Sequence record: HE978309
Source: Enterobacteria phage GEC-3S
Strand: one strand, 5' to 3'
DNA length: 64,000 nt
Shown here: piece by piece, positions 1 through 64,000 of the stretch
Layout of the letters: every line of letters begins with the position of its first letter
Position numbering within the stretch: position 1 is the first letter of the stretch
Program-made: the position numbers and the translations under genes
Notes under the pieces: generated by a model
The model's database searches: none
What the model was told of the DNA's origin: nothing
Seen by the model: only the letters and a program-made list of their open reading frames with translations

Positions 1-70
1 CTGCTTTGAATGCTTCGAACATTGCCTTTTTCATTGCTACGTGGTTTTTACGGAATTTCATAATTAGTCA
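1..70 (-). CDS. hypothetical protein, N-terminal part only (gene runs out of window start)
   Basis: ATG near 68-70 preceded by AGAGGTGA RBS; reads MKFRKNHVAMKKAMFEAFKA leftwards. Confidence 0.35.
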
Positions 71-107
71 CCTCTATTGATTAGTTATTCAGAATATTAA
101 TTACAAA

Positions 108-383
108 TCAGGACATTGCCCTTTTGAATGCGTCCATTATAACAGTGTTATTTGGCTTGTCAACACGTTTTTGAACTTTATTTTTAAATTTTTTGTTGAT
201 GTGGTGTTTACGATAAACAACCTTTTCACGGTTGGCGTAAGCCTCGCGTGCGTCTTTTACCATCAACCATGCCTTAGCCGCATCTTGTCCGCTGATCCCG
301 CCAATCTTCTTAGCAATATCAACAAAATTAAGACCGTGGTCTTCGCGTAGCATGTAAACCATTAACGCTGTTTTCTTGTCCAT
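108..383 (-). CDS. hypothetical protein (~91 aa)
   Basis: ORF track 108..491; probable start is the internal ATG at 381-383, overlapping the stop of the upstream ORF (TGATG coupling). Confidence 0.45.
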   Translation of the reverse strand: MDKKTALMVYMLREDHGLNFVDIAKKIGGISGQDAAKAWLMVKDAREAYANREKVVYRKHHINKKFKNKVQKRVDKPNNTVIMDAFKRAMS

Positions 384-580
384 CACTTCGCCCCATTGAC
401 GATTAACAGGATAGTGATTAGCACCGGAAACTGGATCATGATAGTGCCAATAAACCGGATAAATGCATTTTCTGACTTCCACACATGACATGCGACTAGC
501 TGATAGACCATTGTTGAAACCAGAACTAGGATATAAACCGAAAGCGGTGTAACTTCGATTAGTCGGGAAATCTCATTCAT
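383..580 (-). CDS. small hydrophobic membrane protein (65 aa)
   Basis: ORF track; GAGGTGA RBS before ATG; two hydrophobic segments. Confidence 0.45.
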   Translation of the reverse strand: MNEISRLIEVTPLSVYILVLVSTMVYQLVACHVWKSENAFIRFIGTIMIQFPVLITILLIVNGAK

Positions 581-738
581 ACTTCACCTCATACATTCAT
601 AAACACAACAACGAATAATACAGTAACAGTTATCAACGCCATTTTCAACCCCATATTCATAATATGTTCTTCGCCTCACTATGGACAGTAGCATGTCGAT
701 GCGTGCCATTATAGACATCTAAATCGCTCTGTCAAGCA

Positions 739-770
739 CAAAAACAAAAAAGCCACCCCGAAGGATGGCT
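739..770 (-). terminator. rho-independent terminator downstream of hoc
   Basis: minus-strand hairpin AGCCATCC-UUCG-GGGUGGCU followed by a U-run. Confidence 0.5.
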
Positions 771-781
771 GATAGATTTCA

Positions 782-1996
782 TTAAGCAGGATGCGTTTCA
801 CGAATGCGTAGAACTCGCTCTAACGTATCTCGGTCCAGTTTATGTAACTCTTTGGAATGATACATGAAACCATTGCGAGATTCCATGCAAGTGCAATCAC
901 TATATTTTTCTTCCGCTGCCGCGATTGTCTCCAGATCTTTGGCGTACTTGCTGGTTGAATAAACTTCTCGATCACGCCACTCTAACCCAGACTCATTGAA
1001 TTTAACAATCTCGTCAAATACCCACCATCCAATGTAGATAAATGAAGTTTTGCGCCACGGGATCGGATGTACGTAACGAAACATTTTAACAACTTCCATT
1101 GAACATTTTCGGCTTGTACTTGCTGCAACTTCTACTGTTTCATCTTCGATCTGTTGATATAGTTTAGCAACACACCAGAATTTGGCTGTGTCATCGTAAG
1201 TAGCACTCTCTTTGAACAGATGACCGTCTGGAGTGATAGAAAATCCTTCCAGTGCTTCGCCGACCTCACTACCGATCAGAGTCGGTGACATTTGCCCTTC
1301 GCGCTGCAAATACCAGTTATATTTGATCGTCAAATTAGGCATACCGCTAGAATCGCCTACAATGTTCTCTGACACAACATAATTAAGTAAGATCTCATTA
1401 CCTAGTGCCACGGTCTTTGATTCCACCACATCCTGATCTACGTTCATTGTTGCCAGCATTATTTTAGTCGATGCGCTAGCGGCTGAATCTTCCGACTCGC
1501 CCCACACTTTTACAGTATACACGCCGTTTTTATCTGCTGTAAATTCTTGGATCGTAATATCCTTTTTTGTGTCTATAACGTCATCGCCCTTACTCCAACT
1601 ATAATGTAGTTCATAGTTGTCTGCTGGAGTCTTCCCACCAGAAAAATTTACTGTTGCATGTAATTCTACGTCTTTTTGTGATGATACGTAGAAATGCTGC
1701 GGTTCGGTGATATTTACGATTAATTCAGCTTCTTCCATGAGGAAAACTTCAGATTCTACTGATGTCATCGTATCGGTATCTTGTACCGTTACTTTATAGC
1801 TACCCGCATTTTCACTTGTTGCGTCTGCTACAGTTAGCGTAGCTGTGCTATTTTCATGCGGTTGGTCGTCTTTTGTCCATGTATATGTCAAATTGCTGGG
1901 TAATGGTTCGTCACCCGCTACAGTCGCCGTTAAGGTGAAACCATCTCCAGCAAGAAAACATCTTTTGTTAGATTGTATTGATACTGTGAAAGCCAT
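782..1996 (-). CDS. hoc: Hoc, Ig-like-domain outer capsid decoration protein
   Basis: 404 aa; C-terminal YVHPIPWR...WWVFDEI...ESRNGFMYH matches my recollection of the T4 Hoc capsid-binding region; position upstream of inh/uvsW. Confidence 0.85.
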   Translation of the reverse strand: MAFTVSIQSNKRCFLAGDGFTLTATVAGDEPLPSNLTYTWTKDDQPHENSTATLTVADATSENAGSYKVTVQDTDTMTSVESEVFLMEEAELIVNITEPQHFYVSSQKDVELHATVNFSGGKTPADNYELHYSWSKGDDVIDTKKDITIQEFTADKNGVYTVKVWGESEDSAASASTKIMLATMNVDQDVVESKTVALGNEILLNYVVSENIVGDSSGMPNLTIKYNWYLQREGQMSPTLIGSEVGEALEGFSITPDGHLFKESATYDDTAKFWCVAKLYQQIEDETVEVAASTSRKCSMEVVKMFRYVHPIPWRKTSFIYIGWWVFDEIVKFNESGLEWRDREVYSTSKYAKDLETIAAAEEKYSDCTCMESRNGFMYHSKELHKLDRDTLERVLRIRETHPA

Positions 1997-2091
1997 ATAA
2001 AGCCACTCCCATCGAAAATCCGAATTTAATTAATTGAAATAGTTGATTGTCATCAACCAGATAACCATTGCGAGATTCCAATACATGAGTA

Positions 2092-2256
2092 TTAGAATAG
2101 TGATGCAACGAGGCCGAAATAGTATCGATCTCGTCTGGGTATTTGTTCTGCTATAAAGTCTGCTGTACTAACAACAATCTTTAACAGAAGTGGATGACCA
2201 ACGGAGCCATAAACCGGATCTTCTGTTTGATGTAATACATTGATTTTGTTAGACAT
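2092..2256 (-). CDS. hypothetical small protein (54 aa)
   Basis: ORF track 2092..2280; second ATG has AAAGAGGAT RBS, first does not. Confidence 0.35.
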   Translation of the reverse strand: MSNKINVLHQTEDPVYGSVGHPLLLKIVVSTADFIAEQIPRRDRYYFGLVASLF

Positions 2257-2336
2257 GTAGTATCCTCTTTTTAATTGCATAACGGAACTACAATTAAAAT
2301 TATAACAAATATTTCACAACTTTTATCACCCAAAAA

Positions 2337-3062
2337 TTACTTGAGTGTGTGGAATTGGCTATGTTTAGTCTCTCGCACCTTGACAGACCCATCGCGTTTG
2401 ATATAATAGATCAGTGACTTGAGGGTGTCGTGTACATACGCGTGCGGGAAACGCTCTGGATACTTCTTCCAATCTGGAGTATTAACGATCCAGTCGAAAA
2501 TCCACCACGGGCAGGAGTAGTAACCACGACCGCCACCGATCAAACAAATGGTCGGACGGAAACCAGTAAGATCGCAAAATGAATCAGTGTCATGTGCAGG
2601 AGAACGATGCTCTGCTTCGTCAGAGAAAATGTTTGCTACCGGAGATTTCACTTTAACTTCCGGTGCTTCTTCAACATCTGACTTAACTTCTTCGACCACT
2701 GGTTCAACTGCTGGAGATTCTTCTTTTGTTTCTTCAATGACGATCTCAGGTTCTTTCATTGCTTCAACCAGAGACGGATCAACTTCGTCGAATACTACTT
2801 TATCATCTGCGGTATCTGCTGCCAGAATAAGATCGTTAATACTGGTTCCTTCTGCCGGAGTTTCTTCTTCCATTTCGGAAGCCAGTTTAGTTAATTCGGT
2901 TTCTACGAACTCGATCATGTTCTCTAACGAGAGCGTCTTTTTGACCTTTATATCAAATTGTTTTGCGTAGTCCGCTAATTCTGTTTTAGCGGTTTTCTGT
3001 GCTTCTTTGTCGTCGGACGCCGCAATAGCGCGGAGTTCTTCGAAATATTCTTTATCAAACAT
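2337..3062 (-). CDS. acidic protein, possibly Inh (prohead protease inhibitor) by position
   Basis: 241 aa, Glu-rich centre, Cys-rich C-terminus; lies between hoc and uvsW as inh does in T4; no motif-level confirmation. Confidence 0.4.
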   Translation of the reverse strand: MFDKEYFEELRAIAASDDKEAQKTAKTELADYAKQFDIKVKKTLSLENMIEFVETELTKLASEMEEETPAEGTSINDLILAADTADDKVVFDEVDPSLVEAMKEPEIVIEETKEESPAVEPVVEEVKSDVEEAPEVKVKSPVANIFSDEAEHRSPAHDTDSFCDLTGFRPTICLIGGGRGYYSCPWWIFDWIVNTPDWKKYPERFPHAYVHDTLKSLIYYIKRDGSVKVRETKHSQFHTLK

Positions 3063-3088
3063 GTTATTCTCCTGATTGGGGGTGTTTG

Positions 3089-3096
3089 TATAAATA
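3089..3096 (+). promoter_or_regulatory. T4-type late promoter (TATAAATA) for uvsW
   Basis: exact TATAAATA about 35 nt upstream of the uvsW ATG. Confidence 0.5.
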
Positions 3097-3132
3097 TTTG
3101 TATACTGTATTTATTGAGTGAGGCTATTCGCT

Positions 3133-4635
3133 ATGCAAGATATTAAAATTCACTTTCTGAACTACTCCCATGTTCAAATTGAATGTAGCGATTCAATTTT
3201 ATTAGAAATGCGAGATTATTTTAGTTTTGAAGTCGAGGGAGCAAGATTTCAAAAAAGATTTAAGTATGGTGGATGGGATGGGCGTATTCGTCTTTTAGAT
3301 TACAACGGAAAGCTGCCAATCGGTCTAACTAAAACCGTGGGAATCTTCGCTAAAAATATGGGCTATAGCGTATGGGTAGATCCTCGCTTATTCGAAAAAG
3401 AACAAGTTACAGAAGAAGAAATTACAAAATGGTGTAATGACTTAGAATTATATTCCGGTGCTAACAGGATCACCCCTCATTGGTATCAATCAAAGGCCGT
3501 CTTTGAAGGTATTCATCATAAACGCCGTATGTTAGTTTTGCCTACGTCCGCTGGTAAATCTGCGATTGCTTGTATGTTGTCTCGTTGGTACTTAGAGAAT
3601 TACGAAGGGAAAGTGTTGATCATCGTTCCTACCACGTCGCTAGTGCTGCAAATGCGTGATGACTTTGTTGATTATCGCCAGTTTCCTTATGAAGCAATTC
3701 ATACTATCATGAGCGGTACTAGTAAACACGTAGGTGATCGCCTGATCGTTGTTAGTACGTGGCAATCTGCATGTAAACAACCTAGTGAGTGGTTCCAACA
3801 ATTCGGGATGGTTATTGTTGACGAATGTCACAAGGCTACTGCTAAAAACCTGCTAAACATCGTTACTGATATGGATCATTGCCAATTTAAGATCGGCATG
3901 ACTGGTTCCCCTCGTGACGGGAAAGCTAACATGATGCAGTATGTCGGGCTTTTTGGTGATATTTCTAAGATCGTGAGTATTGACCGCCTGATGGAAGAAG
4001 GTCAAGTGACAAAACTGAAAATTAACTGCCTTTTCCTTCGTTATACCGATGAGGAATGTAGCGCGGTTAAGGGGCGAGAATATGCGGAAGAGATCAAGTA
4101 TATTACATCTAACCCACGACGAAATAAGTTTGCTTGCAATTTGGCGCTAAAACTCGCTAAGAAGGGCGAAAACGTATTCCTGATGTTCCGCAATACTAAG
4201 CACGGAAAACTTATGTATGATGCGTTACAGAAGGTACACGACAAGGTTTATTATATTGACGGTGGAGTTAAGACAGAAGAACGTGATGAATTTAAGAAAA
4301 TGGCGGAGGGTGACACCGGGATCATTTGTGTTGCGTCTTATGGTGTGTTCTCTACTGGTGTTTCAATTAAGAATTTGCACCATGTTATTTTCGGTCATCC
4401 AGTGAAGGAATCAACTATCGTTCGTCAGAGTATCGGTCGTGCATTGCGTAAACATGGTTCGAAAGACATTGCAACGGTCTGGGATCTTATAGATCATCTG
4501 GCGGTGAAGACAAAGAGCAAGAATGCTAAGAAACAGTTTAGTCACCTTAATTATGCTCTTAAACATGCCCTTGAAAGAATAAAAATTTACAATACCGACC
4601 GATTCGAATATGTCACGAAAACCATCGAGATTTAA
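3133..4635 (+). CDS. uvsW: UvsW DNA/RNA helicase
   Basis: ORF track 3118..4635 starts at GTG; the ATG at 3133 gives MQDIKIHF..., matching T4 UvsW as I recall it; Walker A LPTSAGKS and helicase motifs. Confidence 0.93.
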   Translation: MQDIKIHFLNYSHVQIECSDSILLEMRDYFSFEVEGARFQKRFKYGGWDGRIRLLDYNGKLPIGLTKTVGIFAKNMGYSVWVDPRLFEKEQVTEEEITKWCNDLELYSGANRITPHWYQSKAVFEGIHHKRRMLVLPTSAGKSAIACMLSRWYLENYEGKVLIIVPTTSLVLQMRDDFVDYRQFPYEAIHTIMSGTSKHVGDRLIVVSTWQSACKQPSEWFQQFGMVIVDECHKATAKNLLNIVTDMDHCQFKIGMTGSPRDGKANMMQYVGLFGDISKIVSIDRLMEEGQVTKLKINCLFLRYTDEECSAVKGREYAEEIKYITSNPRRNKFACNLALKLAKKGENVFLMFRNTKHGKLMYDALQKVHDKVYYIDGGVKTEERDEFKKMAEGDTGIICVASYGVFSTGVSIKNLHHVIFGHPVKESTIVRQSIGRALRKHGSKDIATVWDLIDHLAVKTKSKNAKKQFSHLNYALKHALERIKIYNTDRFEYVTKTIEI

Positions 4636-4678
4636 TAAATAGGGGATTTAATGCCCCTTTATTCTACGGAGATTAAAA

Positions 4679-4915
4679 ATGATTAGCTTTAAACGTTTTT
4701 TGGTTGAGGCCGCTATTGACGGTTTCATGCGTAAGATTTATTCTTGTAATACTATCGAGGGATTAAATGAACTTGAGGCATATTATGAGAAGCGCAAGAA
4801 AGAAACAGAATTGAAACCTGCTGATGATATTTCGATCCGTGATGCCATCGCTGGACGCCGTAAGCAATTGGAAGCGGACAACGAGCCAGAAGAGGAGCCG
4901 GAAGAGGATTTTTAA
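4679..4915 (+). CDS. UvsW.1-like small protein
   Basis: 78-aa ORF directly downstream of uvsW, same size and position as T4 uvsW.1. Confidence 0.55.
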   Translation: MISFKRFLVEAAIDGFMRKIYSCNTIEGLNELEAYYEKRKKETELKPADDISIRDAIAGRRKQLEADNEPEEEPEEDF

Positions 4916-4916
4916 G

Positions 4917-4945
4917 ATATAAAAAAGCCCCATCAATGATGGGGC
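4917..4945 (-). terminator. rho-independent terminator (minus strand)
   Basis: hairpin GCCCCATC...GATGGGGC with a minus-strand U-run, between convergent genes. Confidence 0.45.
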
Positions 4946-4978
4946 AAAATAAACCAATTAAAATCGGTTATCAACAAA

Positions 4979-5155
4979 TTACATTAACAGCATTGTTTGC
5001 TCTACGAGTTGTTCTTGTTCTTCGCCGTTCGCATCTTCACTAATCGAACGTTCTGTTACTAGCTGTAAGCAGTAGCCAGTGTGAACAACGCCGTTTTCTG
5101 TCTGGACTGATAACGCATCCTCGACAGGTTGTTTACAACAAATACAGATTTTCAT
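4979..5155 (-). CDS. small Cys-rich protein downstream of uvsY (58 aa)
   Basis: sub-60-aa ORF MKICICCKQP...; AGGAGG RBS 6 nt before ATG. Confidence 0.4.
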   Translation of the reverse strand: MKICICCKQPVEDALSVQTENGVVHTGYCLQLVTERSISEDANGEEQEQLVEQTMLLM

Positions 5156-5176
5156 AAAAATTCCTCCTGCATGTAT

Positions 5177-5584
5177 TTAGCGACCAGATTCCAGCATACG
5201 CAATTCTATAGCATTCTTGATCGCAAATCCACGAGATTTAACGATATCAAGTGCGCGACCAGCAAAATCCATTACCATCTGGTAATATGCAATTTTCGTA
5301 TCAAGCGGTAAGATCTCGTCGTCTGCTGCCATGACAACTTTCAATTCTGATTTCTCATATTCAGCACGACACCAGTCATCACTACGGTTAGTGTAAAAGT
5401 CAAGACGATTTTTCATAGCCTTTTTCTTTTTAGCCTCAAGAGCAATCGTCTCTCTTTTCGCCTCGCTGTAAATCCTTAACCACTTTGAGTATACTACCGG
5501 ATTATTCAGCGCCTCCCATTGCAACTTAGTCGCATCGATCTTCATGTCAGCTTCTAATTGTTCTTTCAAATCGTTTAGGTCCAT
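5177..5584 (-). CDS. uvsY: UvsY recombination mediator
   Basis: 135 aa; LQWEALNNPVVYSKWL...KSRGFAIKN resembles T4 UvsY as I recall it. Confidence 0.9.
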   Translation of the reverse strand: MDLNDLKEQLEADMKIDATKLQWEALNNPVVYSKWLRIYSEAKRETIALEAKKKKAMKNRLDFYTNRSDDWCRAEYEKSELKVVMAADDEILPLDTKIAYYQMVMDFAGRALDIVKSRGFAIKNAIELRMLESGR

Positions 5585-5631
5585 AATATCCCCTTATTCA
5601 CACTAAGACCTATATCATATCACACACAAAA

Positions 5632-6030
5632 TCACTTTGCAAGTCTTATGCGTAGTTGTTCAAGATCATCTGGGTTATCTATTACTGAAAAGTAGATTGA
5701 TACTATGATTGAGTTATCGTCGTACTGCGGGGTTACTTCTACTGTCAGGTTTCGGACCCGTGGTTCATAGTTTCGGATCGCCTCATTGATGTTTTTTGAT
5801 AAGGTATCCACTGTCAGTGGGTTCATGTTCTCAAACAGTGATTTATTGAGATCGCATCCAAACAGTGGATCAAATGGACGAGATCCCTTGCGAGTAGTCA
5901 CGATCAGTAGAATAGAATCTTTAACCGCTTTAATCCCTATGTTCTTTTTAACGTCGTTATTCCACGATCTGGATATATTGAGATCCAAATCAGTATACAT
6001 CTGATTAATAGTTGCCATGTTATACCTCAA
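5632..6030 (-). CDS. 25: gp25 baseplate wedge protein
   Basis: 132 aa; TTRKGSRPFDPLFGCDL...NYEPRV...FSVIDNPDD matches T4 gp25. Confidence 0.9.
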   Translation of the reverse strand: MRYNMATINQMYTDLDLNISRSWNNDVKKNIGIKAVKDSILLIVTTRKGSRPFDPLFGCDLNKSLFENMNPLTVDTLSKNINEAIRNYEPRVRNLTVEVTPQYDDNSIIVSIYFSVIDNPDDLEQLRIRLAK

Positions 6031-6656
6031 AGAATTTTAAGGAAACTGGATAGACCTGATAATGAATATACACCAGATTCCCCGCATTCGCACTTGATCG
6101 GTACTGCCAGCGTGATTTGATTTCTTGTTAGCTCGTCGATCACTTCTTCCACTTTATCCGTGGTAAGCATATCCAGCACGCGGTCAAAGTCCTGTGCGTT
6201 CAGGTCGTCTATATTGAATTGCTGATCGCCGATCACGATATATTCGATACATGCAATTACCATCTGCATAATATCAACATCTTCTGTAAACTTAGGTTGA
6301 CGAAACTTGATTTTTACTTGTCCTAAGTCCAGAATATACGGTTCAACTTCTGGTATCTGTGTGCGTGAAACATCAAGAGAGTATACTTTCTCTTTATTGC
6401 ATACACCACACACCCAAGTAGCATCAATTTTCATCTTATTGAGGCTGTGACACCATAAGAGAAGAAAAATATATTCTGCTTCGCATTTCTCTAGCTCTAA
6501 TGCATTGACCCCCGTACATTCATGTATGATCTCTATAACAACCTCTGACAGCTTGCCAGTCTCTTTTGCTGCTACCAGTTTTTGAAATTCGCCGAAGGTG
6601 AAAGCACGGGCGTGTATCAACTTTTCGCCTAATTGGATCTTGAAAAAGTATTGCAT
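6027..6656 (-). CDS. 26: gp26 baseplate hub protein
   Basis: 209 aa; position between 25 and the divergent gene 51, start overlaps gene 25. Confidence 0.7.
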   Translation of the reverse strand: MQYFFKIQLGEKLIHARAFTFGEFQKLVAAKETGKLSEVVIEIIHECTGVNALELEKCEAEYIFLLLWCHSLNKMKIDATWVCGVCNKEKVYSLDVSRTQIPEVEPYILDLGQVKIKFRQPKFTEDVDIMQMVIACIEYIVIGDQQFNIDDLNAQDFDRVLDMLTTDKVEEVIDELTRNQITLAVPIKCECGESGVYSLSGLSSFLKIL

Positions 6657-6698
6657 AATAAAACACCCTTTATAAACACATAGAATTATTTAGTATTT

Positions 6699-6706
6699 TA
6701 TAAATA
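6699..6706 (+). promoter_or_regulatory. T4-type late promoter (TATAAATA) for the 51-27-28-29-48-54 block
   Basis: exact TATAAATA about 20 nt upstream of the gene 51 start. Confidence 0.55.
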
Positions 6707-6726
6707 CCCGAAAGGGGGATTATACC

Positions 6727-7497
6727 ATGAATATTATCAGAATAAAACTACCGGAAGGTGTGCAGAGATTTAAACCATTCACGGTAAAAGATTATAGAGA
6801 TTTCCTTCTGGTGTCAACTGAAATTAAGATGAATCCAGAAGAAGAACAAACGATTCTTGATGAGCTATTAGAAGAAATATATCCAGACGTAGATCCGGCA
6901 TTTCGTGAATATATTTTCCTGAATGTCTTTACTAGTTCAATTGGTAAAACTAAGATACCGCTTTGTTTTACTTGCCCGACTTGCAACAAAGAAAGAAAAA
7001 TGTTGCTTAACTTACAGATTGAAGCACTAAAACCAATCGTTCTAGAGGCCGCAGGGCTTAAAATAACTTTCCGGTATGTTAAACCATCAACCGACTATGC
7101 AAAAACGTTTCTGGATGCGATAGAGCGTGTATCTGATGGTATTAATGATTATCTATGGACTGAATTACCGGAAGAAGTTAGAGAACAGGTTATCGATTCA
7201 ATCTCATTTGCTGAATTTGAAGAAGTTGTCAAGCAGATGCACACAATCAAGATCGAACAAAAGATATCTTGTTGTGAAAGTCATGACCTGAAATACATAG
7301 GTCTTCTTCCATTATTCAAATTGTTGTTGAATCCAGATGAGTTATTCATCTTTTATCGAATAAACCATCTATTGGCAAAATCAAATTATTCTATCAGTGA
7401 TCTTATGGATATGTTACCGGTCGAGAGAAACATTGCACTGACACTGGTCGAGAAAGACGTAAAAGAGGCAAATAATGCAAAGAACGGGGTTTCCTAA
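6727..7497 (+). CDS. 51: gp51 baseplate hub assembly protein
   Basis: 256 aa; synteny, divergent from 26; CxxC...C motif. Confidence 0.7.
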   Translation: MNIIRIKLPEGVQRFKPFTVKDYRDFLLVSTEIKMNPEEEQTILDELLEEIYPDVDPAFREYIFLNVFTSSIGKTKIPLCFTCPTCNKERKMLLNLQIEALKPIVLEAAGLKITFRYVKPSTDYAKTFLDAIERVSDGINDYLWTELPEEVREQVIDSISFAEFEEVVKQMHTIKIEQKISCCESHDLKYIGLLPLFKLLLNPDELFIFYRINHLLAKSNYSISDLMDMLPVERNIALTLVEKDVKEANNAKNGVS

Positions 7498-8257
7498 TGT
7501 CTCAATAAAACTTTATGCTGTTAATAACGTAACTAGCATGATTGATGCCATCTATAAGGAAGTTCCTTTATGGAAACCTACTATAAAGGGTGATAACGTT
7601 GTTATTCCTCGTTGTCCGTGGGTTAGTACCATAAATGACTATATGGATTTTGTGAGGGCATACGGGCAAAGCGTAGAAACAGAGTCTTTCGTGTATTGCT
7701 GGGAAGATTTTGATGGTATAACGATAGCTGGACACGATACAATATTAAAAAATGAGCCAATACCAGCTATAATCTGTGAGCCTAGACTCATGGGGCAATT
7801 TATTGATATGTCGCCTAATCTGATGGTTTTTAATTTCGAGTGGCAGACTAAGAGCAATGCTAAAGTTAAAAATTCATTTAGCAATGTGACATACACAACT
7901 ATTGATTTTGTTACTAAGCAGTATAATAAAATTATTGTTGGTAATGGGGATAACATTGCACACTTTGTTCATGGTGGCGCTTATGGCGATTTAACTTATA
8001 AGAATGCGTTTTTGGAAGGTTCTAAACTTGCCACAATAGAACAATATGATTCATATGCTACCGCCGTGTGTCACGGTAATTTTTCGTTGCGCCCCGGTAT
8101 GGTTATTCGATTCTTTGATGAGAAGCAACAAGCACGCAATGATTTTATTGTTGACGAAGTGGTGCATGAAATTAGCCGAGAGCAATCATTAACTCACCTG
8201 TATATGATCGGTAACAGCGAAGAATTACAGGAAGTCAAATTTGAAGGTAAGATATAA
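7475..8257 (+). CDS. 27: gp27 baseplate hub protein (short form, 260 aa)
   Basis: N- and C-terminal similarity to T4 gp27 (PNVSIKL..., ...VDEVVHEIS...THLYM); synteny between 51 and 28. Confidence 0.7.
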   Translation: MQRTGFPNVSIKLYAVNNVTSMIDAIYKEVPLWKPTIKGDNVVIPRCPWVSTINDYMDFVRAYGQSVETESFVYCWEDFDGITIAGHDTILKNEPIPAIICEPRLMGQFIDMSPNLMVFNFEWQTKSNAKVKNSFSNVTYTTIDFVTKQYNKIIVGNGDNIAHFVHGGAYGDLTYKNAFLEGSKLATIEQYDSYATAVCHGNFSLRPGMVIRFFDEKQQARNDFIVDEVVHEISREQSLTHLYMIGNSEELQEVKFEGKI

Positions 8258-8775
8258 TGACAGAAACTAAACCTATGTTAAAATTTGTTGTTCCTGTAAA
8301 AAAATTAGATATAAACGGGAAACATATCAAGATCCCAAAAATGGGGATTAAGCAACATCGATTATTAAAAGATGTTCGTAGCTGTGATGAAACATTAAAG
8401 ATTCTTCTTGATTCAATCTGTCCTGGGTTAAACGCTGCCGAGTCTGAATTGGTTATGCTTAACCTTTGTGCGTTTAATGGTAAGTGTCTGGAAGAAAAGG
8501 ATGGTCTTAAGCTGTCTGATGTGTATATTTGTACAGAGACTGAATTTACTTTAAATGGTAAAGTCTTTAAATTTAAAAATCCAATGTATACTTCTGACCC
8601 CATTATCGATGACGCTGATTTCTTGAGTCATCATTATCACGATCCTAGTGTAGACTTCCATGATTTCCCAGCTTTTATTATGGATTGGGCTACAGGATTA
8701 AGAAAAACTATTGCACTGGATACACCGGAAGGTACTATCTATGGTGGAATTAACATATTGGATCGCCTATCATGA
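8257..8775 (+). CDS. 28: gp28 baseplate hub distal subunit
   Basis: 172 aa, synteny, translationally coupled to 27 and 29. Confidence 0.7.
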   Translation: MTETKPMLKFVVPVKKLDINGKHIKIPKMGIKQHRLLKDVRSCDETLKILLDSICPGLNAAESELVMLNLCAFNGKCLEEKDGLKLSDVYICTETEFTLNGKVFKFKNPMYTSDPIIDDADFLSHHYHDPSVDFHDFPAFIMDWATGLRKTIALDTPEGTIYGGINILDRLS

Positions 8776-10505
8776 ATGACGCATTAACATCATTTCGCGG
8801 GATGCGCAAGGAAGCGGAAGAAAACCCGATTGATAAACTTAACAAATTAGATAAACTTGATTCTATTGATAATTTGCAAGCCGCTACCGAATTGGTGGCG
8901 GAGACAGTAGAACAAAAATCTAATGAAGTTGTTGGTGCGGTAGAGGATAACACCGCAGCCAATGAATTGACGGCAGAAAATACACAATCTACCGCTGGCA
9001 ATACCAAAAAAACTTATGAAGAATTGCAAAAACTCAATAATTTCTCTTCTCAGATGAATGAGAAATTACGTGGTTTTGGTGTTATGATGGAACGTAGATT
9101 TGGTGTTGTCAGTAAAATGGCTAGCGGTATTGGTGCGATTGAAGAAGCACTGAAAAAACCGGAACAACCGCAAACAATGCCATCACCTCAGCCAGTTTTG
9201 CCTACTGTGCCGGAACAGCCTAATAATGACAACTATCAAGGTCTTCCAAAGAAAAAACCAGATGTTGAGGAACGGAAGAAAAAGAACGCCACAGATAAGC
9301 GTAATGCCGATTCTATGGAAAATCTTCTTAAAGTTGTTCGTGGAGGATTTAAAGAAACCATAGGTATCTCTAATAAGGTCTTAGGGATGTTATTTAAGAT
9401 CACCTTGACCGCTATGGCAGAAGCCGCAAAATGGGGCGCTATTTTGATGGGTATTGTTTTTGCCATTGATACCCTTATGATTCATTTCAGATATTGGAGT
9501 GATTTATTCGAAACAAAATTTGATGAATTTATGGATAAAGCCGGAGAATGGGCTGGACCAATTAGTGATATTCTAACAACTATTCGTCAAGTTCGAGATT
9601 ATTGGTCTAAAGGCGAATATGGAGAGTTAATTAAATCTCTTGTTATGGGTATTGGTGATGCATTCTATAAAACCTTTATCCAACTTGATCGAATTATCAC
9701 TACTGGTATTGCTAAAATTCTTCGCATGATCCCTGGTATGGGTGATTATGCCGATAAGTTAGAATACGGTGCTTTAAAGTCTGCTGTCGCTCAAGGCTAT
9801 ACTCCAAATGAAAGAGAACTCGAATTAATGGATAAGGTCGAGTCTGAACATGAAGAAGACAAATATGGAGAGCGTACTGGTTGGACCGGAAAAGCCCGTG
9901 ATATTGGCGAAGCTATTGGGGATTCTATTAAGGATAAAGTTAACGAAGGTCTTGTTAGTCTGGGCTGGCGAGATCAAAAGGATGTTGACGCAGAGAAACG
10001 ACAAGAAGAATTAAAACGCGGGGAATATAAGTCTGTTTCTGCTGAACAACGATCTGCTAGTCGTAAACTTAGAATTAAAAGCGAGGGCGCGATCAATAAT
10101 ATTAATGAAGTTATGGAGAATTTGAGCGGTGACTATGACAAAGAAAGAATGGGAGAGTTGAAAAAGGATATTGATGTTTACCGTGAGCAAGTTCAAGATC
10201 CTACATTAGTTGAAAGTGATCGTTCTCAGTTAGAGCGTCTTATTGAAAAATTTGATGAGATGTATGCTGATAAAACTAAGGGTGCGGTTCCAACTAATCC
10301 TGTTCCTGCAACTGAAACGGAAACAGCAAAACAAGCGGAACGTACTGAACAAATGCAGAAACAAGCTGCAATCCAGCAACAAACGACAAATCAGACCTCA
10401 AACGTAAATAATACACAAATTGTAACAAACAATAGAACTGTTAAACAGGGTGCACCAACAACTAGAATTGATGCCCCCGGTACAATTAATATGGGGAACT
10501 TTTAA
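8772..10505 (+). CDS. 29: gp29 baseplate hub / tail-length determinant
   Basis: 577 aa, synteny, size close to T4 gp29 (590 aa). Confidence 0.8.
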   Translation: MNDALTSFRGMRKEAEENPIDKLNKLDKLDSIDNLQAATELVAETVEQKSNEVVGAVEDNTAANELTAENTQSTAGNTKKTYEELQKLNNFSSQMNEKLRGFGVMMERRFGVVSKMASGIGAIEEALKKPEQPQTMPSPQPVLPTVPEQPNNDNYQGLPKKKPDVEERKKKNATDKRNADSMENLLKVVRGGFKETIGISNKVLGMLFKITLTAMAEAAKWGAILMGIVFAIDTLMIHFRYWSDLFETKFDEFMDKAGEWAGPISDILTTIRQVRDYWSKGEYGELIKSLVMGIGDAFYKTFIQLDRIITTGIAKILRMIPGMGDYADKLEYGALKSAVAQGYTPNERELELMDKVESEHEEDKYGERTGWTGKARDIGEAIGDSIKDKVNEGLVSLGWRDQKDVDAEKRQEELKRGEYKSVSAEQRSASRKLRIKSEGAINNINEVMENLSGDYDKERMGELKKDIDVYREQVQDPTLVESDRSQLERLIEKFDEMYADKTKGAVPTNPVPATETETAKQAERTEQMQKQAAIQQQTTNQTSNVNNTQIVTNNRTVKQGAPTTRIDAPGTINMGNF

Positions 10506-11563
10506 TGAAAATTAGTGTTATCAATGATGCCGTTGATAGCTTTAAAGCGGGGGTTAAAACCTCCGCTGGTTTTACCTCAAAAAATAAAGGAAAAACATTA
10601 ACCGCTCAATTCCCCGCTGAACGTGCTAGCGGTAATGATGCTAGCGGTTATTATATCAACGACTTATATAATAATGGTCTGTTATTCACTGCATACGATT
10701 ATACATCTCGTACTACTGGATCGTTGCGTGATTTCAGGAAAAAGAAAAATGTTGCTAGCGGTTTTGGCGGTAGCGTTAATATCGCTGGTTTTGATTTAAA
10801 TTTGGGAGGGAGAAATGCTGCATTTGACCGCGAGGCAATTGCTAATATTCTTCTTCCTCGTAGTCAATCTGACGTTGACGCTGCTAGCCATAAGTTTAAT
10901 GATGTTGGTGAATCTGTCATTTCTCGCGGCGGTGGTACTTTAGGCGGTGCTCTTTCTAATATGGCATCTACTGCCGTTTTTGGTGGTATCGAAAGTATTA
11001 CTGGTGGATACCTTGCCGATCACGGTGAACAGATTTATAATACTGCGCGAAGCATGTATGCGGGTGCTGACGCACGAACTAAAAACTACGTATGGCATTT
11101 AACCCCACGTAGTATTGAAGACCTTCGCAATATTCTGATCATATACGAAACGTTTTTAGAATTGTCTTATGGATCTAGTGGTATTTCCAGCACCGCAAAA
11201 GAATTAAAAGCGGAAGTTGATGCGTGGTATAAAAATACACTATTGAGAAAATCCACCCCAGAGGAAGCGAAGAGAAATGATACTCTGTTTGAAGGGATCA
11301 CCGATTTTCTATCAAACGCAATTACTGTATCTAACCCGACAATATGGATGATCTCTAACTTCGGTAAGCGTACATCGTTTGAAGGGCGTAGCGATGCATT
11401 TGGTCCCGCTCAGATCTCAAGTGTACGTCTGGACAAGTCGCCGGATGGTAAGTTTAATGGCCTTGCTATTTCTCCTAACTTGCCGAGTACCTTTGTTCTG
11501 GAAGTATCATTTAGAGAGATCTTGACACTTTCCCGTGGTACTATATTTGGGAGTGCGGTATAA
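10505..11563 (+). CDS. 48: gp48 baseplate tail-tube cap
   Basis: 352 aa, synteny. Confidence 0.8.
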   Translation: MKISVINDAVDSFKAGVKTSAGFTSKNKGKTLTAQFPAERASGNDASGYYINDLYNNGLLFTAYDYTSRTTGSLRDFRKKKNVASGFGGSVNIAGFDLNLGGRNAAFDREAIANILLPRSQSDVDAASHKFNDVGESVISRGGGTLGGALSNMASTAVFGGIESITGGYLADHGEQIYNTARSMYAGADARTKNYVWHLTPRSIEDLRNILIIYETFLELSYGSSGISSTAKELKAEVDAWYKNTLLRKSTPEEAKRNDTLFEGITDFLSNAITVSNPTIWMISNFGKRTSFEGRSDAFGPAQISSVRLDKSPDGKFNGLAISPNLPSTFVLEVSFREILTLSRGTIFGSAV

Positions 11564-12495
11564 TGTTTGATTTAAATGATTTTAACGAACAAGCCGCTAA
11601 CCTTGACTTTCAGCGATCCAACTTATTCAGCGTGGCATTTGCCACCACTCCAAGTAATAAGACACAAGCGATCCTAGAAAGTATGGGCGGTGCGGTATAT
11701 GATATTATACCAAATGCATTAAATGACTATTTCGGGATTACTCGTGGTGATTATACTGACGCATTAACAAATCTTGCTGTACAGGGTGTTAGGCGTGCTG
11801 TTGATTCATCCGGTGTCAAAAAGTATCTTTTAGGTGCAATGTCATCCCGCGTAGTTCAATCTCTTCTGGGGCAATTTGATGTTGGTACATATGCGCTTGA
11901 CTGGTTCAATATGGCATATAAGACAAGCGGTCTTCTGGTGTATGCTGTTAAGGTTCCAGAAAACAGATTGAATTATGAAATGGACCGTAACCACAATGCG
12001 CCAAACATTCGAATTACCGGACGTGATTTTGATCCGCTTGTGTTGAGCTTTAGAATGGACTCTAGCGCATCAAACTATAGAGCAATGCAGGATTGGGTTA
12101 ACTCAGTAGAAGACCCCGTCACAGGGCTTCGTGCGCTTCCTGTTGACGTTGAAGCGGATATTCAGGTCAACTTACATAACCGAATGGGAGTCCCTCACAC
12201 GATTATGATGTTTAATGGTTGTGTTCCTGTTGGTGTGAGTGCACCGGAATTAACCTATGAAAACAACAACGAAATTACAACATTCGATGTTACTTTCGCA
12301 TATCGTTCTATGCAAACTGGTGCTGTAGGAGAGCAAGCCGCGCGAGAATGGATTGAGGATAAGGCAATAAACGCAATAACAAACACTTTCGGCAATAATT
12401 TACTTGATAGTGGGTTATCTGCTGCTGGTAATGCTTTATCGCGTCTAAATGGCGTTGGTGGGCGTGTGGTGAATACTGTCACTAACTGGTTCTGA
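11563..12495 (+). CDS. 54: gp54 baseplate tail-tube initiator
   Basis: 310 aa, synteny. Confidence 0.8.
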   Translation: MFDLNDFNEQAANLDFQRSNLFSVAFATTPSNKTQAILESMGGAVYDIIPNALNDYFGITRGDYTDALTNLAVQGVRRAVDSSGVKKYLLGAMSSRVVQSLLGQFDVGTYALDWFNMAYKTSGLLVYAVKVPENRLNYEMDRNHNAPNIRITGRDFDPLVLSFRMDSSASNYRAMQDWVNSVEDPVTGLRALPVDVEADIQVNLHNRMGVPHTIMMFNGCVPVGVSAPELTYENNNEITTFDVTFAYRSMQTGAVGEQAAREWIEDKAINAITNTFGNNLLDSGLSAAGNALSRLNGVGGRVVNTVTNWF

Positions 12496-12504
12496 TAAGC
12501 GAAA

Positions 12505-12533
12505 GGCGGGGATTATCCCCGCCTTTTTATTTT
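12505..12533 (+). terminator. rho-independent terminator after gene 54
   Basis: hairpin GGCGGGGAT-TATCCCCGCC followed by TTTTTATTTT. Confidence 0.6.
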
Positions 12534-13012
12534 GCTAAATCATTGCAATATTTTAGTGCCTTAGTTTGAAATTCTGCGCTGTTAAGTTCTTCATAACGGT
12601 CATAATCACCGTTTAATGCTGCCTTTCTTGCTTCTTGCTCTATCTGCATGTCAGACATGATAATACAGCGATCCCGTGCTTTCATCTTCTCAAGTTGTTT
12701 AGACTCTTCTTTCTGCTTGCGCAATTCTTCTTGACGCTTCTTTTCTTCTTGTTCTTTCTCTTCCCGCGCTTCTTTGATTGCATCCTTGAACATCTGCGTT
12801 TGTGGTGCTAAACCAACTTTAACGCGATCCACGTCTCGACGTTCCATTTTAGAAATAAAGCATGATTCGATCTGGTCATCACTTGCATATGCTGCTTTAC
12901 ATTCACGAAGCAAGAAAACCGGATCTGATTTAGCATTCATCATAGCTTCCATGTTGGTACAACCAGTAAGCATGAATGCAGCCGCAAGACCAATCAGTTT
13001 AATCATTTTCAT
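12527..13012 (-). CDS. phage lipoprotein with coiled-coil region
   Basis: 161 aa; signal peptide ending in lipobox LTGC; Lys/Glu-rich repeat region. Confidence 0.6.
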   Translation of the reverse strand: MKMIKLIGLAAAFMLTGCTNMEAMMNAKSDPVFLLRECKAAYASDDQIESCFISKMERRDVDRVKVGLAPQTQMFKDAIKEAREEKEQEEKKRQEELRKQKEESKQLEKMKARDRCIIMSDMQIEQEARKAALNGDYDRYEELNSAEFQTKALKYCNDLAK

Positions 13013-13833
13013 TTAGTCACCTCACCGAAAATTGTAAATTGTCTACGATTCTCATCGCCGAAAGATTCTACTACGTCGTTTACCTTGACGCAAGTCCCGC
13101 GCGGTAAAATTACTTCACATTCGCAAGGGTTCCATGCAATTGATCCAACAACAAAACCTTTATGATCTTTTACGTCAATTACCCATGATACATTACAAGA
13201 ATGTTGCATCTTTCCGGTCATGGATTCATATCGATTCTCACAATAAAGGCTAGTGCTATTTGAAAGCCAGCCTCCAAAGATGATTGGTGTCATGCTGGTC
13301 GATACAAAGTTTTTAAAGGTAAACTCCTTATCTTCAATAATACGCTCTATTGTCTGAATGTCAAGATGTTGACCGCGATAAAGAGTACCGTTTAACTTTT
13401 CGGTTTTATCCATGACACAATCCATCAAATCAACAATCTCTGATATCTCATCGGTCATGTCTTCTTCCCCTAAGAGAGCACCATTTACCCATTCGTATTG
13501 TTCAGACACATAATCACAGATTGCATTATATTCTGCTGGGGTTATGTTGTTATGTTTGTAATGTTTGAATACATTATCTCCAAAGTCTTCGGAGTGTACT
13601 TCATACATCACATTAATGATTTTCTTGACAAATCCATAATCTTGTGTCTCGCGCTCAAGGAAGCGGATAACCTTCACATAATCATCAAAGTTAATCTGAT
13701 CGCTGATCATCTCAGTGATCATGTAACCATTAATCCCCTCAATGTCATATGTTTCGATGTAATTATCCATACGTTCCATCATTGATTCGCGTGATTCTTC
13801 TGAAAGACGAAAATCCTGTAATTTCTTGAACAT
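13009..13833 (-). CDS. ADP-ribosyltransferase, short Alt/Mod-like paralog
   Basis: 274 aa; R (LYRG), STS (FVSTSM) and ExE (CECEV) ART motifs aligned with the Alt C-terminus. Confidence 0.7.
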   Translation of the reverse strand: MFKKLQDFRLSEESRESMMERMDNYIETYDIEGINGYMITEMISDQINFDDYVKVIRFLERETQDYGFVKKIINVMYEVHSEDFGDNVFKHYKHNNITPAEYNAICDYVSEQYEWVNGALLGEEDMTDEISEIVDLMDCVMDKTEKLNGTLYRGQHLDIQTIERIIEDKEFTFKNFVSTSMTPIIFGGWLSNSTSLYCENRYESMTGKMQHSCNVSWVIDVKDHKGFVVGSIAWNPCECEVILPRGTCVKVNDVVESFGDENRRQFTIFGEVTK

Positions 13834-13862
13834 TTTAAACCTCCCATATAACAGAAAACGGG

Positions 13863-13904
13863 GCTAGTATAAAACTAGTCCCCGTTTGAGTCAACCATTA
13901 TTTC
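13863..13904 (-). promoter_or_regulatory. terminator-promoter cassette between alt and the alt-like gene
   Basis: minus strand TTGACT, 17-nt spacer, TATACT; 11-bp stem-loop spanning spacer and -10. Confidence 0.4.
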
Positions 13905-13911
13905 TTAAAAA

Positions 13912-15963
13912 TTACATTTTAAATTTATCTGGCATTGCGTCTACAGATACCAGATCAGCGATAAGCTGACGTAGAGTTGCCTTATCTGCTTTCTTACGTT
14001 CGGTTTTAGCTTCGCTAATGAAGCTGGAGAAAGACAGGTCAGAAGCAGGTTTAACAACACCCTCACGGATGAATGCATCACCGTCCGCGATCATCTCGCC
14101 AGATTCTTGTAATGCTGCCAGTTCACTTTTGTTCATAATATGTGCCTCAATGTAATAAGTTTCTTGTGAATCCGTAGATGCCGTAGCACGAGTTACCGTA
14201 TCAAAGGATAACACAACACCGCGAGGAAGTAAAATCTCGCATTCTTTGTAAGCAAATGCTTTGTTACCTACTGGCAATACAGGGATGTTTTCCGCGCCAG
14301 CAATGGAGAAAGCAACATTAGCGCCACCTTCACCGCGAGATCCAGCCATAGAATCTACCCCAGCAACGGCACTAGCCACGTTTGCATTCCAGCCGCCAAA
14401 AATGTTAGGTGCAAGGGAAGTGCTCACGTAGTTTTTAAAGTAAAACGCTTTTTGCTTACGTGCAGTTTCCCACATTTGAGACCGGAAGTCCATACCACGA
14501 TACAGAATAGTACCCGGATCAAGTTTAACGCCATAGTTAGAGAAGGCATTATCCAGTGCATCGCACATCTTGACCAATTCTTCTGGATCTGCGATTCCCT
14601 CAAACTCTTCCAGCTTGCGATCAGTTAGGAAGTTGTTCATATTGATGTATGCTGCATCGGCATATTCGCTCAACACAAAACCTTCCGCGCCCGGCAGATC
14701 AAGATCAATATCTGCCATCATTTCACCCATGTTGCTAGCAATTGCTTCAAACATACCGGAAGCAACATTACGAAGGGCATCGGTTTTAATCTGGGTGATA
14801 TGACTACGCAGCATTTCAGCTTTTACATCTGCTGGCATAGACTGGTCTACTCGATCCATTGCCAGGGCGGTGATCTTGTTTTCGAATACTTCCTCGCTCA
14901 TGATTTCTTTTAAGCGTTTGATTGATGCTGCGATAACTTCCGCAGACAACGGATCATATTGATCCTGAACTTTTACCAGTTCGCTTACTGCGTATTTTGC
15001 ATCGGCTTCGCTTTCAAAAATAGTACGCATGAAACCATAGCGAGTGATAATATCACTTGTCCAGTCATTCAGAGAACGGGCGGTTGAACGTTCTAAGGCT
15101 TGACGGTCAATCAGAGTATTAAACTGTTTCTTAGGTTCTGCTTCGGTGATATCTTCTTCCGGTTTAAGATTAATTTTTTCTGGATGATTCACATAGTCGC
15201 TGTTATAGGTCGCTTGAGTTTTCAGCATTTCTTCTTTAGTCAAACGAGATTTAGCCGCTACGCGTTGTTCTGCTTCCGCGTTTCGTTCTTCTTCTGACAC
15301 AAGACTAGCCGCATATGCCTCATCTTTAGTCAGAGATTCACCAGTAGCCTTAGATACCCAGCGATCACCTAAATCACTTTCTACTTTAGTGAACAAGGAT
15401 TCATCAAGTTTAATCCCTTTAATCTTATCAATCGCCATCCCGCGACGCTTGACAACAACTAAAGCGATCTTTTTGCTGGTCATTACTTCCTGCTGGAATA
15501 CTTCAAACTTCGGTGTACGACGCACCAAACGCTCTATAACGCGCTTAACCAGTTCGGTCTTACCTTTCATGCGGGATACGTTAAAACGGAACATAACAGC
15601 GTCTAATTGCGCTTTACGGGCTGTTTCCATAACCACATCAAACGCACTTGCCATAACTGCAATCGGGTTATCGCCTAGACCATTTTTAAGCTGTACAATA
15701 CGACCGCTTTTGTTCATTTCGCACAGTACAACATGTGCGGTCTTGTCGCCCATACGAATGATTTTAGGTGTTTTGTTGGTGAAGTTACAAAGACGGACAA
15801 TCACATCTTTATCGCGTGTCTGTACTGCAAAAAGCTGTTTAGGATTCTGCTTAGGCTTTAAGCACTGTACCGGAGCAATACTGCCAAAGTTTTCTTCCTC
15901 TTCCGTCAACAGCCATTTCTCGAAAGATTCAATCATTAGATCGTCGATTTCTAAGTTAAACAT
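13912..15963 (-). CDS. alt: Alt ADP-ribosyltransferase
   Basis: 683 aa (T4 Alt is 682 aa by my recollection); ART motifs ILYRG, YVSTSL, KECEIL; position after gene 54. Confidence 0.85.
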   Translation of the reverse strand: MFNLEIDDLMIESFEKWLLTEEEENFGSIAPVQCLKPKQNPKQLFAVQTRDKDVIVRLCNFTNKTPKIIRMGDKTAHVVLCEMNKSGRIVQLKNGLGDNPIAVMASAFDVVMETARKAQLDAVMFRFNVSRMKGKTELVKRVIERLVRRTPKFEVFQQEVMTSKKIALVVVKRRGMAIDKIKGIKLDESLFTKVESDLGDRWVSKATGESLTKDEAYAASLVSEEERNAEAEQRVAAKSRLTKEEMLKTQATYNSDYVNHPEKINLKPEEDITEAEPKKQFNTLIDRQALERSTARSLNDWTSDIITRYGFMRTIFESEADAKYAVSELVKVQDQYDPLSAEVIAASIKRLKEIMSEEVFENKITALAMDRVDQSMPADVKAEMLRSHITQIKTDALRNVASGMFEAIASNMGEMMADIDLDLPGAEGFVLSEYADAAYINMNNFLTDRKLEEFEGIADPEELVKMCDALDNAFSNYGVKLDPGTILYRGMDFRSQMWETARKQKAFYFKNYVSTSLAPNIFGGWNANVASAVAGVDSMAGSRGEGGANVAFSIAGAENIPVLPVGNKAFAYKECEILLPRGVVLSFDTVTRATASTDSQETYYIEAHIMNKSELAALQESGEMIADGDAFIREGVVKPASDLSFSSFISEAKTERKKADKATLRQLIADLVSVDAMPDKFKM

Positions 15964-16004
15964 TTTATATCCTCTAGTTGATAACCTATAAACCTATATT
16001 TATG

Positions 16005-16030
16005 AAAAAGGGGCTTAACGCCCCCTTTTA
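16005..16030 (-). terminator. rho-independent terminator
   Basis: hairpin GGGGC-GTTAAG-GCCCC(U) then U-run on minus strand. Confidence 0.45.
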
Positions 16031-16243
16031 TTATAATGCACCATCGAGCAATTGCTCTAAGGTGTATCCTGAATAGTCTTTTTCAATCAGGGTATATTTT
16101 CCTACTCGTTTAATACAACCGCGCATTTCCACGTATTCTGTGTAGTTGATGGTACGAGTTGTTCCATCTTCCAGTAATGCAGTACCGATTTCGTTAATGC
16201 GGTCATAAGTTACGTCGGTAATGATGATTTCGATGTTAGCCAT
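16031..16243 (-). CDS. hypothetical early protein (70 aa)
   Basis: ORF track; GGAGTATCAA RBS; promoter cassette upstream. Confidence 0.5.
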   Translation of the reverse strand: MANIEIIITDVTYDRINEIGTALLEDGTTRTINYTEYVEMRGCIKRVGKYTLIEKDYSGYTLEQLLDGAL

Positions 16244-16277
16244 TTGATACTCCTTAGTAGTTCGTTTCGGTATGGGT

Positions 16278-16318
16278 GTATTATGATATACACCCTCTGT
16301 TATGTCAACAACTTTTTA
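16278..16318 (-). promoter_or_regulatory. early promoter cassette (PeSL-like)
   Basis: minus strand TTGACA, 17 nt, CATAAT; stem-loop GGGTGTAT...ATACACCC. Confidence 0.55.
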
Positions 16319-16495
16319 GAACATTTTTGAAATTAATTTTGCTTTGATTTCGCAGAGAACACCTAAAGATTTCTCGTCACCCGCTTTTGCTGCTTCTGAT
16401 TGCATTTTTGAAATGGCTTCAATGTCAGTGCAATTATAAGCCGCTTGAACTTTAGCGATTGCGATGATTGCCGATTCGATGGTTAAGTGTTTCAT
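16316..16495 (-). CDS. hypothetical small protein (59 aa)
   Basis: sub-60-aa ORF MKHLTIESAIIAIAK...; GGAGAATCAAAC RBS; own promoter cassette. Confidence 0.45.
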   Translation of the reverse strand: MKHLTIESAIIAIAKVQAAYNCTDIEAISKMQSEAAKAGDEKSLGVLCEIKAKLISKMF

Positions 16496-16524
16496 GTTTG
16501 ATTCTCCTTTCGTTTCGGTATGTG

Positions 16525-16566
16525 TGCATTATAGGGGATCACCGATCCCCTGTCAACAACTTTTTA
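16525..16566 (-). promoter_or_regulatory. early promoter cassette (PeSL-like)
   Basis: TTGACA, spacer GGGGATCGGTGATCCCC (17-nt palindrome), TATAAT. Confidence 0.6.
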
Positions 16567-17082
16567 GTTATTTTTTAATTGCTCATCTTGCAATAGGGAA
16601 ATCACATGCTGGCGATGTTCTTCCGATTGAGGAACACCGAAAAAGTTTGTTTTGTAGAAATACTCTAATCGGTCTTCTCGTGTGCTCTCTTCCATCATGA
16701 TCGCGGGTAGTCCGAGATTTCGGAAACGTCGCTTTTCTGCTGGCGTAAAATCACTGTAATACAACATAGAATCATCATTACCCGCAATGCTAAATTCATC
16801 CTTCATAAAGGAGAATATTGCGTTTAAACGCTGTTTACCGTCCACGATTTCGATCTCATAGCGAGATCCATCATCAATCTTAGCCATTGCGATAGCACCA
16901 ACCGGAAAATCATTAATCAGGTTTTCGATAAACATACGTTTGTTTTCGGTGTCCCATACCAAAGGACGCTGATAATCTGGGTTCATGTTGATATAGCCAT
17001 CTTCTAACCACGCCTCATAAACAGAGATGACAAAGTTTTTAGTATTGGTATAGTAACGGCGTTTAGGCGTTAAACGGTTCAT
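16564..17082 (-). CDS. DUF262 (ParB/GmrS N-terminal-like) domain protein
   Basis: ORF track 16564..17118; start ATG coupled to upstream stop (TAACATG) with AGGAGA RBS; motifs PDYQRPLVWD and IVDGKQRL. Confidence 0.6.
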   Translation of the reverse strand: MNRLTPKRRYYTNTKNFVISVYEAWLEDGYINMNPDYQRPLVWDTENKRMFIENLINDFPVGAIAMAKIDDGSRYEIEIVDGKQRLNAIFSFMKDEFSIAGNDDSMLYYSDFTPAEKRRFRNLGLPAIMMEESTREDRLEYFYKTNFFGVPQSEEHRQHVISLLQDEQLKNN

Positions 17083-17083
17083 G

Positions 17084-17416
17084 TTATAGTCTCCTGAATG
17101 GATCATCACGTAAATCAATATCTTTTAAGAACTCATCCCATGAATGGCGGATATTGTTCTTAATTCTCCAGATAAGCGCAGGGATTGAACGCTCTCCCAT
17201 CTGGAAGTAGGGATCATATGATCCGTATGCCCAATATGCTACTACAATTCCACAATCAGCGCAATAGTATTCTATTTCACTTGCTGGCGACCAAATTCCA
17301 TCAATATGATCGGTGATCCTGCTTTCGATGTTATGGCTATGGCAATCAGGGCAACGGATGCAATGACCTTGTTTATCGTAATTTGACGTTAGCGAATACT
17401 TAAACAATCTCATCAT
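17084..17416 (-). CDS. zinc-ribbon protein (two CxxC pairs)
   Basis: 110 aa; CIRCPDC...CADCG. Confidence 0.5.
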   Translation of the reverse strand: MMRLFKYSLTSNYDKQGHCIRCPDCHSHNIESRITDHIDGIWSPASEIEYYCADCGIVVAYWAYGSYDPYFQMGERSIPALIWRIKNNIRHSWDEFLKDIDLRDDPFRRL

Positions 17417-18129
17417 AGATCCTTATTGGCTTCAAATACTGCCTTTGCGAATCCTCGCGGGGTAAGTGACCTGATAGTCTTTGTTCTGGTTCCTTTCCCG
17501 CCTAGCTTAGAATGCTGTTTACTGTACCCTTTATTAATATGCAACGGTTTCTTTTCTGGCATTATAAAGCCTTGTCCGGTCCATAAGCAAGTCTTTTTCG
17601 GGTACATATCACGGGCGGCGATATACTCAGGAAACGTAGGATGTTTATCATCTTCCGGCAAATAACCGCCATATTCCCACGGATGGAACATGTAATCAGG
17701 CTTACGCCACATACTAGAGATAACGCTTACAGGATTCTCTATCATGTAGGGAACTCCTAGCCATTCACCCAAATAAGCGGTTATTTTAGCTGCCCGTACA
17801 TCATGAACTTGAATCAACGGTCCTTGTTCTCGTTTCTTTCGTTCAAAGTGTGCAGCGCCACTAACAGCTAAATTGGTACACGGTGGGAATGCAAAGATAA
17901 TATCCGGTTTCCCCCATTCAAGGTCCATTGCTCTTTCCAGCCAGTTCAAATCAATCCAGGTGTTTACATAGGTAATGTTTGGATGTTCAAATCTGGTATT
18001 ATACTTTTTGTATGTACCGTGGTCGGCGTCATCCGCATTAAAGCAGACTACCTTATGACCTGCTTTAGCCCATTCTAGACCCATTATCCCCGATCCATCA
18101 AAGTTGCAGAATATTAATTTTTGTTTCAT
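17413..18129 (-). CDS. C5-cytosine methyltransferase-like SAM-dependent enzyme (compact, no obvious target-recognition domain)
   Basis: 238 aa; motif I-like FCNFDGSGIMG, PC motif FPPCTNLAVSG, ENV-like MIENPVS, C-terminal RSLTPRGFAKAV. Confidence 0.5.
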   Translation of the reverse strand: MKQKLIFCNFDGSGIMGLEWAKAGHKVVCFNADDADHGTYKKYNTRFEHPNITYVNTWIDLNWLERAMDLEWGKPDIIFAFPPCTNLAVSGAAHFERKKREQGPLIQVHDVRAAKITAYLGEWLGVPYMIENPVSVISSMWRKPDYMFHPWEYGGYLPEDDKHPTFPEYIAARDMYPKKTCLWTGQGFIMPEKKPLHINKGYSKQHSKLGGKGTRTKTIRSLTPRGFAKAVFEANKDL

Positions 18130-18371
18130 ATACGACCCTTTAACCCAGCACAGATTTTAGTCGGTTCTTTACCGTGCCACATTAAGTAAAGTCCGTTAAT
18201 GCGACCTTGTTTTGTGTGTGATTCTTTTCTGATCTTCTTATAGTGTCGTGCTTCCTCAACTGATTGTTTAGAATACCAATCATAAAGGAAGAGGCACAAA
18301 GGCCAACCATTAGCGGCCTTAATGCAGTTATTAAGAAATTCCTTATTGCGTTTAATTAATTTTCTTTTCAC
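18126..18371 (-). CDS. hypothetical early protein (81 aa)
   Basis: ORF track; overlapping start/stop with neighbours. Confidence 0.5.
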   Translation of the reverse strand: MKRKLIKRNKEFLNNCIKAANGWPLCLFLYDWYSKQSVEEARHYKKIRKESHTKQGRINGLYLMWHGKEPTKICAGLKGRI

Positions 18372-18619
18372 GCTGCCCCCGTTGGTTTGATAGTAACAGA
18401 ATCTAAAAGACCTTTGTTAGCCAGTTCGCGGCAAGTTTTCAGATCCGCAACTTCCCAGCCAGCCGCAATCAGGTTATCAATCAGGCTGTTAGCAACTTCT
18501 TCGCTCATGAAAGAGCACTGTTTGCCGATGGTGTAGCGTACACGCTGTAATTTCAGTTTACGGAAGCCTTTAACGTTCAGGTCTTTAGCGATTTTCTTTG
18601 CGGTTTCGATGTTAGCCAT
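18368..18619 (-). CDS. hypothetical early protein (83 aa)
   Basis: ORF track; first gene after a promoter cassette; GGAGAATCAAAC RBS. Confidence 0.5.
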   Translation of the reverse strand: MANIETAKKIAKDLNVKGFRKLKLQRVRYTIGKQCSFMSEEVANSLIDNLIAAGWEVADLKTCRELANKGLLDSVTIKPTGAA

Positions 18620-18656
18620 TGTTTGATTCTCCTAAGTGGTATCTCGTCTTGATGGT

Positions 18657-18698
18657 TGTATTGTAGGGGAGTTATCCTCCCCTGTCAACACTTTTTAT
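18657..18698 (-). promoter_or_regulatory. early promoter cassette (PeSL-like)
   Basis: TTGACA, spacer GGGGAGGATAACTCCCC palindrome, TACAAT. Confidence 0.55.
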
Positions 18699-18702
18699 AA
18701 AA

Positions 18703-18870
18703 TTATTTGTTAATTTCTGGTGCGTTGCTAGGATAGTAACCTTCTTTAACTCCGAGGTATTTCGCAACCATCCCTACAATCTTCTGTGCTACTACAATGT
18801 CAAATTTCAGATAATCTTCGCCGTAGGTTTCAATGATATATGCTTCACATGCTGCTTTAGTCTCGAACAT
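18703..18870 (-). CDS. small protein, copy A of a duplicated gene (55 aa)
   Basis: MFETKAACEAYIIETYGEDYLKFDIVVAQKIVGMVAKYLGVKEGYYPSNAPEINK; about 85% nt identity to 21979..22146. Confidence 0.5.
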   Translation of the reverse strand: MFETKAACEAYIIETYGEDYLKFDIVVAQKIVGMVAKYLGVKEGYYPSNAPEINK

Positions 18871-18902
18871 TTTGATTCTCCTATATTTCGTTTCGGTATG
18901 GG

Positions 18903-18944
18903 TGTATTATAGGGGATCTCCCGATCCCCGTCAACAACTTTTTT
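18903..18944 (-). promoter_or_regulatory. early promoter cassette (PeSL-like)
   Basis: TTGACG, spacer GGGATCGGGAGATCCCC, TATAAT, conserved leader. Confidence 0.6.
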
Positions 18945-18948
18945 AAAA

Positions 18949-19230
18949 TTATTCGTGATTAGTTTCGATGTTGTGCATTTTGCACCAGTTCAGCCAATCG
19001 ACCAGGTCTTGATAGTTGATGCTTTTATCTGCTGCCATCGTTTTTGTCTTGATACCCATATGTGCGTTATGAGTAAGCATTTTTACAGTGAACTCAATTT
19101 TATCGCCTTTAGCTTTAACATCAACCAGTTTGGTCCACTGGCTACCAGCGCCGCGAATGTTCATGCCAACGATGTTTCCGATGTATGCTTCTTTGTTTTT
19201 CAGGATTTCGGTTGCTTTGATGAATTTCAT
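18949..19230 (-). CDS. hypothetical early protein (93 aa)
   Basis: ORF track; GGAGAATCAAA RBS. Confidence 0.5.
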   Translation of the reverse strand: MKFIKATEILKNKEAYIGNIVGMNIRGAGSQWTKLVDVKAKGDKIEFTVKMLTHNAHMGIKTKTMAADKSINYQDLVDWLNWCKMHNIETNHE

Positions 19231-19261
19231 TTTTGATTCTCCAGTTCGTTTCGGTATGGGT

Positions 19262-19303
19262 GTATTATGCTATGTTCTTACTTTGGTGTCAACAACTTTT
19301 TTA
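19262..19303 (-). promoter_or_regulatory. early promoter cassette (PeSL-like)
   Basis: TTGACA, 17-18 nt, CATAAT, conserved leader ACACCCATACCGAAACGAAC. Confidence 0.55.
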
Positions 19304-19570
19304 GATATTTTCAGAAATAAATTTTAAAACTTGACGTAAATGTTTCTCATCTTTGATAGTCGCCGGAAGTTCTTCTTTTACTTCCTGTGCAAGATAGATA
19401 TTTCCGTTCCAAGTGAAAGATCCGTCTTCGTTTACGCGATAGCTGAACATCCACTCGCAATCATTTTCGATTTCATATACACATAGAAGAGTATAATCTT
19501 CAAAGCTATTGATTTCAAGGTCGAAGCCGTGACGTTTTGCAAAGTTGGTAGTGGTTTTAGTCAGTGCCAT
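19301..19570 (-). CDS. hypothetical early protein (89 aa)
   Basis: ORF track; GGAGAATCAAAC RBS. Confidence 0.5.
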   Translation of the reverse strand: MALTKTTTNFAKRHGFDLEINSFEDYTLLCVYEIENDCEWMFSYRVNEDGSFTWNGNIYLAQEVKEELPATIKDEKHLRQVLKFISENI

Positions 19571-19606
19571 TGTTTGATTCTCCTAAGTGGTATCTCGTTT
19601 CGATGG

Positions 19607-19648
19607 GTGTATTATGCTATAGGCGTGATCTGGTGTCAATTCTTTTTT
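19607..19648 (-). promoter_or_regulatory. early promoter cassette (PeSL-like)
   Basis: TTGACA then CATAAT-like -10, conserved leader variant. Confidence 0.5.
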
Positions 19649-19659
19649 TAAATTTTATG

Positions 19660-19687
19660 CAATAAAAAAGCCGACGCTATGGTCGGC
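19660..19687 (-). terminator. rho-independent terminator
   Basis: hairpin AGCCGACC-AUAGC-GUCGGCU then UUUUUUAUU. Confidence 0.5.
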
Positions 19688-19695
19688 TAATAAAA

Positions 19696-20004
19696 TCATT
19701 TAGACAAATAATCATTCAGTGCAATCCGGTCGGCGTATGCTGGTGTTACGTCAATCGCAATCACTTTAACGCGTGCTTTCTTGCGACCTGGGTTTTCACG
19801 TAACCAGTGCTCATGACCGTGAACATTTTTATACTGCGATGCTTCTTCGAAGGTACGGATCGGACCTGGGTAATCAGCGTAAAGGATCTCTAGATCTTCG
19901 GTGATGTAAAAATATACATCGTAATTGCTGTTCTCTAGCTTAAGCAGAGACTTTCGGAACATTGGGAGATTTTCGCGGGTAAATTCAAAGATATTATCTT
20001 TCAT
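19696..20004 (-). CDS. HxHW-family small protein, paralog 1
   Basis: 102 aa; YDVYFYITEDLEILY...HGHEHW...VIAIDV. Confidence 0.55.
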   Translation of the reverse strand: MKDNIFEFTRENLPMFRKSLLKLENSNYDVYFYITEDLEILYADYPGPIRTFEEASQYKNVHGHEHWLRENPGRKKARVKVIAIDVTPAYADRIALNDYLSK

Positions 20005-20026
20005 AGTATTATCCTCAATAGTTGGA

Positions 20027-20049
20027 TGAAAAGGGGCGTTAACGCCCCC
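20027..20049 (-). terminator. hairpin, weak terminator
   Basis: GGGGCG-TTAA-CGCCCC with a short U-run; near-copy of the 16005 hairpin. Confidence 0.3.
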
Positions 20050-20054
20050 ATATA

Positions 20055-20342
20055 TTAAAACAGTCCTTCCTGTACACCGTAGTAGAGTTCGTCGCTGATA
20101 ATTTCATTAATGCGACGGTGTGCATATTCCTGATTTGCGAAGTTGTCAGCAAGTTCTATTTTAGTTTCGCCGTCATGAGTCCATTTAGTGATAACTTTAC
20201 CATCTGCAAATTTGAAGTTGAACTCTTTAGCTACTGCATCGCGTACCAGACGTGCAAACTTATTGTTGCGGATTGCATTGTCGGTTTCGTGTGCAGCGTG
20301 AGCAAATTTGTTAACTTTCAGAGTGATAGTGATGTATGCCAT
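20055..20342 (-). CDS. hypothetical early protein (95 aa), related to 23382..23693
   Basis: ORF track; shared segment ...RNNKFARLVRDAVAKEFNFKF vs ...LIREVRKALAKEFNTKI. Confidence 0.5.
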   Translation of the reverse strand: MAYITITLKVNKFAHAAHETDNAIRNNKFARLVRDAVAKEFNFKFADGKVITKWTHDGETKIELADNFANQEYAHRRINEIISDELYYGVQEGLF

Positions 20343-20385
20343 AATTTGATTCTCCTAGTTAGAAAGTGTATCTCGTTTCGATGGG

Positions 20386-20427
20386 GATATTATGCTATAT
20401 CCCCGATCCGGTGTCAACACTTTTTAT
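20386..20427 (-). promoter_or_regulatory. early promoter cassette (PeSL-like)
   Basis: TTGACA; -10 CATAAT lies inside hairpin GGGGATAT...ATATCCCC. Confidence 0.5.
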
Positions 20428-20702
20428 AAAATAATTTTTTGATATTTTTCTATGATGTTCGTGTAAGTCACATCAACCGCTAGCACTGTTGCTTCGAATC
20501 CACCGTTTAGCCAATGGCTATGATCATGGTCGTGAAAGAAACCTAGACCAGTACGAAGACCTTCTTTATATTCTGCGCGTACATTCAGTTTGTCGTCGAT
20601 AAACAGATAAAACCATGAATTTTTACTAGGATTGATGATACAACCTTTCAGATTAGGGAGAATATCACGACTAAGAATAAACTTATCACCTACTTTGAAC
20701 AT
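20424..20702 (-). CDS. HxHW-family small protein, paralog 2
   Basis: ORF track 20424..20717; start ATG with GAGGA RBS; WFYLFIDDKLNV...HDHDHSHW...VLAVDV. Confidence 0.55.
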   Translation of the reverse strand: MFKVGDKFILSRDILPNLKGCIINPSKNSWFYLFIDDKLNVRAEYKEGLRTGLGFFHDHDHSHWLNGGFEATVLAVDVTYTNIIEKYQKIIL

Positions 20703-20706
20703 AATA

Positions 20707-21027
20707 TTAGTCCTCACTTATAAGGTCAAACCAATTGTTTTTCGCATAATGCTTAATGCGTGCTTGATCTGCTTCCGCTGGTGATAGATTCCATGCAACC
20801 ACTACAACTTCTGACGCATCGTCATCAGTTTCCGATACCCAATGATTGTGATTCATACAGTTATTTGCTATCGAGTGAGCAAATGATTTCATCACTGGAG
20901 ACGTATAATCATAGTAACGGATTTTCAGATTTTCATCAACATACAAATAGATCGTATAAGGTTTATATTCAGTAACAAGTAACAGACAGTTACGCAATTC
21001 TGGGAAAATCTTTTTAGTTAATTTCAT
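20707..21027 (-). CDS. HxHW-family small protein, paralog 3
   Basis: 106 aa; YTIYLYVDENLKIRY...NHNHW...VVVAWNL. Confidence 0.55.
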   Translation of the reverse strand: MKLTKKIFPELRNCLLLVTEYKPYTIYLYVDENLKIRYYDYTSPVMKSFAHSIANNCMNHNHWVSETDDDASEVVVVAWNLSPAEADQARIKHYAKNNWFDLISED

Positions 21028-21229
21028 ATTCTAGTTCTCCGTAATACACGGTAATCCATTTTTCTTCATATTTTGTATCTTTCCAGCACACAATACCGTT
21101 TACTGTGCAATCTTTGGAATTGACGAATGATTCATATTGTTCCGCATCTTCCATCATTTCATGAGCGGTCTTTTCATCGAATATATCGCAGATCGCTTTA
21201 TATGCTCGATAATCTTTAAATTTGCTCAT
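21014..21229 (-). CDS. small protein, tandem duplicate (copy 1)
   Basis: MSKFKDYRAYKAICDIFDEKTAHEMMEDAEQYESF..., paralog of the adjacent upstream gene. Confidence 0.5.
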   Translation of the reverse strand: MSKFKDYRAYKAICDIFDEKTAHEMMEDAEQYESFVNSKDCTVNGIVCWKDTKYEEKWITVYYGELEYEIN

Positions 21230-21231
21230 AA

Positions 21232-21441
21232 TTAACACCACTCAAGAGTTTTTGAAAACACATCTATCCATTGTTGAGTATATGCGGTTTCTTTCCATGA
21301 TACAATACCAGTCGAATAATGGTTTTTGTTTCCAGAAAAGGACGGGCATTTTGATGCATCTTCCATCATCTTTTCGGCGAACTCTGGTTCGTATACTCGC
21401 AAGATCTGTTGATATGCTTTATAATCTTTAAACTTACTCAT
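21232..21441 (-). CDS. small protein, tandem duplicate (copy 2)
   Basis: MSKFKDYKAYQQILRVYEPEFAEKMMEDASKCPSF... Confidence 0.5.
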   Translation of the reverse strand: MSKFKDYKAYQQILRVYEPEFAEKMMEDASKCPSFSGNKNHYSTGIVSWKETAYTQQWIDVFSKTLEWC

Positions 21442-21722
21442 AACAACACCACCGATACATCGTAATCATTCGCGACCTTATCGGCTTCTTCAACCGACAT
21501 AATACCTTCTGCGACAATTGGCATAGGGTGATCGTGATTCCACCAATGGTCATGTATATCAATTTCAGTTTTGCCGGAAAATGAATCATGTTTGACGTTT
21601 TTCACTTTATACCCGATGTGACCGTCGTGGTCAATAAAGATATAGTTTCCGAAAATCGGTGTCTGTAAAATCATACCGAAAAATTTTTCTTTGTTGTTCG
21701 GGTCGAGTGTAATCATTTTCAT
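21438..21722 (-). CDS. HxHW-family small protein, paralog 4
   Basis: 94 aa; NYIFIDHDGHIGY...HDHWWNHDH. Confidence 0.5.
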   Translation of the reverse strand: MKMITLDPNNKEKFFGMILQTPIFGNYIFIDHDGHIGYKVKNVKHDSFSGKTEIDIHDHWWNHDHPMPIVAEGIMSVEEADKVANDYDVSVVLL

Positions 21723-21734
21723 AATATATTCCTC

Positions 21735-21914
21735 TTAGAAAGGGATGGTCATTTCTTGAGCTTGTACATTCTCGTTAGGATTAAACTTCATCCAACCGAT
21801 ATTGTCTACCAGCATATGCACATTTTTATCATATCCTACGTGAGTAGTCAACACTAAATGTGCTTTACATTCAACGATGATTTCCATGTACTTCTGAACT
21901 TCGATAGCTTTCAT
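21735..21914 (-). CDS. hypothetical small protein (59 aa)
   Basis: sub-60-aa ORF MKAIEVQKYMEIIVECKAHL...; GGAGAATCAAA RBS; promoter cassette upstream. Confidence 0.4.
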   Translation of the reverse strand: MKAIEVQKYMEIIVECKAHLVLTTHVGYDKNVHMLVDNIGWMKFNPNENVQAQEMTIPF

Positions 21915-21943
21915 TTTGATTCTCCGTTTGTTGTCTTGATGGG

Positions 21944-21985
21944 AGTATCTTACTACTCCCTTTAATCATTGTCAACGATTATTTG
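21944..21985 (-). promoter_or_regulatory. early promoter cassette (PeSL-like)
   Basis: TTGACA, spacer containing GGGAGTAGTAAGATACTCCC hairpin, weak -10. Confidence 0.45.
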
Positions 21986-22146
21986 TTAATTTCTGGTGCG
22001 TTGCTCGGATAGTAACCTTCTTTAACACCCAGATATTTTGCAACCATTCCGGTGATCTTCTGTGCTACTACGATATCGAATTTCAGGTAGTCTTCACCGT
22101 GGTTTGCTACAATGTATGCTTCGCATTCTGCTTTAGTCTGGAACAT
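21979..22146 (-). CDS. small protein, copy B of a duplicated gene (55 aa)
   Basis: ORF track 21979..22212; start at MFQTKAECEAY... with GGAGAATCAAAA RBS; duplicate of 18703..18870. Confidence 0.5.
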   Translation of the reverse strand: MFQTKAECEAYIVANHGEDYLKFDIVVAQKITGMVAKYLGVKEGYYPSNAPEINK

Positions 22147-22177
22147 TTTTGATTCTCCTATATCTCGTTGGTATGTG

Positions 22178-22219
22178 TGTAGTATAGGGGATCGGTGATC
22201 CCCTGTCAACAACTTTTTT
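22178..22219 (-). promoter_or_regulatory. early promoter cassette (PeSL-like)
   Basis: TTGACA, spacer GGGGATCACCGATCCCC, TATACT. Confidence 0.55.
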
Positions 22220-22526
22220 ATTCTTCATCTTCATTTTTATCTTTATATGCGTACTTCATAAATTTGTCTGCTACTTTGTCCGCGTTTTCAGGTTCTACGT
22301 CTGACGCTAGGACAACAGCTAGTTCGGTTTTGTCGTTTCCGTCATACCAATGATTATGAGTGTCGTTTTCTTCGATATAAAACGAATCATTTGGAGTTGT
22401 TCGACAATATACGTCTAAATTCCCATCGATATAAAAGATCCAATCCGAATACAAAATGATTGCTTTAGCCAGATTTTTATTGTCTCTTACAAAAGGTTCC
22501 GCGACAAATAGCTTAGTTTGTTCCAT
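22218..22526 (-). CDS. HxHW-family small protein, paralog 5
   Basis: ORF track 22218..22583; start at MEQTKLF... with GAGGAAAA RBS; WIFYIDGNLDVY...HNHW...AVVLASDV. Confidence 0.55.
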   Translation of the reverse strand: MEQTKLFVAEPFVRDNKNLAKAIILYSDWIFYIDGNLDVYCRTTPNDSFYIEENDTHNHWYDGNDKTELAVVLASDVEPENADKVADKFMKYAYKDKNEDEE

Positions 22527-22542
22527 AATATTTTCCTCAAAA

Positions 22543-22734
22543 TTATACAGCTTCGTAAACTTCCCAATGTTCAGCGCCAACACGCTTAACGAAAAGGTTT
22601 TCTTTGATGTTATTCATAAACGTCTGGATAGATTTAATGCGGTTGGAAGGTTTCCAGTCTTCGTTGGCATTGCGGCGATACATAATAACATTACCAGTTC
22701 GCTTATATTCAGCAACCATTTTAAGATCACACAT
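22543..22734 (-). CDS. hypothetical early protein (63 aa)
   Basis: ORF track; GAGGATAAT RBS. Confidence 0.45.
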   Translation of the reverse strand: MCDLKMVAEYKRTGNVIMYRRNANEDWKPSNRIKSIQTFMNNIKENLFVKRVGAEHWEVYEAV

Positions 22735-22779
22735 AATATTATCCTCAATTTGTGGGAGAGTATTACCCCTCCCAATGAT

Positions 22780-22821
22780 TGTTATGTTATATCACACAAA
22801 ATGGCGTGTCAATGCTTCTTT
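22780..22821 (-). promoter_or_regulatory. early promoter (sigma70-like)
   Basis: TTGACA, 17 nt, TAACAT; overlaps the 3' end of the upstream ORF. Confidence 0.4.
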
Positions 22822-23112
22822 TGCGGTTCCGCTAAGACTTTCGATCTCGCCTGGCATAACATCAACCGCCAGAACTTCGACAACATCCTCGGACCCTAAC
22901 CAGTGAGTATGGCCTTTGTAGAACTTGATAACCAGACTACCTTCCTCATCCCATTTAACGCTATCGCTAGCCCACCACACATCACCGTCGATAAAGTTGA
23001 TGTAAAGCACACTACGCCACATTGAATTAATTACTTTCAATACTGCGCCTTTCATCTCTTCCACGGTATGGTCTTCCATTTTGAAGACCTCACCTACCTG
23101 AACTTTTGCCAT
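22792..23112 (-). CDS. HxHW-family small protein, paralog 6
   Basis: 106 aa; VLYINFIDGDVWW...HTHW...VLAVDV. Confidence 0.55.
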   Translation of the reverse strand: MAKVQVGEVFKMEDHTVEEMKGAVLKVINSMWRSVLYINFIDGDVWWASDSVKWDEEGSLVIKFYKGHTHWLGSEDVVEVLAVDVMPGEIESLSGTAKEALTRHFV

Positions 23113-23129
23113 TTAGTCACCTCTCTTTA

Positions 23130-23309
23130 TTACATAACAATCACGCCAGCCGTTGAAAGTTGATGTTTCAACTGAGCATTTTCTGCTACCGTCAAATCAA
23201 TGATTTCTTGTGACGCTGCAATCATATATCCATTGGTGATATTGTTTTGCATCAGTTCAATGGTTTCTTCGTTGTAGCGGATTTTAGCGATGATTTCGTT
23301 GAAGTTCAT
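23130..23309 (-). CDS. hypothetical small protein (59 aa)
   Basis: sub-60-aa ORF MNFNEIIAKIRYNEETIELMQ...; GGAGAATCAATC RBS. Confidence 0.4.
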   Translation of the reverse strand: MNFNEIIAKIRYNEETIELMQNNITNGYMIAASQEIIDLTVAENAQLKHQLSTAGVIVM

Positions 23310-23341
23310 GATTGATTCTCCTAGTTCGTTTCGGTATGTGT

Positions 23342-23383
23342 GTATTATAGGGGATCTCCCGATCCCCTGTCAACAACTTTTTT
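23342..23383 (-). promoter_or_regulatory. early promoter cassette (PeSL-like)
   Basis: TTGACA, spacer GGGGATCGGGAGATCCCC, TATAAT, conserved leader. Confidence 0.6.
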
Positions 23384-23693
23384 AAAGTTTTTCCATGATA
23401 ACGGTCATAATTACATCTTCTGCGCGAGCGGTCAGATTATCAGCGTCAGCATGTGGGCGGTTGGTTGTTACAGAGATAGCACCGTTGCGCACTGGTTTGA
23501 TATTGATATCAAGATGATCCGCGAAACGTTCGCCAGTTACAGAATGAATTTTGGTGTTAAATTCTTTTGCCAGTGCCTTGCGAACTTCACGAATCAGGGT
23601 AGCGTTTTTCAGTTGGTTCTCCGCGCTCATGGTCTTCTGGGTGTTCATGGTTCCGTCGAAGTCAATCATTGGCAGCGTTACGATGTATTTCAT
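23382..23693 (-). CDS. hypothetical early protein (103 aa), related to 20055..20342
   Basis: ORF track; GGAGAATCAAAA RBS. Confidence 0.5.
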   Translation of the reverse strand: MKYIVTLPMIDFDGTMNTQKTMSAENQLKNATLIREVRKALAKEFNTKIHSVTGERFADHLDINIKPVRNGAISVTTNRPHADADNLTARAEDVIMTVIMEKL

Positions 23694-23736
23694 TTTTGAT
23701 TCTCCGTTTAAGAAAGTGTGTTTCGTTTTGATGTGT

Positions 23737-23778
23737 GTATTATAAGGGGATCACCGATCCCCTGTCAACAACTTTTTG
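23737..23778 (-). promoter_or_regulatory. early promoter cassette (PeSL-like)
   Basis: TTGACA, spacer GGGGATCGGTGATCCCC, TATAAT. Confidence 0.6.
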
Positions 23779-23780
23779 AA

Positions 23781-24257
23781 TTATTTTTCTTGATGCTCGC
23801 GCTCGTACTTTTCGAAATAAAATTCTACTGGCTGATCGTGGATTGAAAGCAAGCCAAAGCGTTTAGCCGCTCGCAATCCCATATTGCGCTGAATGTACTT
23901 CTGGAAGTTCTCGCGTATACACTTACGCCAGTATTCTAAGCCCATACAGCTTTTATAAAGATTGCATTGCACACACGCCGGATTCATGTTATCAAGTATA
24001 TCATGTTCCGGTTTATGCATTCCTACAACCTTATACTTCCACGATCCATCATCATTACGGGCAATTCGTCCATTTTCATCATAGACTACCTTTGAGCGTC
24101 GCAATACTGGTTTGATATGGTCTGCGTGCCAGCGATCCCCTAGTTCCTCGCCACAATAGGCACAACGCCCACCGTATTTCATTTTCAGGATCTGGCGTTG
24201 CTCTTTCTTTGACAATTTTTTAGGTTTAGGGGCTTTCGCCCCTTCATTATCACACAT
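23781..24257 (-). CDS. HNH endonuclease (free-standing, homing-endonuclease-like)
   Basis: 158 aa; CAYCG...HADHIKP...N...ACVQCN HNH motif; start overlaps ligase stop. Confidence 0.65.
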   Translation of the reverse strand: MCDNEGAKAPKPKKLSKKEQRQILKMKYGGRCAYCGEELGDRWHADHIKPVLRRSKVVYDENGRIARNDDGSWKYKVVGMHKPEHDILDNMNPACVQCNLYKSCMGLEYWRKCIRENFQKYIQRNMGLRAAKRFGLLSIHDQPVEFYFEKYEREHQEK

Positions 24258-25752
24258 CGAATACCTCTTTTACTGTATTTGCCGTGGTCTTGTCGTAGCG
24301 AATACGTTTGATGATCGGGAGAAATAAAGAGAACTCCGGTTCATCTTCTTTACGTGATTTGCTGCGAATGTACCCGTTGCATGTCATCTCAATGACTTTT
24401 CCGACCAGGTTATGCCGTTCAGCCCATAACATTTCTCGGTCAAGTTCATTTCGACGATCGAACGGAATTACACGTTCAGTACCATCATCACCTTTTTCGG
24501 TTGTAGTGTCGGTTAATCCCGATCCGGTGTTAGTCATCATTCGTCCGCACGCACTACGGACAGTAAAACCGCCTACCTTATTGGGGTCTTTACTATGCGG
24601 ATATACATCAACAATTTCCGCGTCGAAGTCAATAACTTCTTTAAATTTAACCTGATCTTTACTGCGACGATCTTCAAATACACCATGTAAATTTTTAAGG
24701 ATAATACCTTCTAAGCCCATGTTTACATAGCGATGATATACTTCGCGAGCTTCATCGATATTGTTAACTACGGTATTTTCGATTATCTGAACACGAGGAT
24801 CGTTAAGTTCTTCAACAATCTGTTTTAGTTCTTCGAATCGATCTTTATATTGCTTCGTTGCTTTCTCGTTTCCGTAATACACATCACGGTCGATAACATC
24901 CCAGACAGTGTAAACAATACATTGGGCTTCTTCTTTTGGAATAGTTCCTTTCAGTGATTTGTTGAGGATACCATTTCCGGTCTGACGATCTGCAACAACG
25001 GATTCTTTCACCGCTTCCGCTACTGGCGTTAATGGCATTTCCTCTTCTTCAAATATCCATGACAGAGTACCATCATAAACGCTCTCAACGAAGTTCTGCG
25101 CTGGTGTTTGCGAAAGGGTAGGCATATATACCAATTCGCCATCTAGAACAATTCCACGGCCTCGTAGACGCTCTAAAACCGCAAACAAATCATCAAGCCC
25201 TTGATAGGTATTACCTGAGCGGGTATAGATTGCTAATGTTTCCCCGTCAATATCAGCCATACCACGAGCGCCATCGCTTTTAAGTTGTGCATACGCCGGA
25301 TACTTGATATTAGAAATAGTCTTATCAGAACATGACGATGCAAGGTGGCACGGTTGCTGAGGGATCAGTTTCTTCCATACCTTGTTTGCAGTGGTAGCGG
25401 AACAACCGCATTCCAGGTCACGATTCAGGACCATCATTGCAACTTTAGCATCATCCTCTGACAAGCAAGTCAGAGTATCGGTAACTAGCTGTAATGCTGC
25501 GTTGCCAGTTACTTGACGCGTGGCAAGTTTATTTTTAAAGACCTGTAATGCACCGGATAAAGACAATACAGACGAATAGCGAGATGGTTTATCGTATTTC
25601 TTTACGCCAAACGTAACCTGTTTGCAATATGCCAGATAAAAGCATTCTTTCAGCGTTTCATTGCTCGCGGATTCTTTCAGAATCTTTTCTTTCAGCGATG
25701 TTTTGTCTGTTGCTGCAAGCTGATTAATGATATTAAGAATTGACATTTTCAC
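24250..25752 (-). CDS. 30: ATP-dependent DNA ligase
   Basis: 500 aa; KSDGARG adenylation motif and flanking similarity to T4 gp30. Confidence 0.9.
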   Translation of the reverse strand: MKMSILNIINQLAATDKTSLKEKILKESASNETLKECFYLAYCKQVTFGVKKYDKPSRYSSVLSLSGALQVFKNKLATRQVTGNAALQLVTDTLTCLSEDDAKVAMMVLNRDLECGCSATTANKVWKKLIPQQPCHLASSCSDKTISNIKYPAYAQLKSDGARGMADIDGETLAIYTRSGNTYQGLDDLFAVLERLRGRGIVLDGELVYMPTLSQTPAQNFVESVYDGTLSWIFEEEEMPLTPVAEAVKESVVADRQTGNGILNKSLKGTIPKEEAQCIVYTVWDVIDRDVYYGNEKATKQYKDRFEELKQIVEELNDPRVQIIENTVVNNIDEAREVYHRYVNMGLEGIILKNLHGVFEDRRSKDQVKFKEVIDFDAEIVDVYPHSKDPNKVGGFTVRSACGRMMTNTGSGLTDTTTEKGDDGTERVIPFDRRNELDREMLWAERHNLVGKVIEMTCNGYIRSKSRKEDEPEFSLFLPIIKRIRYDKTTANTVKEVFDV

Positions 25753-26212
25753 CTCGTTTTGTTAAACGTTCACGAATATCATTGAGGATACTACAAAATT
25801 CCGATTCAGTCAATATAGTCTTTAACGGATCTGTTCCACCTATACTATGACGCAATTTCTTATTTCCGGTAGCGAGTAATGCTTTACAAAATTCTGGGTT
25901 ATTCCGTGCCATCGTAACAAATGCCAGATGTACCAGTCTGTAATAATGCTCACTCATTCGATGAATCGGGCGACCCTGAAAATATAGCATGTGATTCTCT
26001 ATCTTTTCAGTCCTTCCGGTTCTTTTTGCTTTGCCACCGTGCATCAAAAAGATTTCTCTTTGTCTCTGGGGGTTCTTGAATCTTAATCCCTGTAAAAATC
26101 CTTCTGTGCTGTTAATATCGCAACCAAATAGACGGAATGGTCTTTTATTGAAATTACTCAATTCACCCGATGGATAAGGTCCACCCGCATAGATATCAAT
26201 TTCATAAGTCAT
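25733..26212 (-). CDS. NADAR (DUF1768, YbiA-like) domain protein
   Basis: 159 aa; IDIYAGG...LSNF...F..G...STEGFLQGLRF...ALLATGNKKL pattern of NADAR proteins. Confidence 0.55.
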   Translation of the reverse strand: MTYEIDIYAGGPYPSGELSNFNKRPFRLFGCDINSTEGFLQGLRFKNPQRQREIFLMHGGKAKRTGRTEKIENHMLYFQGRPIHRMSEHYYRLVHLAFVTMARNNPEFCKALLATGNKKLRHSIGGTDPLKTILTESEFCSILNDIRERLTKRGENVNS

Positions 26213-26366
26213 TGAAACTAATCTCGCTAATCAGAGAGAACGGATCATAATCGTCATTAGGAATATCGATAGTAATCGAATGAGGATTTACCCATACACC
26301 AAACTGGTCTTCTTCGGTGAATACTTCGGTATGGATTTCGTGGATGTTTACATTCATAGTTTTCAT
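26202..26366 (-). CDS. hypothetical small protein (54 aa)
   Basis: sub-60-aa ORF MKTMNVNIHEIHTEVF...; AAGGAA RBS; stop overlaps the NADAR start. Confidence 0.35.
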   Translation of the reverse strand: MKTMNVNIHEIHTEVFTEEDQFGVWVNPHSITIDIPNDDYDPFSLISEISFNDL

Positions 26367-26408
26367 AATAAAATTCCTTAATAATCAATAACTTACAAAA
26401 TCATATAG

Positions 26409-26437
26409 CCAAAATATAGGCGGGATTATTTCCCGCC
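26409..26437 (-). terminator. rho-independent terminator after gene 31
   Basis: hairpin GGCGGGAAAUAAUCCCGCC then UAUAUUUUG. Confidence 0.45.
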
Positions 26438-26449
26438 GTTTAAAAATCA

Positions 26450-26773
26450 TTAACCGTAAACTACCACAATATTCTGTTTGTGCGTTACAGTCCATTTCAG
26501 GTCGATCTCTTCTTCCTTCTTAACGCCGTTAATAACGTCTGGATGAGGAACTTTATTCATCTTTCCGTGTGGCAGTAGAACAGTTTTACCCAGCAATTCT
26601 TTATCTACAGTTTCACCAATATCAATAATCTTACCTACCAGCGGAATCTCGCCCATAGTGCGCTTTTGCTCAATAATGATCCCCATAGAGCTTTTTACTT
26701 CGGTCCCTGCGCTTTCTGCTTTAGCTTCGATAATTACATAATCACCAAGTGCTTTAGGAGTTTTAACGGTCAT
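26450..26773 (-). CDS. 31: gp31 co-chaperonin (GroES-like)
   Basis: 107 aa; LGDYVIIEAKAESAGTEV...NKVPHP... similar to T4 gp31. Confidence 0.8.
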   Translation of the reverse strand: MTVKTPKALGDYVIIEAKAESAGTEVKSSMGIIIEQKRTMGEIPLVGKIIDIGETVDKELLGKTVLLPHGKMNKVPHPDVINGVKKEEEIDLKWTVTHKQNIVVVYG

Positions 26774-26814
26774 AATTTTATTACCTCTTCAAATCAATAC
26801 AGTTTAATGATGAA

Positions 26815-27135
26815 TTATTTATAAATTTCGACGATCTGTGCTGGAGTCAGCCCGTCTACATTAATCAGACTATCAAGCCCAAAACTACGGAAACCTTCAA
26901 CTGCAATTTCATATACGGGCAAAGATGTTTCTGATTCTTTACGCGGTTTTTCTACATTAGGAACTAACCACTTTTCGTATGTTTCAAACGGCATCAGTGC
27001 CGGATCTCGCGTGGCGATCATCTCGCGGACAGTACCATCTTTCTTAGTAAACTGCAAAGAGTGAGTACCGACCGAAAACATTTTCTTTAGTGCTTCACGA
27101 ATTGCGATATTATCAATTTGTTCAGTCATTATCAA
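26815..27135 (-). CDS. hypothetical protein (106 aa)
   Basis: ORF track; between cd and 31. Confidence 0.5.
   Translation of the reverse strand: MIMTEQIDNIAIREALKKMFSVGTHSLQFTKKDGTVREMIATRDPALMPFETYEKWLVPNVEKPRKESETSLPVYEIAVEGFRSFGLDSLINVDGLTPAQIVEIYK
26816..26823 (-). promoter_or_regulatory. T4-type late promoter (TATAAATA on minus strand) upstream of gene 31
   Basis: plus-strand TATTTATA about 43 nt upstream of the gp31 ATG, overlapping the stop region of the preceding ORF. Confidence 0.4.
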
Positions 27136-27628
27136 TACCCTTCAAATCAGTCAATAATGCTTTTGGAATACGCGTAACCGTAATGTCGGCTTTATCCAAA
27201 ATATCAGCCCAATCACGCCCACCATTTCGATCATATGTGTCGCAATAATATAGATGTTTAATTCCACTGTTTGCAATTGCTTTAGCGCAATCTGGACATG
27301 GTGAAGCAGTACACCACATACTAGCGCCTTCAATCGATACACCGCTACGGGCAGCAAACAAAATAGCATTTAATTCAGCGTGGATCTCGTTTTTCTGTGA
27401 CCATGCACTATGCTCTGACCGTTTTTCAGGGATCATTTTACCTTCATCATCCAGCCAACCGCTTTTATGTGCATGACAGCTACAATTTACTTGCCCTGCT
27501 GGAGTTCCATTAAATCCAGTAGAAATGATTCGCCCGTCTTTTTCAATTAGTGCGCCTACCTTCCACGAAACGCATTTAGAGTTCTTTGCGATTAGATAGG
27601 CGATCTGCATGTAAGTTTGTGACAACAT
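27122..27628 (-). CDS. cd: dCMP deaminase
   Basis: 168 aa; HAELNAI and CTASPCPDCAKAI zinc-binding CDA motifs. Confidence 0.9.
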   Translation of the reverse strand: MLSQTYMQIAYLIAKNSKCVSWKVGALIEKDGRIISTGFNGTPAGQVNCSCHAHKSGWLDDEGKMIPEKRSEHSAWSQKNEIHAELNAILFAARSGVSIEGASMWCTASPCPDCAKAIANSGIKHLYYCDTYDRNGGRDWADILDKADITVTRIPKALLTDLKGIDND

Positions 27629-27649
27629 AATATAATCCTCACATATTAA

Positions 27650-27853
27650 TTAACCGTATACGCGAAAGTATTCTACTGATCCGTCGCTATACTGTTTTAC
27701 ATTGAATGTATTCACACCATGATTATTGCTCATAATGACATATACACTACGACGCTCATCGCTAAACGGGTTAACTGGTGCGGGTTCAATTTCAACATTA
27801 AAACCACGTTTAGCAAGTGCTTCGCCTAATTGCTTGAGTTTATCGGTAAACAT
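27650..27853 (-). CDS. hypothetical protein (67 aa)
   Basis: ORF track. Confidence 0.45.
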   Translation of the reverse strand: MFTDKLKQLGEALAKRGFNVEIEPAPVNPFSDERRSVYVIMSNNHGVNTFNVKQYSDGSVEYFRVYG

Positions 27854-28731
27854 TAAAAGTCTCCGTAGTTAACCTGAAAACATTCTACACCAATTGCGCG
27901 GTACATGTCAACCACTTGATCACGGTCATCTACTGCCAACACAACATGATAACGCGGTGCAATTTCAGAGAAGAAAATCTCTTTCTTCACTTCATGGTCA
28001 GGACGACGATCATTAGTTTCACGTTGAAAGTGATCACTAGGTTCAATACCCTGTTCACGCAGCCATTGCAGAGTATCTTCTTCGCAAACATCCTCACGCC
28101 CTGAGCATGTAATGATACGATAACCATTATCACGATACAGTTTAAGCATTTCGATCACTTGCGGACGCGGTTTATCTTCTTTGACCTTTGTCCAGTCAAA
28201 CGGATGACGACCGCCCTTATCCGCTAATGTCCCATCAATATCAAAGATCACTGCTTTCGGCAGCATGGTATTCGGTTTGTATACTTCTTGACCCATATAT
28301 TCCTGCATCAGATAAAATTGGTTGCGCAAATGAGAAAGTGGAATTGCTTTCTCTCCGCGATAGAAATTACGTTTCTTTAGTGTCTCAAATGATTCATTGA
28401 ACACTTGTTCAGTATACACCGCGTTAAATTCTTTTGCAAGTTTTTTGTAGAATACACGATGTTTTTCTTTCAGGTTAGTATCAGAGATAATGATACTTAA
28501 TCCGCGTGATAGAGTCTCACGAGCAATCATTCTCTGAATAGACTCTACCAGCTTTTCTTTTTCCTTAGTATACTTGTATTTCAAATGTGAGTCAACACCA
28601 AACAACATAAGACGAAGGTCATCACGATTCACATTACGATAATTACTAAACCGTTTACATGTCTCCATAGCCCATGTAGTTTTACCGGACCCAGAACAAC
28701 CAACGGTTAAAATCACTTCACATTTCGGCAT
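27853..28731 (-). CDS. pseT: polynucleotide 5'-kinase/3'-phosphatase
   Basis: ORF track 27853..28752; P-loop GCSGSGKTT near N-terminus and HAD motif FDIDGT in C-terminal half. Confidence 0.85.
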   Translation of the reverse strand: MPKCEVILTVGCSGSGKTTWAMETCKRFSNYRNVNRDDLRLMLFGVDSHLKYKYTKEKEKLVESIQRMIARETLSRGLSIIISDTNLKEKHRVFYKKLAKEFNAVYTEQVFNESFETLKKRNFYRGEKAIPLSHLRNQFYLMQEYMGQEVYKPNTMLPKAVIFDIDGTLADKGGRHPFDWTKVKEDKPRPQVIEMLKLYRDNGYRIITCSGREDVCEEDTLQWLREQGIEPSDHFQRETNDRRPDHEVKKEIFFSEIAPRYHVVLAVDDRDQVVDMYRAIGVECFQVNYGDF

Positions 28732-29183
28732 TATTTCTCCTTCGGTTTGCACCGTTCCTCATTAAGTTCTTTGCGATAATAACACATGATCAACTTACTT
28801 TCAAGTGTATATCTCTTAATATCCGCAAGCCAGACTCTGAATTTTTGGGAGTCCTCCCACGACATAGAAACTCTAGGTTTACCGTCTATTGTATCCACTT
28901 TCAGGTCAATGTCAACTTTTTCTATTGGTGCTGGTAGTGGAGGATGTAATTTCGGTTCTTGTGAATAATGGTCCATTGTACACGAAGAAAGCACAAATAC
29001 AATAGGCACAGCGAAGACATGGATTATGGAGGTCTGAAAATTCTTGTGTACTTTCTTAAACATCCAGTGTATCACGAAAATTGAAAACACCATCAGAATA
29101 ATAATGCTTGCACCTATCCACAAATAATCAACCAGATTAAAATTGCTTATCTGCTCTTGCGTAGGCAATATTTCTATGCTCAT
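28731..29183 (-). CDS. o-spanin (outer-membrane lipoprotein), start uncertain
   Basis: lipobox VFVLSSC after a hydrophobic segment, Pro-rich mature region; probable start near 29063 (MFKKVHK...); adjacent to pseT as T4 pseT.2. Confidence 0.55.
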   Translation of the reverse strand: MSIEILPTQEQISNFNLVDYLWIGASIIILMVFSIFVIHWMFKKVHKNFQTSIIHVFAVPIVFVLSSCTMDHYSQEPKLHPPLPAPIEKVDIDLKVDTIDGKPRVSMSWEDSQKFRVWLADIKRYTLESKLIMCYYRKELNEERCKPKEK

Positions 29184-29503
29184 TTAGTAGCCTCCTTTAA
29201 TTCTTCGGTAAACTCCTTAAATGAGTCATTAAGCTGTTTCTCTACCAACTTGGGTTTTTGTGCTACTACATAGCCTCGTGTAGCGTCTTTCATTGCTTTG
29301 TTTTGTTCTTCTGCAAACTTAGTTCTTATTCCGTACATCTCCTTTTGCAGCGAGTCTACAATCTTCATCTTTTCATCTGTCTTTTTCTTATACTCTGTAA
29401 ATTCCTGATTCAGTCGATCTACCTCCTTTTTATTTTCCCACCACATATTTCCACCTACCCCCAGCAACACAGAGATGATAACAATGTATATCAGCTTTGA
29501 CAT
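29180..29503 (-). CDS. i-spanin (N-terminal TM plus coiled coil)
   Basis: ORF track 29180..29554; start MSKLIYIVIISVLLGV with GGGGGT RBS; position as T4 pseT.3. Confidence 0.55.
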   Translation of the reverse strand: MSKLIYIVIISVLLGVGGNMWWENKKEVDRLNQEFTEYKKKTDEKMKIVDSLQKEMYGIRTKFAEEQNKAMKDATRGYVVAQKPKLVEKQLNDSFKEFTEELKEATK

Positions 29504-29513
29504 ATTACCCCCA

Positions 29514-29541
29514 ACGACAAAAGGCGGGGAACTAGCCCCGC
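29514..29541 (-). terminator. rho-independent terminator after rnlA
   Basis: hairpin GCGGGGCUAGUUCCCCGC then CUUUUGUCG. Confidence 0.4.
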
Positions 29542-29547
29542 TTATTA

Positions 29548-30717
29548 TTACCAATCAATCTTATCTGCCGGAATCAGTTTCTTATAATTCCGTAGATAGT
29601 AAGTTTTCATTGAATCCAGAATACGGTCATAATCAAGACCATCGAATGCAATCATCAGACACATGAAAATATATGCTTGTGCATCACCATGTTTACGCGA
29701 TTCGATAGTCGCATTGGATGCATATGTCTTTCTGTCTTCTCCCGCGTGTTCGTTATAAAACTCTGTTGCTGTCGTAAAGGCATTGCGAAGAATAGACCTG
29801 AATGCTTCCTCGAATAACTCGATTCGTTCCAGTGCTTCCGGTTCGCCTTCATATGCAGCACGCAAATCATCGGTTTCGCTTTCTACGACATAGTAGATCA
29901 GGTTATTAGGAAACATCGATGTGTTTTTAATGTTATGCACACCAATATACCATTCACTCTTCACTTTGAACAGTTGACCGTCTTTAGTGCGTGCAACAAT
30001 TCCTTCGATACCTTCTGCGGTCCGAACTTCATCAAGAATATTGCTAAAACGCGCTGAATCAACCTGTAACGCATTTACCAGATGAGGACGTAGGATTGAA
30101 TCGGCGAATAGCATTTGATGCGGTACATACTCTCCTGTGACGTTATGGCGTACATTCAGAAGTGTTAGCGACGGTTCAGAATATTCTACAACAATTCGGT
30201 TGCTGGGTGCTGTATATTCAAAGTTGAAAGTATAATCAGACCCAATATCGGCGATCTTAGCGCGTAGATCCGCATACTTCTCGGAATACAGAAGACCGTT
30301 TGCTCTCTCTGCCTGGCTTGAGTATAAGGCCGCTTTAGACTTCAACTGAACATAGCCGTTATCAATGTATGTGCTTACTAGACTACCGTCCATTTTGTCC
30401 ATGACCATTTCCACATCTTCCGGCTTAAAGCGAGCGCGATCATTCTCACCTAAATTAAAAAACTTCTCCATAGGACGAGATGCAATGCGGACCGGACTAC
30501 CTTTATCGTCAATTTCAAACATGATCCCGCGACACTCTAACGCATCTGGTTTATTCCACATTTCCGGTTTGCTCAAGTACAGATAACTAAAAATGCGCAT
30601 ACGGGTTTGCATCGCCGTAATTTCATCTTTGTAATAGAACGTATCAGATCCGTCACATAGTGCCATCAGATTTTTGAACAATGCTAAAACTTTTTTGTTG
30701 TTTTCTTTTGTTGACAT
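29548..30717 (-). CDS. rnlA: RNA ligase 1
   Basis: 389 aa; LECRGIMFE...VRIASRPMEKFFNL matches T4 gp63/Rnl1. Confidence 0.9.
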   Translation of the reverse strand: MSTKENNKKVLALFKNLMALCDGSDTFYYKDEITAMQTRMRIFSYLYLSKPEMWNKPDALECRGIMFEIDDKGSPVRIASRPMEKFFNLGENDRARFKPEDVEMVMDKMDGSLVSTYIDNGYVQLKSKAALYSSQAERANGLLYSEKYADLRAKIADIGSDYTFNFEYTAPSNRIVVEYSEPSLTLLNVRHNVTGEYVPHQMLFADSILRPHLVNALQVDSARFSNILDEVRTAEGIEGIVARTKDGQLFKVKSEWYIGVHNIKNTSMFPNNLIYYVVESETDDLRAAYEGEPEALERIELFEEAFRSILRNAFTTATEFYNEHAGEDRKTYASNATIESRKHGDAQAYIFMCLMIAFDGLDYDRILDSMKTYYLRNYKKLIPADKIDW

Positions 30718-31114
30718 AATTTGTGTTCCATTCTGGTTTAAATTTGGTGATCAAAACAGGTTCTTCGATATCGGCAGTGCTTATAATATCCTTACCCGTT
30801 GGATTCTCAATATATAACTCAAAGCACTGGCGGTAATAGAATGTTACTGTCTTACCTTCCTCTAGCGCCTTATGAATATTCTTACTCTTGCGAGTATCCG
30901 CTGTTGGTGTTTGTCTGTTAATGCTAGTCCGGTAATAATTGATCCGCTTTCTGAGATTGACAGTCTGACCAATGTATACCAGTTCATTATCAACCGCAAT
31001 AGCGTAAAGAACATTTAAACGGTTCTTCTGAGGCGGTAGAATAACGTCACCATCTTTACACTCTAAACATGAATATTTAACGAATCCATAGTTTTCTATT
31101 AGCTCATTAATCAT
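30653..31114 (-). CDS. denA: endonuclease II (GIY-YIG)
   Basis: 153 aa; VLYAIAVDNELVYIGQTVNLRKRINYYR matches T4 DenA. Confidence 0.85.
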   Translation of the reverse strand: MINELIENYGFVKYSCLECKDGDVILPPQKNRLNVLYAIAVDNELVYIGQTVNLRKRINYYRTSINRQTPTADTRKSKNIHKALEEGKTVTFYYRQCFELYIENPTGKDIISTADIEEPVLITKFKPEWNTNYVNKRKQQKSFSIVQKSDGTM

Positions 31115-31129
31115 TATCCTTTCCTCACG

Positions 31130-31157
31130 TCACAACAAAGGCGGGATTTCTCCCGCC
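31130..31157 (-). terminator. rho-independent terminator
   Basis: hairpin GGCGGGA-GAAA-UCCCGCC (GNRA loop) then UUUGUUGU. Confidence 0.45.
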
Positions 31158-31164
31158 CACCTTA

Positions 31165-31563
31165 TTAACTTTCCAGAATATCGCGAGCTTCGTTACGCTC
31201 CTTGATGATTTTCAGGACAAATTCCAGTTTTTCTTTGTTTAGTGTTCCGTTTTCCATTGCTTCTTTGACGGTAAACACTCCGCCACCTTGCCCGTATACA
31301 GTGACAGTGATTTCACCTAACATCGTGGTATGAAAACCGCCAATTTTCGGTGATTCGAAAGAAACAATTACCTCGCGGACAGTATTACCGTCGTTGATTT
31401 CTGAGAGGGTAATGTCGTTTTTGTAGGCGGTTGCTTTAACCATACGGATCAGCATAGTCTGATCTGGGGAGATGGTCATTTTGTCCATTGCATGTTGCAA
31501 TGCAGCGTAACCGAAAACTTTAACGAAGTCCAGAACGTCTTTGCGAGTTTGAAATTTAATCAT
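31165..31563 (-). CDS. hypothetical protein (132 aa)
   Basis: ORF track; own promoter cassette. Confidence 0.5.
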   Translation of the reverse strand: MIKFQTRKDVLDFVKVFGYAALQHAMDKMTISPDQTMLIRMVKATAYKNDITLSEINDGNTVREVIVSFESPKIGGFHTTMLGEITVTVYGQGGGVFTVKEAMENGTLNKEKLEFVLKIIKERNEARDILES

Positions 31564-31593
31564 CTTGATACTCCTTAGTTGTTTTAGTATTGG

Positions 31594-31635
31594 AGTATCT
31601 TACTACTCCCGTGATATGCTGTCAACTGCTTTTTT
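31594..31635 (-). promoter_or_regulatory. early promoter cassette (PeSL-like)
   Basis: TTGACA, spacer with GGGAGTAGTAAGATACTCC hairpin. Confidence 0.5.
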
Positions 31636-31783
31636 ATGCAACCGCAAACATCAACATTTGAACATTCTTGGCTGTCTGGCTTTCAAAGTTCTGACATTCT
31701 TTGATAATGTCCTCTACTTTCTCTCCGGAGATCTCCGCGTAAGTTTCGATTGCCATTTTCAGTACCGCGTCAAAGTTGTTCAT
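31634..31783 (-). CDS. hypothetical small protein (49 aa)
   Basis: sub-60-aa ORF MNNFDAVLKMAIETYAEISGEK...; AAGGAGAATCAA RBS. Confidence 0.4.
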   Translation of the reverse strand: MNNFDAVLKMAIETYAEISGEKVEDIIKECQNFESQTAKNVQMLMFAVA

Positions 31784-31818
31784 TTGATTCTCCTTAAAGT
31801 GTATTTCGTTTCGATGGG

Positions 31819-31860
31819 GGTATATTAATACCCCCGTTATTCAGTGTCAACTACTTTTTA
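31819..31860 (-). promoter_or_regulatory. early promoter cassette (PeSL-like)
   Basis: TTGACA; hairpin GGGGGTAT-TAAT-ATACCCCC over the -10 region. Confidence 0.5.
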
Positions 31861-32069
31861 ATGACAAGTTCGAATTTTGCTACCTTGCGTCCGCGTTTAT
31901 TGAAAGCAACCCACGGACGGTTTTCAATGTAGAACAATTCTTCGCCAATAATGAATACTGGCTGATTGTAAAGTCGACCCATCAGGTCACGTTGACGAAT
32001 AGTAGTAGATTCGTATACTTCGCCCACTACAAAGTGTTTGTTGATAGAGTCGGTGCAAATAAATTTCAT
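31851..32069 (-). CDS. hypothetical protein (72 aa)
   Basis: ORF track; AGGAGAATCAAA RBS. Confidence 0.5.
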   Translation of the reverse strand: MKFICTDSINKHFVVGEVYESTTIRQRDLMGRLYNQPVFIIGEELFYIENRPWVAFNKRGRKVAKFELVIKK

Positions 32070-32096
32070 TTTGATTCTCCTTTGTTTCTTGGTGGG

Positions 32097-32138
32097 GTAT
32101 ATTACTACCCCCGTTATTCAGTGTAAACTACTTTTTAC
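32097..32138 (-). promoter_or_regulatory. early promoter cassette (PeSL-like)
   Basis: GTTTACA -35 (T4-type), hairpin GGGGGTAGTAATATACCCC. Confidence 0.5.
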
Positions 32139-32353
32139 TTGTTGTATTCATTCCACCATTGGGTGAGCTTATCAATTATTTTTGTGTTTCTATCCAACTT
32201 ATCCCACCGTTTTCGAGGGTTTATCAACCGGAATAGGTAAGGTGTACTTGTTAAGTGAACTCGGTCAATATAGTGATTGATGTACTGCTTTTCGATTCTA
32301 AGTTTCATCTTTTTACGATGAAAATATGCAATAACTTGTTCTTCTGTTTCCAT
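32135..32353 (-). CDS. hypothetical protein (72 aa)
   Basis: ORF track; GGAGGAACAT RBS. Confidence 0.5.
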   Translation of the reverse strand: METEEQVIAYFHRKKMKLRIEKQYINHYIDRVHLTSTPYLFRLINPRKRWDKLDRNTKIIDKLTQWWNEYNK

Positions 32354-32374
32354 ATGTTCCTCCGTCTCGATGTG

Positions 32375-32416
32375 CGTATTATGCTATGGTAAGATCCGAT
32401 TGTCAACACCCAATAA
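32375..32416 (-). promoter_or_regulatory. early promoter (sigma70-like)
   Basis: TTGACA, about 17 nt, CATAAT; immediately follows a terminator hairpin. Confidence 0.5.
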
Positions 32417-32442
32417 CAAAAAAGTCGCCACTATGGGCGACT
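32412..32442 (-). terminator. rho-independent terminator
   Basis: hairpin AGUCGCCC-AUAGU-GGCGACU then UUUUUUGUUAUU. Confidence 0.5.
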
Positions 32443-32453
32443 TTGAACAAACA

Positions 32454-32930
32454 TTAATCATGACCGTGATTTGCAATATCCGCTCGCGTCTTATCTTTGT
32501 GATTTCCTACGTCAAAAACACGATAACCATTTTCACGCAAAACTTTAATCACTTCTGGGTTATCCTCAAAGACTCCGACAACTTCATCTTTATCAAAGGA
32601 TTTAATTACCTCTAATTTGATGTGATAGTCTTTACGGGAGTCTGTGCGGCCTCTCATAAAGATTTTATCAAAACACACCCCGTTAGAAATTAACCAATCA
32701 ATTGTTTCCATGTAAGCATGTGAACTTCGTCCGGTGAGGATGTAAATCAAATGCCCGTTATCGGAAAGAGCATTAATAACACGAATTACATCGTAAATGG
32801 GGGAATCTCCCCCACATGCCTTGTTATATTCGATCCATGACTCAACTTTATCAAGATTTTCGGTTGGCATCTTTGTTAGTCGATGTGTTGGATCTGTGAT
32901 CGTAAAATCTAAATCGACAAAATATATCAT
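32454..32930 (-). CDS. HAD-superfamily phosphatase (possible deoxynucleotidase)
   Basis: 158 aa; motif I FVDLDFT, motif II ILTGR, acidic motif FEDNPE. Confidence 0.5.
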   Translation of the reverse strand: MIYFVDLDFTITDPTHRLTKMPTENLDKVESWIEYNKACGGDSPIYDVIRVINALSDNGHLIYILTGRSSHAYMETIDWLISNGVCFDKIFMRGRTDSRKDYHIKLEVIKSFDKDEVVGVFEDNPEVIKVLRENGYRVFDVGNHKDKTRADIANHGHD

Positions 32931-34087
32931 AGATATTTCCCGAATCGGTTGTAGTCATCGTCTGTTAAATCGGTATTAACCTGAGATACCAGATACATAA
33001 TCTCTACTTCCTGCGCTGCATTCTGTACTTCGTCAGAGTTCAACCATTTACGCATCCACGGTAACGGATGACGACGAACACTAAACGGGCTTTTCAGTCC
33101 GGCAGCACGCATACGGGAATCTGCCAGGTATTCTACATAGGTTTTCAGAATTTCCGGTGACAGGTTAGGAATTGCCCCCATTGCGAATAGGTGGTCTACC
33201 CATTCTTTTTCTTGCTCGACAACATCCAGAAAGATTTTCGTTGCTTCGCCTTCAAGTTCTTCCGCAATCTGTTTCCACTCATCACCATCAACCCCCGTTT
33301 GCCATTGACGAATAATGTATTGTGTGCCTTTTAAGTGAAGTTGTTCATCACGCGCAATAAATTTCATGATCTTCGCGTTACCTTCCAGTAAACCACGTTC
33401 GGCAAAGCTGAAAGTACATGCAAAGGACACATAAAAACGAATTGCTTCCAGTGCATTGACGCAGTGTGCACACAGATAAATCGAAGCCATCAGATCTCGT
33501 TTTGTATCTTCAAAAAATCTTCTTGCATCATCTAATGCTGTCTGGTCGTCTCGTTCTTCCCAATAGCGGAGATCTTCTTTTGCATTCTCATACTTACGAA
33601 TCCAATAAAGAACATCATCATAATATTTCCCGATAGATTCCGCTCGCTTCATGATAGCAGGGTTATCGATGATCTGGTCGAACTCACTAGCCGGATCAAT
33701 GAAACAGTTACGCATAATGTGTGTATAGCTTCGGCTATGAATCGTTTCGCTGAATGTCCATGTTTGCAACCATGTATCGAGAGTTGGATCAGATACAATT
33801 GGACCAAATGCTGCGGACGGTGCGCGTCCTTGAATAGAATCAAGTAATGTCTGATACTTCAAATTTTCGGTAAAGAAACGCTTTTCAACGTCACCCATAT
33901 TAAGATATTGAATGCGGTCGGTTGCAAGTGAAATTTCTTCGGGGCGCCAAAAAAATGACAATTGCTTTTCGATCAGTTCTTCAAATACTTGATGACGCTG
34001 AATATCATAGCGAGCGATACCCAACCCACTACCCAGAAACATTGGTTCGTTCATAATATCAACATGTTCGCGGTTAAATACGCTCAT
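32927..34087 (-). CDS. nrdB: ribonucleotide reductase small subunit
   Basis: 386 aa; ferritin-like di-iron motifs; uninterrupted ORF. Confidence 0.9.
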   Translation of the reverse strand: MSVFNREHVDIMNEPMFLGSGLGIARYDIQRHQVFEELIEKQLSFFWRPEEISLATDRIQYLNMGDVEKRFFTENLKYQTLLDSIQGRAPSAAFGPIVSDPTLDTWLQTWTFSETIHSRSYTHIMRNCFIDPASEFDQIIDNPAIMKRAESIGKYYDDVLYWIRKYENAKEDLRYWEERDDQTALDDARRFFEDTKRDLMASIYLCAHCVNALEAIRFYVSFACTFSFAERGLLEGNAKIMKFIARDEQLHLKGTQYIIRQWQTGVDGDEWKQIAEELEGEATKIFLDVVEQEKEWVDHLFAMGAIPNLSPEILKTYVEYLADSRMRAAGLKSPFSVRRHPLPWMRKWLNSDEVQNAAQEVEIMYLVSQVNTDLTDDDYNRFGKYL

Positions 34088-34102
34088 TAATTCACCTCAC
34101 TA

Positions 34103-34270
34103 TCACTTTTTAACACAAAAGAACTTAGTATTTCTGTTAACTTCGCTATCCTGCTGCAATTCCTGCACAGCTTCAAAACAATTTTGATATGATGAAAACT
34201 CTACGCTGGTAACAGTTCCTTTATTATATACGCCTACGCTAACGGAAAGCAATAACCATAATGTAGCCAT
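34103..34270 (-). CDS. small hydrophobic N-terminus protein, tandem paralog 1 (55 aa)
   Basis: MATLWLLLSVSVGVYNKG...; AAGGTGA RBS; TAATG stop-start overlap with paralog 2. Confidence 0.4.
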   Translation of the reverse strand: MATLWLLLSVSVGVYNKGTVTSVEFSSYQNCFEAVQELQQDSEVNRNTKFFCVKK

Positions 34271-34443
34271 TAGTTCACCTTTTGTTTTTCAACGCAATAT
34301 AGATTCATAAAGCGTTTATTGTCTTCGCGGATAATCTCGCGAGCTTTAACGCAATCCTGCTTTGTTGCAAATTCAATGCTTGACATATTTCCGTAATTAT
34401 ACATTGAATTGCTGATTGCAATCAATAACCATACAGTAGCCAT
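34270..34443 (-). CDS. small hydrophobic N-terminus protein, tandem paralog 2 (57 aa)
   Basis: MATVWLLIAISNSMYNYG...; TAATG stop-start overlap with upstream ORF. Confidence 0.4.
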   Translation of the reverse strand: MATVWLLIAISNSMYNYGNMSSIEFATKQDCVKAREIIREDNKRFMNLYCVEKQKVN

Positions 34444-34631
34444 TATTCGACAACCTCAAAGCATTTATCATCAGGAAGAATAGCCCATTCTATGCCGTAT
34501 TCATCCTCAACGTAGTAGCAAGCCCCATCATGTCGAGCATCATATTCATCACGTCGAGCATCATATACATCACCGACAACAAAGCTATCAGCTAGCTCAA
34601 AATCTACAGCAACACATTTTAATTTGGTCAT
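34443..34631 (-). CDS. hypothetical acidic protein (62 aa)
   Basis: ORF track 34443..34694; start MTKLKCVAV with GTGAGGAT RBS. Confidence 0.45.
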   Translation of the reverse strand: MTKLKCVAVDFELADSFVVGDVYDARRDEYDARHDGACYYVEDEYGIEWAILPDDKCFEVVE

Positions 34632-34659
34632 AATAAAATCCTCACTTGTTTTTGATGGT

Positions 34660-34701
34660 TGAATTATAGCGGGGATTTCTCCCCGCGTCAACACTTATTT
34701 T
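34660..34701 (-). promoter_or_regulatory. promoter with palindromic spacer, just downstream of nrdA
   Basis: TTGACG, spacer CGGGGAGAAATCCCCGC, TATAAT. Confidence 0.5.
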
Positions 34702-36943
34702 ACAGCTTGCAAGATGAGCACTCGCTAGAGTCTTCCGTACCATCTGCACCGTCGCGAACGTTCGCATAATACAGGGTTTTCAGACCGTAATATTGAGCAA
34801 ACAACATATCATCTAAAACATCAGCAATATCGACTTTACCCGTCTTATAAGTGCTTGGGTCGTAGGATGTATTGGAACTAATCGCCTGGTCTACAAACTT
34901 CTGCATGATCGCTGCCAGTGTCAGATAAGGCTTGTTACCTTTCTTGATCAGTGTCCAAAGCAGGTCAATAACATCAGCATTATTCTCTACGTTCGGAATA
35001 ACCTGATTAAATTGCCCTTCTTTCGATCCTTTAACCGATACAATCCCGCGAGGCGGTTCAATACCGTTTGTGCTGTTAGACACCTGAGAAGACGACTCAC
35101 AAGGCATCAGCGCCGAAAGCGTACTGTTACGAATGCCATATTTTTTCAGGTCTTCGCGCAGTTCTTCCCAATCCATCTCATACACCGGATCAACCAGTTC
35201 ATCTACTGTCTTTTTGTACCAGTCGATAGGAAGTTCACCGCGACCATAGCGTGTTTCGTGCATCAGTTCGCAAGCACCCTTCTCTTTTGCTAGCTGCACA
35301 CTAGCTTTAATCAGAGCATATTGCAAGCGTTCAAACGTTTTATGCGTAAACTCGTTAGCGTCTTCATATGTGAAGAAATTATCTGCTAGATATGATGCAA
35401 AGTTAGTCACACCAACACCCAGAGAGCGACGTTTTTTGGCTGTCAGAGCTTGTTCTACAGGATAATCCTGGTAATCTAACAGGTTGTCAAGTGCACGCAC
35501 CATAACCATAGCAATGCGTTCTACTTCTTCCATATTTTCGATATCAAAGTTTCCTAAAACATATGCTGCCAAAGTGCATAGGCTGATCTCTGAATCATCA
35601 CGACCCATCGGTTTTGTAGGCAGAGCAATTTCACAACACAGGTTGGATTGTTTAATCGGTGCTACATTACGAATAAACGCCCCGTGATTGTTCATGTTGT
35701 CTGTGAACGTTGGGTAGATTCGACCAGTGTTAAAACGTTCAATTGCCACCGCTAAAAACAGGTCTTCGGCTTTAACACGAGTTTTACGAACACTCGGATC
35801 TTTTTCCAGTTTTTCGTAAAGCTGGCGGAAACCTTCCTCATCTCGGAAGTATAGATCCCACAACAAGCCACCTGCAACATCTGGACTAAACAGAGTAATG
35901 TAATCCCGTTTAAGGAATCGCTCTACCATCAGGTTATTAATCTGTACGCCGTAGTCAAGATGGCGAATGCGGTTATCTTCCACGCCCTTATTGTTCTTTA
36001 ACACAATCAGACTTTCAAACTCTAAATGCCACATTGGGTAATAGAGAGTCGCCGCCCCGCCACGAATACCGCCTTGTGAGCATGACTTAACGGCAGTCTG
36101 AAAATGTTTCCAGAATGGGATAACGCCAGTATGACGAACTTCACCATGCCCGATCTTAGATCCTTCCGCGCGAATCATGCCAGCGTTGATACCGATACCC
36201 GCACGCTTGCTAATATACTTGATGATTGCATTTGCTGTTTCGTTGATGCCCTGCAATGAGTCATCACTTTCAATCACCACACACGAACTAAATTGGCGTG
36301 TTGGGGTACGCACACCAGCCATAATCGGAGTAGGCAGAGAGATTTGCTTATTCGAAACAGCATTATAAAAATCAATCACATGTTCAAGTCGATTTTCTGT
36401 CTCTTCTTGATGCAAGCACATACCGATCAGCATATACGCAAATTGCGGTGTTTCGATGATTTTCTTAGTGCTGCGATCCTGAACAAGATATTTCTCTTTT
36501 AACTGCATCGCACCAGCATAGGTCATTTTAAAATCAAGTTTATGGTCGATGAATTTCTCCAGATATTCCACTTCTTCACGGGAATACTTTTGCAGAATTT
36601 CACGATCATATTTTCCGGTTGCAATATTACGCTCAATATGGCTGTAAAAATCAATCGGTTGGAATTGACCGTATACTGATTTGCGAAGCGCGAACATTGC
36701 AAGGTTACTTGCTACATATTGATAATCGGGTGTTTCTACAGTAATGTTATCTGCTGCGACCTTAATCAATACTTTCTGGATATCATTGGTAGACATACCT
36801 TCTGTCAGAAGTGGTTCAACCATATCAAACAATTCATATGGATCAACGTTATGACCTTCGGCTGCCGCTTCCAGAATTTTCATTACTTTTTCTTTTTCAA
36901 ACGGAACAGTCAGACCGGAAGACTTAACAACATTTTTAATCAT
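34700..36943 (-). CDS. nrdA: ribonucleotide reductase large subunit
   Basis: 747 aa; class Ia RNR alpha features, synteny with nrdB. Confidence 0.9.
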   Translation of the reverse strand: MIKNVVKSSGLTVPFEKEKVMKILEAAAEGHNVDPYELFDMVEPLLTEGMSTNDIQKVLIKVAADNITVETPDYQYVASNLAMFALRKSVYGQFQPIDFYSHIERNIATGKYDREILQKYSREEVEYLEKFIDHKLDFKMTYAGAMQLKEKYLVQDRSTKKIIETPQFAYMLIGMCLHQEETENRLEHVIDFYNAVSNKQISLPTPIMAGVRTPTRQFSSCVVIESDDSLQGINETANAIIKYISKRAGIGINAGMIRAEGSKIGHGEVRHTGVIPFWKHFQTAVKSCSQGGIRGGAATLYYPMWHLEFESLIVLKNNKGVEDNRIRHLDYGVQINNLMVERFLKRDYITLFSPDVAGGLLWDLYFRDEEGFRQLYEKLEKDPSVRKTRVKAEDLFLAVAIERFNTGRIYPTFTDNMNNHGAFIRNVAPIKQSNLCCEIALPTKPMGRDDSEISLCTLAAYVLGNFDIENMEEVERIAMVMVRALDNLLDYQDYPVEQALTAKKRRSLGVGVTNFASYLADNFFTYEDANEFTHKTFERLQYALIKASVQLAKEKGACELMHETRYGRGELPIDWYKKTVDELVDPVYEMDWEELREDLKKYGIRNSTLSALMPCESSSQVSNSTNGIEPPRGIVSVKGSKEGQFNQVIPNVENNADVIDLLWTLIKKGNKPYLTLAAIMQKFVDQAISSNTSYDPSTYKTGKVDIADVLDDMLFAQYYGLKTLYYANVRDGADGTEDSSECSSCKL

Positions 36944-37011
36944 ATTACCTCACTTCATATTTTAGCAGGAACAAGTTTATCCTCCATATTGGGGGCTTTC
37001 GCCCCCTTTGT

Positions 37012-38235
37012 TTATACTGCCATTTGAGCGGTGATCGCTGGATGGCTTTGATAGTTGTGAATTTTAAAATCTTTCGGAGTCTTTGTCAATACCTCATCTA
37101 AAGATTTAAATTCCGGCAACTCAATTGTTGGTTTATCAAACGGAACACGGCTTAACTGTTCCATAACTTGATCAAAATGGTTTTTGTAAATGTGGCAATC
37201 CCCACACTGATAAACCAGTTCGCCAACTTCTAACCCGCAAATCTTCGCGATGATATGCGTTAACAGTGCATAGCTCGCTACGTTGAACGGATTCCCTAAA
37301 AAGAGATCATTCGAACGCATGAAAAATAAACAACTCAATTTGTTGTCGTTGGAAACATAAAACTGTACCATCGGATGACATACACCTAACACAGCATTAT
37401 GCGTTTCCTGTACGTTCCATGAATCAATGATAATACGACGACTATACGGATCATTCTTGATCATGTCAATAACTTTTTGTAACTGGTCTTCCCAAATCTT
37501 CGGGCGATAGACATATTCTTCATCGTCTTTAGTGCTTGATGTGTCTACGTCCATACTAACAAACATCGTGGTATCCGGTGCTATAATATCCCCACCCAGA
37601 TAATCACTATCAAGCAGATAACCGAAATAACCATCATCTACCCATTCCTGGAATCCCCACAAGCAATATGCATCATTAACAAAATTAGATTGAGTCTTCC
37701 AGTGGTCTGCTACCAGAATATAATCAAACTCTTCATAACGCATACCACGCCAGATAGCACATAAACGGTCTTCTGTGTCATTGGTTGGCGTAAAGTCTTC
37801 TACCCACGGGTGCTTAAATGTATGTGTATATTTGCTCTTAACGCGCTTAATTTTGATTTCACCATGTGGATGAATCGGTTTGCGTCGCCACGCCATACCA
37901 TACATATTGCCGACATTATAACCATTGAATCGCAAGGGATTCTTTTCTTTCATATCAAGACAGTTGCCGCGCCAAATATCAAAGGCTTCCTCGTCAAACT
38001 TGCCGCGTGTAATTTCCTGTAAGCGACGGCGGTCAAGTGATCCCTCCATAAACCATAGCAATTCGCCAATCACAGAGGCTGTAGCCATCTTTTTAGTGGT
38101 CAGTAATGGGAAACCCTTGCTTAAATCAATTCGCATCTCTGCGCCGAATTTAGAGAGCGTACCTACCCCCGTGCGGTCTTCACGAGGACAGCCATTATCA
38201 AGAACATCACGCAACAGTTTCAAATATTCTTTCAT
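37012..38235 (-). CDS. td: thymidylate synthase with a large internal insertion
   Basis: 407 aa; conserved DRTGVGT, catalytic CHPMVQFYV, SNDLFLGNPFNVASYALL; roughly 120 extra residues between YGMAWRR and DPYSRRII; no intron. Confidence 0.85.
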   Translation of the reverse strand: MKEYLKLLRDVLDNGCPREDRTGVGTLSKFGAEMRIDLSKGFPLLTTKKMATASVIGELLWFMEGSLDRRRLQEITRGKFDEEAFDIWRGNCLDMKEKNPLRFNGYNVGNMYGMAWRRKPIHPHGEIKIKRVKSKYTHTFKHPWVEDFTPTNDTEDRLCAIWRGMRYEEFDYILVADHWKTQSNFVNDAYCLWGFQEWVDDGYFGYLLDSDYLGGDIIAPDTTMFVSMDVDTSSTKDDEEYVYRPKIWEDQLQKVIDMIKNDPYSRRIIIDSWNVQETHNAVLGVCHPMVQFYVSNDNKLSCLFFMRSNDLFLGNPFNVASYALLTHIIAKICGLEVGELVYQCGDCHIYKNHFDQVMEQLSRVPFDKPTIELPEFKSLDEVLTKTPKDFKIHNYQSHPAITAQMAV

Positions 38236-38476
38236 CCCACATCACCTTTTTCTTGTTGATTGCTTTCTTACGCAGTTTTGCTACTGTCTCGTCAATATCG
38301 ATAAAGACAACGCCACGGTCGAATATAGTAGCAGGTCTTGAGATATCGCTATTTTCTTGCACAGGAAGCCATGATGCGCTCGCTTCATCATAGAGATATT
38401 GTAAACCGTAATAATCTACGGCTACTGCGTAGTTTTCACTGGTAGCCGTCCATAATTGAATAATACCGACTTTCAT
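38207..38476 (-). CDS. hypothetical protein (89 aa)
   Basis: ORF track 38207..38503; start MKVGIIQLW coupled (TAATG) to the upstream mini-ORF. Confidence 0.45.
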   Translation of the reverse strand: MKVGIIQLWTATSENYAVAVDYYGLQYLYDEASASWLPVQENSDISRPATIFDRGVVFIDIDETVAKLRKKAINKKKVMWDERIFETVA

Positions 38477-38568
38477 TATTGTTCCCGTCCGCAATGTAAG
38501 CACCGACTACCAGCAAACATCAAAGATTCACCACAATGTTTGCACTCATAATCTGTAAGAATTTTCAT
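38476..38568 (-). CDS. zinc-ribbon mini-protein (30 aa)
   Basis: MKILTDYECKHCGESLMFAGSRCLHCGREQ; AAGAAGGCG RBS; coupled to the frd stop. Confidence 0.35.
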   Translation of the reverse strand: MKILTDYECKHCGESLMFAGSRCLHCGREQ

Positions 38569-38569
38569 G

Positions 38570-39139
38570 TTACGCCTTCTTACGTTCTAAAATTTGTTCG
38601 CTGATCAGGTAATTATCAAGGAAGTAATTATGTTCTTCTTTGGTTACAAAGTCAAAATACAATTCCTGAATCATTTCCTTAGAGATACCAACATCATATT
38701 CAAATGGATCGTTGATCCCTGAACGTTGAACATACGTTAACACAATACGGTCCGCAAAGTCAACCGCTTTTTCAATCAGGGAAGGTCCGCCGATAACACT
38801 TACCAAACCTTGCGTTTTCTCCAGGACTTTTAACAGATCCTTTAATTCAATTCCAGTATACACATTAGGCTGGTCGCCGTTTTTGGCTTTCGGTGTCGGC
38901 TTGCTGGCATCGGTACTAATAACCACATTAAGACGACCTTCCAGTGCTTTAGGGAGACTTTCAAAGGTATTACGTCCCATTACAACCGCCGCAAGATCAA
39001 CATCTCCCATAGTGCGCATTTTAAAGTTTTCCATGTCCTTTTTAATTGGACGCCCCCACGGTAAACCGCCTTTAAAACCAAAAGACCATTTTTCATCTGA
39101 CATTTTAGTGTCACCAATAGCAAATACACATTGAATCAT
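38570..39139 (-). CDS. frd: dihydrofolate reductase
   Basis: 189 aa; GLPWGRPIKKDMENF...VVMGRNTFESLP DHFR motifs. Confidence 0.85.
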   Translation of the reverse strand: MIQCVFAIGDTKMSDEKWSFGFKGGLPWGRPIKKDMENFKMRTMGDVDLAAVVMGRNTFESLPKALEGRLNVVISTDASKPTPKAKNGDQPNVYTGIELKDLLKVLEKTQGLVSVIGGPSLIEKAVDFADRIVLTYVQRSGINDPFEYDVGISKEMIQELYFDFVTKEEHNYFLDNYLISEQILERKKA

Positions 39140-39154
39140 AATATAAATCTCCCA

Positions 39155-39484
39155 TCAAATCAGTTTGAAATAGTTTTCGTTTACATTTTCTTCTGTGATT
39201 GCTGTCTTAAATTCTTGACCGTTATCCGGTGTGATGAAATAACGGTCAGAATAATCACGAAAACGTTTTAAGTGAGATACCCCAACATTAACACCATTTT
39301 CCCAAAAACGAAAGGTAATCATTTTTGGTTCATATCGATAGTCGCTGGTTAACACAGTACCATCACCGCGACGGGCTTCATAAACCGTAATACATTCACG
39401 ATTAGCGGCTTTAAGGCATTCTTCAATAGTGCCGCATGAGATAATACTTACTTTTTCATCTACGATTTGTTCTACAGTCCACAT
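39155..39484 (-). CDS. hypothetical protein (~109 aa)
   Basis: ORF track 39155..39517; the first ATG lies inside the promoter -10; second ATG has GAGAGGAT RBS. Confidence 0.45.
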   Translation of the reverse strand: MWTVEQIVDEKVSIISCGTIEECLKAANRECITVYEARRGDGTVLTSDYRYEPKMITFRFWENGVNVGVSHLKRFRDYSDRYFITPDNGQEFKTAITEENVNENYFKLI

Positions 39485-39512
39485 AATATAATCCTCTCTT
39501 TGTTTCGATATG

Positions 39513-39554
39513 TGCATTATACACTATTGCGTTACGCTGTCAACTCTTTTTCAA
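39513..39554 (-). promoter_or_regulatory. early promoter (sigma70-like)
   Basis: TTGACA, about 16 nt, TATAAT. Confidence 0.5.
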
Positions 39555-40710
39555 AAGATTTTACGATATACATGATGGTGCTCAATTCGGACGGCGCTAC
39601 TGTCTCTGTGTAGCCATCCGGCATATCTTCTTTCGAGATATAGGAAGTTTTACCTTTCATTGCTTCCTTGATTTTGTTCTCTAATTCTAAGATCTTTTGA
39701 CCGTCTTGTAAAGTCAATTCATAAAAGATCTCATGATCGAACTTTGAAACACGAGATTGGTTTCTCATGCGCTCATGTGTTTCTTTGTTTGTTATTCCAA
39801 ATTTCACGCCAACAAAGGAATCATTGTTGGTTAATTTCTGTATATAAAGAGTTCCTGTCTTTAATGCCTGATAACCATGCTTAGAACACAACGGGCAGCG
39901 TGTTCCGCGATTAACAAAATTATCAATAGTTACATCCCATTCATGGTTACGTTCGCATGTCAGAAGTATTCTTGTTAATGCACCTTTCCACTTTCCTGAA
40001 ATCCCAATAAATTTTAGTCTGTTGGTTTCGCATATTTTTTCAATTTGTTTTAATCGGTCACTTTTTGTTATTGGTGCTGTTCCGCTACATTTGCGACACC
40101 GACGACCTAGTTTGAACTTATCATAACTTTGTTCGTAAATGTGATTATTAGGACACTCAAATTTAAGTTTAGTTTTTGTTCCTCTCCATTCCCCAATTAT
40201 ACCCAAAAATTTATAATCTCCTTTATTTTCATTTATATAAGATAAGGAATCTTCTTTATCATGCATCTTGCCCCCGTTACATAAAGGACATCTTGTTTTT
40301 TGATGAATGAAATCTGTATATGTTGGTTGGTATGTGTGTCCGTTTGTACAGTTCATAATGAGTCTTGTTCTGCTATTTTTATACTCCCCACCAACAAAAC
40401 CAACAAATACATCGTTTGTTTCTTGTTTTATTCTTTCTATCACATTGTTTGGGTTTAATCTTTGAGAATCAACCACACATTTCTTACACGAAACTTTTTT
40501 CCTGATATTTGCTAGAGTTGATGTGTATTCATGCTTGTTATTACATAATATAAGAGCTTTTGTTTTGAGACCAGACCATTCTCCAACAAACCCCATGAAA
40601 GAATAACCAACTTCCAAACATGATTTTTTTACAACATTTTCCCAATAGAAGGGAGTTTTCGTGTTTCCTTTTATTTCTATACGAATCTCATGTGCTTGAC
40701 GTACTAACAT
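39532..40710 (-). CDS. protein with four zinc-ribbon repeats and a C-terminal T5orf172/GIY-YIG-like domain
   Basis: ORF track 39532..40755; start MLVRQAHEIR with GGAGGA RBS; four repeats of G..G.W.G..TK....C...H.Y...(F)....RC..C; C-terminal GTLYIQKL...VGVKFGITN. Confidence 0.55.
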   Translation of the reverse strand: MLVRQAHEIRIEIKGNTKTPFYWENVVKKSCLEVGYSFMGFVGEWSGLKTKALILCNNKHEYTSTLANIRKKVSCKKCVVDSQRLNPNNVIERIKQETNDVFVGFVGGEYKNSRTRLIMNCTNGHTYQPTYTDFIHQKTRCPLCNGGKMHDKEDSLSYINENKGDYKFLGIIGEWRGTKTKLKFECPNNHIYEQSYDKFKLGRRCRKCSGTAPITKSDRLKQIEKICETNRLKFIGISGKWKGALTRILLTCERNHEWDVTIDNFVNRGTRCPLCSKHGYQALKTGTLYIQKLTNNDSFVGVKFGITNKETHERMRNQSRVSKFDHEIFYELTLQDGQKILELENKIKEAMKGKTSYISKEDMPDGYTETVAPSELSTIMYIVKSFEKELTA

Positions 40711-40737
40711 ATTTTTATCCTCCGTTGTTTCGATGAT

Positions 40738-40779
40738 TGTATTATACATTACCACATCAGCATGTCAATACATTTTCAT
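40738..40779 (-). promoter_or_regulatory. early promoter (sigma70-like)
   Basis: TTGACA, 16-17 nt, TATAAT, directly after the gp32 terminator. Confidence 0.5.
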
Positions 40780-40789
40780 AAAATTTTAG

Positions 40790-40820
40790 GCAATAAAAAA
40801 GCCTTCCCGAAGGAAGGCTT
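40790..40820 (-). terminator. rho-independent terminator after gene 32
   Basis: hairpin AAGCCUUCC-UUCG-GGAAGGCUU then UUUUUUAU. Confidence 0.55.
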
Positions 40821-40829
40821 TAAAATTCA

Positions 40830-41804
40830 TTACATCGCTAACAGAGAGTCAAGGTCATCCAGATCAGAAGCGGAGGAAGTACCGCCACCCAGGTCCAGAG
40901 ATGCCATCAGGTCATCAGCGGAAGAATCTAACGCCGTGCTAGCTGCGTTAATACCAACTACAGTGCTAGCTGCGGTAATACCAGAGTCGAATGCATTCAT
41001 CTGTGCGTCAAAATCGTCAAGCTGACTGTTAATCGCTGCCGCAGCACTGGAAGCCGCAGCACCCGCTACCATAGAAACGCCCATAGTTTTCTTAAATTTG
41101 GTTTCCAGTTCATCGAACGGTTTAAACTGGCTAGGCGCTACAATCTCACTCAGATCAACCATGTTTTCCATCAGATATTTCTGATATGCTTCGTCTTCAA
41201 TCTTCGGAAGCTGTGATTGCTGCATGAAACGAGAATCATCATAGTTCTGGTGTTTATCAACCTTCTTAGCTTTCAGGAGGAAGTTAGCACCGGAGAACAC
41301 ACAAGTTACATCTACCGGAACTTCGCCCATGTCGGTATTCACGTTCACCATTGCAACGATCTTATCATAAATTTTCTGACCGAATCGGAATTTGAATACT
41401 TTACCTTCATTTTCTGGTGCTTGAGGATCTTTCAGTACAAGAATGTTTGCGTAGTAAGACGCTTTACGCTTAATCAGTTGCCATTCGGTTTTATCGGTAT
41501 TGTATAGGTCTTTTTCGTTAATATATTTGCACACAGGGCAAGAATCAAAATCACCGTGGGTGCTGGAGCAGTTTTCCCAATACCATTTACCATTAACTTT
41601 GAAGGAATGGTTTACCAGTTTCACAATCGGCAGACCGTCTTCTGTCTTAGACGGCAGGAAGCGAATCAGGGCTTCACCGTTACCTGCTGCATCAGTCTTA
41701 ATCTTCCACTCTTTCGGATCTTCTTTTGAGAAACCGTTGCCACCTTTCAGTGCGGCCAGTTGAGCTTGCAGTTTGGAAGAATCTTGGCGTTTAAACATAT
41801 TCAC
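40830..41804 (-). CDS. 32: gp32 single-stranded DNA-binding protein
   Basis: 324 aa; zinc-binding C/H cluster and acidic Ser/Asp-rich C-terminal tail as in T4 gp32; synteny. Confidence 0.9.
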
Positions 41805-41858
41805 TATTCCTTCTTTTGATTAATTTACTAGACTATTATACAGATTTAAATTTACTTG

Positions 41859-42539
41859 TCAACTATTTGTTTCGGCTTTTAATTGAGATATTTCTTTACA
41901 CTCTTTAACTACTTTAACAAATAATGCTCTTGCTTTTGCGGCGTCAATAACAAGTAGTTTCTTGTACGCCTTCATTTTAACACTATAAGTTTGCCAAATC
42001 AAGTCTTTGGCTACCTTGTCGTGTTCGTCGATTATATTTAGAAAGCTATCTAACAACATAAACGACTCAAACGATATAATCCGATTTTGCAGTAGTTTAA
42101 AGATACCGCTAGTTTCGGTTGCGGGATTGTATGTAATTAGCTCTTTAAGAGTAACCCCGCGTTTCTCGGAGAAGTATACCAGACTTTTAATGTCATCGTC
42201 AAATCTTGTTGCTGCATCGGTTATCTTTCCTATGTATTCCATATAAAAGCCGTATGCGTCAACATCAGTGATTTCACCTACCCATGCATCGGTATTAGCT
42301 ACCAGATTGCTTAGGAATAAGAAGTATAATTCTCTTAGATTGTACTTTTCCGCTAATTTTGCGAAATAATACTTATCTCTGCGTTTATTGAATGCGGCAT
42401 CAGACAACCGCATCCTCCAATTGTATTTTACGCAATCATAACGCCCGTTCATATGAGCTTTCATCATGCAATATAACATATACACAGATTTAGCATTAAT
42501 TCGCATATCTGGATCTGGAGGAAGACGGTTTCTGATCAT
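41859..42539 (-). CDS. 59: gp59 helicase loader
   Basis: 226 aa; KSVYMLYCMMKAHMNGRYD...YNWRMRLSDAAFNKRRDKYYF matches T4 gp59. Confidence 0.9.
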   Translation of the reverse strand: MIRNRLPPDPDMRINAKSVYMLYCMMKAHMNGRYDCVKYNWRMRLSDAAFNKRRDKYYFAKLAEKYNLRELYFLFLSNLVANTDAWVGEITDVDAYGFYMEYIGKITDAATRFDDDIKSLVYFSEKRGVTLKELITYNPATETSGIFKLLQNRIISFESFMLLDSFLNIIDEHDKVAKDLIWQTYSVKMKAYKKLLVIDAAKARALFVKVVKECKEISQLKAETNS

Positions 42540-42548
42540 ACATACCCC

Positions 42549-42803
42549 TTAAATATCGAGAGTGTTGGTCGGTTCGTCGATCACTCCCTTCCTGAGCGTT
42601 CTATTTACTATACATTCTTGTGTGATCTTGTCAATAATGGACACCGGAATATACTTCTGATAGTGACCATATTCTATAGAGTTTTCCTCGACAAACTGAG
42701 TTGTCGCTTCAAGATAAGTCAATCCCTCTTCAACAACCAGTTTTTCGATTGCAAGACCGTTTGCTGTTTTATTCGCGGCTTTTACCGCATGTTCATTAAG
42801 CAT
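42549..42803 (-). CDS. 33: gp33 late transcription co-activator
   Basis: ORF track 42549..42818; IEKLVVEEGLTYLEATTQFVEENSI...PTNTLD matches T4 gp33. Confidence 0.8.
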   Translation of the reverse strand: MLNEHAVKAANKTANGLAIEKLVVEEGLTYLEATTQFVEENSIEYGHYQKYIPVSIIDKITQECIVNRTLRKGVIDEPTNTLDI

Positions 42804-43071
42804 TGAACACCCGATCATAGAGTTCTACCGCTTCATCGCGTTCTGCTTCGAAGGTTTCGCGCTGTTGCTGGTGATACAGTTTAAACAGAATGCCCCACAT
42901 TTTACCATCTACACCTAATTCTTCTTTAGCACGCTGTTTGATCTCTTTGATCTTATCGCCATATGCTTCTTGAATGGTTTTCTGATCGCTGGCTTCTTTA
43001 ATCAGTTGTGCCAGGGTATTTCCGTGCGCTGCTTCGTCAAATACTACTTTTTCTTTTTTCTGTTCAGTCAT
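42796..43071 (-). CDS. small protein in the DsbA (dsDNA-binding) position
   Basis: 91 aa, size and position as T4 dsbA; no motif confirmation. Confidence 0.4.
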   Translation of the reverse strand: MTEQKKEKVVFDEAAHGNTLAQLIKEASDQKTIQEAYGDKIKEIKQRAKEELGVDGKMWGILFKLYHQQQRETFEAERDEAVELYDRVFNA

Positions 43072-43075
43072 AATA

Positions 43076-43672
43076 TTAACCCTCTTTCGTCATTAATTGA
43101 AAACCACGTTCAGCTTTTGAAATTTCGCTAGGACTTAAATCGTCACCCACATATTCTAGCATCATTTCTCGGATAATGTCAAGTGCTTTTTCATCGCCTG
43201 ATTTTAACTCAAACTCAAGTTCATAGTGAGCATCTCCCATTACTTCGCCGACTTTGCAATAATAGAAAGTGTCTCTGCACATTTCCACTATACCACAACC
43301 CATATCTAGAGTCAATGACTTGCGGTATGTCATTACTTGAAGTAAAGGAACGATAAGGTCGGAGTTTACGCCTAGACTATCAACATAGTGATAGAAATCA
43401 TCCATTGTTGAAAAAGTAATTTCTTCTCGGTTGAATAGTCCAGATTCACCATCACCTATTTTGACCATGATCAATGATCTATTAACGTCAAGTCGTGCAT
43501 AAATTCCTTTTTGACGTAGAGCATGATCTTTGGTATCATAATAAAATTCGTGTTTTATAATGTTATCTCGGTCTACGAGATTGTACCCGTCATACATTGC
43601 TACCCACAAATCACAGATTGTTTCGACGCCAATTTGTGAGTGTGCATAGTATTTTAATTCAAGTTCTTTCAT
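43076..43672 (-). CDS. CYTH-domain (triphosphate tunnel metalloenzyme-like) protein
   Basis: 198 aa; N-terminal ELELKYY (ExExK), EFYYDTKDHALRQKGIYARLD, YELEFELK. Confidence 0.5.
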   Translation of the reverse strand: MKELELKYYAHSQIGVETICDLWVAMYDGYNLVDRDNIIKHEFYYDTKDHALRQKGIYARLDVNRSLIMVKIGDGESGLFNREEITFSTMDDFYHYVDSLGVNSDLIVPLLQVMTYRKSLTLDMGCGIVEMCRDTFYYCKVGEVMGDAHYELEFELKSGDEKALDIIREMMLEYVGDDLSPSEISKAERGFQLMTKEG

Positions 43673-43682
43673 GTGTCAACCC

Positions 43683-44630
43683 TTAGAACTCACCAATTTT
43701 CTGCAACATTTTAACTAACGCATTTGTTACAAAATAGTTATAAATTTTACCGCGTGGTGCTGGTTTAGATTTTTCCCATGACTCCAGAATCTGAGTCTTA
43801 ATATTGTCTGGGATGTAATCGAAATCAATAAGTTCGCGGTTTTCGTCAAAGCGTCGTGCTTCTTCCTCTGTCATTAAAGACTTTGGATCTTCGGCATCGA
43901 AAATTTGCTCTAACCATTTGGTTGCAACCGGTTTAGCTCGTTCCCCTTCCAGTCGAGAGATAATGAAATCACTACGACACTTGACAGAAGCCACACCGTC
44001 TTTTGCGTCACCCTTAACACATTTTACCATAAGGTCTTTGTAAGGGCTACCATATTTGCATTTCTTCCATGCTTTCTGTACTGGCGCCCACTGTTTCACG
44101 TTTTTGTATTTGTGCAACTGCGTGTAGTCACCATCACCGGAGTTGATCAGCACCTGGCGACCTTCTACAGAAAACTTTTTAGTTAATACAGCGATTATAT
44201 CATCCGCTTCAACTTTGTCAACCTTAATAACGTGATAAGGCATATTCTCTTTAAACTCTTCGGTGATCTTATTGATCGCAGCAAAGATCATCTCCCAATC
44301 ACGCGGATCTGCGTCTCGCTTTTCCTTACGGTTGCGTTTATAGTAAGGGGCGATATCACGTCGCCAGTAACCTTTGCTTGAATCAAAAGCAAGTACCGTA
44401 ATAGGGTATTGCTCTTTGAATTTTGTCATATTATAACGCATGGTGTCAAGAATAAGATGACGGATCATGCCTTCATTAATAGGATCTTCCGGTTTAAATG
44501 TATGCGAGATAGTAGCAATCATAAGCTGTGACATATCAATCAAATGCACACCTTCCGGCAGTTTATCTTCTGGATCATCGAAGAAATCATTAAGTGTAGC
44601 GGTAGTTTTTGTAAACGGGTTATATGTCAT
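43683..44630 (-). CDS. rnh: RNase H (5'-3' exonuclease / flap endonuclease)
   Basis: 315 aa; SKGYWRRDIAPYYKRNR, INSGDGDYTQLHKY, DFDYIPDNI match T4 RNase H. Confidence 0.9.
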   Translation of the reverse strand: MTYNPFTKTTATLNDFFDDPEDKLPEGVHLIDMSQLMIATISHTFKPEDPINEGMIRHLILDTMRYNMTKFKEQYPITVLAFDSSKGYWRRDIAPYYKRNRKEKRDADPRDWEMIFAAINKITEEFKENMPYHVIKVDKVEADDIIAVLTKKFSVEGRQVLINSGDGDYTQLHKYKNVKQWAPVQKAWKKCKYGSPYKDLMVKCVKGDAKDGVASVKCRSDFIISRLEGERAKPVATKWLEQIFDAEDPKSLMTEEEARRFDENRELIDFDYIPDNIKTQILESWEKSKPAPRGKIYNYFVTNALVKMLQKIGEF

Positions 44631-44632
44631 AA

Positions 44633-44818
44633 TTAAGTTCTCTCCACTCTCACAACAACATATTCGCCAAACGAGTTAGATACTTCACGATCATAACCGT
44701 ACTTCTCCATAACTCGCAGAATTGCATTGTTTAATTCGGCGCGGAAATAATTGTAATCCTTATCAGGGATTCTGTCAACTACCCATTTTGCACCGTCTGA
44801 CAAATCAACTTTAACCAT
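44633..44818 (-). CDS. hypothetical protein (61 aa)
   Basis: ORF track; coupled to rnh. Confidence 0.45.
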   Translation of the reverse strand: MVKVDLSDGAKWVVDRIPDKDYNYFRAELNNAILRVMEKYGYDREVSNSFGEYVVVRVERT

Positions 44819-44856
44819 AATATATCATCCTCTTTTGTTTCTATCAAGCCTTATTT

Positions 44857-44864
44857 TATAAATA
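44857..44864 (+). promoter_or_regulatory. T4-type late promoter (TATAAATA) for gene 34
   Basis: exact TATAAATA about 29 nt upstream of the gp34 ATG; AAAGGAGA RBS. Confidence 0.6.
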
Positions 44865-44892
44865 TGATCATACTATAAAAGGAGACCCAATA

Positions 44893-47800
44893 ATGGCAGA
44901 TTTTTCTCAACATTTCAAGGCCACATTTGGCTTTGACGCTGGTAATGAAAAGGTCGTCAATGTAGCATTGGCTGATAAGAATGTCAACACCGATGCGGTC
45001 AACGTTGAATTTTTCAATTACCATAATGGTATTACTCAGTATGACACAACTCGCGGTTATGATCAATACGGAACTACAATCTATCAAAACCGTCCGTATT
45101 ATGCAAAAGAAGATATCACAAAACCAGCAGGTGATTTTGACCCGACTAAATGGCAAGCACTGCGCACGGACCCACGTTGGGATTATATTGCAGCAACTTC
45201 CGGTGATACTCCTTTACAGTCTGGTGATTATATCGCAGCAGATGGTCAATTTGCAAACTTGACTTTCTCTATGCCAACTAAACCAGCAGAGGGAGACACT
45301 ATAACAGTAAAAGATATCGGTGGCAAGTGTGGTGTTAACGAATTATCGTTCTTGAGTTCAGGACATGAGTTTTACCATAACGGTAATGTGTATAACCGAA
45401 AATGGTATTGCACTACCCCGTATGCAATGAACTATTTCATCTTTGTTCGTAATCGTTGGCATGTTTATCAGACAGGAACAGAGCCACGCGGTGTGTACGC
45501 ACAGCCAGCGATTGATGCTATTCAAATGCAGAATGGTGATCAGGTCTTTCGTCGTAGTTCGTTGGGTAATATTACCTTAGTGCTTCCTAAGTTTGCCAAC
45601 AATGGCGACATGATCCAGACTACAGACCTTGACGGATTAACCGCAACCAACCACGTTACGGTTAAAGTTCATGAGCACGCAGAAGAACAATCAATTGGCA
45701 CGTCCGGTCTAAAAGAGATTATCGGTAAGCGTAGCGGTCATGGTGTATTCATCTTTGACAAGACGGAAAACTTATGGCGTTTGTGGGATGGTGATCAGTC
45801 TGTTCGTCTTAAACCGATCATCGATGACACTCGCTTGCAACCTAATAGCTATGTTGCCGTATTTGGTGATCGTGATGTTACTCTGACGCTGCCGACCAAT
45901 GTCGAGCCGGGTGATCGTATTCAAGTTTCTATGCAGTATATGCACGGAAACCAGAATTGCCGTATTATCACCGCCACAGAGGATACAAAAATCCTTATGC
46001 AGAAAAACATGGTTCAGTTTCCTAAGCGTAGCGAGTACCCATTCAATGGGACCGATACATGGACGGGAGTTTCTGAATTGTCTTTCAACGCTGCAAATGA
46101 TTATGTACCTTATCTGGAGTTCTCTTATTCAGAAGGTGATGATGGTAAGAAATACTGGTTGGTGGCACATGCTCACCCGATTGTAGAACGAGTAGATCCG
46201 ACTCGTAAAGACCGTGTTGGTGTAATTGCACTGGCTACCCAGGATGAAACAAACAAAAACCATGAAGATAATCCTAGCGACGAAGTTGCGGTGACTCCAA
46301 AGGTTCTGGCTAATAAAACAGCCAACGAAACTCGACGCGGTATTGCTCGCATTGCGACTCAAGCGGAAACGCATCAAGATACTGGTTCTAACTTCCTGGA
46401 TGATGTTATCGTTACGCCTAAAAAGTTAAATGACTGTGTTGCTACCGAAGCCCGTCGTGGTGTGATGGAAATTGCAACCCAGCACGAAACCAATGAAGGT
46501 TTAGACGATACCCGCGCTATTACTCCTAAGAAATTAGAAGAACGTCGCGCTTCCGAAGATCTCGCTGGTATTGCTGAAATTGTTCAGGTTGGCGGTAGTG
46601 CTGCCGCTCGACGTGGCGAAGCTGGTACAGGGATCTATAACATCAATGACCATGCTAAAATTGTTACGCCAAAAAACATCAACGAAGTCAAGGCGACCGA
46701 AACTTCCCGTGGTGTTGGCTATCTGGCAACTGACGCGGAAGTGCAAGGGGCTACAGAATCAACCCCGCAAGATGCTTTACTAATCACTACTCGCACGCTA
46801 ACTAAACGTACTGCTACCGAATCGCGCACTGGTATCGCTGAAATTGCAACTCAGGAAGAAACAAACTTAGGTCAAAGTGATAACCATATCATCACGCCTA
46901 AAAAGCTGCATACTCGCCGCGCAACGGAAACTTTACATGGTTTAGCAGAAATTGCAACTCAACCGGAGTTTGACGCAGGTCTTGACGATGCTCGCATTTC
47001 TACCCCATTGAAGATTAAAACCTTCTTTGAGAATGCACAGCGTTTGAAAGTAGATCCGACTCAGGGGCTTAACCTTACTGGTGATTTGTGGCAAGGTATC
47101 ATGATCAGCGGTCTGGATGCAACCGAAGACACAAAAGGTGTCGCTAAAGTTGCTACTACTCAGCTTACGGATGCTGGTCAAGATGATACTACAATCATCA
47201 CGCCTAAAAAGCTGCAAGGCAAAAAAGCCACCGAAGGTAAAGAAGGTATTATCCGCGTTGGTACTCAAGCCGAAACCGTGGCTGGTACACTGGCTAATGT
47301 AGCAATTTCTCCGAAGAACTTCAAATATGTTGTTCAGACAGAGGATACATGGAAAGCAACCGAAGCGCGTCGTGGATTCTTGAAAGTTGCTACTCAGGAA
47401 AACTGTTTTGTTGGTGACAATCTGCAAGGTTCTACTCAAGAACTAGGAAACTACCAGCATGACGGAATTGCTGTTACCCCGAAAGGATTAAACTATGCAC
47501 TTGCTAATTTCTTACCTAAGATGGCAACCGCTCAGAATAGTTTGAAATTGGGTAACGTAGAGGCCGCTAAATGGGCGCGTAGAGACATTGACCAGACCAT
47601 AGAGAGCAATTACACGTTTAATAAAAACGTTAACGTGAAGGGCGATTTAGGGTGCTTAAAATCTGGTTCCTTTGAAACTCTTTCTGTGACTAAGAACTCT
47701 ACTGATGTTCCGAGTAATGGTCATCTGGTGTTGGGTAAGCGTGGAGTTGACGGTCACACCGGAATTACTCTGCATGGTACAACCGCATCGGAAGGCATGA

Positions 47801-48633
47801 AAAACTCGTGGTCTATTATCGTTGGTGGTACTGGAACAGCGCAAGTTGTTGATAGTGATGCTATCGCTTTCGGTCAAATCAATGATGGTGGAGTCGTCGA
47901 GCATTACGCCTTTGCTGTGGAACACAATGGCGACGCGACAGCATATAGAGACTTTATTGCAGGTCGTAACCTGTATGCGAAACAAGGCGGTTTATACATT
48001 GTTGACCAGTCTAATCCGGCAATGACTCGTTCCCAAGATGGTATGCTGAATATCGGTCACGGTGGAAGTGTTAACATCAAGGCAGGTTCTCAAAAGTTAA
48101 CTACAGAGATCGCCGGACAGAAATATCAGATCGTACACGCAGGAAACGCCGACGAAGTTCTTAACCGTCAGTTTGTTAAGAATGCTGGCGATACAATGGT
48201 CGGTAAGCTGACTATGGATAATGCGCCTATTGTTTCTGTTAAGCATGAAGCTAGCGCGGCAACCGCTCCGGCAATCGGTAACATCGGTTTCTGGAATATG
48301 CGAGTTACTACCCAGAACATCAAAGAAACTTATCCAGAGAAGAAAAACGGTACTCTGATGCAATGGGGTACTGACGCGGACGGGCTTACCCAGCTTTGGT
48401 CCCCTGATGGTACTCATAAACATTATATCCGTTCCGGTACTGGTGGTCAATGGACCGCATGGGGTGAAATTTACACCAAACAGAATAAGCCTACCGCTCA
48501 GGAAATCGGGGCAGTAGTTGCAGAAGGTGGTTTAATGAACTCTATGACGGTTCGTGATTGGATCAAAGTTGGTAATGTTAAAATCATCGCCAATAATCTG
48601 ACTCGTACCGTAGACTTTATCTGGGAAGACTAA
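44893..48633 (+). CDS. 34: gp34 long tail fibre proximal subunit
   Basis: 1246 aa; N-terminus similar to T4 gp34; synteny after rnh. Confidence 0.9.
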   Translation: MADFSQHFKATFGFDAGNEKVVNVALADKNVNTDAVNVEFFNYHNGITQYDTTRGYDQYGTTIYQNRPYYAKEDITKPAGDFDPTKWQALRTDPRWDYIAATSGDTPLQSGDYIAADGQFANLTFSMPTKPAEGDTITVKDIGGKCGVNELSFLSSGHEFYHNGNVYNRKWYCTTPYAMNYFIFVRNRWHVYQTGTEPRGVYAQPAIDAIQMQNGDQVFRRSSLGNITLVLPKFANNGDMIQTTDLDGLTATNHVTVKVHEHAEEQSIGTSGLKEIIGKRSGHGVFIFDKTENLWRLWDGDQSVRLKPIIDDTRLQPNSYVAVFGDRDVTLTLPTNVEPGDRIQVSMQYMHGNQNCRIITATEDTKILMQKNMVQFPKRSEYPFNGTDTWTGVSELSFNAANDYVPYLEFSYSEGDDGKKYWLVAHAHPIVERVDPTRKDRVGVIALATQDETNKNHEDNPSDEVAVTPKVLANKTANETRRGIARIATQAETHQDTGSNFLDDVIVTPKKLNDCVATEARRGVMEIATQHETNEGLDDTRAITPKKLEERRASEDLAGIAEIVQVGGSAAARRGEAGTGIYNINDHAKIVTPKNINEVKATETSRGVGYLATDAEVQGATESTPQDALLITTRTLTKRTATESRTGIAEIATQEETNLGQSDNHIITPKKLHTRRATETLHGLAEIATQPEFDAGLDDARISTPLKIKTFFENAQRLKVDPTQGLNLTGDLWQGIMISGLDATEDTKGVAKVATTQLTDAGQDDTTIITPKKLQGKKATEGKEGIIRVGTQAETVAGTLANVAISPKNFKYVVQTEDTWKATEARRGFLKVATQENCFVGDNLQGSTQELGNYQHDGIAVTPKGLNYALANFLPKMATAQNSLKLGNVEAAKWARRDIDQTIESNYTFNKNVNVKGDLGCLKSGSFETLSVTKNSTDVPSNGHLVLGKRGVDGHTGITLHGTTASEGMKNSWSIIVGGTGTAQVVDSDAIAFGQINDGGVVEHYAFAVEHNGDATAYRDFIAGRNLYAKQGGLYIVDQSNPAMTRSQDGMLNIGHGGSVNIKAGSQKLTTEIAGQKYQIVHAGNADEVLNRQFVKNAGDTMVGKLTMDNAPIVSVKHEASAATAPAIGNIGFWNMRVTTQNIKETYPEKKNGTLMQWGTDADGLTQLWSPDGTHKHYIRSGTGGQWTAWGEIYTKQNKPTAQEIGAVVAEGGLMNSMTVRDWIKVGNVKIIANNLTRTVDFIWED

Positions 48634-48666
48634 TTAAAGGGGGCGAAAGCCCCCTATGGGGTTATT

Positions 48667-49806
48667 ATGACACAAGAGATAGAATTACGCAACACTGGAA
48701 TTAGGTTTGCGCATTTCGACGAAGACTCTGCGACATTTACCAGCATTTCAGAAAATAACTCTGTGATGTATAAGCTGGAAGTGCGCGGATCTAATGCGGA
48801 TTCTACCAAACCAGCAAGGATTAGATTTAATGGAGTGGAGATCGTTGGCACTGGCTATGAAAATGGCCTAAATTTTAAAGTTCTTACTCCAACTGGACAA
48901 TTACACGAAGAAAAGGTATTCTATGGTCGCGGTGCTGTTTTGGCAATGCGTGATTATCTTTCTTTGCTGAAAGGTGACTATATCATTGCGATGGCAACGC
49001 ATGGAGAATTGTTTGCAGATCCGGTAAGTGATGTTGTATTTTCTAAGCTGGGATCTGTATCATTCCCGAATCACATTTTGTTACAGCAAATGCCTCGTGT
49101 ATCATATGCAGCAATTTATTCTACGAAAATGGGTAAAATTGTGTGCGAAGGGATGCAAGCAACTCACGGGGAAGGACAAGATTCATCTATACAAATTGAG
49201 AAAGTCTATGATACTATAGATGATCTTGCTATAACAGGAACACCGCAACGATTTTTAGATTATCCGGTTGAGTATGTTAGCGAAGATGCCGAACATTTCG
49301 AGCTAATACAATGGCCTCACGATGAGATCAGCGCCCCACTTGAGGATTTTAACATAAAGGCAGGTGACAAACTATCAATATCCTTTGAATTGTTCCGTGA
49401 TAGTGCCGCAGCCGCAGCCAACGTAACAGCGCGTTTCTATCACAACTACTTCACCGATGGACAATATCAAACTGGTGTTCGATACAATGCCAGCAAAAAA
49501 GATCAATGGGAAAAGTTTGAAGCAGTCTATACCGTACCGGAAGGTGTCGATAGTGTAGTAACTGGTTGTATCAGATATCCAACCAACTCAAGTGAAGGTA
49601 TTGTTAAAATTAGAAACATACTAATAACGCCGATCAGTGGAGTCGTCAAAACTACTGGTCCTACTTCATTTGGTGTTAATGGTGTTAGAACAACTCATAT
49701 TCAGGATAACGGTGATTTTACTAACCCTGTAATGAGTCTTCTTAAGCTGCCTAGAGACAATAAACATATCACATCCAACAACTTTAAAGAGTTCGATGTT
49801 GATTAA
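48667..49806 (+). CDS. 35: gp35 long tail fibre hinge
   Basis: 379 aa (T4 gp35 is 372 aa by my recollection), synteny. Confidence 0.8.
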   Translation: MTQEIELRNTGIRFAHFDEDSATFTSISENNSVMYKLEVRGSNADSTKPARIRFNGVEIVGTGYENGLNFKVLTPTGQLHEEKVFYGRGAVLAMRDYLSLLKGDYIIAMATHGELFADPVSDVVFSKLGSVSFPNHILLQQMPRVSYAAIYSTKMGKIVCEGMQATHGEGQDSSIQIEKVYDTIDDLAITGTPQRFLDYPVEYVSEDAEHFELIQWPHDEISAPLEDFNIKAGDKLSISFELFRDSAAAAANVTARFYHNYFTDGQYQTGVRYNASKKDQWEKFEAVYTVPEGVDSVVTGCIRYPTNSSEGIVKIRNILITPISGVVKTTGPTSFGVNGVRTTHIQDNGDFTNPVMSLLKLPRDNKHITSNNFKEFDVD

Positions 49807-49816
49807 CATTTTTAAC

Positions 49817-49848
49817 AAGCCGATCCATGTGGTCGGCTTTATTTTTAT
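49817..49848 (+). terminator. rho-independent terminator after gene 35
   Basis: hairpin AAGCCGA...UCGGCUU then UAUUUUUAU. Confidence 0.55.
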
Positions 49849-49968
49849 ACAGTTGGTTAAAATGTAACCAAAACGAAGAAAGATCTTTAGAATAATAGAA
49901 AATTTGTTTCGGTTAAAAATTAGTCAGTGCCTCCGGCACGTCGCGAAGCGATATTTTTGTTAACATTC

Positions 49969-49976
49969 TATAAATA
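49969..49976 (+). promoter_or_regulatory. T4-type late promoter (TATAAATA) for gene 36
   Basis: exact TATAAATA about 34 nt upstream of the gp36 ATG. Confidence 0.6.
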
Positions 49977-50009
49977 CTCGGAACTATAACTAATTTTTGA
50001 GGTTACTTT

Positions 50010-51500
50010 ATGGCAGATTTGAAATATGGATCTACTGTAGGTGGATCTCCCATTTGGACGCAAGGAAACTTGACGATCCAGCCAGCGGGGGATCAGCTTT
50101 TCTACAAAGGTCATAAAATCTATACCGCTTTTGATAGACCTTCGGCTACCGATTTTGATGCTGTTAGTGCATCCGAAGGTGGCACATTTCAAAAGCAAGT
50201 TCATTTCGAGGAAGGTTTAAGCGTAGGTAGCGCATCGGCTGGAGAAACTAAAAAGAATGGTATCTTTAAAGGTCAGAGTGACGCTGCTAATTTTGACGGT
50301 GTAAGCTGGGGTTTGCATTCATGGAAGTCAATCGGCTTTGTTAATGCCCGTGATGGCGTTATTATGGCGTATATTGACACCACAACTGGCGAATTTAAGT
50401 CTAAAGGGACTATCGAAGGGACAACCATTAAAGACACAGGTCAACGCGTCTATAGCCCTGTTAATAAACCAACGAATAATGATTTAGATTTGGTGTCTCG
50501 TCGCGGTGATACTCTCACAGGAACATATAATTTAAACACCGTCACTGTTAAACTATCGGTTGATTCGAAATTAATTGCAAGGGAACGTGATTTAATTAAT
50601 TTTGATGCGACTAAGATCTATTATGGTAACGTTCTTGATACGTTGGTCTTCCGAAGTAAAGATGAGCCTACCATTTTTGTTAATGGCAAAGAAGGTCGTT
50701 TTTATCACACCAACAATAAACCAACTAAAGCCGATGTTGGACTAGGCAATGTCACCAATGATGCACAGGTTAAACGTGCTGGTGATATTATGGAAGGTAA
50801 CTTGCAAGCGCCTAGAATGTTGGCGACAAACGATCCTGCTGGTCCTAATGAATTGGTTCGTTTGAGCTACTTTGAGAGAAAATCAATGGTAGCAAATCCA
50901 ACCATCATTGGAAACGTTGATTGGAACACTCTTATTAATCGCGGTATCTATCGTGTGGAAAATGCTGGATCAGGTACTAATAAACCGTCTGATAGCTATT
51001 ATAACGGCGTTTTGATGGTATATCGCCCAGAAGATGCGGTCGGTACTCGTCGAATTGTTCAGGTGTATTATCCTGAATCTATTGACCATCCGATGTGCTG
51101 GCGTTCTTGTTCTAATGAATCATGGACTGCATGGAACTATGTAGATCACCGTAAATTAGCCGATATTCGCTATGTTAACGTAACTGGCGATACCATGACA
51201 GGACCGTTAACTGTTCCGGCTGCAAACGGTGTTAGAACAGCTAAAACTAACTATAACGGGGATAACTGTTATGCGGCGTTAAGCGGTGCTGATGGTACTG
51301 CTATGATTCACCGCATTAGTGATATTAAAGGGACCGAAAAGCTGGGGATCACCCACGACTCAAAGGTCGTGTTTTTCCGTTCTAGAAACAATACTCAAAC
51401 CGTGGATCGCTATCAGCTTTATCATGAAGGTAATAAACCTACTCCGGCTGATGTTGGAGCGGTTCCACTTAATGCGGTGATTGATTTTGGTACTTTCTAA
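50010..51500 (+). CDS. 36: gp36 long tail fibre distal connector (expanded, 496 aa)
   Basis: N-terminus MADLKYGSTVGGSPIWTQGN similar to T4 gp36; more than twice the T4 length. Confidence 0.8.
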   Translation: MADLKYGSTVGGSPIWTQGNLTIQPAGDQLFYKGHKIYTAFDRPSATDFDAVSASEGGTFQKQVHFEEGLSVGSASAGETKKNGIFKGQSDAANFDGVSWGLHSWKSIGFVNARDGVIMAYIDTTTGEFKSKGTIEGTTIKDTGQRVYSPVNKPTNNDLDLVSRRGDTLTGTYNLNTVTVKLSVDSKLIARERDLINFDATKIYYGNVLDTLVFRSKDEPTIFVNGKEGRFYHTNNKPTKADVGLGNVTNDAQVKRAGDIMEGNLQAPRMLATNDPAGPNELVRLSYFERKSMVANPTIIGNVDWNTLINRGIYRVENAGSGTNKPSDSYYNGVLMVYRPEDAVGTRRIVQVYYPESIDHPMCWRSCSNESWTAWNYVDHRKLADIRYVNVTGDTMTGPLTVPAANGVRTAKTNYNGDNCYAALSGADGTAMIHRISDIKGTEKLGITHDSKVVFFRSRNNTQTVDRYQLYHEGNKPTPADVGAVPLNAVIDFGTF

Positions 51501-51504
51501 TTTT

Positions 51505-51529
51505 AGCGGGGATTATCTCCCCGCTTTTC
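51505..51529 (+). terminator. hairpin, weak terminator after gene 36
   Basis: AGCGGGGA-UUAUC-UCCCCGCU then UUUC. Confidence 0.4.
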
Positions 51530-51570
51530 TAAATAATATTATTCTAATAACCGTTTAAGGATTTTATAAA

Positions 51571-54339
51571 ATGGCAGATTTAAGCAGAATCCAATTTAAA
51601 CGCACTAGCACTAAAGGTCGTAAACCTGATGCTAGTACGATGAATCCGGGGGAATTGGCAATCAACCTTGCGGATCAATATCTTCTTACTAAAAATGATT
51701 CCGGTGCTATTATCAATTTAAGTTGCCCTCCGGTGTATGACCGTGATGTTACAATGGCGGGTAAGGTTAAAGGTAATAATTATATCTTAGGTAAAACCGC
51801 CAACTATCTGGAAGATCAGACAGCGCGAGATCTTAACTACTTTGGTGCTTTCCGTACCAATGGTCTTGATGGTTTTCTCGAACTCACGCTAAACGTTCCT
51901 CATTCTTCTGGTGTTCAGCATGGTCGAGGATTTACTTTCCAGTATGGACACACAGGAAACCGTGTAGAAACTTATGGTTATAATAAAGAAGGACAAAAAG
52001 CATTTAGCTATAAAATGTATCACGAAGGTGATAAACCAACACCCTCAGAATTGAACGTTTACAGCAAACAAGAAGTTGACCGTATGTTTGTTAAAAACGT
52101 TAAACTTGCTACAGTTCCTGGTGATATAGTTGACGGTTATTTTAAATTAGCAACTGCAATGATTCCGCAAAGCGGTCGTAGTGTATTTTTCCGTATTCAT
52201 GGTGGTAACGGATATAACGTTACTGCATACGATCAAGTTGATATTGTAGAAATTGTTATTCGCAGTGGAAATAATCGTCCTAAAGGTGTTAACGTTATTG
52301 CATATCGCCGAAATACAAACAAAGCATTTGATGTTTTGGCTGTTAATACTTCTGGTGATAACTATGATATCTACGTGAAATATCAGCGTTATACTGATAA
52401 CGTTATTGTTGAATTTGGTAAAAGTGTTGATGTTAATCTGGTAGTCCATGACGTTCCAGACTTTGTTGTTGATCGTCCTGCTGGCGATAATGTTATTGGC
52501 GGTCGCGCGGTAACTCTTTTTAACACCGAAAACAAACGAGGTGTGTTGAGTTTTGACGATAACACACAAAATAGTTATGATATTGTTCACTTGAGTAATG
52601 ATAGGGGTACTGGACGAAAATATATTCGTAAATTCCGTAGTAACTATAATGAAATGATCTGGCACGAGACGGTTCAAGGCGCCAGCTATCGTCTGGCTAC
52701 TGGTGCAACTGATGTTCAGGAGATTCTAACCGTTGAATCTGTTAGCTCAATTGCTGGAACTCATAAAGGTAATATTACTTCTGGCCGTATGCTGTTAAAT
52801 GGTGGTAGTAATGTTATTACCTTGCGGCGTCCTGCTGGTCAATCCAACCATATTGCGTTTCAAGATAATCGTACTGGAGATATTACCCGTCAAGGATGGA
52901 TCGGTTATGCCAATGCTGATACTAACGTTTTTGAATGGTATAGTGATGTAGGTGGCAGTTCTATTCGTCAACATATCGACGGACAGATCGAATTTCAGAC
53001 AGGTAGCATGAAGCGAGTTTATACTAACGGACAATTCATTTCATTATATGCCGATGGCTTCCGTACAGTATATGGAAACTATGGTTCATGGTGGCGAAAT
53101 GACGGTAGTAACGTTTATCTGATGAGCACAAAATCAGGCGACACTATGGGTCCGTGGAATACCTTTAGGCCGTTCATATACAGTCTCGCCAATGGAAACG
53201 TTACTCTAGGTGGTAGCGATGCTGGCAACCATTTAATGCGTCTCAATAATGAAAATCGTCAAGTAGAAATAAATGCAACAACACATTTAGGGTCTCGATT
53301 ATATTGGGAACGTAGCGAAGGATCGGCATCTAGATTTTTTATTAAGAATTGGGGTAATGGATCTTCTCGCGCTCAAGTGTGGGAACTTGCTGACGAGACA
53401 GGTTATCATGTATATTCTCAGCGAAACGACGCGGGTGTTCTTCAATTCCGTACTGCTGGTAATTTTGAGACTGGTGGTGATGCTCAAGTAAACGGGACTT
53501 TACGTGTCACCAATGTTCTTCGAACAGATAACCAAATTCAGATTTATCGCGATAACAACAAAGAACTCTGGTTTAAGGATGCTAATGGTACTAACCGTGG
53601 TGTTATCTGGGGTGATAGCACAGGTCAAATGCGCATTCGAAACTATAACAGCGGAGAATTTGACCATGTTTTCCAGACTGGTATGATTCGCTTAGAACGT
53701 GGGTATGCAAACGGTAGCGACCGTGGTTTGATTCGCGGAGAAGTACAAGGTGGTGCTTGGTCAGAATGGAAAACTCGCGCTGCTGGCTTATTGGTTGACT
53801 GTCCAGCTGCTCAAACTTCCGCATATAACGTATGGAAAGCGACCAAATGGGGTTTAGACCACATCGCGGCAATGGGCGTTCATGTTCCTAGTGGCGTTAT
53901 TACTAATGCTATGGCACGTCTTCATATTCATACCACAAACTTTGACTTTAACGCCTCCGGTGATTTCCAAGCAGGTCGTAACGGTAATTTTAACGATGTG
54001 TATATTCGTTCTGATGCTCGCCTTAAAATCAATAAGGAAGAGTATAAGGAGAATGCCACCGATAAAGTTAATCGCTTGACGGTATACACCTATGACAAGG
54101 TTAAATCTTTAACCGACCGTACTGTCATTGCTCATGAAGTTGGTATTATTGCTCAGGATCTTGAGAAAGAATTGCCGGAAGCCGTAACAACTTCTAAGGT
54201 CGGCGATCCTGATAAGCCAGAAGAGATCTTAACAATTTCTAACTCTGCTGTCAACGCTCTTTTAATTAAGGCGTTTCAGGAAATGAGCGAAGAACTTAAA
54301 GCCGTTAAAGCTGAACTAGCGGAACTTAAAAAGAATTAA
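51571..54339 (+). CDS. 37: gp37 long tail fibre distal subunit with C-terminal intramolecular chaperone (peptidase S74-like) domain
   Basis: 922 aa; N-terminus MADLSRIQFKRTSTKGRKP similar to T4 gp37; C-terminal about 110 aa begins SDARLKINKE. Confidence 0.8.
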   Translation: MADLSRIQFKRTSTKGRKPDASTMNPGELAINLADQYLLTKNDSGAIINLSCPPVYDRDVTMAGKVKGNNYILGKTANYLEDQTARDLNYFGAFRTNGLDGFLELTLNVPHSSGVQHGRGFTFQYGHTGNRVETYGYNKEGQKAFSYKMYHEGDKPTPSELNVYSKQEVDRMFVKNVKLATVPGDIVDGYFKLATAMIPQSGRSVFFRIHGGNGYNVTAYDQVDIVEIVIRSGNNRPKGVNVIAYRRNTNKAFDVLAVNTSGDNYDIYVKYQRYTDNVIVEFGKSVDVNLVVHDVPDFVVDRPAGDNVIGGRAVTLFNTENKRGVLSFDDNTQNSYDIVHLSNDRGTGRKYIRKFRSNYNEMIWHETVQGASYRLATGATDVQEILTVESVSSIAGTHKGNITSGRMLLNGGSNVITLRRPAGQSNHIAFQDNRTGDITRQGWIGYANADTNVFEWYSDVGGSSIRQHIDGQIEFQTGSMKRVYTNGQFISLYADGFRTVYGNYGSWWRNDGSNVYLMSTKSGDTMGPWNTFRPFIYSLANGNVTLGGSDAGNHLMRLNNENRQVEINATTHLGSRLYWERSEGSASRFFIKNWGNGSSRAQVWELADETGYHVYSQRNDAGVLQFRTAGNFETGGDAQVNGTLRVTNVLRTDNQIQIYRDNNKELWFKDANGTNRGVIWGDSTGQMRIRNYNSGEFDHVFQTGMIRLERGYANGSDRGLIRGEVQGGAWSEWKTRAAGLLVDCPAAQTSAYNVWKATKWGLDHIAAMGVHVPSGVITNAMARLHIHTTNFDFNASGDFQAGRNGNFNDVYIRSDARLKINKEEYKENATDKVNRLTVYTYDKVKSLTDRTVIAHEVGIIAQDLEKELPEAVTTSKVGDPDKPEEILTISNSAVNALLIKAFQEMSEELKAVKAELAELKKN

Positions 54340-54381
54340 GGAAAACTCCCAGGGAAGGGAAACTACTAAGGAGAAACGGCT

Positions 54382-54621
54382 ATGGTCTATAATATCGTCA
54401 TTGGTGCTTTGTCTAGTTTCGGAATGAAATTATTGTCAAAGTTAATTAGTGAAAAGATGCTCACTAAAATTTTCTTCTATTGCGCTCGTCGTCTTGCGGC
54501 TTATACCAATACGCCAATTGATGATCGTTTTGTGGAAGAACTTTATAAGGAGTTTAATAAAGATCAGTCAGAAGATAGTAACGAGCAAGAGAAACCTAGT
54601 GATAGTCAACTACCTAAATAA
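54382..54621 (+). CDS. small protein with N-terminal hydrophobic helix (79 aa)
   Basis: ORF track; AAGGAGAAACGGCT RBS; sits where gp38 lies in T4 but shows no resemblance. Confidence 0.45.
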   Translation: MVYNIVIGALSSFGMKLLSKLISEKMLTKIFFYCARRLAAYTNTPIDDRFVEELYKEFNKDQSEDSNEQEKPSDSQLPK

Positions 54622-54654
54622 GAGTACACTGTCATAGTTATCTTAGGGCATTAT

Positions 54655-55311
54655 ATGCAAGTTTCTGAAAAAGGGAAAGACTTTGCTATCTCAAATGTCC
54701 TGCGCGCTATTTTCACAACTAAAAGCACGGAGTTGCTCGTACTTCGTGTTTTTGCTGCCGTCGTGTTGTCCATATTGGCATTTGTCGTTTATAGTAAAAA
54801 CGAGTTGTTTGCGCTTTATAAAGAGACTCGTTATGAGACTTATGCTCACATTCTCCAGGTAGAGAAAGACCGCAATTTTGATAATGCAGCACAGGAGCAG
54901 TTACAGATAGTTCATGTGTCGGCTGATGCCGATTTTTCTGCTGTTTTTAGTTTTCGTCCGAAAAACCTAAACTATTTTGTTGATTTGGTGGCATATGAAG
55001 GAAAGTTGCCGCATACAATCGATGAAAAAAATTTAGGCGGATTCCCTATCAATAAAACGAGTGAAGAATATCGTAGGCATCTTTTAGGTAAATCATATTT
55101 TACCGATAAAGATTTCCAGTATATTCCATCAAGAGAAAAGAAATTAGAGAATATCGATATAGGTTTCATGTATTCTTGTCCTATATTCAATCTCGATAAT
55201 GTCTATTCTGGTAGTATCGCCATTTCATGGAAGAATAAACCGGATATTGACATTGAGAATTTAGATACTCTTTGCAATCAATCTGCCAGAATCCTCGGAA
55301 GGATTAGATAA
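54655..55311 (+). CDS. t: holin
   Basis: 218 aa; ETRYETYAHILQVEKDR...LQIVHVSADADFSAVFSFRPKNLNYFVDLVAYEGKLP...SARILGR matches T4 holin T. Confidence 0.9.
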   Translation: MQVSEKGKDFAISNVLRAIFTTKSTELLVLRVFAAVVLSILAFVVYSKNELFALYKETRYETYAHILQVEKDRNFDNAAQEQLQIVHVSADADFSAVFSFRPKNLNYFVDLVAYEGKLPHTIDEKNLGGFPINKTSEEYRRHLLGKSYFTDKDFQYIPSREKKLENIDIGFMYSCPIFNLDNVYSGSIAISWKNKPDIDIENLDTLCNQSARILGRIR

Positions 55312-55315
55312 CTTA

Positions 55316-55347
55316 AAGGGGAAGCCTTTCGGCCTCCCCTTCTTTTT
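55316..55347. terminator. terminator between convergent genes
   Basis: hairpin with UUUC/GAAA loop followed by TTCTTTTTATT. Confidence 0.55.
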
Positions 55348-55594
55348 ATTGGCGCATAGAAGCCCCTGAATCACATTTTGACGCTGTATGATGAAAACAG
55401 GTAGCGTACCAGTCATCGGCTTGTTTGTCTTCGTCAGAAAACGCGTAATTGCGTTGTATGCCGTTTTCTACTTTGACCAGTGCAATAGCTGTTTCTGGAA
55501 GATCAATCAATCGGACAAAATCACCATCTTCCCACTCTACACGAGCAATATCATAGCCCATCTCAAAGTATACAATCGCTTGTTCTAATTTCAT
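55346..55594 (-). CDS. DUF2829-like small protein, candidate Tad2-type anti-defence sponge
   Basis: 82 aa; pattern ...YDIARVEW...DKQADDWY resembles DUF2829/Tad2 as I recall it. Confidence 0.4.
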   Translation of the reverse strand: MKLEQAIVYFEMGYDIARVEWEDGDFVRLIDLPETAIALVKVENGIQRNYAFSDEDKQADDWYATCFHHTASKCDSGASMRQ

Positions 55595-55914
55595 TCTGGA
55601 AACTTCCCGTAAACATTCTCTGCCAGCTTACGTGCATCTTTTACAATATCTTTCATGTAGTGACTATAATTTTTAGCTAGATCAATGATGCAATCAACAA
55701 AGAAGTAATAGCGTCGCAGTGCTACCAGCTCAACATCTTCAAGATGACCATTTTCTCCAATCGCTGAAATATGTTTAAATTCCTTTCGGATCGCATCCAT
55801 CGCTACATTAACTTCTTTTATAATATCTTTCGTATTATATGCACCTCGACTAATCAAAATTTTGGTTAGGTCTTCTGCTTTTTCGTGAAAGTTGTCAATT
55901 TCAAACTCGATCAT
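55591..55914 (-). CDS. hypothetical protein, paralog pair member 1
   Basis: ORF track 55591..55920 starts at GTG; ATG with GAGAGGTGA RBS; C-terminus ...ENVYGKF. Confidence 0.45.
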   Translation of the reverse strand: MIEFEIDNFHEKAEDLTKILISRGAYNTKDIIKEVNVAMDAIRKEFKHISAIGENGHLEDVELVALRRYYFFVDCIIDLAKNYSHYMKDIVKDARKLAENVYGKFPE

Positions 55915-56028
55915 AATCACCTCTCATAATTTCACGCTGTTGTTTCAACATTTTTTCGTGGTTTGCTAATTCTATACCTTGTAATAGCATAACCAGTGCA
56001 ATTTTCAATGATTCATCATCTTTCATAA

Positions 56029-56361
56029 TCAAAATTTACCGAAAATATTCTCTGTCATAATTCTTGCTTCGTCGATTATTTTCGTCATGTTCATGGTGTA
56101 GTTATGATCATTTAATGCCTTAATGACAACGAGCAAGGAATCTAAAAACACTCGATACCGGGTATATTCTACGCTATTTGTGAATACCGATGTTTTCTCT
56201 ACTTTATCGATCAGATAGCCTAAAACCGATAGCGCCTCGTTTACTTCCCTTGTTACTTTATCGGCGCTAAACAACACCGGATAAAGACGCGGTGTGATTA
56301 ACCGCGCTGCCTCTTTCAATTCGGTCGCTTTCCATGATTCATATTTGTCATAGTTAAACAA
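56029..56361 (-). CDS. hypothetical protein, paralog pair member 2
   Basis: 110 aa; C-terminus ...ENIFGKF. Confidence 0.45.
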   Translation of the reverse strand: MFNYDKYESWKATELKEAARLITPRLYPVLFSADKVTREVNEALSVLGYLIDKVEKTSVFTNSVEYTRYRVFLDSLLVVIKALNDHNYTMNMTKIIDEARIMTENIFGKF

Positions 56362-56373
56362 TGTATAATCTCC

Positions 56374-56706
56374 TTACAGATGAAAACCTGTTACAATCAC
56401 CGCATCGATCATACCGCTAGGAATAAACGGTTCGCCCTCTTTTATTTCAACTTTGAATTGATGCCATTTCGCTAATACTTCTTCCGGTACACCCAGCGAT
56501 TCGGCGTCTGCTTTAGTTTCATCCATAATCCAACTAGGCTGCATGAGAGCATAGTTTACATAGTCCATTTCTGGGGTCATGTCATCAATGTTAATATATT
56601 TGCAGTTGACGCGTTTCAGAATTTCAAATTCTTTATTGTCAACCTGTACCATGTATAATTCAGTAGTTTCTGGAATCAGTTCCCACACAATCAGTACATT
56701 TTTCAT
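56374..56706 (-). CDS. hypothetical protein (110 aa)
   Basis: ORF track. Confidence 0.45.
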   Translation of the reverse strand: MKNVLIVWELIPETTELYMVQVDNKEFEILKRVNCKYINIDDMTPEMDYVNYALMQPSWIMDETKADAESLGVPEEVLAKWHQFKVEIKEGEPFIPSGMIDAVIVTGFHL

Positions 56707-56714
56707 AGTTCACC

Positions 56715-57083
56715 TCACTTAACAAAGATTTTCTTTAATGCTTTCAGGATCGTTGCTTCCGGCGCTTCTTCCGGTGGAGGAAGCAATTCTACCACTTCCT
56801 CTTCCAACTCGATATAGTCTACCAGATATTCTACATAGAATGCAAGTGCTTCCATGAAATTAGATGCTACATCCGATTCGCCACACGCGCCCACATGCAT
56901 TGTATAAACATCACTGCGATCAAGTTTGTGGATGCTCCCCAGATAGTTTCGGTTATACCAGACTTCCCACACTTTCAACTTTCCGGTTTTGGTTGCTGTT
57001 TTATAATCGGTTTCGTAATGATGCAATTGACGTTGCAGATCATTGATAATAACACATTTTTCGTAATTGTTTTGAATTTCCAT
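56715..57083 (-). CDS. hypothetical protein (122 aa)
   Basis: ORF track. Confidence 0.45.
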   Translation of the reverse strand: MEIQNNYEKCVIINDLQRQLHHYETDYKTATKTGKLKVWEVWYNRNYLGSIHKLDRSDVYTMHVGACGESDVASNFMEALAFYVEYLVDYIELEEEVVELLPPPEEAPEATILKALKKIFVK

Positions 57084-57093
57084 GATGTAATCC

Positions 57094-57285
57094 TCACTTA
57101 TCGTTAAGAAGTTCTAAAACTTTCTGTCGTACTTTGTCAATATTAGTTGATTCAAAAACTGTACGGTATCCCCAACCTTGACCGTATGATCGCGAGCAAT
57201 CCCCATATCCCCATTGTTCAACCTGATAGTATTCAAGGAATTGGTGCTGCCGAACTATGATACCATCGCGATTAAAAATTACCAT
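57094..57285 (-). CDS. hypothetical protein (63 aa)
   Basis: ORF track. Confidence 0.4.
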   Translation of the reverse strand: MVIFNRDGIIVRQHQFLEYYQVEQWGYGDCSRSYGQGWGYRTVFESTNIDKVRQKVLELLNDK

Positions 57286-57308
57286 AATATAATCCTCACG
57301 TCAACAAC

Positions 57309-57590
57309 TTATTTTCGGTTGTAATTCTGCCACTTTCGGTAATACTGCTTGTAATATTGTTTAATGTTTGGTGGTTCGTCACTATACATGTTATCAACCA
57401 TCATGTCAATAAGACCTTCCGGTGTTTGATAGTTACCCGCTCGAATGAGTTCCTTAATCAAAAGATCTTGTGTCGCTTTATACTTGACAATAACAACTGT
57501 CTTTTCTGCCTTTCCAATTCCGATCCGGTCGTTAGCTCTCATAGCATCCCACCAATCTTTTTTAAACTTCATGTTGTTAAATTTCATCAT
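57309..57590 (-). CDS. hypothetical protein (93 aa)
   Basis: ORF track. Confidence 0.4.
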   Translation of the reverse strand: MMKFNNMKFKKDWWDAMRANDRIGIGKAEKTVVIVKYKATQDLLIKELIRAGNYQTPEGLIDMMVDNMYSDEPPNIKQYYKQYYRKWQNYNRK

Positions 57591-58391
57591 TTAACCCTTC
57601 TTATATTCGCAAACATATTGAGTACCATAATCATAGCTAATGCGACCTTTCTCGATGACTTCAAAGCGGATTTCATCGTTTTCCCCTACCCACATTTTGT
57701 ACTCGTTGAAGTATCCTGCTACATCCGGTTTGCTCATACCAACAACCATATTTTTATATTGTTTGCTGCGTGTCAGATTTGATTTAAACACTTCGCGCTC
57801 ATCAACATATACGAAAGAAGACAATTCACCTTCGGTCATGGTCATTTTCAGCTTGCCGCCCTTGTTGCCATAAGTAGAGTTGCCATACAATGGATCTTTG
57901 CGGCTGTCTGTTTCAATACCATCAATGATTTTCCATGTAAATTTTGCAATGCACTGATAAGTGATAGATCCAGAGATTTTCTCTTCTTTCTTCTGTTCTT
58001 CCACCACTTTTTCTTCCTGTTTCGGCTGTTCTTCTTCAACCTTCACGGAAGTCTCTGAATCGATTTCTGACGCGGTTTCTTCTTTAGGTAATACATTCAT
58101 CAAGTTTTGGATTTGAGCGTTATATACAGCCTCCAGTGGCTGGATCTGCCCGATATTGATCATTGTATCACGAACAGTTTTATTCCAGTTGCGTTGCTCT
58201 TGTTTAAGAGACGGATCAATCTTAACAGCCTTAACATATACTTCATGAAGTTTCGAATCCAGTGCGGAGATTGACTCATTAGCACAAATAAACTTCTCTG
58301 ATTTGGTAGTAGCTTTAGCGCAATCAAAGGACGCAGCATTAGCACCGAAAGCAGTAGCAGAAAGAACGATAGCAGCGATAATGTTTTTCAT
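57591..58391 (-). CDS. secreted protein with DUF1311 (LprI-like) N-terminal domain
   Basis: 266 aa; signal peptide MKNIIAAIVLSATAFGANA; FDCAKATTKSEKFIC...LDSKLHEVY. Confidence 0.5.
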   Translation of the reverse strand: MKNIIAAIVLSATAFGANAASFDCAKATTKSEKFICANESISALDSKLHEVYVKAVKIDPSLKQEQRNWNKTVRDTMINIGQIQPLEAVYNAQIQNLMNVLPKEETASEIDSETSVKVEEEQPKQEEKVVEEQKKEEKISGSITYQCIAKFTWKIIDGIETDSRKDPLYGNSTYGNKGGKLKMTMTEGELSSFVYVDEREVFKSNLTRSKQYKNMVVGMSKPDVAGYFNEYKMWVGENDEIRFEVIEKGRISYDYGTQYVCEYKKG

Positions 58392-58421
58392 AATATATTC
58401 CTCAATGTTTTTCTTGATGGG

Positions 58422-58463
58422 AGTATCTTACTACTCCCTTAATCCGGTGTCAACTACTTTTTA
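58422..58463 (-). promoter_or_regulatory. early promoter cassette (PeSL-like)
   Basis: TTGACA with GGGAGTAGTAAGATACTCCC hairpin. Confidence 0.5.
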
Positions 58464-58673
58464 ATTTTTACCCACTCGTGCATTAATGCGCATTTTCTGC
58501 ATAGCCATGATCTGGTTTACTGCTTCTTCTTTACGTTCTTGCGTGATAACGTGACCAGATTCCGCAAACTCTCCAGCAACTTCTTCTACGATCTCGCGAA
58601 CTTGAGAACGTCCAAAGATGCGGTTTCCTTCGTAGCTCATAAATTCAGTCACTACTTGCTCAATAGATTTCAT
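58461..58673 (-). CDS. hypothetical protein (70 aa)
   Basis: ORF track; GGAGAATCACATG RBS. Confidence 0.5.
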   Translation of the reverse strand: MKSIEQVVTEFMSYEGNRIFGRSQVREIVEEVAGEFAESGHVITQERKEEAVNQIMAMQKMRINARVGKN

Positions 58674-58703
58674 GTGATTCTCCTTCTTTCGTTTCGGTGT
58701 GGT

Positions 58704-58745
58704 AGTATGTTAATACTCCCATTTCTTTACGTCAACCAGTTTTTA
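58704..58745 (-). promoter_or_regulatory. early promoter cassette (PeSL-like)
   Basis: TTGACG then TAACAT-like -10, conserved leader. Confidence 0.45.
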
Positions 58746-58985
58746 GAAATTTTTCGCTTCTTCTTCGGTCATCATCACCGCGCATTCGTGCATAACTTTG
58801 AAAACCGGGTCAATCATATCGAATGCTTCGCGGGACAGTTTACGAGAAGCGATTTTGACTGCTTCAACGTCTTCTACTACAGGAACAAAAACAGTTTTCA
58901 GTTCGTCGAGCATGGCAGCTTCTTTTTCATTCAGGAAGATTCCAGCGTCGTACAATGCAACTTCGATAACATTAACTTTAACCAT
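58743..58985 (-). CDS. hypothetical protein (~80 aa)
   Basis: ORF track 58743..59048; start MVKVNVIE with GGAGGAAATAAAA RBS. Confidence 0.45.
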   Translation of the reverse strand: MVKVNVIEVALYDAGIFLNEKEAAMLDELKTVFVPVVEDVEAVKIASRKLSREAFDMIDPVFKVMHECAVMMTEEEAKNF

Positions 58986-59016
58986 TTTTATTTCCTCCAG
59001 TTCGTTTCGGTATGGG

Positions 59017-59058
59017 AGTATAATACTACCGATGACCTTTGGCGTCAACTAGTTTTTG
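59017..59058 (-). promoter_or_regulatory. early promoter cassette (PeSL-like)
   Basis: TTGACG, 17 nt, TATTAT-like, conserved leader ACTCCCATACCGAAACGAAC. Confidence 0.5.
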
Positions 59059-59249
59059 TTATTTTCGTGAAAATTTTTCGTCGCCTCATGTGCTTTTCTC
59101 TGGGCTTCTTGTTGTGCTTGCTGGCGTGCTGCCTCTTGCGATGTCATAACGGAAGCATTTGCAGCAGTTACAGCCGCGACCATCGCTGCGGTATTAGCAT
59201 TTACAGTACATGCACTAGCCAGCAAAGCAATTGCAATCATTTTCTTCAT
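59049..59249 (-). CDS. small secreted/periplasmic protein (66 aa)
   Basis: signal peptide MKKMIAIALLASACTVNA; Gln/Ala-rich mature part. Confidence 0.45.
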   Translation of the reverse strand: MKKMIAIALLASACTVNANTAAMVAAVTAANASVMTSQEAARQQAQQEAQRKAHEATKNFHENNKN

Positions 59250-59416
59250 AGTTTCCCCTTTAGGTTATCTTCGACCTTCATCCATTCCGCGTATTCTTGC
59301 GCGGCTACTTTCGGATTTAGTCCGTCTTCGTACATTGCTTCAAGTAATTCTTCGTCGGTGGGCTTATACCCTAGATAAGCCTCCACCTGATTTTTCCAAA
59401 TTTTATACCAGTTCAT
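59246..59416 (-). CDS. hypothetical small protein (56 aa)
   Basis: ORF track 59246..59485; start MNWYKIWKNQ with GGTGATAAT RBS. Confidence 0.4.
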   Translation of the reverse strand: MNWYKIWKNQVEAYLGYKPTDEELLEAMYEDGLNPKVAAQEYAEWMKVEDNLKGKL

Positions 59417-59420
59417 ATTA

Positions 59421-59693
59421 TCACCAGTCAAGAGCGCGTGTCTCTGCGTCTTCCCATGCTTGATCCATAACAGCCTTGAAAACATATTCTAAAGTATCAT
59501 CTTTAGAGAATCCGAAGACCTTAGACGGGATATCTTCAATTGCTACTCCCGCAACTTCTGCATTACGCGCTTGGCAATAATGCAACTCTAAGTTATCGAG
59601 ATAGCGACCGCCTAATTTCTCCATATCATCCCAGCATTTCCAGTAACCTACTTTATCTGCAATTGCTAACACTTTGCTGTTTTTGTTGCTCAT
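59421..59693 (-). CDS. hypothetical protein (90 aa)
   Basis: ORF track 59421..59783; start MSNKNSK with AAAAGGAGAATCAAAG RBS. Confidence 0.45.
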   Translation of the reverse strand: MSNKNSKVLAIADKVGYWKCWDDMEKLGGRYLDNLELHYCQARNAEVAGVAIEDIPSKVFGFSKDDTLEYVFKAVMDQAWEDAETRALDW

Positions 59694-59721
59694 CTTTGAT
59701 TCTCCTTTTGTTTGGTATGGG

Positions 59722-59763
59722 TGTATTATGCAATGCTGGATTTGTGAAGTCAACAACTTTTTA
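59722..59763 (-). promoter_or_regulatory. early promoter cassette (PeSL-like)
   Basis: TTGACT, 17 nt, CATAAT, conserved leader ACACCCATACCAAACAAAAGGAGAATCAAAG. Confidence 0.55.
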
Positions 59764-59793
59764 AAATAAAAAAAGCCGACCACAAGGATCGGC
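59764..59793 (-). terminator. rho-independent terminator
   Basis: hairpin AGCCGAUCC-UUGU-GGUCGGCU then UUUUUUUAUUUU. Confidence 0.55.
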
Positions 59794-59804
59794 TTAATAA
59801 TCAG

Positions 59805-60200
59805 TTACTTACTAAATTTCTTTTTGGCTTCGTCTACTGCATGAGATGCCAGTACCGCAGCCGCATGTGCACTTTTATCTGTGTTGCAGAGAACACCCAG
59901 ATAAACATCACGCCAAAGTTTAATCATCTCGTAGATCATATCAATATCATTTTCTTGTTTGTTGGCGATGCTATTCGTCGTTATCTGGTAAGGCAACGGC
60001 TTGATCTGTACTGGTTCCGCCATCGGGCTAATCGGTTTCGGATCAGTCATAATAGGTGCTGTTGTGGGCGGTGTTTTCCATACGCCATTATTCCACGGTT
60101 TAATTGTTGTATCGTAAAGTTTATAAGGGTTTTTGTCTGGGTCAACCATCCATGCATGATGAGTACCCAAACCATTTGAAGTGATGCGTCGTTCAGTCAT
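59805..60200 (-). CDS. hypothetical Pro-rich protein (131 aa)
   Basis: ORF track. Confidence 0.45.
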   Translation of the reverse strand: MTERRITSNGLGTHHAWMVDPDKNPYKLYDTTIKPWNNGVWKTPPTTAPIMTDPKPISPMAEPVQIKPLPYQITTNSIANKQENDIDMIYEMIKLWRDVYLGVLCNTDKSAHAAAVLASHAVDEAKKKFSK

Positions 60201-60215
60201 AATTTATTTCCCCTC

Positions 60216-60407
60216 TTAAAATTCTTTCATCAAGCTATCGATCTTTGCTCTGTGTTCTGGCGTGTTTGTCATCTCTGCTAATTTGCTCAGAGATTCACTG
60301 GTGATCCGGTTGGATTCTTCCAGTGTTTCAACGACCATTGGCACAATCTTTTTATTGTTGTACAGAAATGCAATATAACCGCCTTCTGGATATTCTTTCA
60401 TAATCAA
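60216..60407 (-). CDS. hypothetical protein (63 aa)
   Basis: ORF track; overlaps gene 52 stop. Confidence 0.45.
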   Translation of the reverse strand: MIMKEYPEGGYIAFLYNNKKIVPMVVETLEESNRITSESLSKLAEMTNTPEHRAKIDSLMKEF

Positions 60408-61765
60408 CCCTTCTTAAGTTCTTTAAGATCTTTCTTATATTCCTTCATTGCGGTCGTCTTTGTCCAATACTCATATTCACTATGATGTTTATCGGCATCT
60501 TTGACCAGTCGATCATACTCTTCTTGAGTAACGCTATACAATGGCATAGAAACTAGCTTATCGGCGTATGAACGTAGTTTTTCATGTCCATTGATGGATT
60601 GCATTACCTCGGCCTTTTTCTTGCCCTGTAGCTCGATTTCGCCCTTAATTACGCGATCGATAAATTCGGCTTTAGCCATTGCATAATTGTATGCTTCCAG
60701 CGTTTCCGCTTGCATCAATTCAATGCGTTTATCGACATACCCTAATCGGATTTCGACGAATCGACGGATCAGATCGCTCGCTTTCTCGAATACTTCTACT
60801 AAACCACGTTCGTTAACTACCACGATATTCTGGGCTACTAACTGCGTTAGTTTAAAATCCTTCATGATTTGCTCGTGTCGAGCGGATTCATCTTCGCTTT
60901 TGAAATAATCGCGTTTCAGTGTTACTTCAAATCTGAATCCGTCCTTAGAGCAACGGTCATTATATGAGACAATCAGATCTTTTTCTTCCAGTGCATCCAG
61001 TACCGCTACATATTCTTCACGATCGAACTTATAAGGAACTTCTGATATTGTTAGTTTAGTCTTGCCGTTTAGTTCATATGTACCCTCAAGGATCACCCCA
61101 TCGCGATCATCTCGCGGGATAACTTTACCCGTGAATTTCGGGAATTGAACACTAGGTTCTTTATCCAGTTTTCCGGCAAGTGCTAGCTCTGTGCATTCAA
61201 TGAGGCTTTCCAGTGAATGCGGTAAAATGTCAGTTTTATACCCTGTAGCAATACCACTAATACCATTAGCCAATACCATCGGCACAACTGGCAAGTAGAA
61301 CGCTGGCGGGATGTGTTCCAGATCTTCGTGCTTAGGTGCGCAATTCATATCTTTATAGATTTTAAAGAAGTTTTCATGCACACGAGCAAAAATATAACGT
61401 GCTGCACCTGCTTTCTGGACTAAACGCGATCCGAAGTTACCTTGACCGTCAAGCAGTGGAGTATTATTGCTCCATGTATTCGCCATGAGTGATCCGGCTT
61501 CTACGGCATTAGTTTCGCCGTGGTGATACCCCAACTCAGCAACACCAGATCCAATATCTGCCATCTTACGGAATTTCTTACGGTCGCCTTTACTCTTTTG
61601 CAAAGCACATTCCATAACAAAGCGTTGCACTGGTTTAAGCCCATCCACTAATTGAGGAATCCCGCGTTCCTCGGCAGAATAGATCGCATATTCCTTAGCT
61701 TCATTATGTACAATGCTTTCAAGGCTACGGTAAGTAACTGATTTATTCATCTTCACCTCATACAC
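60404..61765 (-). CDS. 52: gp52 DNA topoisomerase II medium subunit
   Basis: 453 aa; GyrA-like N-terminus LVDGLKPVQRFV, active-site region AARYIFAR. Confidence 0.9.
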   Translation of the reverse strand: MYEVKMNKSVTYRSLESIVHNEAKEYAIYSAEERGIPQLVDGLKPVQRFVMECALQKSKGDRKKFRKMADIGSGVAELGYHHGETNAVEAGSLMANTWSNNTPLLDGQGNFGSRLVQKAGAARYIFARVHENFFKIYKDMNCAPKHEDLEHIPPAFYLPVVPMVLANGISGIATGYKTDILPHSLESLIECTELALAGKLDKEPSVQFPKFTGKVIPRDDRDGVILEGTYELNGKTKLTISEVPYKFDREEYVAVLDALEEKDLIVSYNDRCSKDGFRFEVTLKRDYFKSEDESARHEQIMKDFKLTQLVAQNIVVVNERGLVEVFEKASDLIRRFVEIRLGYVDKRIELMQAETLEAYNYAMAKAEFIDRVIKGEIELQGKKKAEVMQSINGHEKLRSYADKLVSMPLYSVTQEEYDRLVKDADKHHSEYEYWTKTTAMKEYKKDLKELKKG

Positions 61766-62120
61766 GCTTACAAATCACATTCTTTACTTTATCAGATTTA
61801 TCAGCCCAATCCAATAGCCATTTTAACGGAAGGATTGAAACAATAAACGGGGCAGCAATCAAAGCAAACATGATACATCGGATAATCAGGAAAGCGCAAG
61901 TAACAAAGCTAGCGATAGCGATCCCGACAAAACAAAATACCATAGAAAACAGAGTAATGATATAGAAAGGCCAGAATACCCACTCCCGCATCTTAACGCC
62001 TTTGTATTCTCTGAATTGCTTAAAATCTACAAACAACTCTCGGATAGACGCGTACAGGACCGAAAAATCATCTTTCATTGCTCTGAATGAGCAATCTTCT
62101 ATTTTAGAATGACCTAGCAT
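61758..62120 (-). CDS. membrane protein (120 aa)
   Basis: ORF track; two to three hydrophobic helices. Confidence 0.45.
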   Translation of the reverse strand: MLGHSKIEDCSFRAMKDDFSVLYASIRELFVDFKQFREYKGVKMREWVFWPFYIITLFSMVFCFVGIAIASFVTCAFLIIRCIMFALIAAPFIVSILPLKWLLDWADKSDKVKNVICKRV

Positions 62121-62122
62121 TA

Positions 62123-62416
62123 TTAACCGCCTTTCATCATTGATACTGGAATTGTTTTCTGATTTGTGTATAATTGGCCTACTTCAATTTTTTCTTGAAT
62201 CACCACGACGTTACAATATCCACTGTCTTTAAGTTTTCTGATAATAACTCGCTTTTGTTCGTCGGTGATAGGATTGACTGTTCTCACCAATTCACCACAA
62301 ATAATAGCACCATCTTTACAATTACCAGTAACTTTCATGCTACGACCGTGAACAACAACCACATCACCGCAAATCACATTTTCGTCGTCGTATTTGGTAA
62401 TAACCGTGACCGTCAT
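62123..62416 (-). CDS. hypothetical protein (97 aa)
   Basis: ORF track. Confidence 0.4.
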   Translation of the reverse strand: MTVTVITKYDDENVICGDVVVVHGRSMKVTGNCKDGAIICGELVRTVNPITDEQKRVIIRKLKDSGYCNVVVIQEKIEVGQLYTNQKTIPVSMMKGG

Positions 62417-62461
62417 AATGTATTCCCTCTAAGAAAGGCCGCGCAAAGCGGCCTATGTTGA

Positions 62462-62788
62462 TTATTGTTCTACAGTATAACCGTTGTTTTCAAGCCATGC
62501 AATAACAATCTTCTCACCAATTTCATCGAGCATTTCATCAGCGCCATATTCTTTGATGAAAATCGATGGATCATTATTGCTTACTACGTGCTGGATCACA
62601 ACATGTTCAGGAATTGCGTCTAGCAGTTCGCTATGATCATACTCATTAACGATATCTTCAACACTAACATTATTAACCAAATCAACATCATCCATAGTCA
62701 CAGTAACGCGACCGGACGGACGCAATGAATATTGGCTACTTTCAACTTCAACATGTGCACTTTCGCAAGTAACTTTCATATCAACCAT
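62462..62788 (-). CDS. hypothetical acidic protein (108 aa)
   Basis: ORF track. Confidence 0.4.
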   Translation of the reverse strand: MVDMKVTCESAHVEVESSQYSLRPSGRVTVTMDDVDLVNNVSVEDIVNEYDHSELLDAIPEHVVIQHVVSNNDPSIFIKEYGADEMLDEIGEKIVIAWLENNGYTVEQ

Positions 62789-62802
62789 AATTAATTCCTC
62801 TG

Positions 62803-63804
62803 TTAGTAATGGCTAAAACCTTCGGTTACATCTTCAACCACATAGTAACGATGACAGCGCATTTTGGCATTCGCATAATCTTTCGGGATACTTACAACGT
62901 GACGCGGATCAACTTTGCATTTAATGATTCGGCCTCGCCCACCGCCATAGTGCGGAATATAGTGTTTCGCTGCAACATGGAGGCCATTAGAGCAAGTGCG
63001 ATCATCATCTGGGTCCACGTCTTTACGCTTCATTTTAACCGTGCGCCCTGGGCTATTATCAAACGTATGCGTAAAGAAATCTTTATAATCAACATCAACA
63101 CGTTTCCATGCATAGAAACAACCATCTTCCCCGATCTCAATGTCGTTGTGTTCTAAGAAGTCAAACAGACGATCTACGGCCTTACGGCTAGGGTTTTTCT
63201 TGCACTTCTCAAAGAAGTTCAGATAGTGCGTATATGGCTTATTCTCTTTAATAGACTCAACAACTCGACGAGTCAGATTATTATCAAGAACAATATTATG
63301 ATAATACACAATACCATTTTCGATACGGAAAGCGCCGTGATAATATACTTCAACCGCTTTCTTAATGTCAATCAGCGTAATTGCTTTAATAAAATCATTC
63401 TGCTTAACTGCTTCCAGTGCTTCATTAAAGTTGACATGTGATGGATCAGCAGTATAAACAATGTCACCACATGTAATAGTAATAAACTTAGTTGAGGCTA
63501 TGGCTACGATTTTTGAGGAAGTAGTCACGGGCTTTTTTGCGCGTTCACCGCCTTTTCCTTTACTGGTTTTACGGCGTGCTTTACGTTTTTCTAGTGCCTT
63601 GCGGCCTTCCGCTACTGCGTCTTTCTGGATCAGTAATACACGGGAGGCAGTACGACGAGATACCCCAAATGCTGCCGCAAGTGCTTCGCGGGTAGTAAAC
63701 TTACCTTCGCCCCACTGTTTAGCCAGTTTGATTTGTTTTTCAGAATCCAGGCATTGAACGTTACGGTCAGAGACGGTGATTTTTGCTTTAGTCATAGTAT
63801 TCAT
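62803..63804 (-). CDS. hypothetical protein with N-terminal helix-turn-helix-like segment (333 aa)
   Basis: ORF track; TTREALAAAFGVSRRTASRVL HTH-like; basic linker. Confidence 0.45.
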   Translation of the reverse strand: MNTMTKAKITVSDRNVQCLDSEKQIKLAKQWGEGKFTTREALAAAFGVSRRTASRVLLIQKDAVAEGRKALEKRKARRKTSKGKGGERAKKPVTTSSKIVAIASTKFITITCGDIVYTADPSHVNFNEALEAVKQNDFIKAITLIDIKKAVEVYYHGAFRIENGIVYYHNIVLDNNLTRRVVESIKENKPYTHYLNFFEKCKKNPSRKAVDRLFDFLEHNDIEIGEDGCFYAWKRVDVDYKDFFTHTFDNSPGRTVKMKRKDVDPDDDRTCSNGLHVAAKHYIPHYGGGRGRIIKCKVDPRHVVSIPKDYANAKMRCHRYYVVEDVTEGFSHY

Positions 63805-63857
63805 TCCTCTATTAGTTGGGCGACTATCGCCGCCCGATTCACATCATTATACCAGAA

Positions 63858-63989
63858 TTATTTTGCTTCGACAACCTTGCGGATTGTGCGGTCTGATACA
63901 TTATAGATTCGTGCCAGTTCGCCTTTAGTCAAGCCGCGAGCGTATTGTTTACGGATGGTTTCTTTCTGGATAGCGGTCAGTTTAGTCAT
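63858..63989 (-). CDS. small HTH protein (~43 aa), coordinates approximate
   Basis: MTKLTAIQKETIRKQYARGLTKGELARIYNVSDRTIRKVVEAK read from the reverse complement; lies at the window edge. Confidence 0.3.
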   Translation of the reverse strand: MTKLTAIQKETIRKQYARGLTKGELARIYNVSDRTIRKVVEAK

Positions 63990-64000
63990 AATATCACCTC

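What the first reader, a model, noticed from the sequence alone, without database searches (positions are those of the whole stretch)
43076..43672. CYTH-domain protein inserted between the dsbA-position gene and rnh
The 198-aa ORF has an N-terminal ExExK (ELELKYY), a central ...YYDTKDHALRQKGIYARLD and a C-terminal ELEFELK, the arrangement of CYTH triphosphate-tunnel enzymes. T4 has no such gene between gene 33/dsbA and rnh as far as I recall, so this looks like an insertion into a conserved replication block. The substrate is unknown.
Basis: partly seen in the sequence, partly recalled or inferred. Interest (0 to 1): 0.5.

Follow-up and report, generated by a model that had tools for sequence, protein, structure and literature searches.

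The report
Stand-alone YgiF-like triphosphatase gene in Krischvirus
This is a real gene for a small "triphosphate tunnel" enzyme, most like the catalytic half of E. coli YgiF, that RB49-like phages carry between rnh and dsbA; its domain was reported in 2006, and its substrate and role in infection remain untested.

The parts
43076..43672 (-). Complete CYTH/TTM gene (198 aa), orthologue of RB49p245 / RB49ORF244c
   Evidence: ORF list. Pfam CYTH 27.6 bits. phrog_14893, E=2e-133. 94-95% amino-acid identity to the RB49 and G5211 proteins.
43652..43666 (-). Codons E3-L4-E5-L6-K7: the N-terminal ExExK strand. E3 and E5 are predicted ligands of catalytic metal 2.
   Evidence: Invariant in A1 and A2. 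Align to YgiF E4/E6/K8. Residue roles taken from PMC4641920.
43487..43501 (-). Codons Y58-A59-R60-L61-D62: the strand that carries R-x-R in other TTMs and has a single Arg here.
   Evidence: R60 is invariant, position 58 varies (Y/S/V/I) and position 62 is D or N. The register is disputed between hhalign and HMMER/BLAST.
43202..43222 (-). Codons E151-K157 (ELEFELK): the acidic strand. E153 is the predicted metal-1 ligand and E155 a metal-2 ligand.
   Evidence: Invariant. Align to YgiF E158/E160/E162. Roles.
43088..43120 (-). [quoted passage not shown] The protein ends just after it, with no CHAD domain.
   Evidence: Helix 186-195 in the model. The SKAxRG[FY]xL motif is shared with YgiF 190-198. 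YgiF continues into a linker and CHAD domain.
43210..43650 (-). Divergent, recombining core of the gene (about codons 9-150). Allele classes differ by 15-55% in DNA, while the flanks are 95-100% identical.
   Evidence: Sliding-window identity. dN/dS.
43680..43684 (-). AAGGG ribosome-binding site, 7 nt before the ATG and immediately after the rnh stop codon
   Evidence: Read directly from the sequence.
43683..44630 (-). rnh (T4 RNase H / 5'-3' exonuclease), the upstream neighbour, 10 nt away
   Evidence: Pfam RNaseH_C and 5_3_exonuc_N.
42796..43071 (-). dsbA, the downstream neighbour, 4 nt away
   Evidence: Pfam Phage_DsbA.
44194..44221 (-). Candidate sigma70-type early promoter (TTGACA-16-TATAAT, 12/12, with TG) inside rnh, on the gene's strand and upstream of it. 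Consensus match only.
   Evidence: There is no minus-strand terminator-like site between it and the gene.

Best explanation
The ORF encodes a soluble, single-domain triphosphate tunnel metalloenzyme (CYTH superfamily). It corresponds to the catalytic tunnel domain of E. coli YgiF without the polyphosphate-binding CHAD domain. Inferred mechanism, by homology with YgiF and AtTTM3: a triphosphate-Mg2+/Mn2+ complex binds in the centre of a closed eight-stranded beta-tunnel. It is held by E153 (metal site 1) and by K7, R60, K71, R82, R117, K186 and R189. [quoted passage not shown] The default substrate is inorganic triphosphate (PPPi gives PPi + Pi) or another small triphosphate-bearing metabolite. 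An ancestor of the Krischvirus lineage acquired the gene between rnh and dsbA. It is probably transcribed with that leftward early/replication gene block. It has kept its tunnel lining while its exterior diverged and recombined. Shown here: the gene is real, the fold and catalytic residues are present, it is a lineage-specific insertion, and it is under purifying selection. Inferred: catalytic activity, substrate, expression timing and benefit to the phage.
Against: No biochemical or genetic data exist for any member. Sequence identity to YgiF is only 25%. The family is very isolated: only 17 hits at E<=1e-3 among 1.84 billion representatives. The canonical R-x-R pair has lost one Arg in the whole lineage, so substrate preference may differ from YgiF. 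The physiological role of PPPi hydrolysis is doubtful even for YgiF, because host pyrophosphatase does most of it, so a phage benefit from PPPase activity is not obvious. One isolate (G2494) has a frameshifted copy.
Confidence: 0.6

Rival explanations
1. It is a nucleotide- or nucleic-acid-directed triphosphatase used in host takeover or counter-defence. Possible substrates are a triphosphate-bearing alarmone or immune signal, a toxic nucleotide analogue, or the 5'-triphosphate of RNA (host mRNA or the pppRNA primers that the neighbouring RNase H removes).
For: TTMs include RNA triphosphatases and NTP-hydrolysing members. The lineage-specific loss of one tunnel Arg and the gain of an invariant inward Lys (K40) suggest a tunnel that differs from YgiF. 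The gene evolves 2-3 times faster than its neighbours and swaps alleles by recombination, as accessory host-interaction genes often do. It sits immediately downstream of rnh in every carrier.
Confidence: 0.22
2. It is a class IV (CyaB-type) adenylate cyclase that makes cAMP in the infected cell, as several GenBank records annotate it.
For: Several Krischvirus records name it 'adenylate cyclase'. CyaB belongs to the same superfamily and shares the two metal sites.
Confidence: 0.06
3. It is a catalytically dead or decaying TTM fold, either a binding or structural protein (as Med18/Med20 are) or a dispensable remnant.
For: One Arg of the R-x-R pair is missing. If the HMMER register is right, the missing one is the catalytic Arg. 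Constraint is relaxed relative to the neighbours. G2494 carries a frameshift.
Against: All four metal-binding Glu residues, K7, K71, R82, R117, K186 and R189 are invariant down to 24% identity. Conservation is concentrated on the tunnel lining. omega is 0.25, and the gene has been retained across a clade whose core genes have diverged to 69-80% identity.
Confidence: 0.07

Closest known systems
E. coli YgiF (P30871; PDB 5a60/5a61), CYTH-CHAD inorganic triphosphatase
   Different: Identity is only 25%. The phage protein stops after the plug helix and lacks the about 230-aa CHAD domain. It has one Arg instead of R56/R58, plus an extra invariant K40. It is phage-encoded and not a recent capture from the host.
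RB49 gene product RB49p245 / RB49ORF244c (NP_891816.1) and phrog_14893
   Same: It is the orthologue: 94% amino-acid identity and the same position between rnh and dsbA. phrog_14893 matches at 2e-133 over the full length. It is already flagged as similar to ygiF and as a Pfam CYTH hit at E=0.0026 (Nolan et al. 2006).
   Different: Nothing of substance differs. The window's allele belongs to the RB49/JSE/G5211 class, not to the Phi1/JK32 or Skers classes.
Short-chain TTM polyphosphatases and thiamine triphosphatase (AtTTM3, HpAC1, Sulfolobus TTM, BH2851, ThTPase)
   Different: The similarity is lower than to YgiF, and no sequence-level hit was found.
Class IV adenylate cyclase CyaB (PDB 2fjt, 3n10)
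   Same: It belongs to the same superfamily and has both metal sites.
Other phage CYTH-like proteins (Aeromonas phage Aeh1 ORF004c, Aeromonas phage 65.2, uncultured Caudovirales)
   Same: They are small stand-alone CYTH-like proteins in T4-like and other tailed phages.
   Different: They are unrelated in sequence at tblastn E<=1e-5, sit at a different locus (Aeh1: next to gene 39), and are of a shorter type. Aeh1 ORF004c is below the Pfam cut-off (17 bits).

Membership tests
CYTH / triphosphate tunnel metalloenzyme superfamily (Pfam PF01928) | Profile match above the curated threshold | tested here: met
   27.6 bits against a gathering score of 23.2, E=3.1e-6, residues 36-190. hhalign probability 99.9% to cellular CYTH proteins.
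CYTH / triphosphate tunnel metalloenzyme superfamily (Pfam PF01928) | N-terminal ExExK strand | tested here: met
   E3, E5 and K7 are invariant in the family and in distant relatives.
CYTH / triphosphate tunnel metalloenzyme superfamily (Pfam PF01928) | C-terminal acidic strand supplying the metal-1 Glu and a metal-2 Glu | tested here: met
   E151, E153 and E155 are invariant. E153 aligns to YgiF E160 and E155 to YgiF E162.
CYTH / triphosphate tunnel metalloenzyme superfamily (Pfam PF01928) | Closed eight-stranded antiparallel beta-tunnel with a C-terminal plug helix | tested here: met
CYTH / triphosphate tunnel metalloenzyme superfamily (Pfam PF01928) | Catalytic Arg of the R-x-R strand (YgiF R56 / AtTTM3 R52) | tested here: inconclusive
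   hhalign, the invariant Y-to-R spacing of 16 and the Gly at +12 all place R60 on R56. phmmer, BLAST and hmmsearch against YgiF alone place Y58 there. No coordinates were available to superpose.
CYTH / triphosphate tunnel metalloenzyme superfamily (Pfam PF01928) | Second Arg of the R-x-R pair | tested here: not met
   Only one Arg is present in [YSVI]-A-R-[LIV]-[DN] in every phage-lineage member, whichever register is used. The equivalent Arg (R54) is dispensable in AtTTM3, so this does not argue against activity.
CYTH / triphosphate tunnel metalloenzyme superfamily (Pfam PF01928) | Divalent-metal-dependent action on a triphosphate substrate | not testable with these tools
   This needs an enzyme assay.
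YgiF-type CYTH-CHAD inorganic triphosphatase | C-terminal CHAD (polyphosphate-binding) domain | tested here: not met
   The protein is 198 aa and ends 3 residues after the plug helix, whereas YgiF is 433 aa with CHAD after residue 221. It therefore works like the YgiF tunnel domain but is not a member of the two-domain family.
YgiF-type CYTH-CHAD inorganic triphosphatase | Specific PPPi hydrolysis to PPi + Pi | not testable with these tools
   This is inferred only, from YgiF being the nearest structural and sequence neighbour.
Class IV adenylate cyclase (CyaB) | Closest relationship to characterised CyaB enzymes | tested here: not met
Class IV adenylate cyclase (CyaB) | His ligand of metal 2 (CyaB His-122) and cAMP synthesis | not tested
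   No residue-level alignment to CyaB was available, and the activity needs an assay.
Cet1-type RNA 5'-triphosphatase | Closest relationship to RNA triphosphatases | tested here: not met

The most novel reading that the evidence does not exclude
The enzyme is not a housekeeping PPPase. It is instead a counter-defence or host-takeover factor whose remodelled tunnel (one Arg lost, K40 gained) removes the terminal phosphate from a triphosphate-bearing nucleotide signal, a toxic nucleotide analogue or 5'-ppp RNA. Its allele shuffling among Krischviruses would then reflect conflict with host factors.
Probability: 0.15. Interest if true: 0.7.

Novelty: already known. Interest (0 to 1): 0.25.

Why it matters
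As it stands, this is an accurately spotted but long-annotated accessory gene. It shows that the RB49 lineage keeps a YgiF-like triphosphatase within its replication and late-transcription gene block. It would matter more if the substrate turned out not to be PPPi. No phage CYTH enzyme has been characterised. The physiological role of PPPi and of YgiF is itself unresolved. A phage that keeps such an enzyme while diversifying its surface offers a tractable way to ask what triphosphate compound matters during infection. The practical value now is to correct the 'adenylate cyclase' annotations in several GenBank records to 'CYTH/TTM-family triphosphatase (YgiF-like)'.

Tried and rejected
1. Adenylate cyclase reading: rejected as the leading model on structural ranking and on the literature.
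2. Defence or anti-defence family membership: PADLOC gave no hit and NCBIfam gave none.
3. Positive or diversifying selection: Nei-Gojobori omega is below 1 in every partition, so the hot-spot reflects weaker constraint plus imported alleles, not demonstrable adaptive change.
4. Search for wider phage distribution: tblastn against 50,697 phage records found only Krischvirus. A profile scan of IMG/VR found only three loci, all Krischvirus-like. BFVD found only remote phage CYTH folds.
5. Recent capture from the E. coli host: rejected, because identity to YgiF is only 25-27% and the nearest cellular relatives (archaeal and bacterial, about 30%) are no closer.
6. Late-promoter control: the only nearby TATAAATA faces gene 34 on the other strand.
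7. Settling the catalytic-Arg register by structure: not possible, because model coordinates are not exposed. The alignment methods disagree.
8. Literature search for any functional study of a phage CYTH/TTM protein: none found.

Full report
**What is there**

The window is a Krischvirus (RB49-like T4 relative). The 2.5 kb around the finding is 97.7% identical to RB49, and 57 phage records match at over 90%.

On the minus strand the gene order is: a 61-aa ORF (44633-44818), rnh (43683-44630), the 198-aa ORF (43076-43672), dsbA (42796-43071), gene 33 (42549-42818), gene 59 (41859-42539) and gene 32 (40830-41804). Gene 34 runs divergently on the plus strand from 44893.

The ORF starts with ATG. 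An AAGGG element lies 7 nt upstream and directly follows the rnh stop codon. The ORF ends 4 nt before the dsbA ATG.

**Is it CYTH?**

Yes, on every test.
- Pfam CYTH scores 27.6 bits (gathering score 23.2, E=3.1e-6) over residues 36-190.
- An exhaustive HMMER search of 1.84 billion representatives finds only 17 proteins at E<=1e-3, so the family is isolated. Beyond the phage lineage, those hits are small cellular proteins, and the two checked are Pfam CYTH.
- A profile of the phage lineage aligns to a profile of these cellular proteins plus the YgiF tunnel domain with 99.9% probability over 191 columns.
- An AlphaFold2 model built on 19 sequences is confident (pLDDT 94.7, pTM 0.88). It shows eight long strands plus a C-terminal helix.
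- Foldseek agrees, with 5a60 at E=7.6e-13.
- YgiF is the only solved sequence that the phage-lineage profile detects (E=1.7e-8).

**Catalytic equipment**

Martinez et al. 2015 (PMC4641920) define the YgiF residue roles. E160 binds metal 1 with the triphosphate. E4, E6 and E162 bind metal 2, which activates the attacking water. R56 is the essential Arg. K69 helps substrate binding.

By the profile-profile alignment these correspond to E153, E3/E5/E155, R60 and K71. R82, E84, R117, E130, D134, K186 and R189 match further invariant columns. All 13 columns invariant in the cellular set are conserved in the phage protein.

Within the phage family, invariant residues fall at the strand positions predicted to face the tunnel: 27 of 45 inward against 5 of 47 outward (Fisher p=7e-7). 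In the fast-evolving core the split is 19 of 37 against 1 of 40. This is the pattern expected for an enzyme whose tunnel chemistry is under selection.

**Two deviations from YgiF**

1. The protein ends three residues after the plug helix. It therefore has no CHAD domain, which forms the second half of YgiF.
2. The canonical R-x-R pair is reduced to one Arg ([YSVI]-A-R-[LIV]-[DN]) in every phage-lineage member. The methods disagree on which Arg is kept.
   - hhalign, the invariant spacing from the Y-x-D-T motif (16 residues) and a Gly at +12 in all cellular relatives make R60 the catalytic Arg, with D62 replacing the dispensable one.
   - phmmer, BLAST and hmmsearch against YgiF alone put Y58 at the catalytic position.
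   - I favour the first register. The hairpin that must then absorb the 2-residue deletion varies in length across the family, and R60 is the invariant residue. A structural superposition is still needed.
   - K40 is an extra invariant, inward-facing Lys specific to the phage lineage and may compensate (inference).

**Insertion and history**

T4, RB69, Klebsiella phage JD18 and Aeromonas phage 44RR2.8t all have rnh directly next to dsbA. Of 1,581 phage records with a T4-type rnh, only the 57 Krischvirus records have the CYTH gene. IMG/VR adds three Krischvirus-like loci.

Metagenomic contigs carry homologues at 48%, 40% and 34% identity in the same rnh-CYTH-dsbA-33 arrangement, while their dsbA, gp33 and rnh are 69-80% identical to the window. 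So the gene entered this slot in an ancestor of a clade wider than the cultured genus and has been kept since.

It is not a recent capture from E. coli. Identity to YgiF is 25-27%, and the nearest cellular proteins (about 30%) are archaeal or bacterial single-domain CYTH proteins.

**Evolutionary behaviour**

The gene is the divergence hot-spot of the block. Among six Krischviruses (excluding Skers) its dN is 0.074 and its dS 0.30 (omega 0.25). The neighbours have dN 0.000-0.014 and omega 0-0.10.

Against phage Skers, the flanks, the first 25 nt or so and the last 150 nt or so of the gene are 95-100% identical. The core (window about 43210-43650) is only 43-73% identical, with saturated synonymous sites. 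An old, divergent allele was therefore recombined in, with junctions inside the conserved motif-coding ends. Smaller mosaic patches distinguish the RB49/JSE, Phi1 and JK32/MIZ2 types.

omega is below 1 everywhere (exterior helices and loops 0.50, strands 0.16-0.19, C-terminus 0.05). Positive selection is therefore not demonstrated.

One isolate (G2494) has a 1-nt deletion in codon 59. It could be a sequencing error or could show that the gene is dispensable in the laboratory.

**Expression (inferred)**

The gene is co-oriented and tightly packed with rnh and dsbA. No minus-strand terminator-like site intervenes. Several strong sigma70-type consensus matches lie upstream on its strand (for example 44221-44194, 12/12). 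The only nearby T4-type late motif (44857-44864) faces gene 34. Early or continuous transcription with the replication block is the most economical reading.

**Function**

The best-supported mechanism is two-metal hydrolysis of the terminal phosphate of a triphosphate substrate held in the tunnel. PPPi is the default substrate because YgiF is the nearest relative and is a fairly specific PPPase without cyclase activity.

I put about 0.85 on "active TTM phosphohydrolase" and about 0.45 on PPPi or short polyP being the preferred substrate.

What the phage gains is unknown. Host pyrophosphatase already removes most PPPi, and the role of YgiF is itself doubtful. From general knowledge, not tested here: dNTP triphosphohydrolases such as E. 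coli Dgt and anti-phage dGTPases release PPPi, so infected cells may see more of it. Hydrolysing a product would not restore dNTPs, however.

The rival readings remain open:
- A nucleotide-, RNA- or signal-directed triphosphatase, possibly a counter-defence factor. Support comes only from the remodelled tunnel and the fast, recombining evolution.
- A CyaB-type cyclase, which is unlikely on structural ranking and on the history of mis-annotation.
- An inactive fold, which is unlikely given the conservation of the tunnel lining.

**Prior knowledge and verdict**

The RB49 RefSeq record already notes "similar to P45267, P30871, HI1598, ygiF". Nolan et al. 2006 list "RB49ORF244c - CYTH domain, 0.0026" (PMC1524935). 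Later Krischvirus records call it "inorganic triphosphatase" or "adenylate cyclase". I found no functional study.

The finding is therefore correct but already known. What this analysis adds is the firm YgiF-type structural assignment, the missing CHAD domain, the single-Arg tunnel variant and the intragenic allele replacement. Interest is modest (0.25) unless the substrate proves unexpected.

Noticed in passing
window 44633-44818 (-): A 61-aa ORF (phrog_3594, unknown function) lies between rnh and the divergent gene 34. It is a second Krischvirus-lineage insertion: T4, RB69, JD18 and 44RR2.8t have no gene there. It is under strong purifying selection (omega about 0.07).
   Followed up: partly
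window 39532-40755 (-): A 407-aa ORF downstream of gene 32 has four CapR-homology repeats and treble-clef zinc-finger hits (Pfam), and it matches PHROG endonuclease families. It is probably a homing-type endonuclease (RB49p240 'endonuclease'; Skers annotates a GIY-YIG nuclease there).
   Followed up: partly
window 43153-43182 (-) and 43651-43679 (-): Two sigma70-like promoter matches (11/12 each) lie within or at the edge of the CYTH gene. One is in its highly conserved 3' end, about 80 nt upstream of the dsbA ATG. In the other, the -35 hexamer overlaps the spacer between the CYTH RBS and ATG. They are possible internal promoters for dsbA, gene 33 and gene 59, but they are consensus matches only.
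   Followed up: no
window about 43775-43835 (-), 3' part of rnh: A short patch of rnh drops to 66-76% DNA identity against JSE, JK32, MIZ2 and Skers, while the rest of rnh is 93-100% identical. It is a second small mosaic segment just upstream of the CYTH gene.
   Followed up: no
L017 2857-3345 (-) (Aeromonas phage Aeh1 ORF004c): This is a separate 162-aa CYTH-like ORF (MLLEIERKY..., ...AEIELAHE) next to gene 39 in another T4-like phage. It is below the Pfam cut-off (17 bits). It suggests independent acquisition of small TTM-like genes by T4-like phages.
   Followed up: partly
L022 553-653 (Escherichia phage vB_EcoM_G2494, MK327935): A 1-nt deletion at the codon equivalent to A59 splits the CYTH gene into two annotated ORFs. 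Several nearby point differences are also present. It is either a real inactivation or a sequencing error.
   Followed up: partly
protein P0048 (3923 aa; search): A giant protein has six separate stretches matching residues about 121-176 of the query (the acidic ExExExK strand region), at E=7e-6. It may be a repeat protein built from TTM-like strand units, or it may be compositional noise.
   Followed up: no
L002 6802-7398 (phage Skers): Skers carries an HNH homing endonuclease inserted between genes 59 and 32, which the window and RB49 lack. T4 has SegG at the same junction. This junction appears to be a recurrent landing site for mobile endonucleases.
   Followed up: no
L006 6797-8606 (archaeal metagenome contig): The nearest cellular relative, P0046 (CYTH, 31% identity), sits immediately downstream of a PRK-family (uridine kinase/phosphoribulokinase-type) gene and near an RNA ligase and a Nudix gene. 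This may hint at a nucleotide-related context for that CYTH branch.
   Followed up: no

What the first reader, a model, noticed from the sequence alone, without database searches (positions are those of the whole stretch)
50010..54621. Unusual distal tail fibre module: doubled gp36, gp37 with a C-terminal self-cleaving chaperone-like domain, no gp38
gp36 is 496 aa (T4 has 221 aa as I recall). gp37 ends in a roughly 110-aa domain starting SDARLKINKE (near nt 54010), which matches the Ser-Asp-x-Arg-Leu-Lys start of intramolecular chaperone (peptidase S74) domains on phage fibre tips. The gene after gp37 is a 79-aa membrane-type protein with no resemblance to gp38. Together this implies fibre folding and receptor recognition that differ from the T4 and T2 schemes, with a tip exposed after autoproteolysis.
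Basis: partly seen in the sequence, partly recalled or inferred. Interest (0 to 1): 0.5.

Follow-up and report, generated by a model that had tools for sequence, protein, structure and literature searches.

The report
RB49-type tail fibre genes, adhesin elsewhere
This is the ordinary, already described long-tail-fibre gene cluster of an RB49-like (Krischvirus) coliphage. Its fibre protein sheds a self-cleaving folding domain just as phage T2's does. The "missing" receptor-binding protein gp38 is, in every relative examined, simply encoded elsewhere in the genome.

Summary
gp36 is 496 aa. gp37 is 922 aa and ends in a 109-aa Peptidase_S74 intramolecular chaperone that starts at S814 (nt 54010, DVYIR^SDARLK). 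A 79-aa ORF, not gp38, follows it.

The inference drawn from this is wrong. The window is a Krischvirus (RB49-like) phage, 95-98% identical in DNA to many sequenced isolates.
- T2 gp37 ends in the same chaperone and the same cleavage motif, so this is the T2/T6/S16 scheme, not a departure from it.
- Cleavage exposes a docking surface for gp38, not a receptor-binding tip.
- All 30 best-matching phage records carry one gp38 adhesin gene far from g37 (RB49 45.4 kb, JK32 47.0 kb). That position lies about 45 kb beyond this window's right end.
- The displacement was published in 2002/2011 and again in 2026, and RB49 host-range mutations map to gp38.
- The long gp36 and the 79-aa "Dc5" ORF are conserved genus traits.
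- In phage kvi the 79-aa ORF sits next to an adjacent gp38, so it does not replace gp38.

The one less routine point is that gp37 residues about 300-810 are 90-100% identical to a side fibre of E. coli prophages. Those prophages also encode a Gp38_N adhesin.

Verdict: already known, low interest.

The parts
44857..44864 (+). T4-type late-promoter consensus TATAAATA, 29 nt upstream of g34
   Evidence: There are only 5 copies in the window (no more than chance), but two of them sit just upstream of g34 and g36.
44893..48633 (+). gp34, proximal half-fibre (1246 aa)
   Evidence: 98.2% identical to RB49 gp34; RB49 annotation.
48667..49806 (+). gp35, knee/hinge protein (379 aa)
   Evidence: 98.2% identical to RB49 gp35; phrog_1154 E 1.4e-126; T2 gp35 tblastn E 3.7e-24.
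49817..49849 (+). Terminator-like hairpin with a T-run, after g35
   Evidence: 9-bp stem with 5 GC pairs, followed by TATTTTTATA.
49969..49976 (+). Late-promoter consensus TATAAATA, 34 nt upstream of g36. No other copy occurs between here and the end of t.
50010..50522 (+). gp36 residues 1-171: the core shared with all T-even gp36 proteins
   Evidence: T2 gp36 residues 1-182 align here at 38% identity, E 1.4e-29. In 1439 phage records, most non-Krischvirus hits cover only residues 1-171.
50523..51500 (+). gp36 residues 172-496: an extension specific to Krischvirus, not a duplication. It contains three NKPT and three GDxMxG junction motifs, a small beta domain at about residues 300-380, and a C-terminal gp37-docking module ending in DFGTF.
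   Evidence: 99.8% identical to RB49 and 100% to Phi1. Only 70 phage records cover at least 80% of gp36, and only 24 database proteins match the extension. No self-similarity, and the motif positions. In the AF2 model only residues about 300-380 reach pLDDT 64-77. Residues 396-496 are 31% identical to the C-terminus of the prophage 277-aa adaptor protein, E 9e-5.
51571..52110 (+). gp37 residues 1-180: N-terminal part of RB49 type, including the gp36-binding end
   Evidence: 87-97% identical to RB49 gp37 in 30-residue blocks. T2 gp37 residues 1-70 align here, E 1.7e-12.
52471..54000 (+). gp37 residues 301-810: the variable distal shaft cassette. It is 23-73% identical to RB49 but mostly 90-100% identical to an E. 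coli prophage side fibre.
   Evidence: block identities; 86% over 860 aa to L032:7415-10864; 87-89% DNA identity to E. coli 39EVA and 14EC007 chromosomes.
52891..53181 (+). Gp34_trimer-type knob domain inside gp37 (residues 441-537)
   Evidence: Pfam PF21446 E 3.6e-22. T4 gp34 C-terminal crystal structures 4UXE/5NXF match residues 481-548, E about 1e-14.
53995..54009 (+). DVYIR strand (residues 809-813), the predicted last strand of mature gp37 and the gp38 docking site. Cleavage is predicted after R813.
   Evidence: The sequence itself. The same motif is DVYIR^SDGRLKI in T2-like phages and DLNVS^SDRRIKK in S16 (PMC7917993). It is present in RB49, T2 and 20 prophage fibres.
54010..54339 (+). 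Intramolecular chaperone domain (Peptidase_S74) of gp37, residues 814-922 plus the stop codon. S814 and K819 match the Ser and Lys of the S-D-x-R-x-K motif.
   Evidence: Pfam PF13884 E 9.8e-12; 6F45_A E 1.4e-4; 95-100% identical to RB49 in 30-residue blocks; T2 gp37 residues 1117-1340 align at 34% identity, E 1.4e-20.
54382..54621 (+). 79-aa ORF (RB49ORF251w / 'Dc5' ORF), a small conserved phage protein of unknown function. It has a Shine-Dalgarno AAGGAG at 54368-54373. It is not a gp38.
   Evidence: 94.9% identical to the RB49 ORF. phrog_402 E 5.5e-20, function unknown. Homologs occur in 386 phage records in varied late-gene contexts. A conserved FF..A..T.TP.DD.F motif appears. The ORF coexists with an adjacent gp38 in phage kvi.
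54655..55311 (+). Holin T (218 aa), which marks the end of the late fibre/lysis unit
   Evidence: Pfam Phage_holin_T E 4.5e-61; phrog_860 E 5e-88.

Best explanation
The region is the distal long-tail-fibre module of a Krischvirus (RB49-like 'pseudo-T-even') coliphage, and it works by the T2/T6/S16 scheme.

Proposed mechanism:
1. g36, g37, the 79-aa ORF and t are read as one late unit from the TATAAATA at 49969.
2. gp36 trimers are 496 aa here. They have the normal T-even N-terminal core plus a genus-specific C-terminal extension, and they join the gp35 knee to gp37.
3. gp37 trimerises with the help of its own C-terminal 109-aa intramolecular chaperone (S74 family).
4. The chaperone then cuts itself off between R813 and S814.
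5. The new C-terminal end (the DVYIR strands) is not the receptor-binding tip. It is the docking surface for one copy of the gp38 adhesin, whose glycine-rich C-terminal domain binds the receptor (OmpA and some O antigens in RB49).
6. In this phage lineage, gene 38 is not next to g37. It sits about 55 kb downstream on the other strand, outside this window.
7. The long gp36 makes up for a short gp37. gp36 plus mature gp37 comes to 1309 residues, against 1366 in RB49 and 1461 in T2.

Shown here: gene content, domain identities, the cleavage motif, homology to T2 and S16, and the presence of gp38 in all relatives examined.

Inferred: actual cleavage, gp38 attachment, and the presence of gene 38 in this particular genome.
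For: Identity of the phage: 95-98% DNA identity to many Krischvirus genomes across the window. gp34, gp35, gp36 and the 79-aa ORF are 98.2%, 98.2%, 99.8% and 94.9% identical to RB49.

Chaperone domain: Pfam Peptidase_S74 9.8e-12. The gp37 chain of the S16 gp37-gp38 crystal structure (6F45_A) matches at 1.4e-4. T2 gp37 aligns over residues 691-916 at 1.4e-20 and has the same YIR^SDxRLK site. Published cleavage sites for S16 and T2-like phages are in PMC7917993.

gp38:
- RB49 gene 38 lies at 45367-46143, with Pfam GP38 7e-72.
- All 30 records in the top list have exactly one gp38 match, for example JK32 47037-47816, annotated 'tail fiber adhesin'.
- The window corresponds to RB49 coordinates of about 100-164 kb, so that locus is out of range.

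Literature: g38 'displaced to a distant locus' with a small ORF in its place (PMC3157838); gp38 about 55 kb downstream of gp37 in Krischvirus (10.64898/2026.04.02.716166); RB49 gp37 self-cleaves, gp38 attaches, and gp38 E230K changes host range (PMC9569957).

Independent co-occurrence: 20 prophage loci that carry a gp37-like fibre with DVYIR^SD also encode a Gp38_N protein about 0.7 kb downstream.

Krischvirus phage kvi has g37-g38-Dc5 ORF-t, and that is its only gp38. So there is one gp38 per genome, either adjacent or displaced.
Against: - No gp38 can be shown for this phage itself. Neither tblastn nor HMMs find one in the 64-kb window, and the phage's own genome was not found in the collections searched.
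- No experiment here shows cleavage or gp38 attachment.
- The displaced g38 of RB49 and JK32 has no TATAAAT late-promoter consensus within 2.5 kb upstream, so how it is expressed late is unclear.
- gp37 residues 300-810 differ strongly from RB49, so results from RB49 transfer by homology only. The last 60 residues before the cut and the chaperone itself are, however, conserved.
Confidence: 0.9

Rival explanations
1. The fibre is independent of gp38: the chaperone is cleaved off and the exposed end of gp37 itself binds the receptor, as in the phage T5 L-shaped fibre or K1F endosialidase.
For: There is no gp38 in the 64-kb window. S74 chaperones do occur on fibres and spikes that bind or cut their receptor directly (T5, K1F; cited in PMC6832132). 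The gp37 distal shaft is highly variable within the genus, as would be expected of a specificity determinant.
Against: - Every related genome examined has one gp38.
- The strand before the cut is the conserved DVYIR gp38-docking strand of T2-like phages.
- The nearest non-Krischvirus homologs of this gp37 (86% identical prophage fibres) are themselves paired with a Gp38_N adhesin.
- RB49 host-range mutants map to gp38.
Confidence: 0.04
2. The 79-aa ORF after g37 has taken over the gp38 role, as an adhesin or as a fibre assembly factor.
For: It occupies the slot that g38 has in T2 and is co-transcribed with g37. In Felixounavirus a homolog also lies directly after a tail fibre gene.
Against: - In phage kvi the same ORF (97% identical) sits after an adjacent, complete gp38, so it is an additional gene and not a substitute.
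- It has no Gp38_N or GP38 similarity.
- Homologs lie after a lysozyme gene in a Vibrio phage, after a needle-knob gene in Aeromonas LAh_6 and before a tail tubular gene in Cronobacter A24. There is no consistent link to fibres.
- The Felixounavirus fibre next to it is of the T4 gp37_C type and has no S74 domain.
Confidence: 0.02
3. An add-on to the best explanation rather than an alternative. gp38 is the main adhesin, but the swapped gp37 distal shaft (residues about 300-810) is a second host-range determinant, for example by contacting O antigen or another surface structure from the side.
For: gp34, gp35 and gp36 are at least 98% conserved against RB49, while this part of gp37 drops to 23-73%. 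The same part is 90-100% identical to E. coli prophage fibres, which is a cassette exchange. Receptor-predictive k-mers were reported in both Gp37 and Gp38 of Straboviridae. RB49-like phages use several alternative receptors.
Against: Known RB49 host-range changes map to gp38 alone. Fibre shafts are notoriously mosaic even without selection for binding (Trojet 2011). No binding domain was identified in the cassette; its only domain hit is a structural Gp34_trimer knob.
Confidence: 0.15

Closest known systems
Long tail fibre locus of Escherichia phage RB49, Phi1, JSE and JK32 (genus Krischvirus)
   Same: Same gene order, g34-g35-g36(496 aa)-g37-Dc5 ORF-t. gp34, gp35, gp36 and the 79-aa ORF are 95-99.8% identical. 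The chaperone domain is identical, and there is no gene 38 next to g37.
   Different: gp37 is 922 aa, not 979 aa, and only 61% identical overall to RB49. Its allele is shared with JK32, JEP8, Ec_Makalu_002 and ELT4 at 92-96.5% DNA identity.
T2/T6/S16-type distal fibre: gp37 with a self-cleaving C-terminal chaperone, capped by a monomeric gp38 adhesin (PDB 6F45)
   Same: S74 chaperone domain, the (D/N)VYIR^SDxRLK cleavage and docking motif, and homology to T2 gp37 over the last 225 residues. gp38 of the T2 type (Pfam GP38 plus Gp38_N) is present in relatives.
   Different: Gene 38 is not adjacent but about 55 kb away on the other strand. gp36 is 496 aa against 219 aa, and gp37 is 922 aa against 1341 aa.
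T4 distal fibre: gp37 with its own receptor-binding needle tip, folded by the chaperones gp38 and gp57A
   Same: The overall gp34-gp35-gp36-gp37 fibre design and the position next to holin t. RB49 also has a 57A gene.
   Different: T4 gp37 has no S74 chaperone and is not capped, and T4 gp38 is a non-structural chaperone. No gp37_C or gp37_trimer Pfam domains are found here.
Peptidase S74 intramolecular chaperone domains of K1F endosialidase and the T5 L-shaped tail fibre
   Same: The same Pfam family and Ser...Lys motif. The domain is predicted to drive trimer folding and then release itself.
   Different: In K1F and T5 the mature protein itself carries the enzyme or receptor-binding site. Here the cut end is expected to receive a separate adhesin.
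Krischvirus phages kvi and FL20 (adjacent g37-g38 cassette)
   Same: Same genus, with an identical gp36 length and the Dc5 ORF (97% identical) and t downstream.
   Different: These phages have gp38 directly after g37. Their gp37 is only 42% identical to the window's. A remnant of the RB49-type g37 3' end follows their gp38.
Side fibre of E. coli siphovirus-type prophages (for example strain 14EC007, 2.97 Mb; IMGVR_UViG_2579779116_000018)
   Same: The fibre is 86% identical to this gp37 over residues 71-920, including the Gp34_trimer and S74 domains. It is preceded by an adaptor with a gp36-like C-terminus and accompanied by a Gp38_N protein.
   Different: The context is a siphovirus with a lambda-type portal. 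The fibre has an extra 220-aa N-terminal part. The adhesin is 168 aa and lacks the polyglycine domain.

Membership tests
T2/T6/S16-type distal long tail fibre (gp37 with chaperone domain plus gp38 adhesin) | gp37 ends in a Peptidase_S74 intramolecular chaperone domain | tested here: met
   Pfam PF13884 E 9.8e-12, 45.4 bits against a cutoff of 22, residues 814-873. S16 gp37 (6F45_A) E 1.4e-4. The T2 gp37 C-terminus aligns at E 1.4e-20.
T2/T6/S16-type distal long tail fibre (gp37 with chaperone domain plus gp38 adhesin) | Conserved cleavage and docking motif: a beta-strand (DVYIR in T2-like phages) directly before S-D-x-R-(L/I)-K | tested here: met
   NFNDVYIR^SDARLKINKE at residues 806-823. The motif definition comes from PMC7917993.
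T2/T6/S16-type distal long tail fibre (gp37 with chaperone domain plus gp38 adhesin) | The genome encodes a gp38 adhesin (Gp38_N attachment domain plus glycine-rich GP38 domain) | tested here: inconclusive
   Absent from the 64-kb window. Present once in each of the 30 closest records, at a map position outside the window. This phage's remaining genome was not available.
T2/T6/S16-type distal long tail fibre (gp37 with chaperone domain plus gp38 adhesin) | Gene 38 lies immediately downstream of gene 37 | tested here: not met
   Only 42 nt separate the g37 stop codon (54339) from the 79-aa ORF (54382). This is the known RB49-type exception. The feature concerns gene order, not mechanism.
T2/T6/S16-type distal long tail fibre (gp37 with chaperone domain plus gp38 adhesin) | The chaperone domain is removed by autoproteolysis and one gp38 is bound to the mature tip in virions | not testable with these tools
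   This needs SDS-PAGE or mass spectrometry of virions, or a structure of the complex.
Krischvirus (RB49-like) long tail fibre locus | Gene order g34-g35-g36-g37-Dc5 ORF-t, with a 496-aa gp36 | tested here: met
   ORF map, RB49 annotation and 95-99.8% protein identities. Only about 70 phage records have this long gp36.
T4-type distal fibre (gp37 needle tip plus gp38 chaperone) | gp37 C-terminal needle and tip domains (Pfam gp37_C / gp37_trimer), with no cleaved chaperone | tested here: not met
   gp37 gives no hit to PF12604 or PF20744 at E <= 0.01. It has an S74 domain instead.
Self-sufficient S74-tipped fibres (T5 pb1 / K1F type, with no separate adhesin) | No separate tip adhesin is encoded, and the mature C-terminus itself is the binding or catalytic module | tested here: inconclusive
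   The relatives all encode gp38, and the nearest prophage homologs pair with a Gp38_N protein, which argues against membership. This phage's own full genome has not been seen.

The most novel reading that the evidence does not exclude
In the gp37 allele group to which this window belongs (together with JK32, JEP8, Ec_Makalu_002 and ELT4), the distal shaft cassette covers residues about 300-810. It is mostly 90-100% identical to the side fibre of E. coli siphovirus-type prophages and only 23-73% identical to RB49. The novel reading is that this cassette is not just scaffold. It would be a second host-range determinant that acts alongside the distantly encoded gp38, for example by binding O antigen or another envelope structure from the side. 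Fibre specificity in these phages would then be split between two unlinked loci that exchange independently with prophages.
Probability: 0.12. Interest if true: 0.45.

Novelty: already known. Interest (0 to 1): 0.08.

Why it matters
It matters little as a discovery. The RB49-type fibre locus, the self-cleaving chaperone on gp37 and the relocation of gene 38 have all been published, and gp38 has been shown experimentally to set RB49 host range.

The practical lesson concerns annotation. The absence of gp38 next to g37 in a T4-like phage does not mean the phage lacks gp38. An S74 chaperone domain on gp37 is the rule among T-even phages rather than an oddity.

The exchange of a gp37 cassette with E. 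coli prophage fibres is a useful small example of how virulent and temperate phages share host-recognition parts. This is relevant to host-range prediction and to fibre engineering.

Tried and rejected
- Internal duplication of gp36: BLASTP of gp36 against itself gave no off-diagonal hit. Only short junction motifs recur, so it is an extension, not a doubling.
- Structure of gp36: AlphaFold2 with a 10-sequence alignment gave mean pLDDT 42, and only residues about 300-380 reached 64-77. Foldseek against the PDB gave nothing at E <= 1e-3. The top hit was the T4 gp34 C-terminus at E 3e-3 with TM 0.12. This agrees with a weak gp34-like sequence similarity but is not usable as evidence.
- Finding this phage's own genome, so as to look for gene 38 directly: an exact-protein look-up of gp37 found no record. 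IMG/VR holds only relatives and prophages. The phage collection holds no record above 96.5% identity for the fibre region.
- Full-length gp37 against PDB sequences found only gp34-type knob domains. The S16 gp37 match appeared only when the C-terminal 312 aa were searched alone.
- gp38 in the window: tblastn with T2 gp38 and HMMs of gp38 and Gp38_N were both negative, with a positive control.
- A role for the 79-aa ORF from its context: five genomic contexts were sampled and showed no consistent neighbour. A transmembrane helix is not supported by hydropathy. Pfam gave nothing meaningful at E <= 1.
- Covariation of the gp38 N-terminus with the gp37 allele was rejected. JK32 and RB49 gp38 are identical over the first ~105 residues despite their different gp37 shafts.
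- The papers of Desplats 2002 and Hyman & van Raaij 2018 are not in the held library.
Full report
**What is there**

The stretch 44.9-55.3 kb of the window carries six co-oriented genes on the + strand:
- a 1246-aa ORF at 44893-48633
- a 379-aa ORF at 48667-49806
- a 496-aa ORF at 50010-51500
- a 922-aa ORF at 51571-54339
- a 79-aa ORF at 54382-54621
- a 218-aa ORF at 54655-55311

The last is a T-type holin (Pfam Phage_holin_T, E 4.5e-61). The others are gp34, gp35, gp36 and gp37 of a T4-like long tail fibre. PHROG assignments are, and T2 gp35, gp36 and gp37 align by tblastn.

The T4 late-promoter consensus TATAAATA lies just upstream of g34 (44857) and of g36 (49969). A terminator-like hairpin follows g35 (49817-49839). 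Neither signal occurs between g36 and the end of t. The 79-aa ORF has a good Shine-Dalgarno sequence 8 nt before its ATG. So g36, g37, the 79-aa ORF and t look like one late transcription unit. This last point is an inference.

**Which phage**

The finding's region is 96.5% identical in DNA to Shigella phage JK32. It is 92-96% identical to JEP8, Ec_Makalu_002, ELT4, RB49, Phi1, ECD7 and others. The flanks are 95-98% identical to the same group. All of these belong to the genus Krischvirus, the RB49-like 'pseudo-T-even' phages. Against RB49, gp34 is 98.2% identical, gp35 98.2%, gp36 99.8% and the 79-aa ORF 94.9%. RB49 annotates the same gene order, and the small ORF is RB49ORF251w / 'Dc5'. The window corresponds to RB49 coordinates of about 100-164 kb and ends just after rIIB.

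**Checking the observation**

- SDARLKINKE starts at gp37 residue 814, which is nt 54010, and 109 residues follow.
- Pfam Peptidase_S74 ('chaperone of endosialidase') matches residues 814-873 at E 9.8e-12, well above the curated cutoff.
- The gp37 chain of the Salmonella phage S16 gp37-gp38 crystal structure (6F45_A) matches residues 805-920 at E 1.4e-4.
- The 79-aa ORF has no similarity to gp38 in Pfam.
- Neither tblastn with T2 gp38 nor HMMs of gp38 and of its N-terminal domain find anything in the 1324 stop-to-stop ORFs of the window (best E 0.58). An HMM built without RB49 or JK32 recovers RB49 gp38 at 3e-23.

Two descriptions need softening.
- gp36 is twice the usual size but is not a duplication.
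- The 79-aa ORF is not demonstrably a membrane protein. Its best 19-residue hydropathy is 1.45, against 2.86 for the holin helix.

But T2 gp37, fetched from AP018813, ends in ...NAPNVYIR^SDIRLKSN... followed by a 99-aa chaperone. It aligns with the window's gp37 over residues 691-916 (E 1.4e-20). The S74 chaperone is therefore the T2/T6/S16 state, which the literature calls the predominant one among T-even phages (PMC3157838; PMC9569957).

In S16 the last 113 residues are autocleaved at DLNVS^SDRRIKK. In T2-like phages the equivalent site is DVYIR^SDGRLKI. The three DVYIR strands of the trimer form the surface onto which the N-terminal domain of one gp38 molecule docks (PMC7917993). The window has DVYIR^SDARLKI. 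What cleavage exposes is thus a docking site for the adhesin, not a receptor-binding tip.

**Where gp38 is**

RB49 gene 38 lies at 45367-46143 on the minus strand. It encodes 258 aa and is annotated 'similar to T2 and RB69 gp38 adhesin'. It matches Pfam GP38 at 7e-72 and Gp38_N at 6e-18.

A megablast with this gene finds one copy in each of the 30 records that were listed as best matches to the window's fibre region (compare). These include the four phages that share this window's gp37 allele. JK32, for example, has it at 47037-47816, annotated 'tail fiber adhesin'.

On the circular map that is about 55 kb downstream of g37, or about 45 kb beyond the right end of this window. This displacement is published:
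[quoted passage not shown] 2011, citing Desplats 2002).
- The JK32 paper draws the locus with the 'Dc5 ORF' (PMC6832132).

Functionally, RB49 mutants that gain a new host carry E230K or Y231S in gp38 (PMC9569957). RB49 also has a 57A chaperone gene.

First, some Krischvirus phages have the canonical arrangement. Phage kvi has g36 (496 aa), g37 (922 aa, but only 42% identical to the window's), g38 (259 aa, directly adjacent), the Dc5 ORF (97% identical to the window's) and t. That adjacent gene is the only gp38 match in kvi and in FL20. Directly after the kvi gp38 stop codon comes a remnant of the RB49-type g37 3' end and spacer. This indicates that a g37-g38 cassette replaced the resident g37. 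So each genome has one gp38, either adjacent or displaced. The 79-aa ORF is an independent gene, not a stand-in for gp38.

Second, the closest relatives of this gp37 outside the genus are fibres of 1149-1207 aa in about 35-kb E. coli prophages. The best of them is 86% identical over residues 71-920. All 20 such loci also encode a 168-aa protein with a Gp38_N domain about 0.7 kb downstream (Pfam 4e-15). NCBI annotation names it 'receptor recognizing protein Gp38'. This fibre type therefore travels with a gp38-type adhesin even in a siphovirus.

**Anatomy of gp36**

Residues 1-171 correspond to T2 gp36 residues 1-182 (38% identity, E 1.4e-29). T2 residues 170-213 align again at window gp36 residues 251-294. 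The remainder is specific to this genus:
- Only 70 of 1439 phage records with a gp36 match cover at least 80% of the protein.
- Only 24 proteins in the large database match residues 172-496.

The extension contains three (Y)xxxNKPT and three GDxMxG motifs, the usual joints between fibre modules. It has a segment weakly similar to the gp34 C-terminal knob region. Its last 100 residues resemble the C-terminus of the prophage's 277-aa adaptor protein, and both end in DFG(T/E)(F/Y) as T2 gp36 does.

A structure prediction was uninformative (mean pLDDT 42). Summed chain lengths suggest compensation: gp36 plus mature gp37 is 1309 residues here, 1366 in RB49 and 1461 in T2.

**Anatomy of gp37**

gp37 is a mosaic.
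- Residues 1-180 are 87-97% identical to RB49.
- Residues about 300-810 fall to 23-73% identity with RB49 but are mostly 90-100% identical to the prophage fibre. At the DNA level this stretch is 87-89% identical to E. coli chromosomes.
- The chaperone domain is essentially identical in all three.
- A Gp34_trimer knob domain sits at residues 441-537, and T4 gp34 crystal structures match residues 481-548.

The N-terminal ~105 residues of gp38 are identical in JK32 and RB49 despite their different gp37 shafts. The shaft cassette and the adhesin attachment domain therefore do not co-vary.

**The 79-aa ORF**

It belongs to phrog_402 (E 5.5e-20), a family of unknown function. tblastn finds homologs in 386 phage records. 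The contexts sampled were:
- directly after a T4-type tail fibre gene in Felixounavirus
- after a lysozyme gene in a Vibrio phage
- after a needle-knob gene in Aeromonas phage LAh_6
- before a tail tubular gene in Cronobacter phage A24

Members share an N-terminal amphipathic or hydrophobic helix and a conserved FF..A..T.TP.DD.F motif. Its function remains open. My best guess is a small late accessory protein unrelated to fibre tip function. That guess is weakly supported.

**Verdict**

The finding is a correct reading of the local sequence attached to an incorrect inference. The module is a new isolate's copy of a known locus that works by the known T2/S16 mechanism, with the known RB49-type relocation of gene 38. 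Novelty: already known. Interest: low.

The most novel reading that the evidence does not exclude is that the prophage-derived gp37 shaft cassette contributes to host range alongside gp38. I put this at about 12%.

Noticed in passing
window 52471-54000 (gp37 residues 301-810); L032:7415-10864; L065:12912-16352: gp37 is a mosaic. Its distal shaft is mostly 90-100% identical in protein (87-89% in DNA) to a side-fibre gene of E. coli chromosomal prophages, while gp34, gp35 and gp36 stay at least 98% identical to RB49. This points to a cassette exchange between a virulent T4-like phage and temperate phages. The conserved chaperone domain is a likely right-hand crossover site.
   Followed up: partly
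L032:6502-12062 and L065:12001-17566 (E. coli 14EC007 chromosome, 2.97 Mb): A family of about 35-kb siphovirus-type E. coli prophages was seen in 51 of 5426 complete E. coli genomes. They have terminase gpA, a lambda-type portal, a fused protease-capsid protein, a tail tube protein and a J-like tip protein. Between the head and tail genes they carry a T-even-style fibre set: a 277-aa adaptor with a gp36-like C-terminus, a 1150-1200-aa gp37-like fibre with an S74 chaperone, and a 168-aa Gp38_N adhesin that lacks the polyglycine domain.
   Followed up: partly
L066:2352-6240 (Escherichia phage kvi, MN850615.1): Within Krischvirus there are two fibre-tip layouts. kvi and FL20 have a g37-g38 cassette in the canonical adjacent position and no displaced copy. 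Right after the kvi gp38 stop codon lies a remnant of the RB49-type g37 3' end (AAAAAGAATTAA plus the same spacer), which is a visible scar of cassette replacement.
   Followed up: partly
L003:46144-48643 (RB49) and L062:1-2500 (JK32), upstream of the displaced gene 38: The displaced gp38 gene sits among minus-strand early-region ORFs. It is preceded directly by a GC-rich hairpin plus a T-run, and no TATAAAT late-promoter consensus lies within 2.5 kb upstream. How a virion adhesin is expressed from there is not obvious.
   Followed up: partly
window 54382-54621; L059:3492-3689; L060:3504-3713; L063:2992-3192; L064:3004-3186: The 79-aa 'Dc5' ORF belongs to a widespread small-protein family (phrog_402, 386 phage records). 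The family is found in Felixounavirus, Erwinia, Vibrio, Aeromonas and Cronobacter phages, always among late or structural or lysis genes. It has a conserved FF..A..T.TP.DD.F motif and no known function.
   Followed up: partly
window 57591-58391 (- strand): A 266-aa protein with an apparent N-terminal signal peptide and a Pfam LprI (lysozyme inhibitor) domain (E 5.3e-5), a few genes from the holin. Its RB49 homolog is annotated as hypothetical.
   Followed up: no
window 23781-24257 (- strand): A 158-aa HNH endonuclease ORF (Pfam HNH, E 5e-6) that overlaps the start of the neighbouring 498-aa ORF by 8 nt (24250-25746, DNA ligase by its position in related genomes). It is probably a free-standing homing endonuclease.
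   Followed up: no
window 39532-40749 (- strand): A 405-aa protein with three CapR homology domains and a treble-clef zinc finger (Pfam, 8e-30 and 2e-11), lying between frd/td-region genes and gene 32. Its role is unknown.
   Followed up: no
window 43076-43672 (- strand): A CYTH-domain protein (triphosphate tunnel family, Pfam E 4.7e-6) between rnh and dsbA. RB49 notes a similarity to E. coli ygiF.
   Followed up: no

What the first reader, a model, noticed from the sequence alone, without database searches (positions are those of the whole stretch)
55346..55594. Candidate Tad2-like (DUF2829) anti-defence sponge next to the holin gene
This 82-aa protein has a pattern (YDIARVEW ... DKQADDWY) that resembles, as far as I can recall, the DUF2829 family that includes Tad2, which sequesters Thoeris signalling molecules. 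It sits in the position where T4 has asiA/arn/motA, and I could not recognise any of those three genes here.
Basis: inference. Interest (0 to 1): 0.55.

Follow-up and report, generated by a model that had tools for sequence, protein, structure and literature searches.

The report
Divergent minimal Tad2-like gene in RB49-type phage
The 82-residue gene next to the holin gene of this RB49-like coliphage is a real, conserved, very small and divergent member of the Tad2/DUF2829 family of phage "sponge" proteins that soak up bacterial immune signals, but what it binds, if anything, is untested and its predicted pocket differs from the characterised ones.

Summary
The ORF is real: window 55346-55594, minus strand, 82 aa. 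The window is a Krischvirus (RB49/JSE/Phi1-like), and the protein is 100% identical to RB49p255. All 57 GenBank phage records call it "hypothetical protein"; UniRef already auto-names it "Thoeris anti-defense 2-like domain-containing protein".

Family membership is well supported.
- Pfam PF11195 scores 27.9 bits against a cut-off of 25, over almost the whole profile.

The syntenic claim also holds. The gene sits where T4 has asiA, and no AsiA, Arn or MotA homolog is in the window, which is already known for RB49.

Function is inferred only.
- The protein lacks the β2-β3 insertion/α2 helix.
- The phosphate-binding loop GWNGK is replaced by acidic EWEDG.
- The motif W-x-P-S-x-T-D reads Y-A-F-S-D-E-D. 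The equivalents of W25, S76 and D79 are kept, while those of N26 and T78 are Glu.
- No experimentally tested Tad2 is a close relative.

Verdict: a new, untested member of a known family, of modest interest.

The parts
55346..55594 (-). CDS of 82 aa plus stop (= RB49p255, NP_891826.1), a Tad2-like/DUF2829 protein
   Evidence: ORF list and sequence. It is 100% identical to RB49p255. PF11195 scores 27.9 bits, E 3.4e-6; phrog_1048 E 5.4e-19.
55391..55594 (-). Folded Tad2-like core, residues 1-68, with topology alpha1(3-12)-beta1(14-18)-beta2(26-32)-beta3(36-43)-beta4(46-49)-alpha(54-58)-beta5(62-67)
55349..55390 (-). C-terminal tail, residues 69-82, predicted disordered. It is variable in sequence and absent from canonical Tad2 and from the Klebsiella-phage relatives.
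   Evidence: pLDDT below 50 for residues 69/70-82. Alignment A3. Natural substitutions at positions 71, 74, 78, 80 and 81.
55526..55537 (-). Codons E20-W21-E22-D23, the beta1-beta2 loop that aligns with the canonical G-W-N-G ligand/phosphate-binding loop. The Trp is kept, Asn is replaced by Glu and Gly by Asp.
   Evidence: hhalign full-length alignment. Contact residues for SPO1 Tad2 (W25, N26) and HgmTad2 (W21, N22, G23) come from papers read.
55427..55447 (-). Codons Y50-A-F-S53-D-E55-D56, which align with the canonical W-x-P-S-x-T-D motif (SPO1 W73, S76, T78, D79)
   Evidence: hhalign register, supported by the predicted N44-G45 hairpin turn. Y50 and D56 are invariant across both short subfamilies.
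55591..55594 (-). ATGA overlap between the start codon and the stop codon of the upstream gene (55591-55920), implying co-transcription and translational coupling
   Evidence: Sequence and ORF coordinates
55315..55342 (.). GC-rich 12-bp hairpin between the convergent genes t and RB49p255, starting 3 nt after the stop codon. It is a probable bidirectional terminator.
   Evidence: RNA fold -23.6 kcal/mol, z -4.44, 0 of 200 shuffles as stable. Some GenBank records annotate a terminator here (H28). The simple terminator scan did not list it.
57381..57409 (-). Nearest strong sigma-70-type promoter match upstream on the coding strand (TTGACA-17-TATAGT, 11 of 12), a candidate early promoter of the leftward cluster. 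This is a consensus match only.
   Evidence: The total number of matches is not above shuffles, so this is weak evidence. Novel ORFs of T4-like phages are reported to be expressed with early genes (PMC1524935).

Best explanation
The gene encodes a minimal, divergent member of the Tad2/DUF2829 fold family: a 63-68-residue core plus a disordered tail. It is the last gene of the leftward cluster of small, probably early genes that runs from topoisomerase gene 52 to holin t, in the slot that asiA occupies in T4.

The most likely function, by homology, is that it assembles into a homo-oligomer whose inter-subunit pockets bind and sequester a nucleotide-derived immune signal. That would blunt a signalling defence of the enterobacterial host, such as Thoeris or possibly CBASS or Pycsar.

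Shown here: the gene is real and conserved, it belongs to the family by profile, and it has the Tad2 fold. Inferred: oligomerisation, ligand binding and anti-defence activity. The identity of the ligand is open. The canonical gcADPR contacts are only partly retained, so binding in the exact SPO1-Tad2 manner is doubtful.
For: Family and fold:
- PF11195 is above its gathering score across the whole domain. Relatives P0004 and P0005 also pass it.
- Foldseek's top 8 PDB hits are all Tad2.
- About 34 viral DUF2829/Tad2-like models match at probability 1.00, including equally short ones.

Pocket:
- Full-length hhalign (E 1e-4 to 5e-4) aligns W21, S53 and D56 with the ligand-contact residues W25, S76 and D79 of SPO1 Tad2, and Y50 with W73 (residues).
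- W21, Y50 and D56 are invariant across two diverged short subfamilies and unchanged in 15 natural variants.

Context and precedent:
- The position is conserved in relatives at 49-59% identity.
- 13 of 18 diverse Tad2 homologs tested by Hadary et al. inhibited at least one signalling system. These include non-canonical ones: Tad2_72, Tad2_75 and Tad2_79.
Against: - No binding or infection data exist.
- The canonical phosphate-binding loop G-W-N-G-K is E-W-E-D-G here. N26/N22 and G23, which bind the diphosphate, become Glu and Asp, and the Lys is lost. Known sponges have positively charged pockets (10.1101/2025.07.12.664507).
- The adenine-contacting T78 is Glu. The core has net charge -9.
- The beta2-beta3 insertion with helix alpha2 is reduced to 4 residues. 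In SPO1 Tad2 that element makes the V-shaped dimer, and in HgmTad2 it makes the cyclic-dinucleotide pocket.
- Tad2_80, the tested homolog with the most similar loop (LEWPDDG, 73 aa), was inactive against all seven systems.
- No tested homolog is closer than about 21 bits by BLASTP.
- Sequence-only searches against the PDB find nothing. The Pfam score is only 3 bits above the cut-off.
Confidence: 0.5

Rival explanations
1. It is a Tad2-fold protein that no longer sequesters any of the known immune signals, or never did. It is either a decayed relic kept by linkage, or it uses the fold for another purpose, such as binding a different small molecule or a host protein.
For: - The loop is acidic where the canonical one is basic. 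N26 and T78 are replaced by Glu, and alpha2 is absent.
- 5 of 18 tested Tad2 homologs inhibited nothing, including the loop-similar Tad2_80.
- The subfamily is tiny and isolated: only 3 genuine clusters among 1.84 billion representatives.
Against: - The equivalents of the two aromatic residues and the Asp of the pocket are invariant over 49-59% divergence and in a second subfamily from N4-like Klebsiella phages.
- The gene stays intact at the same locus in all 57 Krischvirus records, which argues against a relic.
Confidence: 0.35
2. It is an acidic DNA-mimic or anti-restriction protein, functionally analogous to T4 Arn, which lies in the same asiA-motA interval.
For: The core has net charge -9 and pI about 4.1. 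T4 carries the anti-McrBC protein Arn in the syntenic region.
Against: There is no sequence similarity to Arn. The fold is Tad2 and nothing else. SPO1 Tad2 is itself acidic (net -5), so acidity does not discriminate.
Confidence: 0.05
3. It replaces AsiA functionally as a small regulator of host RNA polymerase, since it sits in the asiA slot.
For: Position only.
Against: There is no similarity to AsiA. AsiA is all-helical (established knowledge), whereas this protein is mainly beta. RB49 lacks MotA-dependent middle promoters altogether.
Confidence: 0.03
4. It is not a gene, only a chance ORF in a spacer between convergent genes.
For: None beyond its small size.
Against: The profile hit, the confident fold, conservation of the protein at 49-59% identity with preserved length and position, and the ATGA coupling.
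Confidence: 0.01

Closest known systems
SPO1 Tad2 (Gp34.65; PDB 8SME/8SMF/8SMG/8WJE), the founding gcADPR sponge that inhibits type I Thoeris
   Same: Same fold: N-terminal helix, five-stranded antiparallel sheet, and a short helix between beta4 and beta5. Both are small, acidic phage proteins. The equivalents of W25, S76 and D79 and the terminal A-x-D-W are retained, and W73 is conservatively Tyr.
   Different: About 18% identity. The 24-residue beta2-beta3 insertion with helix alpha2 (the V-dimer interface) is missing. N26 becomes E, T78 becomes E, D67 becomes N and H71 becomes R, and the loop Lys is lost. It has an extra disordered C-terminal tail of about 15 residues. Oligomeric state and ligand are unknown.
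ModTad2 (PDB 9EIB/8V3E; sequesters His-ADPR and, per Hadary et al., Pycsar cUMP/cCMP) and HgmTad2/AcrIIA7 (PDB 8KBI etc.; sequesters gcADPR plus cGG/cGAMP)
   Different: Both carry long beta2-beta3 insertions that build a second pocket. In HgmTad2 that pocket binds cyclic dinucleotides. RB49p255 has only a 4-residue loop there, so that second pocket cannot exist. Identity is 18-26%.
Non-canonical Tad2 homologs tested by Hadary et al. 2025 (Tad2_79, Tad2_80, Tad2_72, Tad2_75, Tad2_69)
   Same: They are short (69-108 aa) and their loops deviate from GWNGKG. Tad2_80 has LEWPDDG against VEWEDGD here.
   Different: None is a close relative (at most 21 bits). Their phenotypes range from broad activity to none: Tad2_79 acts on type I and IV Thoeris and CBASS, while Tad2_80 and Tad2_69 inhibit nothing. 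They therefore do not predict the activity of RB49p255.
68-72-aa DUF2829-like proteins of N4-like Klebsiella phages and Klebsiella genomes (e.g. VLCpiP4a P4a_00012; P0009-P0014)
   Same: They share the variant motif Y-x-[PF]-[ST]-D-x-D-[KRM]...D-W, the minimal length and the acidic loop. Identity is 28-34% over the core.
   Different: They lack the C-terminal tail. They lie between two tail-protein genes and not next to a holin. The VLCpiP4a protein is below the Pfam cut-off (21.0 bits).
T4 asiA-arn-motA interval
   Same: Same genomic slot: the first gene on the opposite strand after holin t, within the leftward cluster ending at gene 52.
   Different: No homology to AsiA, Arn or MotA.

Membership tests
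Tad2-like / DUF2829 (Pfam PF11195) | Match to the PF11195 profile at or above the curated gathering score, over the whole domain | tested here: met
   27.9 bits against a cut-off of 25, E 3.4e-6, protein residues 1-63 on profile positions 1-71 of 73. The margin is small. Relatives P0004 and P0005 score 26.1 and 25.5 bits.
Tad2-like / DUF2829 (Pfam PF11195) | Tad2 fold: N-terminal alpha helix, five-stranded antiparallel beta sheet, and a short helix between beta4 and beta5 | tested here: met
Tad2 sponges (functional clade) | Trp of the beta1-beta2 loop that stacks on the ligand (SPO1 W25 / Hgm W21) | tested here: met
   W21 aligns with it and is invariant in alignment A3.
Tad2 sponges (functional clade) | Asn-Gly(-Lys) of the G-W-N-G-K loop, which binds the diphosphate (SPO1 N26; Hgm N22/G23; the W21A/N22A mutant loses binding) | tested here: not met
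   The sequence is E-W-E-D-G: E22 replaces Asn, D23 replaces Gly, and there is no Lys.
Tad2 sponges (functional clade) | C-terminal motif W-x-[PA]-S-x-[TS]-D-x-L-A-x-D-W (SPO1 W73, S76, T78, D79; the Hgm S90A/T92A/D93A mutant loses binding) | tested here: inconclusive
   Here it reads Y50-A-F-S53-D-E55-D56-K-Q-A-D-D-W62. Ser, Asp, Ala and D-W are kept, Trp becomes Tyr and Thr becomes Glu.
Tad2 sponges (functional clade) | Insertion between beta2 and beta3 carrying helix alpha2, which forms the V/X-shaped dimer of the tetramer | tested here: not met
   Only 4 residues (L32-P-E-T35) link beta2 and beta3. Other short DUF2829 proteins of 66-75 aa also exist, so this may define a short sub-type and need not exclude membership.
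Tad2 sponges (functional clade) | Homotetramer with ligand pockets at protomer interfaces | not testable with these tools
Tad2 sponges (functional clade) | Binds a TIR- or CD-NTase-derived signal and rescues phage from the matching defence system | not testable with these tools
   This needs biochemistry and infection assays. The sequence is absent from the 18 tested homologs of Hadary et al..
T4 AsiA / Arn / MotA | Detectable sequence similarity to the T4 proteins | tested here: not met
   tblastn of the T4 proteins against the whole window gives best E >= 1, while the control gp52 gives 2e-147. No Pfam hits appear in the neighbouring ORFs.

The most novel reading that the evidence does not exclude
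The Krischvirus protein, together with its small enterobacterial-phage subfamily, is a Tad2-fold sponge whose remodelled acidic pocket (EWEDG loop, Tyr for Trp, invariant E-D-K) is tuned to an immune signal that characterised sponges do not recognise in this way. Candidates are a cationic or metal-bridged ADPR derivative such as N7-cADPR from the type IV Thoeris found in E. coli, or a signal not yet discovered. In that case the protein could serve as bait to identify the molecule.
Probability: 0.12. Interest if true: 0.7.

Novelty: new member of a known kind. Interest (0 to 1): 0.33.

Why it matters
RB49-type phages are classical model and therapeutic coliphages, yet this gene is still "hypothetical protein" in every GenBank record. 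Recognising it as a Tad2-fold protein gives a concrete, cheap hypothesis for one of the many unknown early genes of T4-like phages.

It also adds a naturally minimal, pocket-variant member to a family whose ligand range is expanding quickly: gcADPR, His-ADPR, N7-cADPR, cyclic dinucleotides and cUMP/cCMP. If it binds a signal, it would show that the alpha2 insertion and the basic GWNGK loop are dispensable. If it binds nothing known, it is a candidate bait for an undiscovered signal.

The family assignment itself is already made automatically by UniProt/InterPro, so the gain is incremental.

Tried and rejected
- Sequence search of the single protein against PDB chains found no hit even at E <= 10. 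A 4-sequence profile also found nothing.
- Default local hhalign of the subfamily profiles against four PDB Tad2 sequences aligned only the N-terminal 23 residues (probability 5-12%). Only relaxed or global settings gave the full-length alignment (E 1e-4 to 5e-4, probability about 31-33%). Sequence-only linkage outside the deep Pfam profile is therefore weak.
- Exhaustive phmmer over 1.84 billion representatives gave only P0001, P0002, P0004 and P0005 as true relatives, plus the 40-aa truncated near-identical fragment P0006. P0003, P0007 and P0008 are fn3-repeat or other repeat proteins with summed spurious scores, and were rejected.
- Searching the 5.8-billion set with the alignment and scanning IMG/VR added no new relatives.
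- MAFFT placed a 1-residue gap in the beta3-beta4 hairpin. I rejected that register in favour of the ungapped one, which hhalign reproduces and which matches the predicted N44-G45 turn.
- Literature searches for Tad2 with RB49, Krischvirus or T4-like returned nothing. The one paper containing both RB49 and Thoeris was irrelevant.
- I searched the supplements of Hadary et al. for the sequence and found none. The Tad2 sheet of Table S1 is truncated in the held copy, so its absence from their 7,492 homologs cannot be asserted.
- C66, H68, H69 and C74 in the tail looked like a possible metal site. I rejected this because C74 varies (Y or F) and the relatives have no Cys.

Full report
**Observation**

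The quoted strings YDIARVEW and DKQADDWY are residues 14-21 and 56-63.

The gene converges on holin t (54655-55311, +; Pfam Phage_holin_T E 4.5e-61). The 34-bp gap contains a 12-bp GC-rich hairpin that begins 3 nt after the stop codon (-23.6 kcal/mol, z -4.4). This is most likely a shared bidirectional terminator. The start codon overlaps the stop codon of the upstream gene (ATGA, 55591-55594), so the gene is the last cistron of a leftward cluster.

**Identity of the window**

Megablast shows a Krischvirus (RB49, JSE, Phi1 and relatives) at 98-99% identity. The protein is 100% identical to RB49p255 (NP_891826.1). It is present at 97.6-100% identity in 57 phage records, and all of them annotate it "hypothetical protein". 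UniRef, by contrast, already names the Krischvirus cluster "Thoeris anti-defense 2-like domain-containing protein". The family label therefore exists at the level of automatic annotation.

**Family membership**

- Pfam PF11195 (Tad2-like, formerly DUF2829) is hit at 27.9 bits against a gathering score of 25. The E-value is 3.4e-6, and residues 1-63 cover profile positions 1-71 of 73.
- PHROG 1048 is hit at E 5.4e-19. NCBIfam has nothing.
- The protein is very isolated in sequence space. An exhaustive phmmer scan of 1.84 billion representatives found only four genuine relatives (P0001, P0002, P0004, P0005) plus P0006, a 40-aa truncated near-identical fragment. The other 'hits' are fn3-repeat or other repeat proteins and are false positives. 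A profile search and an IMG/VR scan added nothing.
- P0004 (59% identity) and P0005 (49%) are the same length and each passes PF11195. Each sits in the same place, as the last gene before a convergent holin t in a T4-like contig.
- A weak tblastn hit led to a second short subfamily of 68-72 aa in N4-like Klebsiella phages and Klebsiella genomes. It shares the variant C-terminal motif.

**Structure**

Two template-free AlphaFold2 runs gave the same topology: alpha1, beta1, beta2, beta3, beta4, a short alpha helix, beta5, and then a disordered tail from residue 69/70. The second run, on a 10-sequence alignment, has pLDDT about 90 over the core.

- Foldseek against the PDB returned eight Tad2 chains as the top eight hits (SPO1 and Myroides), at probability 1.00 and TM 0.55-0.62. 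The ninth hit drops to E 0.9.
- Against viral predicted structures, about 34 proteins matched at probability 1.00. Most are named Tad2-like or DUF2829, and several are equally short at 66-83 aa.

The Tad2 structures were released from 2023 onward, and no templates were used. As far as I know this postdates AlphaFold2's training data, so I treat the fold match as evidence independent of the Pfam hit. I put family and fold membership at about 0.9.

**Pocket comparison**

The published ligand-contact residues are as follows.
- SPO1 Tad2: W25, N26, I63, T65, D67, H71, W73, S76, T78, D79 (10.1101/2023.05.01.538930).
- HgmTad2: W21, N22, G23, W87, L88, S90, T92, D93. The W21A/N22A and S90A/T92A/D93A mutants lose gcADPR binding (10.1101/2023.11.15.567273).

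I recovered the PDB sequences with a retrieval probe. Full-length hhalign (E 1e-4 to 5e-4) then gives this mapping:

| SPO1 Tad2 | RB49p255 |
|---|---|
| W25 | W21 |
| N26 | E22 |
| I63 | V40 |
| T65 | V42 |
| D67 | N44 |
| H71 | R48 |
| W73 | Y50 |
| S76 | S53 |
| T78 | E55 |
| D79 | D56 |

The terminal A-x-D-W is conserved. MAFFT shifted the hairpin by one residue. The predicted N44-G45 turn supports the hhalign register.

The aromatic-Ser-Asp skeleton of the pocket is therefore kept. W21, Y50 and D56 are invariant across both short subfamilies and untouched in 15 natural variants.

The phosphate-binding G-W-N-G-K loop, however, is E-W-E-D-G, and the adenine-contacting Thr is Glu. The core carries net charge -9. 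Known sponges are described as having positively charged inter-protomer pockets (10.1101/2025.07.12.664507).

The beta2-beta3 insertion is reduced to four residues. In SPO1 Tad2 it supplies helix alpha2 of the V-shaped dimer. In HgmTad2 it builds the cyclic-dinucleotide pocket. A second pocket of that type cannot exist here, and the oligomeric assembly may differ.

**Functional precedent**

Hadary et al. (10.1101/2025.08.24.671296) tested 18 Tad2 homologs against seven signalling systems, and 13 were active on at least one. The family now covers 3'cADPR, His-ADPR, N7-cADPR (type IV Thoeris, which occurs in E. coli and restricts T6), cGAMP and Pycsar cUMP/cCMP.

Among homologs with non-canonical loops:
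- Tad2_72, Tad2_75 and Tad2_79 were active.
- Tad2_69, Tad2_80 and Tad2_81 were not.
- Tad2_80 has a loop (LEWPDDG) most like the one here, and it was negative on all seven systems.

RB49p255 is not among the tested proteins. It is no closer than about 21 bits to any of them, so no phenotype can be transferred. I therefore put the sponge function at roughly even odds and leave the ligand open.

**Synteny**

In T4 the gene after holin t on the opposite strand is asiA, followed by arn and motA up to gene 52. In this window gene 52 lies at 60428-61729, and T4 AsiA, Arn and MotA have no match anywhere. The failure to find a motA ortholog or middle promoters in RB49 is documented (PMC1524935).

Several sigma-70-like matches lie on the coding strand upstream, for example 57409-57381 with 11 of 12 positions. 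This is consistent with early transcription. Their number does not exceed shuffles, however, so expression timing is inferred and not shown.

**Verdict**

The 'sponge' function remains a reasonable but untested inference, weakened by a non-canonical acidic loop and the missing alpha2 element.

This is a new, uncharacterised and unusually minimal member of a known anti-defence family. UniProt already labels it automatically, but GenBank and the searchable literature do not. Interest is modest. It would rise substantially if the variant pocket proved to bind a signal that other sponges miss.

Noticed in passing
window 55591-55920 (-) and 56029-56361 (-): Two neighbouring genes of 109 and 110 aa both match phrog_9457 (E 8e-57 and 3e-43). 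They are distant paralogs: BLASTP 37% identity over the C-terminal 43 residues, E 8e-8. This looks like an old tandem duplication of an unknown early gene directly upstream of the Tad2-like gene. A 43-aa ORF (55901-56032) lies between them, and RB49 annotates its counterpart as RB49p256.1.
   Followed up: partly
window 57591-58391 (-): A 266-aa protein with an apparent N-terminal signal peptide (by eye) and a weak LprI (lysozyme-inhibitor) domain hit (PF07007, 24 bits, E 5e-5). It matches phrog_14799. This is a possible secreted or periplasmic protein within the early cluster.
   Followed up: no
window 51571-54339 (+): The 922-aa distal long-tail-fibre protein carries a Gp34_trimer-like domain (residues 441-537) and a C-terminal Peptidase_S74 intramolecular chaperone domain (residues 814-873). 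No gp38-type adhesin or chaperone gene follows it. The relative on contig L003 has a GP38 gene instead.
   Followed up: partly
window 56715-57083 (-): This 122-aa protein (phrog_1594) is the only gene of the interval that RB49's annotation links to T4 ('similar to a hypothetical T4 12.8 kD protein in the AsiA-MotA region'). Its counterpart on L003 carries PF26821 Phage_T4_Y16F. It marks the synteny with the T4 asiA-motA interval.
   Followed up: no
proteins P0002 and P0006 (metagenome relatives of window 55346-55594): P0002 matches the protein up to about residue 58 and then continues with a sequence resembling the translation of the opposite strand (the + strand ORF 55388-55588). This looks like a fold-back chimeric contig and not a real variant. 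P0006 is a similar truncated artefact. Neither should be used as evidence of frameshifted alleles.
   Followed up: partly
window 54382-54621 (+): A small 79-aa protein with a hydrophobic N-terminus lies between the tail-fibre gene and holin t (phrog_402). RB49 annotates an internal start of it as 'Dc5'. The L003 counterpart carries PF26925 (Phage_PM2_Gpl). Its function is unknown.
   Followed up: no
L005 2453-2659 (Klebsiella phage VLCpiP4a, Schitoviridae): A 68-aa DUF2829-like gene is wedged between two tail-protein genes of an N4-like phage. It is below the Pfam cut-off (21 bits) but shares the Y-x-P-T-D-x-D-K...DW variant motif. Homologs also occur on long Klebsiella contigs of up to 978 kb, presumably in prophages.
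   Followed up: partly
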